Shown here: piece by piece, positions 1-54,597 of the stretch
Layout of the letters: each line of letters begins with the position of its first letter
Numbering within the stretch: position 1 is the stretch's first letter
NCBI GenBank assembly: GCA_002104905.1
Contig: MCFE01000600.1
Coordinates: 1-54,597 of the forward strand
DNA from: Basidiobolus meristosporus CBS 931.73
Taxonomy: Eukaryota > Fungi > Basidiobolomycota
Reading direction: 5' to 3'
Length of the DNA: 54,597 bases
Notes under the pieces: model-generated
What the model saw: the letters and a program-made list of their open reading frames with translations, nothing else
Told to the model about the DNA's origin: nothing
Database searches by the model: none
Program-made: the position numbers and the translations under genes

Positions 1-514
1 ATATTGATGCTACCCAAGATGAGATGCATCTGGCGGGGATCTTGGTTGACCCGGGGTCATTCAAGGCGGCAGCCCCGCCGTCAGGAGCGAGGGGATTTCA
101 TGTGAAGCCCAACATGTGGGAAATCTGGCTGGATGCGGCATTTTCCACGGGTATGGTCTTGCGTGATTCTACCCACCTTCCCCGGCCCATTTCGGTCGCA
201 TTCAGGTGGAGTGCTCCAAGCGACCTCGTGGTAGCATGAGAAAATGGCCGAGCGAAGCCTGACGAGTTGCCTGTTGCTCGTTTGGCGGCACTTATGCAAG
301 CGCTCATTTAGGGGGGATTTGGATGGCTGGAGATCCGGCTTTCGGGTGGTACCAACAAGCTTCAGATGGCATTCACATGATCAGGGTTCTGAGGGACATC
401 GTACCTTCCGACGAGCCAGAGATCTTGCATGTGATCGTGTACTCTGGAATCTCCAACCAGATAAATATCCCCGGTTTGCCAGCTGGTCACCAACTTCCCC
501 ACTCCACCCAAACC

Positions 515-907
515 ATGGATGAAAAAGGCAGCAGACTATCTCGAACCCAGGCGCTCTTGCATCCGAGCAATGTCCCCGCCTGCATTTTGCTCGCCCTCTG
601 CTTCCCCCTCATCTCCTTCTTGTTGGCCACATTCGTCACATTTGCGGTGGTGACCACCGCTTCCGCGGCGGCCATCCTGTCTGTACGATTCGGCCTGTTA
701 ACGATGAGCATGAGCTGGACCATGGTTGTGGAGCACTCGATCCAGTGGGTGAGACGATCGATGGAAAGTCTCCTGCGGCTCACCCACTCCTCCCAACTGT
801 GTAGCTATTCGGAGAGATGTGCGCGGGACGTCATTTGGAAGAACCCCAGCCGTGCACCTGAACCCCGGAGAATCACCCGTCGCCGCCGTAGAAGCAACTC
901 ACAATAG
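515..907 (+). CDS. Hypothetical small membrane protein (~130 aa)
   Basis: Within ORF 323..907. ATG in ACCATGG context at 515, followed by a long hydrophobic stretch (ILLALCFPLISFLLATFVTFAVVTTASAAAILSV) and a basic C-terminus. No family recognised. Confidence 0.4.
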   Translation: MDEKGSRLSRTQALLHPSNVPACILLALCFPLISFLLATFVTFAVVTTASAAAILSVRFGLLTMSMSWTMVVEHSIQWVRRSMESLLRLTHSSQLCSYSERCARDVIWKNPSRAPEPRRITRRRRRSNSQ

Positions 908-1184
908 CCAACCCACCTGCCTTCCTGCCTACCCATCCACCTAGAGGCCCGTCAAATATACCCCTAGATCATACATGGCCTTCCATTGGGGAAGGATGGT
1001 GCAATAAAGTTCTTTGATACATATGGATCTCGGCGGTTTATTGAATCCCAGCCCGGTAGACGATCCCGATGGGATTTCCCATATCAGATTACTAGTACAA
1101 TGGGCAGGAGGATGGCTTGGTGAACGTCAACGTTCCACCAAGTAGGACGAACTTGCAGGTTAAGAATGATGTGCGCGGTTTCAT

Positions 1185-2225
1185 TTAGAGGCGGATGTGG
1201 CTTGGGGCGGGGAAGGGGAGGGAAATGGGGGCAAGGGTGAGGTGTTCTGGAAGTGGAGGCCTCATTGGCGAGGAGGTGATACTGCGCTTCTTTATCTCAA
1301 TATTGATGAATTTGATCCTTCGGAACCCACAGTAGGTACAGTTCACTCCGCATCTGCCATAGACGACCACGTACCGGCCGAGGTGAGGTAGTAGATGTAG
1401 CCTCAGCGCAAAATAGATATCCAGGCCTAACAGCCCGTGCACAGCCAGTTCCGCGCTGACCGTACCTATCACCTTGAGGAAGCGTTTACGGCGATCATAA
1501 AGCACCACGTCGAAGTCATCCACCTTATCTAGGAACTCGGTGGGTGTCTCCCACCAGATTCGCTTCTTGATCCGAATATCGATGGCAGCGATAGGACGTA
1601 GCTTGATGTTGGCCGTGGTCTCGGAGCAATTAAATGGGATGGGTTTGTCATTCGCAATGGTAGGCTGTGCCGGTTTAGTTGAGGTAGATGTTGCCCCATT
1701 AGTTATGGTACCGTTGTTGCTGACCAGTGTGGTAGAGGGAATATGACTATTGGTTCTGCGCTGAGCATCCGTGGTGACTGCTTGAGATGGTGACGATGTG
1801 TTTCGCGGCGTTGACTTGATTTGCGAGTGATAGGAGACCGACGGAGAGATAGGGGGCGTCGGTGAGCTAGGTGGCTTCGACTGCCTTCCATACCCCTCGT
1901 AATAGGCTCTACCTTTGGGGTCATGGTTACCATCGGAACGACGAGTGGCAGTGGGTGTCATTAGCTGTGACCTGCAAGAGGAGTCTTGGGTATGGGCAGT
2001 GCAGCTGGTTGGCAACTGCATGCTACCTAACCCGCTGCGTGCCATCACCGATGGTGAATTAGGCGATGCTTTGCCGAAAGCGGAGATGGCAGTGATCAGA
2101 CACACCGCAAGTGATAAGGCTATCGGATTTACGGGTCGTTGGCTAAGCCACATCTTTGCGAATGTTACTGCTTGTGGGGATGGCGAGCAGTCAGCCAGAG
2201 CTTTTATTGGATTTCCACCGGTCAC
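1185..2225 (-). CDS. Hypothetical secreted protein with Ser/Thr/Pro-rich linker and small C-terminal domain
   Basis: 346-aa ORF with a signal-like segment (IALSLAVCLITAISAFG), an S/T/P-rich middle and a globular-looking C-terminus (IWWETPTEFLDKVDDFDVVLYD). True start and 3' exon structure are uncertain. Confidence 0.45.
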   Translation of the reverse strand: MTGGNPIKALADCSPSPQAVTFAKMWLSQRPVNPIALSLAVCLITAISAFGKASPNSPSVMARSGLGSMQLPTSCTAHTQDSSCRSQLMTPTATRRSDGNHDPKGRAYYEGYGRQSKPPSSPTPPISPSVSYHSQIKSTPRNTSSPSQAVTTDAQRRTNSHIPSTTLVSNNGTITNGATSTSTKPAQPTIANDKPIPFNCSETTANIKLRPIAAIDIRIKKRIWWETPTEFLDKVDDFDVVLYDRRKRFLKVIGTVSAELAVHGLLGLDIYFALRLHLLPHLGRYVVVYGRCGVNCTYCGFRRIKFINIEIKKRSITSSPMRPPLPEHLTLAPISLPFPAPSHIRL

Positions 2226-2926
2226 AGAATCCCACTCCTAGCTCCTATTTTGGAATACAACGCTGCTGTGGAAGGGCAATTAGGGCCATTTCGATGCTCC
2301 GACCAAGGATGCAATCCGTATCGCTCATATAGCCTGCTATGGCGAATGGATTTATTTGCTACAGGTTGAATCCAACCCCAACCACATCGTAGCAAACATA
2401 TCAGGCTGATACCCAATAGACTCGTGGCTCCCAACCGATCCCCCTTCAATTCATAAATACCCATGCACTTCTATGCGGCTCATTGGTTTGAGGCAGCTGC
2501 TTACAGCAGGCAAATCGCTGGAAAATCCGCCTGCTGATGCTGGTACAGTCCATGAGCCAAATTAATCGGCACATGGGCGCGTAGGCTGGCGAAGAAGTGA
2601 TAGGATGCTAGGTAGACTAACGTTCCGTACGACTGGAATTTATTTTGATAAACGCAAGGGAAAACATTGCATCCGTGTCATGTGCATTCAAGGGTTCATC
2701 CCTACTACACAAACACACTAGCAAGTAAGACGATACTGGACTCGCTTACAAGCTGATTTAAAAAGGCCACTTGTAAGGGGATGACTCGATTGGGCATGAC
2801 ATGGATGGTGCAAGTAGAATCCACCTAGGGAACAGTTCTGAACCAGACCAGCCAGCATCTTCGGGTCAGGGCATAACATACGTGTGTCAGTGTGGATGCG
2901 AAGAAGCTAGCGAGAGTGCACAATAC

Positions 2927-4983
2927 CTAGTCAGCCTTGTCTGGCTTAGATTCTTCGTCGCCGTCCGAAGTGCACTGTATTATCGAGTACAAGATTCCGC
3001 CAACAATGCCGAAGAACACGCAGATAATAATTAACGGGCTGTGCCAAATAAATCCCTACACATCAATTTAGCATATCAACTTGTGCCACCTCATTTAACA
3101 GGAATTCTTACTGCAATCAAACTGAGCCCACGACCACCGCGCTGAAATGAGTCCACAGTTAGCCTCAAGGTTTGTTCGAAATGACCACCCGATCACCTTA
3201 CCTTCAAACATCTAGTGATTACTCCGACAGTACTCTTGTCCTAATTGCAAAGCAAAGTAAGTACTCGGCAGTAAAGGAGAAGCCTCGGCCAAAGGGAGCA
3301 AACCTGTAGAATATGGTCCTGTGCTGCTTTGACAGCACCAAGAATCTGCTGTGAATTAAGCTTCAGTACGGCTCCCTTGATGTCCACATCAAAATAGCTA
3401 TCATCCTGGAAATGGGTCAGTGGGTGGCGAGGGCTCTTCATACTCAAGAGATGGATCAAATACCCAAGTTTTCAGAATCACCACTGATGGGAAGGCGTCG
3501 GTATTCAAACCAAACGTGCGGTAGACATAAGACAGCCAGTTATGCCCATCGACCCAGCTGAAGATCACGCGTGCCTTCTTGTGGTTGTCGGGCTGATGAT
3601 ATCTGGCGATGGCTGCTTCCTTCAAGATTGCCTTTTGTTGGGCGAAGTTGGGAGCACCTGGGTTGAGGATTCCAAGCACCACGTAACCGGGTGTATTTAG
3701 GATTTCTTCGGAGGTGTCGGAATCCAATTGAACTAGAATGGGGAGCTTTTCTTGCCATATCCATCTCGACAACCCCTTCACATCCTCAAAGGGGCCTGTG
3801 TACGCTTTGGCTTGACCGTTTTTATATGCAACTAGCGCAGGAACCTCAGTGACATCAAGATTCTTGGCAATGGCGGGATCCTCCGTGACATAGAACTGTG
3901 ATTGTAAGCCAACCTTGGCAGATATGGCATAAATGCTATCCAAGTAAGCCTTGGGCGACTCTTTGTTGTGGAAGTAAATAAACGCCACATCGTTCTGAGT
4001 AATGTCGTGGGCGTTTGCTACGGAGATCTGGCCTATATCTGTTCCTGTGAGCCCTATCGCGAAGTTCGAAAGCGCCTCGAGTGTTCGGCCACCATCATAA
4101 AGTGTGACACTTCCTTCCTGAATGAACTTGATGGTAGGATAGGAACGAATTTCTTCCGTACTACAGAATTGCCCATACATCTCGCAGTTCACCTCAGCAA
4201 CATTGATCTTTCCGCGGAGGGCTTCTCCAACTTCAACCCAAATAGGAGCGAGTGCCTGACAGTGGCCACACCAGGGCGCGTAGAATTTAACAAACCAAGG
4301 TCCTTTGCTAGTGTTAGAGGAAAAATTGGTTGGCGTGAGGGGCACCACAATTCCATCAGGATTTGGCTTCGATGTGACTGCAGTCTTCGACCCATTTACT
4401 TTCAAGGGTGCACCATCATCAACGGTCTTGGAGTTCTAGTAAATAGCTAAAGCGTTAGCGCACTGAGCACACCCCTGGATGCACTTGGATTACCTCGACT
4501 TCGGCTGGTTTGTATTCGGCAGCTTTGGAACTGACGTAGGCCAAGATGGCTTCGTAGGTATGTTCGTCAGCAAATTCTTCAACAAGCTTCCCCTTATTGT
4601 ACAACAGTATAGTGGGGTACCCATCAATCTTGTTCTTTTCGCATATGCTTTCATTGGCTACACAATCGATTTTTCCAAAGAAAAAACGACTCTTGGTCAG
4701 AGCGTCGCCCTCGGTCTCCACCAATTTCTCCCAAATTGGAGCCAAGCGCTTGCAGAACGTGCAGTTGGGGGAGTAGTACTCCACGAGCCTGAAGTGGTAA
4801 GGATCAGACCGGCTGTCATCAGGGGCAGAATCAACAAACATACCAGGTATCCTTCTCGATGCTATTGAGGCTCTCTTCAGTCAACTCCACAGTGCCCGCA
4901 CCCCAGGCACTTGAGAAAAGTGCGATCAAGCACAAGGCTAGTATAAATCTGGAACGGAACATCGGCAAGGAAGATGACGGCAT
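2927..4983 (-). CDS. Membrane-anchored protein disulfide isomerase family protein (Eps1/TMX-like), multi-exon
   Basis: ATG at 4983 gives signal peptide MPSSSLPMFRSRFILALCLIALFSSAWG. Thioredoxin domain 1 YSPNCTFCK (ORF 4455..4841), domain 2 FYAPWCGHC (ORF 3401..4405). The last exon encodes a TM helix and ends ...ESKPDKAD* at 2927. GT-AG introns, e.g. ~4789-4843. Confidence 0.85.
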
Positions 4984-5508
4984 GCCCGAAAGAAAAAGAG
5001 ACCAAGTTCAATATCCACAGTTGTGGACGATTAGCCAAATATTTATCAGGGCGGGACTCAGGATCAATATAGCGTAGCAATCGATTGATTCAGTAGTATC
5101 GAATTACCAGATGTGAATAATGGATGGTGGTCAGCATGGAGGTGTGTCCACTCGTGATTCCACCGACCCTTAATAGCTCCCAACGGATGCCAGATTCCCA
5201 TCAACCAACCAATATCTGGCAGCGTGCATCGCGTAAGCTGCACGGCATGTTTCAAGTGTATCGGTGCTGGTGGCCAGCCCATCATCATTGCCATCATTGT
5301 CATTGCCGACGCTTAGCTTCGCTTTTCAGGGTCAAGTGTCTTTATTGATGTCGAATTCAGCTCAACTCTAATTTCATGGGAGAGCGGTTAACATGGCCAT
5401 GTTATGGGTTGGTGCGTATTTATAAAAATCAAGTTTAGAGTTATGGATCTTGCTTAAAATAAACATTAAACAGTATCGACTGTGGGTTAAATTACAAACG
5501 GCTTGCGG

Positions 5509-8500
5509 TTAATTCTTGGTAGTCATCTCAATCTCATCCTCAACCTGTGGCTTGGCAAGGTGGGGTGGGTTAAGCTTGGGTTCCGTTAATGAGGCGTTGA
5601 TTTGGGCAACAGCCTCATTGAAGACGCCCTTCAGGATGCGGTTGATGGGGCCCACCAAGTTCAGCGCATAAACAATGTACGACGTGATTCCAGCGAAGAT
5701 GGTGAAGACAAGGTAAATGGGATTGGACAAAATGGAAATGAACTCATTCCATCCCAAGACAATGAGAAGCACAATCACCCAGTACGGGATACGAGCAGTT
5801 GTGGCCACAACAGACCGCTTGGCCTCGACGAACAAAGCATCCGCCTCTCTTGTAAATCTGGACAGAAGGTCCTGCTGCTTGGCATTGGACAGCACGGTTA
5901 ACGTGCTTCCAAAATCGTACTCCTAAGATGACGGATAAATAGGTGATTGGTGCCAGAGGTGGCTTGTTACCCCATCATACCTCAGGGAAATACAGCTCAG
6001 GCTCAAAATCGGCCTCTCTGATGTCGATCTTCGAAAACAGCGGAAGTGTTTGTACGGCCTACATAAGCCACCGTTAGCATCGGCGTGGTAGTTTGTGGGG
6101 AATGAGGATGCATACCTGGGCCTTGGCCTTTCGGAAATACCCGTCCATGTCGTCCTCCGGCTTCCAAACTCTCGGCAAGCCCTCGGAGTCATAACGGAAG
6201 TTCTCTTCCAGTTTGTTGCGCAACTTCAAGATCATCAAATGATCCACTGTTTCATCCTTGATCTTTTGGCATAGAATGTCCCAGGAACGCATACGCAGAT
6301 TCTGGATGGATGATTTCATTTCTTGGTCATCGGAGTTGAAGCCTTGGTTGTGGATTATTGTTAGCCAGCGCAGTTACAATGATCGATGATTTGCCCTTAC
6401 ATCCAGCACGCTTGGCCAGTTTCTCTTCAGCGTTATCGGTGGCGGACTTATATGCTTCCAACGTTTTCCGCCACATATCTGGCTTTGCAGCAGTAAGGAA
6501 GATGGTGACCGTCTCACTGAACTCATCTCTGAGGTGTTTCTATCCGAGGGTTAGAAAGAAAGCGAGCATCGTAGTACTGATGGTGAGTTTGTACCTCCAA
6601 GGAATTGATCAGTTTCTTCATCTCGTCGCGTTTCTGGGTCTGTGCGATGTCTTCCAAACTCTGGTCCAACTGGTTGGCCTCTTCTTCATACGACCATTCG
6701 GTATCTGAGAGAGTTATCGCCTCAGCGTTCTCCTTGAAATAGGCTTGGGATTCCTTTTTGGAATTGAGAACAATGCTTCCGAAGTCGTACTGCTCACCCT
6801 TGAGTTTTTCCTAGTTTGATGGAGCTTGTAAGCAACCTTCCGCCAAAAGCAACTAAAAGTCAATCACTAACTCTCAGGGATTCGGTAAACATAGTAACTG
6901 CCTTTCTATGGAGATTGCGGAGCTGACCCACATAGAAGATATGCAATTGCGAGTTAAACTTGTTGATGACTTCTTGGCGCTTGCGTTTGTAGACCTCTTC
7001 ATGGTAACGGCTGGCATCCTTATCGAAGCTCTCTGTACACGTGATTAGCTAAAGGAAAGCGTGACTGAACGAGAAAAACAACGCACTGATATAGGTCTGA
7101 CGGATCTCATGTATGCGAGGGCCTAGATCTTCAACAACGCTCCCTGCTTCAATTGGGCGCTTGAATTCCTTGATGGCATCCATGAAAAGATTGAAGGAAG
7201 CCTACAACACATTTGTATTAACAAATCTCGTTCGTGATCGGACCAACATCAAAGCCACCCACATTAGCAATTTCATCGCAGCGGTACTGTGCCAATAGCT
7301 CCTTTTGAGTTGGAAGATCAAGATCTCTGTTGGTGACAATTTTTTCCTAATTAGATTTAGCAGAACGTTTAGCTCGTTTCAAGTGGCCATGCAACAGAGT
7401 GCAATTTACCCAAATAGCTTCCAAGAAAGTAGAGAAGCCATCGGCAGGAATCATCTTGTGATAGTATGGCTTGAACACGTATTCCGGGTCCGAGGAATCC
7501 GTGAATCTAGTAGTTCCTATCGATTAGGCGATGACTAGCGCGTCACTAAGTGACAGGTGTGGGCATACCTCCTACGTAGGGCTGCAACGCCTTCGTCGAA
7601 CTTTTCTGGGAGAAGAATCTTGTGTGGAAGGGCCGCGAATGCAAAGTCGAAGAAATCCGTGATTTGACAATCTTCCAAACCCTCAGGCTAGTGAAATGTT
7701 GCTTAGCTTGGTAACGACATATTGGATACTACAGTATGTACCTTAGAAAGCCCCGACCACAACTTATTTAAGTCGTTCGTGAGGGTGGCGGTCAGATTCT
7801 CCAAAGGAGTATTCCCAATGAAATCTCTAATGACAAAAAACAAGAGCGTTTTTCCTTTCCTAATATATCGACAACAGATGAGTGGATGTGAGCGAGTGGC
7901 AGGCTTATCATCTTATACTTGCCCTTTCTGCTGGAAAAGTTGGAGATTGACTTCAAAAACAGTTTTAAGTAGGCCCATGTTGGCACCATTATACAAGCCG
8001 ATCATGTTTTCCCACTGGTTGATAATAATAGCTTCGGCAGTAGCCATGGAGAAGAGCGCACTTTTTCTTTCGAAATCCTTAATGCCGAAGAATGAGGAAA
8101 ACGGGTAAAAGGCTTGAATACCAGATCAGGTTACCTGATCTTCACCACGCTCGCGGCCATCTGTTCCTTCAACATCCATGACCAAGACTTTCATGCCTTG
8201 GCCTCGGCTGATCCAGATTCCTAAGTATTGGCGATTAACATAAAGTGCCAGTTAAGTATGCAGTGTTAGACTTTTACCTTTAGTTGTTTGCGCACGTCTT
8301 TTTTCATCCATAACATCAAAACTAGTACCAAAAACACTATTCAATAGTGTACCTGGAGGAAAATTCTGTGAATGATGAGACTCACGATTGAAGCCAATAT
8401 TGAACACATACTTTTTCCGGTGCTTTGCGAACCAAAAACGGCAACAATATTGTAGTTGAACCCATTATCGATGAGATGCCAGCGTTCTCTCATGTAATCG

Positions 8501-8734
8501 TTTACTTGATTGCTGTGTTTATGAAAGACAGGTAGATGGTGATTAACAACGTTTCATCGCCAAACAACTTTAGACTTTCATAACTGTTACTTACGAGAAA
8601 GCTTGGGTGTCATCGATGATTTGTAACTGTGGGTACGCATTACTCTGTGATAGCTTTAGGGTGGTTTCTTTTGTGGTGGTGGGGGTGTTAGTGTTCACCA
8701 CGTTGTCAGTGGGAGCGTTAGTAAGACTGTCCAT
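5509..8734 (-). CDS. SEY1: Atlastin-like ER fusion GTPase Sey1/RHD3, multi-exon
   Basis: P-loop [10 protein letters not shown] (~8410-8440), [23 protein letters not shown]...[23 protein letters not shown], and the C-terminal hairpin [19 protein letters not shown] (ORF 5509..5895). Confidence 0.95.
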
Positions 8735-10550
8735 TTGAGATTTTAGAAGGAAGAGAGGCTCAAAAGATATACTGGACAGTTACGTCAGAAATAATATGAG
8801 GACAACTCTTCAAATACGCAATGATCAATACAAATACCGGGAATTATAAAATCCGATTTCACGTTAAATCCCCAACCCAACTGATATGAATAATTAGCCA
8901 CCTGTTATTCTAACCCCAAATCACAGCACCTAGTTTCCCCATTGCAATGTATGCTGGCACCACTCGGCGGTCACCATGATGTATGTAACAGTAACTCAGT
9001 AGAGGAATGTTTCGAGCACGTATTGCCACCAACTACCGGTGAGGGCATCGTTTTGCTTGGGACACTGCAAACCAAGACGCCGAACTCGGTGTATATTGTT
9101 TGGTTCCAGCACTTGCCTAAATTGTCAGCTCGTAGAAATGATCAAAAGATAGCTATTGGTAGCTGACACGTATTCATGCAGGAATATCATGAGATAAACA
9201 TATGCTTGTGCGATCGACCTAGTAACAGGGACGTCGGTGGTAAGCCTGATCGGGTTGTCATTGAGTGCTGTGTTATTGATGTCACTATGGTGTAGATTGA
9301 CTTTGCATGTTTCGATGTGCAGAGCCCCTGATTGGTTGTCACCCCAGCCTTGTATCTGATCACCCGAGGTCAGATAGTATCGGAGTCGCGGGCATGGATT
9401 GCTAGGGTGTGGAGTGTCTGGCGAAATCAGAATTCGGCAGCAACACGCCTAGCCTGCCTAGTGGCCAACAAATCATCGCACCCTACCTCTTAGGGACTAT
9501 TCTAGTTAGGAGATACACAGCCTTGATAGCGGGTTTATGTTGGTATGCTAATCATCGTGGTAGTTCAGTGTGGCTAGTCTTTTTAAGCAGGGGTGGCTGA
9601 CCAATTTACTGAGCTAAGCTCAATTCAGCTGGTGGATGCCATGCCAACCAAATGGAATTCTCCGGATACAGATTTGGTGAGACCAGGGCATCGCCACTTC
9701 ACGCTCCATTTCTACCTGAGGGGCTTCTCCGCACCAGGCGATTTTTGGTGCACCACGATGCATACTAGTTGGAGGATTACCAGGCATAACTAATTCCCGC
9801 GTAATTCAGCGATGCTATCCAAGCTGGTCAATTGAGCTGCCCAAACCTGCGTTTCAGGAAGCGTTCCGACTCAGTACTCGGCCATAGCCAATCACGTTTG
9901 ACATCTGTATGCATACATGCATATATTGCGCGCGCTACCTGGAGTGCAAGTCCCCAAGATTACCCCTCTCGAACCATGGCTTGATTTACTCCGTGCTCAC
10001 ACAAGACATCTCGATCAGTTCCTAATGCCAAGATACAATAGTCTTTCATGTAGAGTGGCTGAAAAGAAATATGTAACAAGGAAACTAAACCACATTGCAT
10101 CATATGCAATAGCCCTTGACGTTATACAGGTCGTTTTCATGAAGTTATTTGTTTGACTTGACCCTAATTGTCTCATATCATCTTTTATTTCGGTTTCCCT
10201 TTATTTCCACCCGATCTTTCTTGACTGCGCTTAATACCTTCTTATCACTCTTCAAATTGGGATCGCGCTCCTTCCTGACTTTACTTTTGGAGCATTCAGT
10301 CCCCATAAGCATCCAATCTATCTGGTGAACTACGCCATATTTTATTTATCTCTTGAGGCGCTCTCCGGGAATTACCCTACTTCGCAATACATACTCGGTC
10401 TTGGGTTCGACAGCGTTGTCACAAACAGCCGAAATCTGCCTAGAAGTGGATTTCCCGACCCTTCACATCAGGTGCATCACCAGTAGCATTGGTGGTCAAC
10501 CACAAACAACATTGACATTACCTAGACTGGGTCATTGGGACGTTTGAGAG

Positions 10551-13489
10551 ATGCTGGGGATTCAGCTCCATGTCACACGGATCCTAGCTTATATGGTCCT
10601 TATTTGTATTGGTACTACAGTCGCACAGAGCACTGAAGTTCCTCGTCTGAATGCTATTGCCTTTCAAGATGGTAGAACTATTTGGACTTTCTCAAGATTT
10701 AAGAATTATTCCTCATTCGTCAACGCTAACCCTCAAAGTCCAACATACATACAAGACCTCAAGGCTTCGATATTGCCTGATCTTGTTGTAGCATACGACA
10801 AAAATCGGAACCTGTTGTTCCAACGGGATGATTTTCCCCCTTTGTGGTCGGATGATCACTCGCTATTCGTTGCCCTTCCCTCGGGTGATATAGGCTACTT
10901 TTACATCGAGCTGGGAAGCAATCTGCTGAATTTACAAGTCTATTCGGCCGATGGAAAGAAGAAAGGAGACAACATTGCGCTTCAAGATGTCATAACTTAT
11001 TCTGCAGCTGTAAGCCTTGCTGCCCCTATGAGAATCTTGCTAGCATTCATCGACATCGATCCCAATTCAGGGCCTTCACTCAAGATGCAGTTGTTTGATA
11101 CCGAGGGTATACCAGTCGGAAAGCCTTCGCTCCTAGCCAGTAATATATTCGATGCAAGCCAAAAGACTCTCTATCAGCCCAGTGTTTCTGTCTCTGCCAC
11201 TGCTGACGGAAGCTTCTTGGTTAGCTGGCCAGGAAAGACCCGCGCGGGCGACAATGTTATTCGTGCTGCCTATGTAGCACCCAATCAGCCAGTGACAAAA
11301 GCCTTCATAGTTTCCACTTCTACAGCAAACACTGGGTTCATGAAGATAAACAAATGCGACACCTTGAGAGCGGGTGACGGTCATTATTGCATTTATGAAG
11401 AATGGGCTCCTCAGGGAGGCACTGTTTGGACACGAATAACCTTCATCACAGTCTTCTCGTACTCAGGCTCGGTTTACGATACTCCCACAAGACTTGGGAA
11501 TTCCACTGAGGATGTCAGCAAAGTGTTTTCACCGGCTATGAACATTGCCTTACCGTACGGCGGCTTGCTAGTAACGACCGACTATAAGGTTGATCCCACC
11601 AACCCCAGCGCCATGCCTGCTATATTTCTCTACGACCGCGAATGGAACCCGAAGCCCTATGATGGCAAAAATATTAAGAGTTACACAGTTTGCGTCTTGC
11701 CGAACAATACAGTGGTTACTTTGGAGCAGGTTAAACAACCCTCTGCTGAGATAAGTTCTGGAGAATGGCTTATTCAGCCTGGGTGGAGAGCCGTGAAGGA
11801 AGATCTACCGAAATTTCTTCCAGGTATGGGATCTTCAGTATATCGCCACCCTACATAGACTAACAAATTAATGTCTCTAGATTCCAAGTATGGTGACAAC
11901 CCGGTCATATCCTCTACCTATCCAGAACTGTATGGCATGATTCCTCTAGGCTTGGGTTATCTCAACATCAGCTTCCTTCAGGAAGACTACCGCTTTGGTC
12001 TAGGAAATCTATCCATCTATGACTCGCATTATCCAGAATACCCTCGAGAGGTCATATCAGTGATCCCTGATCCAAACGGATTGGGGAAGAGTCTCTCGAT
12101 GAAAGTATCAAGCTTCACATTCAATACCCCAAGCCATGACTACTTTGTTACGATCGACGGGGGTGCGTTCAAGAGTTCTTTGAACGAGCCATTGCTGGGA
12201 ATCCCAAAGAACACATGGTCGTTTACAACAGCCGCAGGTAAGTGAGGCCTTTTTGACGCATATTCCTTCCCAAAAATCTAATGGATTTTGCCCATATCCT
12301 AAGACTACAGTGATCAAGGTGAGACTTGGAAGATATTTGTAGTCGACGGCCATTTTCTGACATGTTTTTCTTCACAGCGGAAAAGGATGATGTGATTCTT
12401 CAGATCAGAGTTAAATATTCTAAGGGGGAGTTTCGGGATCGCAGCGAAGTTGCCCAGAAGTTAACCCAGGACCTTTCGCAGCTCGTTCCGGTGGAGAAGG
12501 AAAGAGTGATGGTGCGTTACTTGCGCTCTGATGAGGTTGGCGAGATCTACCAAGTATCCCTCATGAGGCTTCGAAACGGCAATGGCAAACGAATGGCCAA
12601 CAAATTGGCCGATGACCTCCATGCAATGATCCTGCGGAAGACGTCAAGCAATCTGGTTGCCGGAAACGCGACCAAGTTTGTTGATCCAGAGTTTGGAACA
12701 TTGTACGAAGGTATGCTTGACCTGATCACCAGATTGATCCCGCATGGATCTAATACATACATATCCCTTGGTTGTTTAGAGAATATTTTCCAAACTAACA
12801 AAGGTGCGCTTATCGCGATAGCATGTGTGGTCATAGGCTTGATAGCGTTCTACATTTTCTGCCACCGGCGCTTCCCAGAAAGCGACAATATGGTGATCTT
12901 TGTCCTAGCAGTGTCGCTGTTCGATTTTGTAGCGGACCTCCTATTTGTTATTCTAAACAGCGGGGATATACCGTACCTACAGATTCCCTCAGTGATCTTC
13001 TTCGTTCTTCCTTTCTCCTTTAACATGATCGCCTCTACCACGATCGTGGTAAAGGAGGTGTCGACCAATCCCAAATTCCATGACTGGTTCTCGAAGAAAA
13101 CCCTGTTGACCACGGGAATTTCTGTCCTGTCTGCCACTAACCCGGTGCTTCTGAATATCATGCGATCCCGGTTTGCTGGAATGAATGAGCTCAACGCACC
13201 ACTCAGCGAACGCGTTTCCCGATGGATTTTGTACTGCACCGCGGCAGATATCATCATTGAGGACATTCCACAATTGGTCATTCAGACCCTCTACAAGACC
13301 AACAACGGGTTTTTCAAGCTGATCCCGTTTCTGGCCATGGTTTCCAGCTGCCTGGGAATCCTCTTCTCAATCATTGCGCACATATACAATCATGTGGCGT
13401 ACAAGCAAGGCAAAAAGAAGAGCCGTAAAGAAAAGAGCCCGAAGGAGTTTCATGAAATCGAGTACAAGACAGCTAAAGAGTTCATGTAA
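10551..13489 (+). CDS. Large receptor-like membrane protein: signal peptide, extracellular domains, multi-pass C-terminal TM domain
   Basis: ORFs 10551..11858, 11871..12245 and 12326..13489 can be joined by GT-AG introns (e.g. gtatgg at 11825, gtaagt at 12238). N-terminal signal, an Ig-like-looking segment (ISSTYP...INISF...YFVTIDGGAF), and about 6 hydrophobic helices including LFDFVADLLFV and IIIEDIPQLVIQ. Confidence 0.75.
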
Positions 13490-14267
13490 ATGTCTCCTTC
13501 TGACCCGGACATAGATACTCATGCGATCACGCATGATTCTCATTTGCAAAGTCAACCCAGCTTCTGAAGTCGAAGATATAGGAACCCACCACCAAACAAC
13601 TCTGACCTTGTTCGGTAGAATGGCGGTCGGTGTTCCGTAAAGCAATATCCAGTTCAACCGTATTTTTTATTCTTCATCCATTCCCCACCACGCTCTTCCG
13701 TTCTCTCCCCTCCCCTCCCCTCCCCGTATACATATCTTTATGCTTTCCTGACCTCAGACATGTAGCTTACTATTAAACTCATGGGAAAATTGGCCATTTC
13801 CAACCGCGAATCCTCGACGGGAAGCCATACCCAACCAACCAAGCACCTACCTCCTCCTAGTGAATGACTCGTATGTCGCCAGATGCTATTTTCCAACCAA
13901 CTACATAAACATCAAGATCAATCAAGCTTCGCTTGATCCACGGTTCTCCAGGAATCGACCACAGTGACAACCGTCGCGAGATCCAGATGAGTAGCCCATA
14001 AACCACAGCCATCATTGGTATTGTCTATTGCTGTTGGTGACCTCAGTGCTTTTAGTTCTAACCCCACCATTAATATGAATAATCAAGCATCCTGGAATTC
14101 GGTGCAGCATGGCGAGCCCAGTGCCGTATTGTCTGCTAACCATCTGGCACGAATAGATGGAGGTTGCGGGGGCCCTATGTCTACGGGGACTCACCAAAGG
14201 TTCAGCATCGTTCAGTCCGTTTATTCCAAATCTCAAAAATACATCAACACACCCGGGGTTGGGGGAA

Positions 14268-15638
14268 TCACTCCGAATCAAACCAAATGTACCTATCCTG
14301 TCGGATGTGGCCGACCCGGCCATTGCCAATGTAGATCCTCGCCTCGTATTTGGTATCGTTCTCGTTGGTCTCGATGACCGGGAGATCGGTGCACTCGCCC
14401 ATGCGAGGCCCATCGATTCTGAGCTCCGTCAGGTCGTCAGTGTATTGACCAACCCGGTCGAATCTGGCTCGTTGTGCGCGGTAGATCTGCATCAGCGCGA
14501 ATCTGGTTCGTGCCTCGTATGGCGGGTATGTGGTGTCGCTGTCCGGTCTCGCATCCAGAGGTAGGAACTCGATCGTGCCCCACCATTCCGGCTCCAACAC
14601 GCCCCCGGGGATGGGGGACCACGTCTGGAGGTACGGCACCTGAGGAATCAGCTTTTCCACCGCAGTACTGATGTATCTCCGACGTCTGCGCGGCTTGGGA
14701 TCCGAGCCTTCGGAGTTGGTCATAGGCGGCCAGCCAGAGCTTTGGAAGTGGAAAATAGGGGTCAGTTCTCTGAGGAAGCCCAGATGACGAGTCACATAGT
14801 AGGATGAACTGGTACGAACCGCATGAATTGGAAGCTGGAGTAGGGCGGGATGGAGTGTGGATCGCGCTTTAGCCGGTGCTTCAGAACGTTGATGGGGATG
14901 GCCCACTCGATGTTCCACAGACTCTGCGTCTCGCGGTTGGTCGCCACGTTCACTATCTTGTCTAGCCCTCCGTTGACCAGTTGGTGCACCTCGCTCGTGT
15001 TTAGTACCGCCGACTCGAACTGGTTGCTGAGTTTCCAGACGGATGGCCTTCCACCATCCATCGGGGGCTTATCGTATTGCAGAGCCCTGTAAACGCCCAG
15101 GGGGTTGATTTGGATCCGCTTCAGCTGATGGTGCGTTCGATCGGTGTCGATCAGCATCTCGAACGTGTTGTCGAATATATCTGGGGATGGGTGCGGTCAG
15201 TGGATGGCAAGGTGAGTCCAGAGAACGTGGCAGACCTACCCTGCAGCTCCGGCATCCTGGTGAGGTTTGCGATGATGAATGGGTCGAACAGCTGCGCAGC
15301 CACGTAAATGAAGTTTTCGTCCCAAAGCATCTACATGAGGGTGCAAATTCTAAGTGCGCGTTCGTCACCCCACTTCTGCTCCCAACTCCACAAACCTTGG
15401 CCCTGGTCTTCAGCTGCGTCGACGAGCTGGACTTGGACAACGCTAGGGCATCCACGAACTCCTCTGTCCAAGGAGCGACCGCCCACTCAACATCGTCGAG
15501 GCTTCCATCGATCCTCGGCGCGGTCAGGGTGGCCGGGATGGCGTAATGTTTGATTGGAGGTAAGATACACTCGCATGAGATGTGGGCGATCCAAAGGACC
15601 AGCACAACCAGGTTACAATTCAGATTCTGCAGATTCAT
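14268..15638 (-). CDS. Secreted carbohydrate-binding family 9 (CBM9)-like protein, multi-exon
   Basis: Signal-like N-terminus, then PRIDGSLDDVEWAVAPWTEEFVD...TRAK / MLWDENFIYVAAQL, EVLIDTD...IQINPLG, WNIEWAIP and WSPIPGGVLEPEWWGTIEF, the pattern of CBM9-like sugar-binding proteins. Confidence 0.7.
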
Positions 15639-16173
15639 CCTGTCGTAGACGGACTGACCATATACTTACAAATAGACCAGTGGACGGTGTAGTTAGCTTC
15701 TATTGCTCTCTACGGGAATTCGGATATGGGGTTGGCACTCGGGGATCGCAAGAGCAATGTACAGAAGGGCGAGGAAAGTAGGAGAGGAAAAGTTCTGGAG
15801 GACGGGAAGAGAAGTGATGGTTGGAGAAGAGATGGGAAACGAGGGTTCACGGGGCACTATCTATATCTCCGGAATGAAGTTCACCGGCAACACGTCTAAA
15901 CATTACCCTGAATGGCCTATGTATGGATTTTGTCATGGTGTTCGTCGCCCGCGGCTATTCGAGATGGCTTGCATGGAGCATGCATATGGTTCGTGGCTGT
16001 ACGGGATGATTTGGAAATCCAGATGCACCCGCAAGTTGATGGCCCACGGATTCCGACGAACCCGCCATATGTTGTCTATTCGTTTATTTCTCTCGAGTCT
16101 GGCGGCCAACCCGTGAGCTGAGTGCTTTTTTCGCGTACCCTTGCAGCGGTTGCACCTTGGATGCGATGGTAAA

Positions 16174-16497
16174 TCAATCATGCATGCTGCGTACCCGTTT
16201 GCCTGAGGTTTGTCCGATCTCCAGGTGCCTCTTGAAACAGCCGCAAATAATGCCGCGCTTCTCCATGCCATTACGGAGGGCTTCGTGGATCACACGAGAG
16301 GCTCGGCCGGGGTCAGAGATGAGGGGATTTTCAGGAGAATCCCAGAGTTCACCGGGTTGGCTCGGCTTGATCGGATTGGTTTCGATGGCACAGGGCGTCC
16401 GCCAAGGGGAGATGGGCATGGTACGGAGATTCGTTAAGATTCGTGTGTCCTTGATCGGTCGTCGGAACATGAATGAGGATGCGCGTATTGCGTACAA
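16174..16497 (-). CDS. Possible small hypothetical protein (Arg-rich N-terminus)
   Basis: 107-aa ORF with an N-terminus resembling a mitochondrial presequence. No homology recognised. Confidence 0.25.
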   Translation of the reverse strand: MYAIRASSFMFRRPIKDTRILTNLRTMPISPWRTPCAIETNPIKPSQPGELWDSPENPLISDPGRASRVIHEALRNGMEKRGIICGCFKRHLEIGQTSGKRVRSMHD

Positions 16498-17350
16498 CCA
16501 GGAGTCACCGATGGATGCTGTTGCTTTCTGCTCACGGTTCTGTGGAATCCAAGATGCTCCACTAGTGAGGCTGTGCGAAGAGCGACCCTAGGCTGGATTC
16601 ACCAATCGACCAGCAGCTAGCGGTCAGGTCTAAGGCTACCCATGGTGAGACTGGCTAGATTGGCCGCTTGCACCTATCAGCATCCAAACAACATCCAAAC
16701 TAGCATGATGCACCCATGGCACTCATACGCATGGGACTGCTGTAGATCAAAATCAAGGTTTTCGGATTGGGGGCGACCGCGAGTGGCCATGAACCAAGAA
16801 TCGAGTGGCCACATCCAGTAAGGACTGTCCATCCCGCAGATGTCTGCTCACGAGGTTTGAGCCGACCTTCGTGCACTGTACGAGCCGTAGTGGCGGAGGT
16901 TACCAATCCTGTGCGGCCCATGCTCAGCAGCGTCGTGTACGCTTGGCACCCAAACCTCCGCTAATCCCGCCAATGGCCGCCCTGGTCTCAACAATGGTGC
17001 GCCAGCCAGTAGGAATGCTGGATGGTGGGCCGGCTCGCGACTTGATTGATGGTTGGCGACTAGAAATGCTGCTAACTAGATGGATGGACGCGGTGGATGC
17101 TGCCTGGTGGGCTGGACCCTGTTGGGTGTTCGTGCTTTGCACATGCGACAATGAAACCAAGGCCCAGCGGAAATCGGGGCGATCCGATCTCAGATGGGGC
17201 GTTCCCTGCCTTCTATTTAAAGGTGGAGCTGAACTCTGGGATATCCAAGGCATAATCTAGTGAACCTGGCTAATCATTGTGGGTGAGTAAGGGACTCGGC
17301 TATCTACGGGTGCCAATTAACTGACTAAGGACCTGAAGAAGCGCTCATTG

Positions 17351-17581
17351 ATGCCAGTATTCCAACTGCCAAGCTTCTTATTCGGGACGAACGTAAAGAA
17401 AAGTAACCAGCAGTATCTACATCGTGGTCAGTCAATCTCCAAGCAGGAATATGACTACCACAAGGCCCTCACCGACCGCTATTGTATCATGCTTGAATAC
17501 TACAATAGACGCCGCCAGTTCGGAGACCACTCTGTCGGTAAGTCTGCTTACCTGATGGAACTTAATCCTTGGTCTTTATAA
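17351..17581 (+). CDS. Small hypothetical protein A (shares a 29-aa motif with the ORF at 17991..18284)
   Basis: ATG at 17351. Contains YLHRGQSISKQEYDYHKALTDRYCIMLEY. Possible intron 17538-17582, which would move the stop to 17611. Confidence 0.55.
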   Translation: MPVFQLPSFLFGTNVKKSNQQYLHRGQSISKQEYDYHKALTDRYCIMLEYYNRRRQFGDHSVGKSAYLMELNPWSL

Positions 17582-17990
17582 GCGCTCTTGGCGTTCTGTC
17601 GGAGTAGGTGATCGCTTCCTCTGTTTAATCCCTGACCGGAATCTTTCCTCATCTCCACATCTTACATAACAATAAAACCTTAACACAACGAAGGCTACGA
17701 GTCTGTGCTTCCACCGACCAACGCATCGGTTGGTCTGTCAAACGTCGCTTTCATGAGGTAGACCAATAGTGCTTTTATTCCGTCGAACTCTCTTCTAGCC
17801 GAGGAGTAGAGGTGTGCACAATGATAGTCAAGATTAGTTTGGGCAGCCAAGGGGCAGTAAAGCCGTAAAAGGAGAAGAGTATAGAGTCAGAACCATCGAT
17901 GGGGAGGGGTGGGACGGATATCCGTAGGTGTAGACGGGCCTCAGGGAAAGAATGTACATAACGCTGGAATCAGAGACCCGGCCGACCAAT

Positions 17991-18284
17991 TCAGCGTTCG
18001 TTGGAGCGAGTGCTCTGAGAGTGGTGCTTCGTGGAATTCGCGGGCCGTGATTCTCTTTGAGGGCTTTCGAGAAAGTTGGCATGTGGGTTGTAGGCTAACA
18101 TGGTGCGGTGCTGTTGGCTGACCCATCGATGATACATATACTCCTCCTTGGATATGACATGGCCCTGGTGGCTGTAAAGCTGGGATGCGTTCGATGGGCA
18201 TTCAGCCTTTTCATCGATCCTGGTATGGCTTTCAGAGGGGGCTTTCTCATCGGAAGGGTTAAACCGTGGTAGTAGTAGAAACAT
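17991..18284 (-). CDS. Small hypothetical protein B (paralogue of protein A)
   Basis: ATG at 18284 within ORF 17991..18419. Contains YSHQGHVISKEEYMYHRWVSQQHRTMLAY, 13/29 identical to protein A without gaps. Confidence 0.55.
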   Translation of the reverse strand: MFLLLPRFNPSDEKAPSESHTRIDEKAECPSNASQLYSHQGHVISKEEYMYHRWVSQQHRTMLAYNPHANFLESPQRESRPANSTKHHSQSTRSNER

Positions 18285-19218
18285 AGGATATACTGAACAG
18301 GTGCTCAAGGGGAGTATGCAATAGGGCTTGGGTTGCGGACTGTGATGCCCAGGTGGGCCATGCAAGAGGTTTAAATGGAGATGGATGGGCCAACATCGAT
18401 GCATCGGAGCAGTTGGCATCTCCAGAATCGTATTGTGACGAAAACCGCCGCTTGGAACCTCGGTGGATCCATGAAAATCATCCTGATTCCTGATTCATCG
18501 CTGCAGAGATTCGCGAGATCTGTTTGAAAACAAAGGGAGAGCCTCTTCACCTGCCCCTTGCGTTACGTCAAAACGAGATCCTCAATGGTGTATCCAATCC
18601 GGCCATCCTGACCCGTTCTGGCCTATTCACCCCCAGGTCCCGAGGAATATCCAGGCGAGATGTACGGCACTGCATGGATTGAATGGCCTGGCTTACTTGC
18701 CGTTTCAAAAATCGTCACAATGACTTCATGGCGCTTGGTGCGCAGTCCCGTCATCTCCTGAGCATAGCCATTTACCAGTCCAATTGCCCGATCCAATCAT
18801 AAAGTCGCTCTTATGGAATCCGGCTGCACGCACCATCCTGCGCCAGATTGTCCGAGCCTCCCACCAGGCTTTTGCTCAACTCCATGCTCCACTCTGCTGC
18901 GCAAGAATGGCACCGGAAGTTCCAGCCAAGGCCCCGCGCTCGCCCTGGCTATTCGGCCCCCGCCGGTTTGGACATCAAGAAAGGCTGATTTATTTCATTA
19001 ACATCTAGGTATACAAGAAGGGGCAAGGGACACTAGATGATTGAGCCACCGGTGTCGATTCGGTGGTTCGTGCGAGTGAATGTATAGTAACATTGCATGA
19101 GTGAGAACTCACCCAGCAAATAGATTGGTTGGAAAAAGGGTTATGAACGTCAACGAAAGAGTATGATTACAGAGAAGAGTTGATTCCAACCAACGACTTG
19201 CACCCACGTAGCTATGCT

Positions 19219-20568
19219 TTACAGCTCCTCCTCCGGAAGCTCTTCTTCGTACCCATATTCCTCTTCCTCATACTCCTCGGCGGTGGCGTCTTGGTATTGC
19301 TGGTATTCGGATATGAGATCGTTCATATTCGACTCGGCTTCAGTAAACTCCATCTCATCCATACCCTCCCCAGTGTACCAGTGCAAGAAAGCCTTGCGGC
19401 GGAACATCACGGTAAACTGCTCCCCGATCCGCTTGAACAACTCCTGGATGGAGGTCGAGTTACCAACGAAAGTGGCGGACATCTTAAGGCCCTTTGGGGG
19501 GATATCACACACAGAAGTCTTGATGTTGTTGGGGATCCATTCAACAAAGTAGCTGCTATTCTTGTTTTGAACGTTGATCATTTGGTTCTCGACCTCCTTG
19601 GTGGACATGCGGCCACGGAACATCGCAGCAACTGTAAGGTAACGACCATGGCGAGGGTCTGAGGCAGCCATCATGTTCTTAGAATCAAACATTTGTTGTG
19701 TGAGCTCAGGGACGGTGAGTGCCTGATACCCTGCTGAGCCACGGGAGGTCAAGGGAGCAAACCCGACCATGAAGAAATGGAGACGAGGGAAAGGAACCAT
19801 ATTAACCGCCAATTTACGTAGGTCCGCATTCAGTTGACCAGGGAAACGAAGGGAAGTTGTGGTGCCACTCATCACATTCGAGACAAGATGATTCAAATCA
19901 TCGTAGGAGGGGGTGGTGAGCTTCAAGGTACGGAAGCAAATATCATACAGGGCTTCGTTATCGATGCAGAAAGTCAGGTCGGAGTTCTCCACCAATTGGT
20001 GAACCGAAAGAGTGGCATTATACGGCTCGACGACAGTGTCCGAGACTTTGGGTGAAGGCACAACCGAGAAGGTACACATCATGCGGTCGGGATACTCTTC
20101 GCGGATTTTCGAGATGAGAAGGGTGCCAAGGCCGGAGCCGGTGCCACCACCAAGAGAGTGGGTGATTTGGAAACCTTGAAGGCTGTCGCAGCCTTCGGCT
20201 TCCTTGCGAACGACATCTAATACAGACTCCACCAATTCAGCGCCTTCAGTATAATGACCTTTGGCCCAATTGTTACCGGCACCGTTCTGGCCGTAAATGA
20301 AGTTGTCGGGACGGAAGAGCGCGCCAAGATTACTGGCACGAATGTTATCCATGGTACCAGGCTCTAAATCTACCAGCACTGCACGGGGGACATATTTGCC
20401 GTTCGCGGCTTCGTTGTAGTAGACATCTATCCTATCGAGCTGGAGATCAGAGTCTCCGTGGAAAGCACCGTCGCCAGCAATCCCGTGCTCCTCAGATATG
20501 GTATCCCAGAACTGATTACCAATCTGGTTACCGCACTGGCCTGTTTGAATGTGGACGATCTCTCTCAT
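19219..20568 (-). CDS. TUB2: Beta-tubulin (intronless, 449 aa)
   Basis: MREIVHIQ start, GGGTGSG motif, [14 protein letters not shown], acidic C-terminal tail. Confidence 0.99.
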
Positions 20569-21250
20569 ACTTCAGAAGGGTTGGTTGAACGGAGCAAAAA
20601 GCGTGTGCAGGTAGAGCAAGTGATGGATGTGGAACACACAGCTTCAAATGCAAGGCGTAGGTGAGGAATCCAACAACATTTATTCCTCTCGGATCTTATT
20701 TGTTTTCCATATTCTTAAAATACATTAGGAGGACCTCGTTGCTTCACACGCCGCACAAGCATTCACACCAATGAATCAGTTACTTGTACCAGTCGGCCCA
20801 ATCAGTCCAGATGCTGGCCATCTTGATCATTCTCAGTTCTTGGAGCTCGACATCTGGGGATCAATATAGTTGCTCACTGACTGCGTGACAATGAGACAAG
20901 ATGCTCGCTTGAGTCGTCTCGAACCAGCCAATGAGGTGATTGTTCTCAGGAATTGCATGACGGGCGATTTGGTGGGCATTTGGATGATATTCATGTGTCT
21001 CGAATCGTACGTACAACGCCGAACCTAGACCTGTCCTCTTGGTCCGTGTTCAGACTTCTGGTGCGCGTGGGGATTGATAACGGTTGACCGTATGCTCAGC
21101 GTCTCTGGGAACCTGGTCGGCCACCTCAGTCTCCCTTCGGCACGCTATCCATCGCCCCCTTACTGTGCATCCGGCTCTGAAGCCACCAGACATCTCCCAG
21201 ATCTTTGCGGAATGCGGCGAGGAGGATTGGGGATAAATTGAGCTACACAA

Positions 21251-22223
21251 ATGTCGTCTGCACACAGCTTACCTGATAACGCTTACGTGCTGGCCCTTCG
21301 CACACGCACAGCATGCCTATTCTTCACGACATGGCCTGGAAATTTGTACCACATCATTGCGGCCTCCCCATCATCTGCTACCAATGCCCACGTAACAACC
21401 AGGCAGAAAGCTTGTTGCAGGTGGCATAATGGGTACATAATATAAATTCCATGGATTAATGTTGCCTCGTCAAAGACCATTCGGCAATCCGAGATTTCGC
21501 CTGTTCTCAAGGGCGATTTTTCAAGAGCAGGCTGCCATGAGGCACCCAATTTCATTCACCGAGAATGATTCGATGTGTGCGTGTGTGGTGCGGAATGGTT
21601 CTTTGCTGAAGGATCTTATGACTGCAATCACACCATCCAACCGGAACCTGTATAATCCAGGACGAGTTGCATTTTCAAGGTGTCCGCTGTTCCGACTCCG
21701 TCTGGCATGTGTTACAATCATTAGAACCAGCACCTGTTCCTGTCAAACTGGTTCGGCACCAAGACTCCATTCCTTTGGATGCAGGTTCTACCACAGCTGG
21801 CTTCTATATTTCTGTCACTCGTGCCGATGGTACCGTCAGCTTCTCTCAAGCAAGGCGCGCAGTAGGTCTATCTAGCTTGATGCATCTATTTACCAGCAGG
21901 AGAATTGGCCCCGCAAATATTTCAGAAGACGCTCATGACGGCCCACTTACATGGCTAAGGCTAGAGACGGATAGATGGTATTGTCGTATATTTGCTCCAC
22001 ACGCATTCATTTGCACTGGCTTCTTCGCGGCGGTTCCAATGAGTACCGCGGCATTCCGACCGTCATCCTCGCTGAGAGGCACAGATACAACTCGGCGTTC
22101 TCACCATCAGCAAGCTCGCTTATCATCGATATCAATCATGTATCGGTAGAGAATTCTATGTACCGTGTGACACGTGGTTTGGAATGCCCTATCGTCGACT
22201 GGAGTGATCTGAAGATTGGGTGA
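21251..22223 (+). CDS. Possible multi-exon hypothetical gene; model unresolved
   Basis: Consecutive + strand ORFs (21251, 21459, 21667, 21975) with plausible GT-AG junctions, e.g. 21421-21475. No family recognised. Confidence 0.25.
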
Positions 22224-22478
22224 CACTTCAGTTTGAGCAAGGATGTGGAATGTGCAAATCTGATTCGACACAACGTGCGGATACCATCCAGGCTTTGGCT
22301 GTACATAATATAGGTCTTAATAACAGTCAAGGGTCAACGTTCCTGGAGTTCACTCAAGTGGTACAGATCTTGGCCTTCTCGTGCATGCCCCTCCTGTCAT
22401 AGCAACCAAGCCCGCGCAGAAATTATAAAAAGGAGGCGCGTGCATTTGCCATAGCAGATTACTTGCCAAGTACAGGTC

Positions 22479-23390
22479 ATGCCAGCTAACAAAACCATAG
22501 CAATCATTGGGAGTGGTGCGGTTGGTGCATCCATTGCCAGCGCGCTAATTCTCCGCAATGTGTCCTCCACCGTGCTCATGGTGGACATCGATGACAAGGT
22601 TGCCGAAGGGCAGACGCTGGATCTCACCGATTCACTCTTCCTGTCCTCCTCCCACGTCAAAGTGGGAACGTACAAAGAGGCTGGACAAGCGGATATCATT
22701 GTGATTACAGCAGGTGCCAACCAGAAGCCAGGCGAGACTCGGCTACAGCTGATAGAAAAGAACTGTACCATTTTACAAAGTGTCATTACCCGCATGTCCC
22801 CCATCAATCCCAGCTCCAAAATCCTGCTGGTTGCCAATCCCGTCGATATTCTAGCCCACATCACCCAAAGAATCTCTGGCCTGCCCCATAGACAGGTTTT
22901 CGGCTCTGGCACTTTCCTGGATTCTGGCCGTCTGCGCTCGGTGCTCGCGCGTAAGCTTGGGGTCAGTGATGTTGCGATCCATTGCTATGTATTGGGCGAA
23001 CACGGGGACAACCAATTCGTCGCCTGGTCGTCAGCATCGGTGGGAGGTGTCCCGCTTCTGGAGTTCCCACAGATGGAGAACATCGACCGGGAAGCCCTGG
23101 CGAAGGAGGTGAGACGTAAGGCCTACGAGATAATCGAACTAAAGGGGGCCACGTATTACGGGATTGGTGCATGCGTGTCATCCTTGTGCGAAAGCATGCT
23201 CTATCATCGCTGCGATGTGCGGCCGGTGTCTTGCTGGAATGAGAAGTATCAATGCTACGTGTCGGTGCCAGCTGTCATCGGGATGAATGGAATTGAGGAC
23301 ATCATTGATATCCGACTAAACGAGGAAGAAACAAAAAACATGGCCAAAGCGGTCGACGCCATGCGCCAGGCAGTTGGCCAGTACATTTAG
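22479..23390 (+). CDS. ldh: L-lactate dehydrogenase (intronless)
   Basis: GxGAVG Rossmann motif, ITAGANQKPGETRL (Gln at the LDH/MDH specificity position), NPVD, GSGTFLDSGR, GEHGD, KGATYYGIG. Confidence 0.95.
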   Translation: MPANKTIAIIGSGAVGASIASALILRNVSSTVLMVDIDDKVAEGQTLDLTDSLFLSSSHVKVGTYKEAGQADIIVITAGANQKPGETRLQLIEKNCTILQSVITRMSPINPSSKILLVANPVDILAHITQRISGLPHRQVFGSGTFLDSGRLRSVLARKLGVSDVAIHCYVLGEHGDNQFVAWSSASVGGVPLLEFPQMENIDREALAKEVRRKAYEIIELKGATYYGIGACVSSLCESMLYHRCDVRPVSCWNEKYQCYVSVPAVIGMNGIEDIIDIRLNEEETKNMAKAVDAMRQAVGQYI

Positions 23391-23687
23391 CCAGAACGAT
23401 TTCTTGTCCAGGTCGCAACTGGGTATTGCAGTGTTCGGCTGATGAATCGTTATCGAGGCTAGCACCCACATCACATCTCCACCATAAATTGATAGATCAC
23501 CCAGAGGAATAAAGCCAATGTCGATACCAAACCCATGATCTGCTGCGCTTCCACATGTCTCGCATCACCCCAAAATACTATCACTAATTGCAGTGCATAC
23601 CACACAAGGGTCGGTCTCTCTTGGCCAATCGATGTCCCTGGTGGGCAACCTCATTGATTTGTAATGTCCAAATGCCATTCTGGTTGC

Positions 23688-23779
23688 GGATCAAGATCTG
23701 GATAATTTATCTTATATTGGACGTCGATTGTGAGGATCAAGATCTGGATGATTTGTCTTGTATTGGACACCGATTGTGG
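23688..23779. repeat. Two-copy 46-bp tandem duplication
   Basis: GGATCAAGATCTGGATAATTTATCTTATATTGGACGTCGATTGTGA at 23688 and a near-identical copy at 23734. Confidence 0.8.
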
Positions 23780-24481
23780 AGATGTCATGCAGAGCCATTT
23801 CCTTAGCAATCTGCGCCCTAGAGCTACGCCATTGGACGGTTCGAGAAGACACGATCTACATTCTCGAGCCAAGCAAGGTGTGAAGAGGAGGCCATGGTGG
23901 GTTGTTGCCAGCCTTGCCGGAGTGTGCAATTACATGTATGGCTCCGCTACTAAGGCTGACAGACTTCCGTCTCCTCCAGCCAGACATGCCGCCGCCATTT
24001 CCGCGTTGTGGCCATCTTTGCGTTTCTTCGCGGCTAAATTGGATATTTTAGGTTCATATCGGTCAGCATGCATCTCATAGTCTAACCCAAACTCAATTTG
24101 GACTTCAGGATCCTCACATATTTGATAAGGTATGGTAGTGTAAGCACCATTCTCAGATCAAACTTCCATTTGCTATGATTATACTGAGAGTTGCTCTGTC
24201 GACGAGCTCTGATTGGATCTTTTCTTCCAGTGAGATGTCATGATCATGGCCGTTGAGGGGTTGACAGGCTTATCGCACTAAGGCACTGAAATTTTGGCGA
24301 TATTAGTAAATGAAGTGTCTGACGCCGAATAATGATGCGCTCCCTTATAAGCGTGATGGAGTCCATCTTTTAACATCATTTTTCCACCACTCCTTTGTAT
24401 TTTGTTAGACTGCCCGTTCCAAACATTTATCCATCCCACCCCACCTTTCTGCATTGTCCACGGTGAATCAGCCCGAGCACG

Positions 24482-25467
24482 ATGAGGAAAACCTTCAATT
24501 TAGCCGAGTTTCCAACCAAAGACACTGTCGACATCCTGGGGAACTTTCTGGTTTACCTTGTTGACGCCAACGATCCCGTGCCCCACTCAGCAGATCCTGC
24601 TGGGCCGCCGAAGCCTCCATCATACACACCTTTTCATGCCAAGAGGCTCCCGAATATCACCATTCATCTGTATCTGAGCCGAATCTTAAAATACTGCCCT
24701 TGCAATAATGAATGCTTTATCGCGATATTGATATATTTCGACCGAATGACCAAATTCTACAACCAAGTCCATCCCCACAAGCGGCCATTCACTATTGATG
24801 CCTACAACGTTCATAGGCTAGTTATCGTTGGCATCATGATCGCCTCCAAATTCTTTTCCGATGTATACTACACAAATGTTCGGTATGCAAAGGTATGTAT
24901 AGAACCTACTGTCGCTTTAAAATTGATGGACTCATGGAGCTTTCTGTGCAGGTCGGAGGACTCCCGGTCAAAGAGCTGAACAACTTGGAGCTCGAATTCC
25001 TGTATCTGGTTCAGTATCAAGTTAACGTCGGAGTGCCGGAGCTTCAGGCTTATGCGGACCAGTTGCTGAATTACTCCAGCTGCAACAAAATGGCATTCAC
25101 CCTGGACCGTGACGAGAAGCTGCCGAAATTGTTAATAGGCAGCCAACCCGTCTCAACCACGTCCGTATCGGATGTACATGCCTTGAGAACTGATACAGTC
25201 CACGGGTCGAGAGGGAATATCCTAGAGCGAAATCTGTCTCCGGAGTGTGCTGAAGAGTGTAAGCGATCAGTCAAATCGCTAGCGAGCTTCAGAACATGCG
25301 ATTCCCTAACTCGTTCGCCTCTTGGTAAGCCCTCTGAGGATTTGCAGGCCAAACAGCGACGCAACGAATGGCCTCACAAGTCTCTAAATCATTGGTGTCA
25401 TAATAGATTTCCGTCTCCACGAACATCCGAAGGAGAAATGATTGGCCACGCCTCTTCAGTATATTAG
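24482..25467 (+). CDS. PHO80/PCL6-PCL7 family cyclin (Pho85 cyclin), one intron ~24894-24951
   Basis: FHAKRLPNITIHLYLSRILKYCPC...LIYFDRM...NVHRLVIVGIMIASKFFSDVYYTNVRYAK|VGGLPVKELNNLELEFL. Confidence 0.92.
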
Positions 25468-26314
25468 CTGGCAAGTGAAATGCTCCAGGCTACTACGGTG
25501 GGCCTAGGCATAGGTTTCGGGGGATCAATCTTGTTTGCTTCAGGCACTCTATCTGAAGGATTGGGCAGGATTGACCGGTGGCTTATTGGCTCATGCCATG
25601 TGTGCATCCCTCGCTGATCATTCATATGTATAATACAGGATCATACATGCTTTGCCACTGACCAGGTGTGGTGACCTGTCACAAACCACCTTTGACTCTT
25701 CGGTCACCAGGGCCAGGGCCAGGACCAATACAGCAGTAGACATCATGGCCATATTTTCTTTCGTTTCCATTCACAGGGATCAATGACTGTATGACCTGTC
25801 CCTAGTCCAATGGACAGAATTCAAGTCTGTAGCTGTTTGCTTTATTTGTAAATTGGTCTATTCCGGATTAGAAATGATGGTTGTATTTTACATCAGCCTG
25901 CTTACATTCATGCGGGGACAATACAATCCCGAAATAGGTTAATGTACATAAATGTGGGTAGATGGACCTGTGCATCAACAACAAATTCGGCCAAGTGAGC
26001 TTATGATCTTGTTGCGTGTGATAGGTTGTGTTGAATGTTAGTACTAGACTATTTCTGAATGCCACTTTTTTGACCGGGAATCTGCGGTTTGTTCTTGTTG
26101 GTGCGCAAACAACATAATGTCTTAGGTTGTTTACAAAGAAGGATCCTGAACATGTAGATACCAAATTTACCAATAAACAATTGCAAGAGCTTATCAGAAA
26201 AGCGGAATAGACACCACGTAGCCTAGACTACAAATATTCATACAATTTCAGTGAAAGAAGTGCATGTACAATAATAAAGATATGTAGATATCCCTATGAA
26301 AAAATATTAAGAAA

Positions 26315-29300
26315 AGGCCCGCACAGTACCGTCATAAAATCAGCTGAATTCCAACTTTCCCAAAGGTGACAACTATCAATAGATCAGGAACTAGCTTCAC
26401 AGTAGACACACAGACATCCTTTTCAGGGGGAGACCAGACCAACTAGCATTCATGTTGAACTTACCAGCAAAATACCATCAAAATACTAGCTGAATACCAG
26501 CTAAAAATCCACTGTATTCCAACTTTGATGTTTTTCATAGAGTAAGGGACTCTACTGCAGCTTATACATTAATCCAAGAAAAAAAATTGAGAAAAGGCCA
26601 GCAGAGCAGCATCAAAATATCAGCTGAATTCTCAGTTGCTCAAAACTCACAACTCTCAATAGCTCAGATACTAGCTCTTGGGCAGACAAGCAGACATATT
26701 TTCCAGGAGGAGACTAAGCCAACTAGCACTCATACCAAATTAAGTAATCAGCTGCATACCAGCAAAATACTATCAGAATACCAACTGAATACCAGCTAAA
26801 GATCAACAAGTTCCTACTCTGAGACTTTACAAGGGATTTGTTGAGAAGACTGGCAGGCAATGCAATGAGCCTTGCAATACCTGTAGAAGACCTTTGTTTA
26901 TGGGAGCATGCACATATAAATAGGACAATAATTAGCAGAATTAGTGTACATCTGAATACTCAGCAAATATTGACTAATCAGTGTTCAAAATAATTCAATA
27001 TAAATGACTATACCAAGCACCTTTACTAGGATTCCTACTTATGCTTTGATGTTCTTGATATACTTTCAAATACCATCTTCCACCTTAAAAAAGCATTTTG
27101 AACTTTCCACCACAATGATGCACATCAGTGTATTCAATAGATGGTTGAAACCAAGTAGGGCAAGGGATTGTTGTTATAAGAATTTGTAATTCTGCCTAAC
27201 TATTCACCTAGCTTAGTCACTTAGATCATTACCTACACATCTTGGAGAATACTGACCAAATTCCTTGCTGGGACTTGGAATATTTTTACCAAAACATCAG
27301 GTACCCAGAACATGAGAACTCTCAAAGTTGTCCAAACAGCCCAAAACTTTGCACATATGTTCTTGGGACCTGCCTAAACATGTTCTACATGCTTGCTATG
27401 CCAAAACCACACAGAAGTATAAATACACATCTGCATTAAATCAATCATTAAGTGAAACCATACAATCTACTTGTTCTCCCAATCACTTCCAATATCTCCA
27501 AGACTCTTACAACAATTATTAGATGACTAAGTGCTTATGAGTATCCAGCTTACACCTGAACTGCTCATTGTACATGAGATTACTTTTGGTTTTATTTGTT
27601 ATCAAAAGCTTTCACATCTCATTTAGTTTATATGAAACTTGCAAATACCAGAGTTTGCAGCAGCATGATAGGACAGAACATTTGCAAAGATTGTCTAAGG
27701 CCCCCACACTCCTGAAAATTGGAAAGTTCAAATTGATTGGATTTTTTGCTGGTGGAAGTAATGAGCAGCTGATTACTAAATTTGGTATAAAGCTGGCTGG
27801 CCTAGTTTCCCCTTGGAAAGAAGTCTGCTTGTCCTCTGTAAAGTTAGTGCCTGAGATATTAAGAGTTGTTACTTTGGGAATACTGAAATTCAGCTGATAA
27901 TATGATGGTATTTAGCAGACCTTTTGTTGATTTTTTCCTAGAGACTATACAAACAGTATTTTGGGACCCTCTTGAATGTACTCTCAAGATATGTCCTGCA
28001 AGATTCTCCTTAGTGAATTCTATGCAAAGCCATCTCAAGCTAAAGAAATATGTCTGGTTTTAGTAGGAAGCATTATCAGGGCTGTCATTCTTATGAGTTT
28101 AATATATTAATACTGTAACCCCAAAAGGCTTGTCAGCCAAGGTTTTCAGTATGAGCCTATCTATAGAAGTCAGAGAAATGTTCTTTCATGTGATTGGATG
28201 TAATTTGAGCTGAACCTGTTACAAAAAATAAAGTAGATATTACACAGGTTGTAGCTATCATCTGGGTCAAACTGGAGGCCTGTGTACAAGAATGAGTCCA
28301 TGGATCAGACTGCCTGAAATTTTAGAGCTGCATTGGCATTTACTACATGTACACTTGAGTCCTATACTTGGCCACCAGATATGCTGCTGATGGAAGCTTG
28401 TCCAAATCCATCTGTTGCACTTGTAACAAAAGCAATTCACCAAAATCAAAAAACAGATGTGGTAAGATATGTTTTCACTGTGCTTCCAGTATCAAGACAT
28501 GTGGGAAAAGCATAAGCTATACTTGTCAAGTATTAGCTAAATAGAAGCTACAACCAGCCTAAAAGTGTGATGTTACTCCTGGCTCCAATTACTGGTTTAT
28601 AAGAGTAAGCAGTTATGAAGCTTATACTCCAGAATCACTCAGAAGATAAATGCAATATCTCAATGAGCTCAAACTCTTGATTGTGCATACAGGAAACTTG
28701 AATAGCTACTAATATACAGACTATCACCCACATATGACAAATGCCTTTTCATATGAAAGTAATACAATTTTTGGGGCTCTAAAAGGGATTGGCAGTGCCC
28801 ACTAAAAGGCAAGGATACTCTTGAAGTAGAGGAACAATGTCAAAATCATATGAAGTTGTATACCTGGATTTTATGATTCTTAATGATTACATGTTTTCAC
28901 TGATAAAGCCTCAAGAAGAAGTACTCACAGTCAGCTCAAGAATCTAAGAAATTCAGATATTAATAAGCCAACAAGCAGTAGCAGAGAGCTCTGCTTTATG
29001 CTCAAAATAAATCAGATGATGAAAACAAGAAACGTATGCCAATCTGGTTGAGTGTTGTGATAAGGGAACTGCCAGGTTCTTCATAGCAAAAGAGTCAAGT
29101 AAAAAAGTGATGCTATATAAGTTAGGCAAGGAAAGACCATCAAACTAGCTGCAAGCCATTGCATAACATTATTGAATGCATATTCTGGCTATCAGAAAGA
29201 TTATAGATATATTATTATGCCTTGATTGGCAAAATCTTAGCCTCAAAAGATCATTCCAATAAAGCATACTTTTGGTCATTCAGGATAAGTTTTGTATATT

Positions 29301-30120
29301 ATGGATCACCAATAGATATACAACATGTAGGTGAGGATTAGACTCATATTTGTAAAAGAAGGTCATGTCAAATTGATAATTATACTAGCTAGCAATAAGT
29401 ATATTCATATCTAGCATTCAGATGAAACCTCACTCAACAGAAATACTAAGTACCATGTCTCTCTCAGATATACACTCCACAAAAGTGGATTCTACTTCTT
29501 GCTCTTATTTAGGCTAACCCTACCAGAGCACTTCAATAATGCCAATTGTGTAGTCCCTCCTTGGTATTCCTATGTCAATTAAACAAAGATTTTGAATAAA
29601 TAGCTTTGCCTTATTGATACTTTCTAAAGTCCATTCCTGCCCTTCCTTGCATTACCTTCTGAGTTATATCCATTTTTGACAGCAAGTATGAGAATGCAGC
29701 TAGAGTCTATTGGTAGATATTGTGAAAAGAGGCAATAGCCCATCAATATCTAATTGCATACACACTAATTAGATCATTAACGCACTTGGTAAAGGCATGG
29801 TGAAGGTCACATAATCTAATGTACCACCAGAGTAATAATCATATCTCAAAGATAAAAGTTAACTAAAGACTAGATCAATACTCTCATAACATCAGCAGAA
29901 CTTAAAGTTTCCCTAAACAATTCTCAATATCCCAAGTTCTAGCTATTTGGCAAACAAGATGATATATTTTCAGGAGGAGTCTAGGCTAAACAACATTCAT
30001 ACTAGGCTTGGTTACAAGCTACTCATTACTTCCACAAAGAATTACAACTAAAGTTTAAAGGAAAAACACAACCTAAATGCCAGCAAAACACCACTTGAAT
30101 ACCGCTGAATACCAGCAGAT
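26315..30120. repeat. CpG-depleted degenerate repeat/transposon relic with a ~200-bp unit in four copies
   Basis: Related units at ~26315-26510, ~26590-26805, ~29885-30120 (+) and ~27720-27930 (-), sharing ATCAGCTGAATT...CAGACAT.TTTTCCAGGAGGAG.CTA.GC. No long ORF. AT-rich and almost no CG. Confidence 0.55.
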
Positions 30121-30751
30121 TACTAGATGAATTTCAAGGGTGAAATTTTCCATGGTTCATACAGACCCTGCATTTTGACTTGTCAGATTATCTAGAACCA
30201 ATGCTTGAATATGATAGCACAAAATTATAATATCTTGTTTTATCCAGGAGAGCAATAAAACCACATGAAATAATCCGCCACACGTTGATCCATTTAAGAT
30301 TCCATCAATCGCTAAACCCAATTCTTAAGGGGATATCATGAGTAGTTATACAGCATTCCATTCCATATCCGTGGTCCGCTGAAATATTCCAGATCTTCAG
30401 CTTCCATATTTCGTTTATTTCCTATGAAGCAAACAGCCCCCCTTTTTGTATTTACTCAATCACGCCAATTGTGCTTTGGGAAATATCACATCTTATCCCG
30501 TTTGCGAAGCATTTGGGGAGAGATAGACTGAATAACCTACGTTATTTAATACACATGTTCGTAAGGAAAAGGAGTTTACAATACCACTGTTGTGTGTTTG
30601 GCTTGAATAGGGTGAGACATATATGCTATGTGCAAAAATCGTGAACCAGCGCATGAATATGTAGTCGGGTGCATACAGGAGAATACGTCCAAGGAGTATA
30701 TAAATGTATGGTTAGAACTGATATTCAATATCACTCACTACTCATTTTACT

Positions 30752-30964
30752 ATGCGCTTCGTCCACTTTTTCACTCTTGCAGTTATTACCGCTGCCAGCG
30801 TAGTTGCCGTTACCAAGCAACAGTGCGAGAAGACCTGCAAGGCACCAAAGAGCTGCATGGATATGAACAAGACCAACAACTATCACTGTATGTAAATTCG
30901 CACTACGTTAATCGGCCGGTATTTATATTGGTATCAAGGCCCATCGAACCCCACATTGAAATAA
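30752..30964 (+). CDS. Small secreted cysteine-rich peptide (not in the ORF track)
   Basis: MRFVHFFTLAVITAASVVA|VTKQQCEKTCKAPKSCMDMNKTNNYHC. Ends M* at 30895 if unspliced, or PSNPTLK* at 30964 if the GTATGT...AAG intron 30888-30938 is used. TATATAAA at 30697-30704. Confidence 0.7.
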
Positions 30965-31547
30965 TCGGAAAACTTTGCATATCTGGAACGCCTCTGATAT
31001 AGAAATAAATATCATCTTTCACCAAAAAATAGGCTAGTGCTAAATGGCTTTAAGAATGCCGTGCGTTTTAAATCAGCGCTGATGTAAATGGCAACTCAAG
31101 GATGATTGCATTTCATTCCAGTCAAAATATCACCCAAAGTATTTCTGTCCTATACCAACAAGAACTTCACTCGGTGATTTGTGTAATAAATATTTTGTAC
31201 ATAATGATTGGAGTCAAACGGTATCCAGGATTGGGAGGACAAGTAGAACGCACTTGTATGAATTTTGGCAAACTCAAAAAGCTGTCATTAGATCTGCGGA
31301 TGATACAATACAGAGTTACCGCAAGCATCTTTTTCATCTCGATGCTGATTTTAGCTGATTGGCCCAGGAAATTTGGTTACTGCTCCAGGTTGTAGGCTTC
31401 ACCATCGCTTTGTTCAAAATATTTGTAGAATTTTCCTACATTTGACCTTTGTACAACGCCACCTATACTGCTTTCCTCGTCTATAAAAGCGCATTCCGGT
31501 TGATCAGCTCACCACAACTAATGCCTATCTCCGAATCGAACAACAAA

Positions 31548-32562
31548 ATGACCAGCTACATCCAACTTCCTATCGACAGCTTCAAAAGCTCTCCTCTTAC
31601 ATTGATCTTGCGAACAGTAAGCTTGGATCCAAGGTTATGGCCGTATCCGATGAATTTTTCGCCGCCGCATCCAATATGCCCAACCCAAAGCCATCAGTCC
31701 GTGAGGCCAACATGTTCATAGAGACTGGTGCCTGGTTTGATGGTTGGGAGACCATAACCCAGATCACGATTGGGCTATTATCCAACTCGCCTTTGCTGGC
31801 TCTATTGTTGGTTTTGATATTGATACCGCCCACTTTACCGGATATCACGCACTAGTGGCCTCGGTGGATGTGGCCTTTGTTAGTAGCGAGGCGCTGGCTT
31901 AATGTGGTGATATTGGCTATAAATGGAAGGAGGTTCTACCAAAGGTTGAGTTGCAACTAACCTCCAAGCATTACCTCATTCTCAATAACCCTGATAACAC
32001 TCCGTATAACTTTGTTCGCATCAGCCAGTATCCCGATGGTGGAATTGCCCGTTTCCGTGTGTATGGTAGCATACTTCCCATGTCCCCGGGGGATAAAAAT
32101 GAATTGGTCGACCTGGCATACATTGGTAACGGCGCATGTGTATTCGTTTCTTCAAATGATTATTTCTCTCCTGCCTCTAGTGTCGTCTTGCCTACTCGTG
32201 GTGAAAATATGGGCGATGGATGGGAGACCAAGCATTCCAGAACTCCAGGTCACATCGATTATTTGATTGTGGAGCTTGGTGCACCTGGTAACCTTGAAAG
32301 AGCTGTTTTCAACACTCTTCACTTCCGAGGAAATTTAGGCTTCACTGGAGGCTTGTAGTTCTCAGGAAGAAAATCCTGATAACGCCCCAAGTGCTAACCG
32401 GGAAGGCTTTTGGACTACTATCTCTCCCAAGCAGCAGACTGCAGCTGATGTCGAGCACAAATGTGAGTTGCCCCCACGGATAAGGTGTTCACCCACGTAC
32501 GTGCCACCCTCTACCCCGATGGTGGCTTCAAACGTCTCCGTGTTTAGGGCTATAGAGCCTAA
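31548..32562 (+). pseudogene. DAL2: Allantoicase pseudogene
   Basis: Both allantoicase repeats are recognisable (VSDEFFAAA, WFDGWET|HNPDHDWAII, GFDIDTAHFTG, YPDGGIARFRVYG, GDGWETKHSR, YPDGGFKRLRV). Frameshifts occur, including loss of the RR in GWETRR, along with in-frame stops. Confidence 0.9.
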
Positions 32563-33257
32563 AGCATGAGCCTCGAAAAATTCATTCTTGAAAAGAGCTT
32601 AACATGAAATAGATCATAAATAAATGGGTGCTTGCAGTAGATTTCGTCAATTGCGATATGGTGGCAACACGAAACAGATTATTCGGCGAGTCCAAGTTTC
32701 GGAGAATGCATTCGACATCGACAGGTTAAGCTATATCATATCGCTATTAATTGCTGACTAGGCTCGAATCTGAATAATTACACTAGCGCTACTCTTCCAC
32801 TACTAGACTTGGTGGGCAATTTTGGAACTTCTTTGGTTCGCCTTGTTTTATCTACTGGCTGAAGCGGATATTAGTGGTATATTCTGCCATATTGCTGGGA
32901 CTAAAGGTGTATGGCTTACAAAGCGGTGAAAGTTTGGGAGCTACACCAAGAAGGTCAAAGTACCCTTATTCAACAAGATTATTCACCTAATTTTTCCCAA
33001 TTGGATGATTATTCCTTTTGAAAGTAAAATAAAGGAGAGTATGAAGTCCCATATCACACCATTGATGACAAAACACTGAGCTGGGGAGAACCTTTCGATG
33101 GTGCTGACCATGATGATTAGGTACATGTTTCGGTCTATCGCAAGACAGACAACTGGACAAAGTATATTATACAGAGGGGAGGCTTGATAGATTGAATAGA
33201 CTTGCGATATAAAGGACATCGCTTTCCAAACAACAGCAAATCAGTCCTCTTTCGAAT

Positions 33258-33758
33258 ATGCACTATAAATTCGCCATCTTCTGCACTCTCTTAACGGCCA
33301 CTCTGGCATATGGTGACCACCTTCAGTCTTCTATTCCAGTTTCTGGGAGTAATGTTGTTAGTGCCGTGGCATCATCCAATACGGATTCCAGCCCATCCCT
33401 TTACGGAAGAAAGTATTTCGGGTTAGGTAATGAGGTTGAGATCACACCTGATGAAGCCCTTGGAAGCGTTACCCGCTTCGCCCGTACAAGTGAGCCATTG
33501 ACTGAGGACATCGAACCCGAAATGGGCATCTTCAACGATGAGGCTATTGATGATGATGATGATGCTGCTGATAGCGACAACAATGCTGATGAGACTGAAC
33601 TTTGGAGATATGGTCGTTTTGGAAGATTCGGCCGCTTTCGACCATACGGTCCATTCAGGAGATATGGACCGTTCCGACGATATGGTCCCTTCAGAAGATA
33701 CGGACCTTTCCGGAGATATGGGCCCTTCAGACATCATGGCAGATTTTATCGCTGGTAA
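33258..33758 (+). CDS. Secreted precursor with acidic pro-region and five YGPFR(R) repeats (KEP-like or cationic peptide precursor)
   Basis: Signal peptide MHYKFAIFCTLLTATLAYG, an Asp/Glu-rich segment, and a C-terminal 51 aa with 16 Arg and no acidic residue. The 18-bp repeats at 33645-33734 differ at synonymous sites. Confidence 0.85.
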   Translation: MHYKFAIFCTLLTATLAYGDHLQSSIPVSGSNVVSAVASSNTDSSPSLYGRKYFGLGNEVEITPDEALGSVTRFARTSEPLTEDIEPEMGIFNDEAIDDDDDAADSDNNADETELWRYGRFGRFGRFRPYGPFRRYGPFRRYGPFRRYGPFRRYGPFRHHGRFYRW

Positions 33759-34364
33759 TTGAAATACTCTGTAAATGTGTGGAGATTTCAATGAATGGCA
33801 CTGGCCACTGCCTAGGAAGAACGGCTTCCAATAAATGTCATCTCTACTTAATCATTGCTTGATTTTCTATATGAATACCGGCTCTCTGAGTAGCTTAATG
33901 AGATTTCTATTCTTATCGAAGCGCAGAATGTAGTTTGCCAGTTGCCGGTACGCTCGTACCACACGATTTTGGAGTTTTCATCTAGTTCAAATAGATAGCT
34001 ATATAAGCTTGAATACTGTCTTAGGGCCGGATCACCCATTGAGCTTAGCTTAGGGGTCAACAGGAAGTATCTCGGGTGGTACTGCTACTGCAATGTATCA
34101 GCAACGAATTGTATACTCAACATCACAAGGGTCTGTGGCATCCATAAATTGAGTTTGTTAAACAAACTCGACGTACCTCACAAGGGTGTCATCAAAGGGT
34201 AGCAATAAACATTTCAACAAGTGCCATAATCAAACCGCTCACAGCATTTTGAGTGTAGTTAGTGCCTAGTAAGCCCCCCAAGGGATTCTCTTCCCAACTT
34301 CCGAATCAACTTTAGGCCTGTAATTGGTATTGCAGGGAGTTCAACTGGTTAATGTATGCTTAAT

Positions 34365-34768
34365 TTAGGGTTGGGGGTGACAGTCACCAATAGGTGGAAT
34401 ATTTATTCCAATAACCCACAATAAAGCCAAGTGTTACTTGGGTAGCATTTTAACAAGTGAGTAATGGGAAGGGTAATATTGTGAAAGCCTACCAGAAAGG
34501 CTGTTTGGTTCAAGATGAGTTTGGGTAGAGCTGAGTGGCACTGGAGGGATAGCCAAAAGAGATAATAGCCTACTGAAAATTACAACCAAGTTTGACAAGT
34601 ATGACTTGGAGGTAAGTGAGAATTGAGCATTGAGCTTAAGGTAGCTACTCTGCAAAGTGGAAACATATGTGGCATATGCAAGTACTAGGTCTTCAAAATA
34701 TTCAATATGCTGAGCAACTGCTGTATCAGGAGCTTGTCAAGTATTATTCTCCAATAAGACTGCACATT
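34365..34768 (-). mobile_element. 5'-truncated telomere-type retroelement module, RT subfamily C (C-terminal fragment)
   Basis: TTAGGGTTGGGGG junction plus 3' hairpin signal (34365-34432). The translation YWRIILD...LAYATYVSTLQSSYL...LAIPPVPLSS aligns with the C-terminus of the 714-aa RT. Confidence 0.7.
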
Positions 34769-35609
34769 GGGTTAGGGGGGAGACAGTCACCAACATGTGA
34801 AATCTTTATTACAGTGGAGACAAAGAAGCCAGTGCTACTATTGTAACTTTGATACAAGGGTGTCTAGCTGAGGGGAGTTGGTAGGTAAGTTAACAAGGAG
34901 AGATGATGGTTTCTCAGTGATCAGGACACTGTTCAGTGGGAAGGGGGGTAGCAAGAGGGGTGAGAATGATTTGTGAGCAATATTGATAAGGGGACTATGA
35001 TAAGGATTGATATTCATCATAAAGGGAGTGTGCTCCTTGAGATATTGCTGCCAAAGGTCTGTCAAGTACTTCAGGTAGGCCAGCTTGGGTTTTTCTGACT
35101 GCAGAATATAATGAGCAAACTTCTTGACATCAAGATCTCCAAGTATAGCACTCCAGCAGGAGCCAGGTGTACTGTGGTGTGTTCTCTCTTGGCCTTGATC
35201 TTTGGGTTGTTGCAGTGGTGAAGTCTGAAATATAATCTGGTTCTAAGGCAGAGAAGTCTGATATTATTGGGCATAAACCTAAAAGCATCAAGGATTGCAT
35301 GTCTGTAGGGGCATTCAGGCAGATGAGACACCAAGGAGGTAATACAGCAGACTGCAAATTTGTCAAGCTCAGTGCAGTCTCTATAAGTAAGAGAGAGAAG
35401 TGGTAAGCCAGATGCCAGGACAGGGAAGACAAACTGCCAAGTAAAAGGAGGCAGCAGGGAGCTGAAGTTGTAGGAGGAGTAACAGCTGGTGGTTTGTGGA
35501 GTGGCCATCTTGCCAGGACAATTCTCTTCTTAGGTGTGCTCTTGAGTCTAGTCCAGTAGGAAGGCAAGGAATGCCAATATTTATAGTAGAAACCTGAGCA
35601 GGTAGAGTG
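34769..35609 (-). mobile_element. Decayed 3' fragment of telomere-type retroelement, RT subfamily A
   Basis: GGGTTAGGGGGGAGACAGTCACC junction. Clearly colinear with 50715-51555 (ORF fragments 34838..35065 and 35071..35508). Interrupted at 35609 by an LTR. Confidence 0.9.
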
Positions 35610-37390
35610 TGTGGGTACTAAATGTAGTACCAACTCTTTGCCAAGAGTTCTCCCCAGAGTCCTACCCAAAGTCCCCCAGTATCCTCCCTATGAATCCCCC
35701 ATGCATCGTCCCTCCTATTCTTGCTCTTATTGAGTCAGAACACTTACCATAACAGGAAGGGGATCACACCCCTATCTTATCTCACATTGTCTATTATCTA
35801 AGCCCCTCTAAGTGACATATATATATCCAATTGAACCTAGTGAGAGAACAACAAGATTTGGGTGGAATAAACATAAGTCTTCATTAACTTGCTACCTTCT
35901 ATTGGAAGCTATTCTGAACCAAGTGGTACTGACTTGACCTACAAGCTCTCCCACTCACCAAGCACAGTCAGTAATAACCCACATATTTGGTACCATGTCT
36001 GCAGAAATAAGCACAAGTGAGGAAATGACTACTGCAATCAAACTAAAAATGTACAAGGGAAAGAGAGCAAAAGCCCTTGAGTGGTTTAATAAGTTTGGGA
36101 GAGTTGCAGTAGATGCAGGATGAGACAGCAATAAGAAAGTAAGGGAGTTTGCAAAACATATGGAAGGGTCAGCATGGCAATGGCATTATGGGTTGGAAGA
36201 CACAGTTAAAGACAACTGGGATGCACTAGAAGAAGCATACAAGACATGCTTTCAATATGTCAAAGGATACCACTACAAAGCCCTTCTACTGTCCTTACCA
36301 AAAAAAAGCAGTGAGAGCTATGAAGCCTACACTGAACTGTTTCTCCAACAAGCTTGATGTCTCCCAAAGGACAAAATTGCCAAACAACAGCTCATGAGGT
36401 ATTACATCATGGGCTTAGTCAATGAAGTAAGACATAGGGCATCCAAAGAACAACAGGGATGTAAAACATTGCAAGAGTTGGTTGAACAAGTACAAGGGGT
36501 CATCTTGCTACGGGGGCTACCCTATAGTGATACAAGTTATTGAAGGACAGGGATCCCCCATTAGAAAGGAAAAATTGCCTCCCCAAAAGACCATGAGTTG
36601 GAGGAATTATGGCAAAAGGTCCAAGAATTCTTGATCAACAAAGTCCTAGAAGTCCCCAAAGAAGGTGATAAACTCTGGGAAGCTGTTGTAGATCTAAAGG
36701 CCCAGGTGCAAGCCCTGAATCAACAGATGGAACAACTGCAACAACAGTATCTGTGTTATGTATGTGGAGAAGTAGGCCACCAGGCCCACAAATGTGAAAA
36801 ATGGTATAGACAAGAACCCATACCAGACACAAAAGAGGAGAAGGCATCAGAAGACAGAGTCCCTTGCCAGGAGGCCAACACAACTCAGTCAATCTAAACC
36901 CTCTAGTCAGAACAGTCAACATGTGGAAAAATAAGCGTCAATATGATGCTTCTAGAGAGGATGCAAAAGAGCCTGTAGTAGAGGTTCTATCAAAAGGAAA
37001 AAATGCGGAATTAGGTGAAGAAGTATGGAATGAGCCTTAGGAAGAAATGTTGAAGCAAACAAAGAACACCAGTAAGTCTTCCCACAGCCTATTCCCCATA
37101 ATGAAGGTACTAGAGCAAACCAAGGCAACCCTCCCAATGAACAATATACTGAGACTTGCCCCAACTCTAGTCATGGAGCTGATAGAGGGATTGAAGAAGA
37201 TAACAACCCTTCATGTCAACCAGACAGTCCTACAAAAACCAAACAAGGGTACATATGTAAAGGTAATTATAGGGAATACAGAGATTCTTGCCCTTATTGA
37301 CACAGGATCCTCTATATTGATCCAATCAGAGTCATTAGCAAAATATCTAAAGTTAGATATAGTCCCCAACAACACCATTCAAGTATGGTA
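35610..37390 (+). mobile_element. Truncated Ty3/Gypsy-like LTR retrotransposon (5' LTR, PBS, gag, zinc knuckle, protease)
   Basis: LTR 35610-35983 with TGTGGG...CCCACA termini and a TGGTACCA PBS-like sequence at 35988. Gag motifs W.NKF.RVA..AG*...M.GSA..W...L...W.AL...F with stops, CCHC knuckle CYVCGEVGHQAHKC, protease LALIDTGSS. No RT follows. Confidence 0.85.
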
Positions 37391-38249
37391 GTATTGCCCT
37401 AATTGCCCTAATTGCTCTATTTGCTCAATTGTCTTGACTTGGGCAATATGCTTGCTTTTATCCTGAGGATTGTAGAAAAGGTACATGGCTCACAGAGATT
37501 TGTCAGAGATGATGAAATCAGAATGTAATTAAGCTGCACACCAACTCTATCATCTGACTTTGGCACTGTAATCATGTTGCTATGCAATATTACTGTTGAT
37601 CACGTGTTGAACAAAAATATCAGCCATATCAATAGTACGTGTTCATTCATGCGGGCTGCCATACATGATTCATCTATAGCTCACATTGCATTGCTAACAG
37701 GACAGACCTCTAGGGTCTGAGGTATGTGGTCTTCTCAAACCCAAGGATCTTGCCATCAAGTGTGTTCAAGCGTGCATTGTGTAAATAGAAAGCTTAGAGT
37801 ATGCATATAAGCAATATTCAATGCACTAGGCATACAGCCAAAGTAAAGGTGGATATAGAATAGCATTTTCAAGGCATGCTCAACATCGGGAAATGAATAG
37901 AACATAACTACGGTGTAGATGTCAACCGCACTTGGGGTCAGATGCTGCATTCTCATTCATTGCTTTTGATTATTGCACTTGGTGGCCTCAATCATACATT
38001 ATGTATCAGTCCGATCCGATCAGACAAACTGCTGCGTAAACGATGACAAAGATGGGATATTTCCAACGTTATCTCGATCTGCACCATGCGAATCGATCGC
38101 CTCCTGTCGTTACCATGATGCTATTAGCTGAAACTAAACACGCAATGCTGGTCGCCATTCATGATGTCACTGGAAACATAGGTCGAGTATTTAACTGCAC
38201 CAGAGGCTCCTTCTTCCACATATCATTTCTCGAATAACTCAAAAGCACC

Positions 38250-38435
38250 ATGGAATACGAAGGAAAGAACCCAGGAAACGTTGAAGGAGGACTCAAGGCC
38301 GCCGCTCACAATCCCAACGTCTCAGCCGAGAAGCATCAAGAATCGCTAGAGAAGGCATCGCAGATCCATGAGGAGCGTACTGGCAAACCACTGGAAGGGC
38401 AAACCATCGAAAAGGAATCCAAGGATTCAAAATAA
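38250..38435 (+). CDS. Conidiation protein 6 (Con-6) family, copy 1
   Basis: KNPGNVEGGLKAAAHNPNVSAEK...SLEK matches the Con-6 motif N.GNV.GGLKA..HNPNVS. Confidence 0.85.
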   Translation: MEYEGKNPGNVEGGLKAAAHNPNVSAEKHQESLEKASQIHEERTGKPLEGQTIEKESKDSK

Positions 38436-39183
38436 AGAACAGACACACTTTACTGTGTACTTTGAAATCTCGGTTACCATGACCAAGGCCGTATATAAAA
38501 TTGTGATAAAAGTGGAGTGTTGTCTATTGCCGCTCCAGCTGACTTTACTAGATGAATCTATTTATCGATCGAGTACCAGTTGGATCTGATATTCTGGAAA
38601 CATAAATGTTCATTAGTTTGCTCGATTCCTCGATAATGTAATAGTTGCAACTTGACCGGGATTTTATCGAACTTCGTGACATCACCATAGAATGCCCTAC
38701 AATAGGGAATGTTCACTCAGTACCTCCAAACATGAATCTAGTCCGATGATGAGCAGTATTGTACACAGCAGGGGTTGTGGTTTTGAAATACCGTTAAGTA
38801 CATCCAGTGCATATTTAGGCCGATATATAGTGTTGCCGCGAGTTGCTTTATATTAGCTTGAAGAAATGGATAGAGCGGTCGTTTCCGTGATTGGGGCCAA
38901 GGGTCGCATTCTTATACATCGATCTCCTCGATGGGCGCTTCAATCATACAGTGTCTATCAACCAAATCCAATCGCCCGAGCTTCAATGTAAACAATGCCA
39001 GCGTTTTCCCGATCTACGCGTTGAACATCGATCATCTGAAGTCGATAGTATAACGCCATTAAATGAAACTTGACTCGAAGAGCTCACCATTCATGATGTC
39101 ACTGTGGACGTATAGGTCAAGTATATAAGCTCCCATAAGGTTTCTTCTTCCATAGAAGATCTATCTGGCAACACAGAAACACC

Positions 39184-39369
39184 ATGGAGTACGAAGGAAA
39201 GAACCCCGGAAACGTTGAAGGAGGATTCAAGGCTGCCGCTCACAATCCCAACGTCTCAGCCGAGAAGCAACAAGAATCACTAGAGAAGGCGTCCCAGATC
39301 CACGAGGAGCGTACTGGCAAACCACTGGAAGGGCAGACCATTGAAAAGGAATCCAAGGATTCAAAATAA
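39184..39369 (+). CDS. Con-6 family, copy 2
   Basis: 61-aa near-identical paralogue. Confidence 0.85.
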   Translation: MEYEGKNPGNVEGGFKAAAHNPNVSAEKQQESLEKASQIHEERTGKPLEGQTIEKESKDSK

Positions 39370-39916
39370 AAACATTGCCCGTTTTAACGTGTGCGCTGAT
39401 TAGTGATGTTAGTCTTGCTATTATATGAAAATCAACTGCATGATGAATTTGTAGGCGCTGGTTCATGGAGGCTGCTTTACCCGATTCATCTGTAGGTCAA
39501 CTCACATTTGTAGCGGGTCAGGCATTTAGATTTCGAGATTTGAAGTCCTCCTATACCTTGGGATCTCATTATTAAGTGTGTCCGAGCGAGGATCCAAGCT
39601 CAAAGATGCGAAATGAAGCGGAGGAAACACTGGATAATGTACCGTTAGTGCATAGATATCAACAGTACTTAATTCACTTATCAGCCTCGATCATACATCG
39701 TGTATCAGACAAACTGCTGCGTAAACGGTCGAATATGCCAAAGCAATGCTGATCTGTAGATATCGATCACCTCAGACAGATAGCATAATGGCATTGACTG
39801 AAGCTAGTCATGAAGCGCTCATTATGCATGATGTCACTGAGAAAATAGGTTGAGTATATAAGCGCACCAGAGGCTCCTTCTCCCACATATCATTTCTCAA
39901 ATAACCCAAAAGCACC

Positions 39917-40093
39917 ATGGAATACGAAGGAAAGAACCCAGGAAACGTTGAAGGAGGACTCAAGGCCGCCGCTCACAATCCCAACGTCTCAGCCGAGAAG
40001 CAACAAGAATCACTAGAGAAGGCATCGCAGATCCATGAGGAGCGTACTGGCAAACCACTGGAAGGGCAAACCATTGAAAAGGAATCAAAATAA
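39917..40093 (+). CDS. Con-6 family, copy 3 (58 aa; not in the ORF track)
   Basis: ATG at 39917 in the same AAAAGCACCATGG context. A 9-nt in-frame deletion near the C-terminus. TAA at 40091-40093. Confidence 0.85.
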   Translation: MEYEGKNPGNVEGGLKAAAHNPNVSAEKQQESLEKASQIHEERTGKPLEGQTIEKESK

Positions 40094-40778
40094 AATTCGG
40101 GCACATTATCAAGTGTACCTTGAAACTTTGGTTATCGTGTTACTTCTGTGGTATACATAACTACGTGTATACTTCACATGTTCGAACGTACATTTGGAGT
40201 CTGGTGGGTCATAAACACAATGGACTTGTTCCATCATGATCACAGTGCCAGATTAGGATCAAAATCAAAAACTTAACATATTGATAACAAAATAAACTGC
40301 ACTTTCTGGCACAATGGAACAAGTCTAATGCAGATGCTCATGCAACCTTGGAAAGTGAGGGCTTCGGTAGTGTATTCCCTTGGCATATATGTATCAATGT
40401 GACTTGGGTATCACCGATGGGAGTTCATGCAAATCTAATTAAGCAGAGCCATGTGTGAAATACTGGATTAGCCACTATCCTATATGAGACTTGCGCGTCA
40501 TCAATAGAGCCTAGCTAACTTGGCATAGTCATCTCATCGATCATGACACTTATTGACCTTGATCATTGATTATGTACTTGGCATAATCTTCTCATCGATC
40601 GTGTATTTATTAATTCTAATATCCCGCAGTCATCGCGATCTATATGGTATAGATCGATCGTCAGAAATGTCGTCGACAATGACCAGACACTGGTGCCATA
40701 CGGGGTAAGGCTCGCGTATATAAGCCAGTTAAAGGTGCCTTCTTCCACAGATCATTTCTCTAATAACTCGAGAGCACC

Positions 40779-40964
40779 ATGGAATACGAAGGAAAGAACC
40801 CCGGAAACGTTGAAGGAGGATTTAAGGCTGCCGCTCGCAATCCCAACGTCTCAGCCGAGAAGCAACAGGAGTCACTAGAGAAGGCGTCCAAGATCCATGA
40901 AGAGCGTACAGGCGAGCCATTAAAGGATCAAACTATACAGAAGGAATCCAAGGATTCAAAATAA
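40779..40964 (+). CDS. Con-6 family, copy 4
   Basis: 61-aa paralogue, more diverged than copies 1-3. Confidence 0.85.
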   Translation: MEYEGKNPGNVEGGFKAAARNPNVSAEKQQESLEKASKIHEERTGEPLKDQTIQKESKDSK

Positions 40965-41801
40965 AGACTAACGCGTATGCTGATTAACGATGCTAACTTT
41001 GCCATTGTATGGAGTCCAACTATTTTGTGGATTTGCGCTTGTTCATTCATGCAGACCTTACCTAACTCGTCCTTAGTCCACCTAGTAATTGTAACATGAG
41101 AGACTTTCGAGAATTCGAGATTGGTGGCCCTCCTAGATCTCAGTATCTCATCATGAAGCGTGTCCAAGCAAGAACCCAAGCACAAAATGAATATGAATAT
41201 CTTGCAAGTAAACAGAATCATCATGTTGAAAAATATCATATACACATGCAGTAAAGCTTCAGATGTATAAGAAATGAAGAGGAAGAAAAGGTGACTACTG
41301 TGCTAATATGCCACGATCAAACATCGTATTTCAGTCAAATCCGGTCAGGTACAACACTGCGCACCCAAAGCTATCCCGATCTACGCTGTCTATATCGATC
41401 GTGTCACAGTTGCCGCGATCTTTATAGCATAGGTCGTTGGCCAACACAGACACTGATGCTGTACGGAGTTGGGCTCGTGTTTATAAGCTTGTCAAAGACA
41501 CACTATTGAGTGTACCTTAAAATCCCGTTACTATATCATTCATGTCAAAGCAAAAGATGTGCTTTTGTCCGCAAATGAAATGGGAGCCTTAATCAAGTAG
41601 AGAGCAATAAAATACCAAAGTCACTTGCTTAATATGTAACCAAGGGGTTCTAGGGACATGGGATATTAAACTACGAGTATCCTCCACTTGTTTGACTACA
41701 CGAACTAAGAACAGTAATACCGTAGGGGGTATGGTTTGTGTATATAAGCCAGCCAAAGTCTCCTTCTTCCACATAACGTTTTTCGAATAATCAAAAGCAC
41801 C

Positions 41802-41980
41802 ATGGAATATGAAGGAAATAACCCCAGAAACGTCGAAGATAAACTCAAGGCTGCCGCTCACAATCCCAATGTCTCAGCCGAGAAGCATCAAGAGTCACTA
41901 GAGAAGGCTTCCCAGATCCATGAAGAGGCGAACCGTTGGAAGGGCACACTATCCAAAAGGAATTTAACAATTCAAAATAA
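41802..41980 (+). pseudogene. Con-6 family, copy 5, frameshifted
   Basis: Con-6 N-terminus with core substitutions (NNPRNVEDKLKA). A deletion after QIHEE shifts the frame. The ancestral TCAAAATAA stop is still visible at 41972-41980. Confidence 0.75.
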
Positions 41981-43086
41981 AGATTGTGCACGCACTCTTG
42001 TGTGTATAGAAAATTTCAACTCCCCATAGTGTAGCAAAAAGCAATCATTCATTTGGAGTTGGAGGTCGCCGATAGGTTTCACGTCAAACAAGTTGTGATA
42101 AATGTGACCCAGTTCGTGGGATGATGGTATTGAGAAACATAGCCAAAGTACTCTAGAGCTATTTAATGTTTATTGACGTTCAGAATATTTATTGACATTC
42201 AGAATACCTTTTAATAACGGGTACGTACATCGAGGGTCCAAGGCTTACAGAGCACCACTACTCCTCACCCTTTCTGCCTGCATATCAAACATTAGTGAAG
42301 TTGGGAATAATGAACGTGGGTTTGCTCTGGCAAAGATTGGGTGGAATTATGGCGAAATCAGAGGATATTTCAATTTCGAGTGATAAGATTGGATCATCAA
42401 ATGGGATTTTGATCGAAAGGGACTTGACCCTAATCCGGATGCGCGTATCAATCAATTATATGCTGTAAGGTTGCGATTTCCTTCGATGGTTCCTTTATTG
42501 GGTAAAGTGTTCGAGCCGATCATATATTCCTGAGAGCGCCCTGACCGAGTATGGTCGTTTTTACCGAATTCTGCCCAAGGAGCATCGACATGATGGGATC
42601 AAGCACAGGTGTTCAAATCATACGGGTAGCCTTGTTGTGAATATTTGCTGGTGTTTGGCTCGATTACTGCTATGTATTCTAGCAAGGATAAAGAAGGCAA
42701 TGAACCCCTCAATTCTTGAATTTCTGTTTCTATATTCGGTGTTGAGCATGTGAATCGTCAATGACTCGCTTACAATCAGATTAAGTGCATTAGAAGATGG
42801 CTGATATGGCTGTGTTGATGTGATCGGGTCATCCATGCGTCAAATAGAGAGCTCTCCAGATTGCCCATCCCGAATAAATACAAGCGCCCTATCCAAACAT
42901 TGACCTTTTATCCGGGGCTTGATCCAGGGCACATATACTAGTCATCTTGGGAAGTGCACCATCATTCACAATTTCCAGGGCCGTCATTGAGCAGTTGATT
43001 ACTAATTCTTTGTATTGGACTGGAAGCTTGGATAGATATAAAGAACGGAAGGAAGGAAGCATCAGACATCCAGCTCAGTATTCATA

Positions 43087-44101
43087 ATGAAGTATCCAGT
43101 TGTCCAAGCAATCACCCTCTCAGCCCTGTTCTTATCCGCCTTTGGCAGTCCAAAGCTTAAGGTGATCCACCACAGCTCCTCAGATGCCTCGATGTATGAG
43201 GTCTCAACCGCTGTCATTGGGCAGAGGGAGGTAGTTATCCTTGACGCTGGGTTCACCAGATCATCCGCGCAAGAGATGATCTCTCTCCTCAAGAACACCA
43301 CCAAGCTTCCAGTCACCAAGATCTTTGCTACCCACGAGCACCCTGATCATTACTTTGGGGCCACGGAGATTCTCAAGGCTTACCCTAAAGCCGGCTTCTA
43401 TGCATCGCCAAGCGTAGTGAAGAAAATCAAGCAGCATGTAGATGAGAAAGGTATTTGCAATTCTGCCGCATCTTTCACTTACCTTGGCATCTACTGACAT
43501 TCACAAATTCTATTCCACTCCAGTGAAGCAATGGACTGGTGCTTACGCACCTGGTGAGATCCCACAAGCACCAAGAATTCCCAAGCCATTCCGAGGCAAG
43601 TCGATCACCCTTGGGGGAAACAAGAACGAGCCAATCAAACTATTGCAACCGTTTGATGGTGATGTTGAGGACGTGACAGCTTATTGGATTCCTTCCCAGA
43701 AGACACTCATCACAGGTGACATGGTGTACTCAAGCAGGATGCATGTCTGGCTTTCAGAAGCCCAGGAGCCTAGCCATCGTAAGAAATGGATTCGCAGCTT
43801 GGACTGTAAGTATACGTTGATTCGAATCGGAAGGGGTGTCACGCAGGTATTAATCTCTCCTCCAGATCTCATCCGCCTCAAGCCCAAGAAGGTGATTGCT
43901 GGGCATGTTCCTAGCACTGAGAAGCCTCAGGTGTCTGATCTTCGGGCCACCAAGGAGTATATCGAGTACTTCGATCGCCACGTCTACGGTAAAAGCTATA
44001 CAGCCCAAAAGATCTATGACCTTATGAAGAAAAGATTCCCCAACCGCATTGCTCTTGAGACCCTGAATCTCACAGCATCAGCCTATGGTCATGGCCAATG
44101 A
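43087..44101 (+). CDS. Secreted metallo-beta-lactamase-fold hydrolase; introns 43451-43523 and 43806-43865
   Basis: Signal peptide, LDAGFT, THEHPDHYFG (HxHxDH), LITGDMVY, VIAGH. Splicing restores a continuous frame. Confidence 0.9.
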
Positions 44102-44491
44102 TGCTGACTCTGAGTCAAGTTCAGTATCCCCAAATACCCCAGTAAACCCAATAAACCTCCATTTGCATGTCGCCTAACTCTTGCGCTCATCTTTTGCATA
44201 GATGCATGGGATTCACAATCAATACTCAATATACTCAGGGCTTTCTAATCTCAATCAATCAACCATACTGCTGGAAATAATATGCTTTTAATAACCAAGT
44301 ACAAAACAAATGCACGGAAAAGATTATGCTCACAAGGGTGAGCTCGTTGCTTCAACTTGATCATTCAATCCTTATCCACCTTTGGAAGTTCGAATATCAA
44401 GGTGCTCCACCTGAGCTCTTCAGATACCTCAGCTCTCAAGGTATAAGTTACTGTCACTGGGAGGAGGTGGCAATGTTTACTTGTTAAATGA

Positions 44492-45197
44492 GGGAAGGTT
44501 GCCAAGATTAGGTGAAATCTTTACATGCAGCCTAAACTAAAACAAATGAAGAAGTCAGCAGGGATGTATGCCCCTTGTATAATAGTTTTCAACCAACTTA
44601 AAGCAGTATTCCAAGGTATATCAGAGCTTTGATGTACATTGGAACGGAGTAAAGCAGCCTGGAGATTTAGAAATGTTTAAGAAAACATACAACAACAAAT
44701 GTATGGGAGTGTCTGATAAGGGAGATGAATCTAATTGCAGTGATATTTTCATGTAAAAGTAGCCAAGTGAGTGATTAATCAGGAAAGTCCTGAAAGGTGT
44801 GTATAAAGCATTTTCAGTCAAATTGGTACAAGACATCCAGAGAAAACACTTGAGTAACGTTTTTATCAAGTATATTTGCCATAGTGCAATGGCTGGTAAG
44901 CTTGATATTAGCAAGACTTAGGGGTTAAGGGGGATCAGCAATTAGCAAAAGGTGAAATCATTATATCAACAGCTCAAAATGCAGATGCAAAGTACAGTAT
45001 GGGTAGGGATAGGGGGGAGAACATTAGCAATAAGTGAAGCCTCAGTCTCAGTTGAAACATGAAAGCCATTAATGCTGATATAGCTTTGATACAAAGGATT
45101 ATAGCTGAGCAGAGCTGGTAGGTAGGTTGATAACCAGAAACAATGTCTTTTCATTGTACAAGACACTATTCAGAGTGAATGGTGGTAGCAAGAGTAG
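44492..45197 (-). mobile_element. Two older, degenerate telomere-type modules
   Basis: Degenerate 3' signals at ~44492-44557 (GGTGAAATCTTTA...AAGAAGTCAG) and 44918-44965 (TTAGGGGTTAAGGGGG...GGTGAAATC). ORF 44966..45166 has LYQSYI...LPPIP..TVL, resembling the RT C-terminus. Confidence 0.5.
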
Positions 45198-45484
45198 TTA
45201 GGGTTAGGGGTCTAAATTCTTTTATTGAATCTGATCAAGTATAGTAATACCATTTCAACTTGATTCAAGTTGAGTGGTGCATATTGTACAAAGAAAATAT
45301 ATCCATGGTAATGTGAAGGTAAATATACTGCTTAAGTTGAGTTGAGTTCTGAAAAGAAATCTGTCAAAAAATCTGGCTAGAAAATGAAGTAAAGCTGGGA
45401 GTTATTTGAAAGCAAAGCACCAAGGGAAAGTGTAGAGCTATACTACCACTTCCTGGAAGGCAGGGATCTCACAGGAAGGCAGAA

Positions 45485-45708
45485 GGGTTAGGGGGGAGGA
45501 AAGTCACCAAGTGGTGAAATCTTTATTTACTTATGACAAGTATTTAAAGAAGCCAAGTTAATCTGAAGTTATTCCTAGAAAGCTAGGTCTGAGAGATATC
45601 TTCCTGGTAAGCCAGGTCTGAGAGTTGAGAAGCTGAGTGGTACTATATTTCCTAGTTAGCTAGGTCTGAGAGAGGTTTCCTGGAAAGCCAGGCCTGAGAA
45701 GTGAGAAT
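45485..45708 (-). ncRNA. Non-coding module: four tandem stem-loops plus the conserved 3' signal (SINE-like passenger or 3' UTR fragment)
   Basis: CCTAG-N4-CTAGG at 45574 and 45651, CCTGG-N4-CCAGG at 45603 and 45679, each followed by (T/C)CTGAGA. 3' signal at 45485-45556. No ORF. Confidence 0.55.
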
Positions 45709-46377
45709 TTAGGGTTAGGAGGGGGGGGGAAACCACCGGTTGGTGTAATCTTTATTGTCAATCATTGTGAAAATAAAGAAGTCAGGGATTGATTCTGGAG
45801 TCTTGTAACATATTTGTACAGACACTTTGGGTTAATATGTAGATAGGTTGCTATTTCTTGTAGTTCCTCTGCATTGAATAGAGTGTTGAGAGGGAGTGGC
45901 GGTAGCACTAGCAATAATAACTTATGATCTATGTATTGTGATGTGCTTTTGCCAATTGGTGATATAAAGCAAAGAAATGGGGTTTGCTGAGTTACATACT
46001 CTTGCCATAGTTGATTAAGATACTTGCTATATGCTTCTTTGGGGTTTTTACTCCCCTCTATTGCTTTGGCAAATTGCTGGACTTTTGGGCACTCAATGAT
46101 AGCTGCCCAACAGGAGTTATTTTGAAGCATCTTGCAAGAAATCCATGCTTGTATCAACTCATTTGTTGATTTTTGGAGTTGAATACGTAGTCTTGTACAG
46201 AGGTACAAAATTCTAATTGAATACAGGAGTAGTCCAAACGTTACCAGGACTGCGTGGTGATACTGTGTTGGTGGGAGCCATGGTAATAAAGTATAAATGC
46301 TGTGAGAAACAAACTTGTCCAGTTTTGTCAGGTATCTTGTTGGAATAGGCATTATTGCCAATCCAAACTCCAGTACC
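45709..46377 (-). mobile_element. 5'-truncated telomere-type module, RT subfamily B (C-terminal ~200 aa)
   Basis: TTAGGGTTAGGA-G9 junction plus 3' signal. ORF 45762..46361 (LNQLWQEYVTQQTPF...LPPLPLNTLFNAEEL) aligns with the RT C-terminus (LIDLWQQYLQQHTPF...LPPFPLNSVLSTEEL). Begins at the VLEFGL motif. Confidence 0.85.
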
Positions 46378-47037
46378 TAGGGGGGGATGATCATCACCAA
46401 AGGTTGAAATCTTTATTTAAATAATAAATAAAGAAGCCAAGTTTGAATATGAATATCTGAGATCCAGGAAGCCTATAAGATAAACTTGGACTTTGCTGTA
46501 TCCCAAATATCCTCAATATCAAAGTCTAGAGGAGAGTGTAGCAAGACTGCTTGTTCACTGTAGTATTTCTTGAGGAAGTTTGTGACTTGAAGGGAAGGAG
46601 AGTTTTTCAACAAGCTGGTAAATCTTTTGAGGAGTTCTTTTTCCAGAGAGAATGGCACAAAGAGTGGAATGTCCAAGTGATGTCTGAATATATGCTCTGA
46701 GAGCTCCCAATCCAACATATTTTTGACTTCTTCTGTAAAATCTTCAACAATATCTTTGTCAAGAATAACTTCCAAGAGATCCCTGGCAATGTACTGAATG
46801 TTAATAATCTTAGGCATATGAATACCTAGGTCCTTGAGGTAGTTTCTTTGTTCTGATATTGGGAGATATCCTGCATTTCTGAAATAGCAAACAGCCCAGT
46901 TGGCAGTAGGAGGAGTATCAGGGCTGACAGGGAATCTTCTTCTGGCTGTTGAGTGCACTGGCTTAGCAGACTGTCTTGATGAAAGGGCAGCTGGTTTTGG
47001 ATGAGCTTGAAGTGCTTGGGAGTAGGTCTGAGTACAA
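46378..47037 (-). mobile_element. 5'-truncated ORF1 module
   Basis: Near-identical to 52965-53620, with its own 3' signal at 46378-46440. Truncated at GAGTACAAG and followed directly by GGGTTAGGG. Confidence 0.92.
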
Positions 47038-47136
47038 GGGTTAGGGGGGATGATCATCACCAAAGGGTGAAATCTTTATTTAAATAATAAAAAAAGAAGC
47101 CAAGTTTGAATATGAATATCTGAGATGCAGGAAGCC
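47038..47136 (-). mobile_element. ORF1-module 3' end only, interrupted by an LTR
   Basis: GGGTTAGGGGGGATGATCATCACC...GCAGGAAGCC matches 52958-53056. Homology stops where TGTTGTG begins at 47137. Confidence 0.9.
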
Positions 47137-50100
47137 TGTTGTGCATCAACATTTAAAACTTAGCCAATTTTACTCCGTTTGAAAATCTAGTACCCTAACT
47201 GACTTTCCCTAACCCAAACATAACAAATCCCAGTTACAGTTTATTTTATCCCACCTCAGAATCTATTGTTAGCTATCACACCTGATCTATTTTCAAATGG
47301 TCATTACATTATCAACCTATCTGCCAAGCCTTCCCAGGTGATTAGTCATCTGAGATCTATCCAACCATGGTGCAGTTGCCAAGACATCAGTTGATTGATG
47401 ATGTAATTTTCATTTATCTTATGCACCTGTGAACACCCAAATTTATCTCAATCAATCCAGTCCCTTGGCGCTTACTAATTCAACTTGATCAGAAAAGTAT
47501 AAATAAAGTTTACTGAACCTTTTGGTTTAGTGTGTGTCTCAACAAAATTAAGATTCTGTCTCAGCAAAAATAAGAATCCAACAATTCTGTTCTAGTTTCT
47601 ATCCAAGCCTAGTATATCTAGCACTCCAAAGAACACCAAGCCTAGCCTGCCTAGCAAACAAATATCATTGTCTTTATAGCCAACCCAGCTATATCCAAGA
47701 CCAATATTAGATCAGAATCTTTCTGCTAATATTTCCGCTACTCTCTGATAATTCTAAGATTCTGCACTTAATTGTCCCTTTGGTTCAGTTAAACCATTCA
47801 AGAGTTTTATTACACTTTCTCTTGGATACAACATTTTTTTTGTTGAATTCCATTACATTCAGCCAATTAGAAGATGTCCTCAGCAGCAAGCAATCCAAAC
47901 CTTTCCATGTTGGAAGAGCCCAGAAGAAATCAGGAAGAACTTACTGAACAGCTTGAAAACATCATGCTTGAAAGAAATACCATGATGCTTGAGCACTCAA
48001 AGCTTGCCAAAACAAGATCTGATAATCACTGTAGAGATGAACTCCTTGAAGTTATATCCGGTTACCAAGATGAAATTGGAATAATTAAGGAAGCACTGGA
48101 GAATATTGCCATAGTAATTGACAGCATTGAAAATCCGCCAAGCCTTGCTCTGCATCAGCCACCAAAAAGTCATGCCTTTGAGTCCTCCAGATCTACATCT
48201 CCTTCTAGACCTGCCCTGGTGGTTGTCCCAAGATCCTTGCCTGTTTATGCTGAAGGCACCAATGCCATCAAGAATCCAACAGAGTTTCTTTACAAGTTTA
48301 GTCACATCTTAGCTGCACACCAGCTAGACCCTGACACCAACTGGGCTAGACTCCTGCCTCTCTGTCTCACAATGCAAGATGCTGACTGGGTTGAAGTGAA
48401 CATTCCTTCCAATAGTACGTGGAAAATTGCCCAAAACCTCTTTTGCAGCCATTTTGAAGATCCTCTCAAGAAAGCACATCTGAACTGCGACTTATGGAAA
48501 ACTAAAATGCAAAAAGGTGAATCTGTGCAACACTTCTGTGATAGATTCCAAAGACAAATGAGATTAGCTGGAGTTGGTGATGATAATCCATCACTTACTG
48601 CTCATTTTCTTTCAAACTTTTCACACCAGCTACAGAGCAATATTGCTATTGTCCAAGCATGTAACCCTGCACGTACCTATGACCAGATCTCAGAGATATG
48701 TACACTGGCAATCACCTTGACTGCAGCTGTTAGCCAGACTTCAGGCAACTCAACCCAATATCCACAACAGCCGGAAAAGAGACCAGTCATGTGACCAAGA
48801 AGCAATCAACCGCTACCAAGCACTGTGAGCTTCATGGAAAATGCTATCATTCTACCAGTGAATGCAAAGGCATCACCAAGCAGTCAAACAAGTCAGGAAA
48901 CACTGCAGAAAAGCAGCAAAACACCAAAACTGATAATCCATATGCTGATGACAAGTGATTTAAATGTGGAAATATGGGACATAGATCACCTGCCTGTCCT
49001 GAGAAGAACTCCACACCATCAGCCAAAATTACCCAGATCCTTGATGATCATTCAGCCAATGATACAATGAGGTATGAAGAAGCATATGAAGAACTTACAG
49101 TTCAAGATTATAACAACCTCTTTGAGTTTCCGGCTAAAATTGCAACTGTTCAAGAAAAGAAGCAACCAATCACACAGCTCAAAGCCACAGAAGTGCCACT
49201 CACCCTCAATGGCCAATCATATGTAGCACTACTGGATACTGGATCATCCAACTCTATTGTATCACCCAATGTAGTCAGAGAACTCAATTTGGAGATAGAA
49301 AAACGTCCAGGAAAAATCATTCTTGCAGCTAAGGATCTCTCAGCCCCAAGAATTGGCATTACCAACCCAATCAACATACATTGTGGCTCAGTAACCATAA
49401 TCCATCAGATGGAAGTGATTGACATACCAGATGGACCTCAGGTAGTCATTGGTCCGGACACCTTCAGCAAACTTGGCTTTCACATAGGCGGACTACCAGT
49501 TTCCTATCCAGGAATCACTAAATCTCAGCCACTCATAATGGATCAAATCCCAGAAATTATCTCATCCCAACCAGAAGAAGAAGAGTTAACCCCAACTTTT
49601 CAAGAATATTCTCAATCAGTCAAATTGGATATTCAGCTGGCCATAGAGAGAAATCAGGCCATTCCAAGGAACAGCTTCTGCACCATCCCAGAATCCATTG
49701 TTACACTAGAGACCCCACCTGGTGAGTCAACATGGAGGAGGCAATACCCAATTCCGCATTCATGTCAACACTTAGTTGATGAGATAGTCCAAAAATGGGC
49801 TGACAATGGAATTATCACTCAAGCCCCTGTCAACACAACATTCAACAGCCCTTTGACGCTTGCACCAAAGAAAGATGCTGATGAAAATCTAACCTTGAAG
49901 AGACCCTGTTTGGACCCCAGACCTCTGAACAAGCTTCTCCAAGATGACAAGTTTCCAATTCCAAGAATCCAAGATATCTTTTCCACACTATCAGGAGCAA
50001 AAGTATTCTCCAAGTTGGACTTGAAGGATGCATATCACTGATTCCAGATCCATCCTGATCACCAGCATAAGACTGCCTTCACTTGGAATAATATGCAATG

Positions 50101-50714
50101 GATGTTTCAGGGAGCTCCCTTTGGCCTAAAGACACTTACCAGCAAGTTTCAGAGAGTCATGACTATAATACTCAAGAATACACCATACGCATTGGTATTT
50201 GTTGATGATGTCATCATATTTTCCACTAACCGTGACGATCATGCAACCCATGTCACTGATGTAATCAACAGACTGACAACTGCTGGACTGATTCTCAATG
50301 CTGAAAAGTGCAGTTTTGCCCGCCTCAAAATCAATCTACTTGGATTTATAGTCACACCAGCTGGCCACCAATTAGATCCTTTCAAACTGGTCAATATCCC
50401 AGAATGGCCAAAACCCACTAGCGCCAAGCAACTTCAACATTATCTTGGAGTATTCAACTATTTCAGGGAACACATACCACTCATGTCCTCATTGAGTGCC
50501 CTTTAGATGCATTATGCCATAGCCCTGATCTCACCTCAGCCTGGAACAAGACTCATGACCAAGCCTTTGAGTCACTCTGCCAACTGCTTCCACAAGCACC
50601 CACCTTATCCTACCCAGACTTTACTAGCCCTTTGTTGTTGCTACAGATGCATCTAATGTTGGGTTAGGGGCAGTCCTCTATCAAGATGAAGACCAAAATC
50701 CGCCTCACTGGATC
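47137..50714 (+). mobile_element. Truncated, decayed Ty3/Gypsy LTR retrotransposon (5' LTR, gag, two Zn knuckles, protease, RT, start of RNase H)
   Basis: LTR 47137-47833 (TGTTGT...ACAACA). Gag ORF 47874..48794, CELHGKCYHSTSEC and (*)FKCGNMGHRSPAC, protease ALLDTGSS, RT SKLDLKDAYH*...PFGL...VFVDDVII, RNase H ATDASNVGLGAVL. Ends abruptly at 50714 with no integrase or 3' LTR. Confidence 0.95.
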
Positions 50715-52937
50715 TTAGGGGGGAGACAGTCACCAACAGGTGAAATCTTTATTTCAGTTGAAACAAAGAAGCCAGCGCTACTGTTGTAGCTTTGATACAA
50801 GAGTGTGTAGCTGAGGGGAATTTGTAGGTAAGTTAATAAGAAGTGATGATAGTTCTTCAGTGCTCAAGACACTGTTCAGTGGGAAGGGGGGTAGCAAGAG
50901 AGGTAAGAATGACTTGAGAACAACATTAATGAGGGGAATGTGATAAGGGTTGATATTCATCATAAAGGGAGTGTGCTGCTGCAGATATTGCTGCCAAAGG
51001 TCTATCAAGTACTTCAGGTAGGCCAGCTTGGGTTTTTCTGACTGCAGAATATAGTGTGCAAACTTCTTGACTTCAGGATCTCCAAGTATAGTTCTCCAGC
51101 AGGAGCCAGGTGTTATGTGGTGTGTTCTCTTCCAGGCCTTAATCAGTGGGTTGCTGCAGTTGTGAAGTCTGAGGTATAATCTGGTTCTAAGGTAGAGAAG
51201 TCTGATCTTATAGGGCATAAACCCAAAAGCACCAAGAATAGCATGTCTGTAGGGGCATTCAGGCAAATGAGACACCAAGGAGGTAATGCACCATACTGCA
51301 AACTTGTCAAGCTTAGTGCAGTCTCTAGAAGTAAGAGAGAGAAGTGGTAAGCCAAATTCCAGGACAGGGAAGACAAACTGCTTGAGTAGAAGGAGGCAGC
51401 TGGGAGCTGAAGTTGTAGGAGGAGTAACAGCCAGTAGCTTGTGGAGTGCCTGTCTTGCCAGGATAATTCTCTTCTTCAGGTGTGCTCCAGAGTCTAGTCC
51501 AGTAGTAAGGAAAGGAAAGCCAAGATATGTAGCAGAAACCTGAGCAGGTAGAGTGGAGTTCTCCAAGTTGATGGGTGAGCCCAAAGGTACTGTCTTTGCA
51601 ATGGAAAGCTGGAGATTATTCTTCTGCAGATACTGGTGGTTGGTCTGGGAGTCTTGTTGCACATTGGAGGAGGATATTCTGATGTCATCAGCAAAGAGAG
51701 TAACCAGGCAGTCAGCTGAGAGTCTTGGGAAATCATTCAGGAAGATGGCAAACAGTATAGGACCAAGCACAGAGCCTTGAACCACTCCATTAGGAACTGG
51801 GAACACAGCTGATTGCTCACTTGGGTGCAGAATTCTTGCTTGTGGATCCAGAAACAGAGACCTGACAAGGAGGGTGAGAGAGGTACTGGAGAAGCATTGC
51901 AACTTGGACCAAAGCAGATTTCTGTCAACTAAATCAAAGGCCTTAGTAATATCAAACAGAACAGAGGGATACTTGCACTGGAGAGAGTGATCTTGGCTAA
52001 GTATGACTGCATATTCCAAGGAGAGGCCAGGAACAAAGCCAAACTGTGCAGGATGAAACTTGAGTGAGTCAGAGTAGAGCTCCTGAGCAAGCAGAAGCTC
52101 AAACACCTTTCTGCAGGTGGGCAGCAGAGATATTGGCCTGTAGGAGCTAGGATCCAGGTGCTTTCCTTTACCCTTGTACAGTGGCAGAACCTTTGCAAAG
52201 GACCATTCCTCAGGAGTAGAAAGCTGGGCTGAGCATTGTTGAAACAGTGGAAGCAGAAGTGCAGACATGGCCTTGGTACTAGTCTTCAGAAGCTCATAAG
52301 AGATTGTGTCAACACCTGGAGCAGAAGAGTTGGGAAGCCTCTTGAGCACATTATGGATTCTCCTTTGATCAAGTGCAAGTGGGATGGGCAGAGTCTTGAA
52401 GTCAGGATGAAAGCCAGGAGTTGAGTACTGCTTTGTAGAGAAGAAGATGTTAGCCAGCTGTTCTGTTGAAGGTAACTTCTTGGAAGAGGGCCTCATTGCC
52501 CTGTAGAGTCTTGATACTGTTCTTGTAATAGAGTTGGAAGATTGCAGAGGCAAAGAACTCATAATATGATCCCAGAGCTGAGTATGCAGAGTGTGGTGAA
52601 TTGCCTTGGAGTGATGCATTGCTGTCAGGAGGAGTTTCTCTGTTTTTGGGTTAGGGAAACTCAGGTAGCTTTGTTGCAGGGCTGAAACAATGGATTCCCA
52701 TTTTCTTGAGGTAACAGCAGTAGTCTTGCATGGCAGTGAGAGGGAGGCAGACACCAGAATCAGATGCTTCACAAAGAGCCAGGCATAGTTGAGATCATCT
52801 GGCAGAGAAAGTAGCAAACTGGCAAGCTTCAAGTAGTTCCCAAAGTCTTTCTTCTGATTCTTGGTAGCTTTGTGGGTGAGCACAGTAAGTTTTGGCAGCT
52901 TCTTCTTCACAACTGGTTGCATGGAAAGGGACCAGGC
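50715..52937 (-). mobile_element. Telomere-type non-LTR RT module, subfamily A; intact 714-aa ORF 50778..52922 without recognisable endonuclease
   Basis: LINE-type RT motifs SAPGVDTISYELLK, WSFAKVLPLYKGKG, SYRPISLLPTCRKVFE, QFGFVPG, FDITKAFDLV, GVVQGSVLGPILF, LFADDI, TYLGF. No APE N-terminus and no CCHC/PD-(D/E)xK C-terminus seen. Confidence 0.93.
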
Positions 52938-52966
52938 TTAGGGCTAGGGTAGGGTTAGGGTTAGGG
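52938..52966 (+). repeat. Interstitial degenerate telomeric repeats between the RT and ORF1 modules
   Basis: TTAGGG CTAGGG TAGGG TTAGGG TTAGGG. Confidence 0.95.
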
Positions 52967-53896
52967 GGGATGATCATCAGCAAAGGGTGAAATCTTTATT
53001 TAAATAATAAATAAAGAAGCCAAGTTTGAATATGGATATCTGAGATGCAGGAAGCCTACAAGATAAACTTGGACTTTGCTGTATCCCATATATCCTCAAT
53101 ATCAAAGTCTAGAGGAGAGTGTAGCAAGACTGCTTGTTCACTGTAGTATTTCTTGAGGAAGTTTGTGACTTGAAGGGAAGGAGAGTTTTTCAACAAGCTG
53201 GTAAATCTTTTGAGGAGTTCTTTTTCCAGAGAGAATGGCACAAAGAGTGGAATGTCCAAGTGATGTCTGAATATATGCTCTGAGAGCTCCCAATCCAACA
53301 TATTTTTGACTTCTTCTGTAAAATCTTCAACAATATCTTTGTCAAGAATAACTTCCAAGAGATCCCTGGCAATGTACTGAATATTAATAATCTTAGGCAT
53401 ATGAATACCTAGGTCCTTGAGGTAGTTTCTTTGTTCTGATATTGGGAGATATCCTGCATTTCTGAAATAGCAAACAGCCCAGTTGGCAGTAGGAGGAGTA
53501 TCAGGGCTGACAGGGAATCTTCTTCTGGCTTTAGAGTGCACTGGCTTAGGAGACTGTCTTGATGGAAGGGCAGCTGGTTTTGGATGAGCTTGAAGTGCTT
53601 GAGAGTAGGTCTGAGTACAAGTAGTAGAAGTTCCTGGTTGCTGAGAATTTTCAGATTGACTGGATGAAGAGCTAATTGAGGGGTAGCAAGGTAAGGAAGA
53701 AGCTGAAAGAGAAGTGGAGAGGGCTGGGTGAAGTTCAGAAAGAGTTTTGAAAAGAATTTGGAACTGAGATTTCAACATTGAGTTTTCAGCCTCAAGAAGA
53801 GAAACTCTTTGTTCAAGGTAAGAAGTCTGTAAAGAGTGAAAGTTGGGTAAAGACATGGAAGTAATAAATAAGAAGAATGGAGTAGTTGGGGTGGGA
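52967..53896 (-). mobile_element. Complete ORF1 module (266-aa ORF 53056..53856) with its own 3' signal
   Basis: N-terminal coiled coil LEQRVSLLEAENSMLKSQF, low-complexity linker with TYSQAL, and a C-terminal domain RNYLKDLGIHMPKIINIQYIARDLLEVIL. Its position and composition are typical of a LINE ORF1/gag-like protein. Confidence 0.8.
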
Positions 53897-54440
53897 GGGT
53901 GGGAAAATAGGTAAGAAGAAAAGAGAGGAAAGATCTGAAATTGAAAATCTCAGAATTTATAGATAGGTGGACAAGGGTAGAGGATTGATTAATCCAGGGT
54001 TAGGGAAAAATAGGTAAGAAGAAAAGAGAGGAAAGATCTGAAATTGAAAATCTCAGAATTTATAGATAGGTGGACAAGGGTAGAGGATTGATTAATCCAG
54101 GGTTAGGGAAAAATAGGTAAGAAGAAAAGAGAGGAAAGATCTGAAATTGAAAATCTCAGAATTTATAGATAGGTGGACAAGGGTAGAGGATTGATTAATC
54201 CAGGGTTAGGGAAAAATAGGTAAGAAGAAAAGAGAGGAAAGATCTGAAATTGAAAATCTCAGAATTTATAGATAGGTGGACAAGGGTAGAGGATTGATTA
54301 ATCCAGGGTTAGGGAAAAATAGGTAAGAAGAAAAGAGAGGAAAGATCTGAAATTGAAAATCTCAGAATTTATAGATAGGTGGACAAGGGTAGAGGATTGA
54401 TTAATCCAGGGTTAGGGAAAAATAGGTAAGAAGAAAAGAG
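53897..54440. repeat. Telomere-adjacent 103-bp tandem repeat, ~5.3 copies, each containing GGGTTAGGG
   Basis: Unit starts at 53997, 54100, 54203, 54306 and 54409 (period 103; full copies look identical). A variant unit starts at ~53897. The last unit is truncated by the telomere. Confidence 0.95.
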
Positions 54441-54597
54441 GGTAGGGTTAGGGTTAGGGTTAGGGTTAGGGTTAGGGTTAGGGTTAGGGTTAGGGTTAGG
54501 GTTAGGGTTAGGGTTAGGGTTAGGGTTAGGGTTAGGGTTAGGGTTAGGGTTAGGGTTAGGGTTAGGGTTAGGGTTAGGGTTAGGGTTAGGGTTAGGG
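54441..54597 (+). repeat. Telomere, (TTAGGG)25 preceded by GGTAGGG
   Basis: Perfect TTAGGG array from 54448 to the end of the window. Confidence 0.99.

What the first reader, a model, noticed from the sequence alone, without database searches (positions are those of the whole stretch)
50715..54597. Apparently endonuclease-less LINE-type retroelement attached to the chromosome end and primed from telomeric repeats
Seen in the sequence: an open 714-aa non-LTR RT ORF and an open 266-aa ORF1 lie on the minus strand right under the telomere. Their 5' ends face the tip, and their 3' ends are joined on the + strand to TTAGGG followed by a G-run. The RT ORF starts at the post-endonuclease linker (DDLNYAWLFVKHLILVSASLSLP) and ends without a CCHC/PD-(D/E)xK domain. 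There is no poly(A) tail and no target-site duplication. Established knowledge: telomere-specific non-LTR elements (TRAS/SART, TART, MoTeR, Giardia GilM/T) encode APE or RLE nucleases. The known nuclease-free, chromosome-end-primed elements (Athena, Coprina, Terminons) have Penelope-type RTs. Inference: this is a LINE-clade RT that has converged on the Athena/Terminon lifestyle. The RNA 3' end (..CCCCCUAACCC) anneals to the G-overhang and the free chromosome 3'-OH primes cDNA synthesis, extending the chromosome. The observed polarity is exactly what that mechanism predicts.
Basis: partly seen in the sequence, partly recalled or inferred. Interest (0 to 1): 0.92.

Follow-up and report, generated by a model that had tools for sequence, protein, structure and literature searches.

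The report
Truncated telomere-capping LINE, not nuclease-free
The "nuclease-free" jumping gene at this fungal chromosome tip is a shortened copy of an element whose full-length copies carry a well-conserved DNA-cutting domain, but it does belong to an unusual set of elements that cap worn or broken chromosome ends.

Summary
The sequence features are real: a terminal (TTAGGG)26 array, two open minus-strand ORFs with their 5' ends facing the tip, 3' ends joined to TTAGGGGGG, no poly(A) and no TSD.

At least 18 sampled copies elsewhere in the genome extend the same reading frame 208 codons upstream into an APE endonuclease domain.
- All 8 catalytic positions are kept in 18 of 18 copies, and omega is about 0.12.
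- The AF2 model matches APE1, ExoIII and L1-EN.

The window copy is therefore a 5'-truncated LINE (2.2 of about 4.6 kb) that happens to start at an internal ATG.

The 266-aa "ORF1" is not part of that LINE. It belongs to a separate ORF1-only element with its own tail, at least 30 copies and dN/dS of about 0.14.

What survives is the end-capping behaviour.
- Across 158 tail junctions, only 0-36 nt of telomeric DNA lies between stacked elements, against terminal arrays of 114-230 bp.
- In this window the LINE tail sits directly on a Ty3/gypsy element broken inside its RNase H region.

So additions happen on very short or broken ends. Whether the priming 3'-OH is the natural end or an APE nick is unresolved.

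The scan has already described this system on other contigs of this Basidiobolus genome. I found no paper describing it; the fungal telomeric LINEs covered in the papers I read are REL-type.

The parts
54439..54597 (+). Terminal telomere array, (TTAGGG)26.7. The G-rich strand runs 5'->3' to the contig end.
53904..54440 (-). 5' region of the ORF1-only element 'B': 5.2 tandem 103-bp monomers, each containing CCCTAACCC. Other B copies carry 0-8 monomers.
53056..53856 (-). B ORF1, 266 aa, with a coiled-coil N-terminus. It is homologous (29% identity) to the C-terminal half of the LINE's own ORF1. dN/dS is about 0.14 against a 93%-identical subfamily.
52961..53055 (-). B 3' tail: hairpin 1, hairpin 2 (this copy has a G>C change in the GGUGA arm), then single-stranded C6 (52964-52969) and UAA (52961-52963).
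52939..52963 (.). Irregular telomeric stub of about 4 repeats between the truncated 5' end of the LINE copy and the B tail. It overlaps the UAA listed under the B tail, because those three bases could belong to either.
52923..52938 (-). Last 5 codons of the APE domain (AWSLS) that survive the 5' truncation.
50778..52922 (-). 714-aa open frame, equal to codons 209-922 of the LINE ORF2 (linker, RT and C-terminal region). It differs from the family consensus at 10 synonymous and 13 non-synonymous sites.
50715..50777 (-). LINE 3' UTR: two hairpins, then C6 (50718-50723) and UAA (50715-50717). No poly(A).
47874..50714 (+). Decayed Ty3/gypsy-type LTR retrotransposon (gag, protease, RT, start of RNase H), cut off at 50714 where the LINE tail begins. 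A 98% identical copy on another contig continues past this point.
46384..47137 (-). Older stacked pieces: a 5'-truncated B copy (46384-47038) and a 91-nt B tail fragment (47047-47137), each ending in C6UAA.
45795..46376 (-). 5'-truncated C-terminal ORF2 fragment of a different LINE family, 43% identical to this one.
34778..35609 (-). Older (90% identical) 3' fragment of the same LINE family in a now-internal relic stack, in the same orientation.

Best explanation
The 714-aa ORF is the RT half of a 5'-truncated copy (2.2 of about 4.6 kb) of a two-ORF, APE-bearing LINE family.

Full-length copies have this layout:
- a 5' UTR of about 255 nt;
- ORF1 of about 503 aa;
- a UGA stop;
- an in-frame ORF2 of 922 codons (APE, RT and a C-terminal region);
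- a 60-nt 3' UTR.

The 266-aa ORF belongs to a separate, non-autonomous ORF1-only element. That element carries the same 3' RNA module, so it is probably copied by the LINE's enzyme.

Both sit in a one-way stack built by successive additions to the chromosome end. Each RNA ends in two hairpins followed by a single-stranded C6UAA. cDNA synthesis starts on a G-strand 3'-OH in a fixed register, so the + strand reads TTA-GGGGGG-antisense element.

Additions occur when the telomere is nearly gone or the end is broken. The new 5' end is then capped by telomerase or by the next element.

Shown here: the identity of the elements, the truncation, the APE domain and its selective constraint, the stacking, the short junction tracts, and the capping of a broken Ty3/gypsy element.

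Inferred: tail pairing as the priming step, and mobilisation of the ORF1-only element in trans.

Unresolved: whether the 3'-OH is the natural chromosome end or an APE nick.
For: **Truncation and the APE domain**
- One search lists 62 RT copies at 97-98% identity, and most have a 922-codon open frame.
- Searches show the extra N-terminus carries GDLN and SDH motifs and matches PF14529 (E 3.5e-4).
- In some searches, N8, Y93, D126, N128, D171, D201 and H202 align with APE LINEs.
- The AF2 model has pLDDT 88.8. Foldseek matches APE1, ExoIII and L1-EN at probability 1.0 and E about 1e-11.
- In one search, 18 of 18 full-length copies keep all 8 catalytic positions. There are 33 synonymous against 12 non-synonymous differences, giving omega 0.12.

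**Two separate elements**
- Searches show the two ORFs belong to different elements.
- One search gives dN/dS of about 0.14 for the 266-aa ORF.
- In one search, five tail families fold into the same two-hairpin structure with a single-stranded C6UAA end.

**Additions to short or broken ends**
- One search found 158 non-redundant tail junctions. The telomeric tract after the C-run is usually 3-10 nt and never exceeds 36 nt.
- Terminal arrays are 114-230 bp.
- Truncated 5' ends abut either a terminal array or the next element's tail.
- The overlap with the telomere register averages 1.65 nt, against 0.26 nt in control phases.
- Searches show the window's LINE tail joined to a Ty3/gypsy copy cut in its RNase H region. 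The rest of that copy is absent distally.

**Conservation**
- Relatives at 48-63% identity in other public samples keep the in-frame UGA layout, the APE domain and the C-run-TAACCC tail.
Against: - The Pfam APE hit is below the gathering score (20.9 against 27.4 bits).
- A profile built from this clade alone finds no solved structure.
- The alignment behind the AF2 model included bona fide APE LINEs.
- The metal-binding Glu is Asp in the whole clade, so nuclease activity is unproven.
- Strong constraint on the APE domain argues that a nick is needed. That fits poorly with simple priming from free ends.
- Microhomology at 5' junctions is also typical of ordinary LINE 5' joining.
- No RNA data were available.
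Confidence: 0.8

Rival explanations
1. One reading: a LINE lineage that has lost its endonuclease and lives like Athena, Coprina or Terminons. On this view it is primed only from the free G-overhang.
For: The window copy itself has no nuclease domain. Its tail can pair with the G strand. The polarity fits.
Against: Full-length copies carry an in-frame APE domain that is intact in 18 of 18 copies, with omega 0.12. The window copy is cut 5 codons after the SDH motif. The RT is LINE-type, not PLE-type.
Confidence: 0.03
2. A pure TRAS/SART-type mechanism. The APE nicks the G strand inside double-stranded telomere arrays, and ordinary TPRT inserts the element. The short tracts and missing distal DNA would then come from later deletions.
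For: The APE domain is conserved and constrained. The junction register is fixed. The orientation equals that of TRAS1 (from my own knowledge).
Against: - None of 158 junctions has more than 36 nt of telomeric DNA, although terminal arrays are 114-230 bp.
- 72 of 158 junctions have fewer than 6 nt of it.
- There are junctions onto non-telomeric DNA, including the broken gypsy copy here.
- Most copies are 5'-truncated, whereas only full-length TRAS/SART copies are reported at Bombyx telomeres (PMC4700185).
- SART1 needs at least 3 repeats and a poly(A) tail (PMC7265360).
Confidence: 0.12
3. Fully endonuclease-independent end healing. The natural or broken 3' end is always the primer, and the APE domain serves another step, such as end trimming or rare internal insertions.
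For: Short or absent tracts, capping of a broken gypsy copy, and microhomology at the junctions. The clade-wide E-to-D change at the metal site.
Against: The APE domain is at least as constrained as the RT (omega 0.12 against 0.23). All other catalytic residues are kept across lineages 48-63% identical.
Confidence: 0.25
4. The stack is spread mainly by recombination or break-induced replication between chromosome ends, not by ongoing retrotransposition.
For: Identical junctions recur on several contigs, for example the LINE tail + TAACC + the same SINE 5' end in L019, L023, L030 and L055. Relic stacks lie 10-28 kb inside the window.
Against: - Truncation points and junctions differ widely between ends.
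- Copies are 99% identical with intact ORFs, and their differences show omega of 0.12-0.23. This implies replication through functional RNA and protein.
Confidence: 0.07

Closest known systems
HeT-A / TART / TAHRE of Drosophila (Jockey-clade telomeric LINEs)
   Same: One-way head-to-tail stacks with 5' ends facing the tip. Variable 5' truncation. An autonomous APE+RT element alongside a Gag/ORF1-only partner. Healing of broken ends. (The Drosophila facts are from my own knowledge and PMC5537684.)
   Different: Here a telomerase-type (TTAGGG)n array still caps the ends. The tails are C6UAA(CCC...) rather than poly(A). The host is a fungus. Clade membership was not tested.
TRAS / SART of Bombyx mori (R1-clade, APE, telomere-repeat-specific)
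   Same: APE+RT ORF2 together with an ORF1. They coexist with telomerase repeats. The junction register in the repeat is fixed. A 3' UTR structure is needed for RT recognition (PMC4700185).
   Different: TRAS/SART have poly(A) tails. SART1 needs at least 3 repeats (PMC7265360). Only full-length copies are reported at the telomere (PMC4700185). Here most copies are truncated, the inter-element tracts are mostly shorter than one repeat, and some junctions are on non-telomeric DNA.
Athena / Coprina / Terminons (endonuclease-deficient Penelope-like elements)
   Same: The 3' ends carry sequence complementary to the telomeric G strand, and the elements attach at chromosome ends with their 5' ends outward. 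(From my own knowledge.)
   Different: Those elements have PLE-type RTs and no nuclease. This family has a LINE RT with a conserved in-frame APE domain.
MoTeR, FoTeR and Cnl1 (fungal telomeric non-LTR elements)
   Same: Fungal elements in subtelomeric arrays, with 5' tandem repeats (VNTRs) and an orientation towards the end (PMC12857005; bioRxiv 10.1101/2021.08.11.455996).
   Different: PMC12857005 places those elements in the CRE/SLACS group, with a REL endonuclease C-terminal to the RT. Here the nuclease is an N-terminal APE, and Pfam finds no REL domain.
Endonuclease-independent L1 insertion at dysfunctional telomeres (Morrish et al. 2007, cited in PMC4700185)
   Same: An APE-bearing LINE that can use a deprotected chromosome end as the primer.
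   Different: In L1 this is a rare side reaction in mutant cells. Here the telomeric end is the only location seen in about 250 kb of sampled subtelomere.

Membership tests
APE-type non-LTR retrotransposon (LINE) | LINE-type reverse transcriptase | tested here: met
   RVT_1 at E 3.8e-24. The best solved relative is L1 ORF2p at E 6e-13. Most distant homologues combine APE and RVT_1.
APE-type non-LTR retrotransposon (LINE) | N-terminal APE (EEP-fold) endonuclease in frame with the RT | tested here: met
   Absent from the window copy but present in full-length copies. The support is a PF14529 match at E 3.5e-4 (below the cut-off), conserved catalytic residues, and an AF2 model matched by Foldseek to APE1, ExoIII and L1-EN. 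The catalytic Glu is Asp.
APE-type non-LTR retrotransposon (LINE) | ORF1 upstream of ORF2, and 5'-truncated copies | tested here: met
   An ORF1 of about 503 aa lies directly upstream. Truncation points are spread continuously along the element.
APE-type non-LTR retrotransposon (LINE) | Poly(A) or simple-repeat tail, and target-site duplications | tested here: not met
   The tail is C4-12 TAA(CCC...), with no poly(A) in any of 158 junctions. No TSD is present at the window copy.
Endonuclease-deficient telomere-attached retroelements (Athena/Coprina type) | No nuclease domain in full-length copies | tested here: not met
Endonuclease-deficient telomere-attached retroelements (Athena/Coprina type) | Penelope-like RT | tested here: inconclusive
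   No reference PLE or TERT sequences were on hand for a tree. No TERT or PLE chain was hit at E<=1, and the domain layout is that of a LINE.
TRAS/SART | Insertion inside telomeric repeat arrays, with repeats on both flanks | tested here: not met
   Tracts are 0-36 nt. 72 of 158 junctions have fewer than 6 nt. The window copy is joined to gypsy pol.
TRAS/SART | Poly(A) tail | tested here: not met
TRAS/SART | R1-clade RT, and an APE that cuts the telomere repeat specifically | not testable with these tools
   This needs reference clade sequences and a nicking assay.
Drosophila HTT-type telomeric LINEs | One-way terminal stacks with a Gag-only partner | tested here: met
   149 of 158 tails lie on the minus strand; the 9 on the plus strand I attributed to loci at left contig ends. 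Thirteen RT and seven ORF1 loci are cut off by the right end of their contig, within 1.5 kb of the gene. The ORF1-only element has at least 30 copies.
Drosophila HTT-type telomeric LINEs | Replacement of telomerase repeats | tested here: not met
   Contig ends carry terminal (TTAGGG)n arrays of 114-230 bp.
MoTeR/FoTeR/Cnl1 (CRE/SLACS-type) | REL endonuclease and CCHC motif C-terminal to the RT | tested here: not met
   Pfam finds only RVT_1 and the N-terminal APE.

The most novel reading that the evidence does not exclude
[quoted passage not shown] It may run a Drosophila-like retroelement capping system in parallel with telomerase.

On this reading a consortium of elements is copied onto chromosome ends whenever the TTAGGG array is lost or the end breaks. 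The consortium consists of an APE-LINE, an ORF1-only partner and SINEs, all sharing one telomere-pairing 3' module. The APE domain, with its clade-wide Glu-to-Asp change, would be adapted to process such ends rather than to open internal targets.
Probability: 0.35. Interest if true: 0.8.

Novelty: new variant of a known kind. Interest (0 to 1): 0.6.

Why it matters
The specific claim of a nuclease-free LINE converging on Penelope-like end-primed elements is not what is here, so it should not be carried forward.

What is here still matters. It is an APE-type LINE set, with an ORF1-only partner, that builds chromosome ends in a fungus alongside telomerase. Its tails are telomere-complementary rather than poly(A), and there is direct evidence that it caps broken ends.

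This sits between the Bombyx and Drosophila systems. It could make the step from "telomere-targeting parasite" to "end-healing partner" testable in a culturable organism with very many chromosome ends.

The papers I read place the known fungal telomeric LINEs (MoTeR, FoTeR, Cnl1) in the REL-type group (PMC12857005). My library searches returned no description of this system.

Tried and rejected
- **Genome-wide mapping** of copies and telomere arrays could not be done. All statistics therefore rest on 63 own-genome loci plus the window.
- **RNA evidence:** no RNA run was listed, so transcript ends are unknown and read laying was not used.
- **Sequence-only detection of the APE domain was weak.** phmmer of ORF2 against PDB chains matched only the RT region. 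A profile of this clade alone gave no PDB hit. The wide-profile hits are driven by the distant APE LINEs in that alignment and are not counted as evidence.
- **Pfam finds no family** for the 266-aa ORF beyond weak coiled-coil-like hits, and none for the LINE's ORF1 fragment.
- **No formal RT tree** against named LINE clades, PLEs and TERT was built, because no named reference sequences were available. The clade (Tad1, R1, Jockey and so on) is left open.
- **AATAAA as a poly(A) signal** 33 nt upstream of the end was considered. It forms the 3' arm of hairpin 1 in all five tail families, and no copy has an A-run, so this reading was set aside but not excluded.
- **Selection on the window's 714-aa frame** was considered as a reason for its intactness. 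The copy is simply young (99% identical to the consensus; 10 synonymous and 13 non-synonymous differences).
Full report
**1. Observation**

The window is a whole contig (G000:C925) and ends in (TTAGGG)26.7 at 54439-54597.

Reading inward from that array, the minus strand carries these features:
- 5.2 tandem 103-bp units (53904-54440);
- an open 266-aa ORF (53056-53856);
- a 90-nt tail ending in C6 TAA (52961-52969);
- a 25-nt irregular telomeric stub (52939-52963);
- an open 714-aa ORF (50778-52922), whose only Pfam match is RVT_1 (E 3.8e-24);
- a 60-nt tail ending in C6 TAA (50715-50723).

There is no poly(A), no TSD, and no REL or CCHC domain.

Housekeeping genes lie in the first 25 kb: a PDI-like thioredoxin, beta-tubulin and malate dehydrogenase. 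The tubulin is 92-93% identical to Basidiobolus ranarum and B. meristosporus proteins. This confirms the organism named in earlier scan notes.

**2. The RT copy is truncated, and the family has an endonuclease**

A six-frame search of the window's own genome returned 62 scored RT copies at 97-98% identity, out of 1613 first-look candidates. Most have a 922-codon open frame, against 719 codons in the window.

In one full-length copy (L003), the extra N-terminus reads ...LLLNCNS...LCLIDV...CYLPPS...GDLN...CVDW...SDH. This runs straight into the Met that starts the window ORF. That Met is codon 209 of the frame. The window copy keeps only five codons upstream of it.

The evidence that this N-terminus is an APE domain is as follows:
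- Pfam gives Exo_endo_phos_2 at E 3.5e-4. This is below the gathering score.
- When aligned with 28 APE-bearing LINE proteins, N8, Y93, D126, N128, D171, D201 and H202 fall in the catalytic columns.
- The metal-binding Glu is Asp in all four clade members, whereas it is Glu in 27 of 27 others.
- An AF2 model of residues 1-226 has pLDDT 88.8 and pTM 0.87. Foldseek matches it to APE1, ExoIII and an L1 endonuclease at probability 1.0 and E about 1e-11. One caveat applies: the alignment used for the model contained genuine APE LINEs.
- Across 18 full-length copies the APE region shows 33 synonymous and 12 non-synonymous differences from consensus (omega 0.12). It has no stop codons, and all eight catalytic positions are intact in 18 of 18 copies.
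- The RT part of the same family gives omega of about 0.23.

The window holds a 5'-truncated copy with a fortuitous internal ATG.

**3. Full-length anatomy**

A complete copy in L062 shows these parts:
- a 5' UTR of about 255 nt;
- an ORF1 of about 503 aa, with an N-terminal Cys-rich motif, a coiled coil and a C-terminal domain;
- a TGA stop;
- the ORF2 frame, which opens on the very next codon in the same frame.

The same in-frame ORF1-TGA-CT(A/C)-ORF2 layout holds in five relatives at 48-63% protein identity, recovered from other public samples. This suggests stop-codon readthrough or reinitiation.

**4. The 266-aa ORF belongs to another element**

It is only 29% identical to the C-terminal half of the LINE's own ORF1.

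Together with the monomers and its own tail, it forms a discrete family that I call B. At least 30 copies were sampled. They carry 0-8 monomers and never an ORF2. On other contigs B lies distal or proximal to LINE copies, in either order.

Its ORF is under purifying selection. dN/dS is about 0.14 against a 93%-identical subfamily and 0.06-0.28 for 21 of the 22 near-identical copies (one is at 0.57).

Five tail families, including the LINE and B, fold into one architecture:
- hairpin 1, with a UCUUUA/UAAAGA base;
- hairpin 2, UCACC-loop-GGUGA;
- a pyrimidine-rich single strand ending in C6UAA.

B is thus best read as a HeT-A-like ORF1-only partner, copied in trans through the shared 3' module. 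That last step is an inference.

**5. How the stack is built**

The sampled loci hold 158 non-redundant tail junctions. Of these, 149 lie on the minus strand. The 9 plus-strand tails I attributed to loci near left contig ends, though this was not tabulated locus by locus.

After the C-run the telomeric tract is usually 3-10 nt.
- "TAA" alone occurs in 29 cases.
- 72 of 158 junctions have fewer than 6 nt.
- The longest tract is 36 nt.

By contrast, terminal arrays at contig ends are 114-230 bp. If insertion positions were uniform within such arrays, a tract of 36 nt or less would have a probability of at most about 0.3 per event. That is not tenable for 158 of 158 events.

Truncated 5' ends are spread continuously along the element. 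Each abuts either a terminal array or the next element's tail. The overlap with the telomere register averages 1.65 nt, against 0.26 nt in control phases.

The window's own junction is the clearest case. The LINE tail (TTA+G6) is joined at 50714/50715 to a Ty3/gypsy element. That element has gag, protease, RT and the start of RNase H. A 98%-identical copy on another contig continues past this point into the rest of RNase H. In the window, however, everything distal to the junction is LINE, stub, B and telomere.

So the chromosome was once broken or eroded inside the gypsy element and was capped by the LINE. That LINE was itself later shortened and given about four irregular telomeric repeats, and then B was added.

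Additions therefore occur on nearly naked or broken ends, not on normal-length telomeres. SART1 needs at least 3 repeats and a poly(A) tail (PMC7265360). Only full-length copies are reported at Bombyx telomeres (PMC4700185).

**6. What remains open**

The strong constraint on the APE domain says the nuclease matters. The junction data say the primer is effectively a chromosome end.

Three possibilities remain that I cannot separate with these tools:
- the APE nicks the last repeats of a short stub;
- the APE trims the end;
- the APE serves only a minority pathway.

No RNA run was listed, so the RNA 3' end is also untested.

**7. Comparison with known systems and novelty**

The closest analogues are these:
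- Drosophila HeT-A/TART shares the stacks, the Gag-only partner and the healing behaviour.
- Bombyx TRAS/SART shares the APE and the coexistence with telomerase repeats.
- Athena-type PLEs share the telomere-complementary 3' end.

This family fails at least one defining feature of each (see the membership table). The fungal telomeric LINEs covered in the papers I read (MoTeR, FoTeR, Cnl1) are placed in the REL-endonuclease CRE/SLACS group (PMC12857005).

My searches of the paper library found no description of this system in Basidiobolus, and none of an APE-type telomeric LINE in fungi.

Earlier notes of this scan describe the same stacks on other contigs of this genome (s1-222099, s1-202185, s1-192774). 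Notes on this same window flag the separate ORF1 unit, the shared 3' signal and the lack of CpG. My tests agree with all of them.

[quoted passage not shown] That fits the very large number of contig ends carrying these elements.

**8. Verdict**

The headline of a nuclease-free LINE is refuted. The window copy is an ordinary 5'-truncated member of an unusual family. That family is a new variant of telomere-specific LINEs, with real evidence for capping chromosome ends.

Noticed in passing
window 50715-54440; L003 1441-5142; L064, L066, L067: CpG is almost absent from intact, active elements. The 3.7-kb LINE reference has 1 CpG against about 187 expected. It has no CGN Arg codons, no NCG codons, and no C|G codon boundaries (45 expected). 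Relatives at 63% protein identity have 0 of 238 and 4 of 236 expected CpGs. Other repeats in the window are also CpG-poor (o/e 0.03-0.15) with excess TpG/CpA, whereas genes are at 0.7-0.9. This suggests CpG-directed mutation of repeats, with the surviving lineages purged of CpG.
   Followed up: partly
L062 8926-9180 (minus strand): The LINE's only cluster of CpGs (6) lies in the 5' UTR. It sits next to a motif, AAAAGCAGTC(A/G)C, that recurs in the 5' regions of relatives L067 and L071. There is also an internal CCCTAACCCTAA. This may be a promoter.
   Followed up: no
L003 4264-4272; L064 2112-2120; L065 905-913; L066 2669-2677; L067 2198-2206; L071 1666-1674: ORF1 and ORF2 are in the same frame, separated by a single TGA followed by CTA or CTC. 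This holds in all six lineages examined. ORF2 mostly lacks an ATG at its start. It looks like programmed readthrough or reinitiation, giving an ORF1-ORF2 fusion.
   Followed up: partly
L003 ORF2 residue 33 (also L064, L065, P0003): The catalytic metal-binding Glu of the APE domain is Asp in the whole clade, but Glu in 27 of 27 other APE LINEs aligned.
   Followed up: partly
window 53904-54440 and the B copies in L032-L060: The 103-bp 5' monomers of the ORF1-only element vary from 0 to 8 copies between chromosome ends. Many copies start at the same base of the unit (CTCTTTTCTTCTTA...). Each unit contains CCCTAACCC. This is reminiscent of L1 promoter monomers and of the MoTeR/FoTeR 5' VNTRs.
   Followed up: partly
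window 26000-30000, 34000-38000, 44000-47200: CpG-poor blocks carry further tails and telomere-like junctions in the same orientation (for example 34772, 45488, 47041). They are separated by DNA with normal CpG content at 30-34 kb and 38-44 kb. These look like relic chromosome ends now lying internal.
   Followed up: no
window 45795-46376 (-): An ORF2 C-terminal fragment only 43% identical to the main LINE. So at least one more autonomous family uses the same ends.
   Followed up: no
L066 5444-5665: A Logan contig from another sample (ERR14127404) shows the same kind of stacking. A related LINE tail ending in C5TAACCCTAA is followed about 100 nt later by a second B-like tail ending in C5TAACCC. 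The system is therefore not confined to this assembly.
   Followed up: no
all contigs: 57 of 62 RT hits, and nearly all ORF1 hits, are on the minus strand. Where a contig end could be inferred from a cut-off locus, it is almost always the right end. So most contigs seem oriented with the telomere on the right. The reason is unknown and may lie in the assembly or the scan's processing.
   Followed up: no
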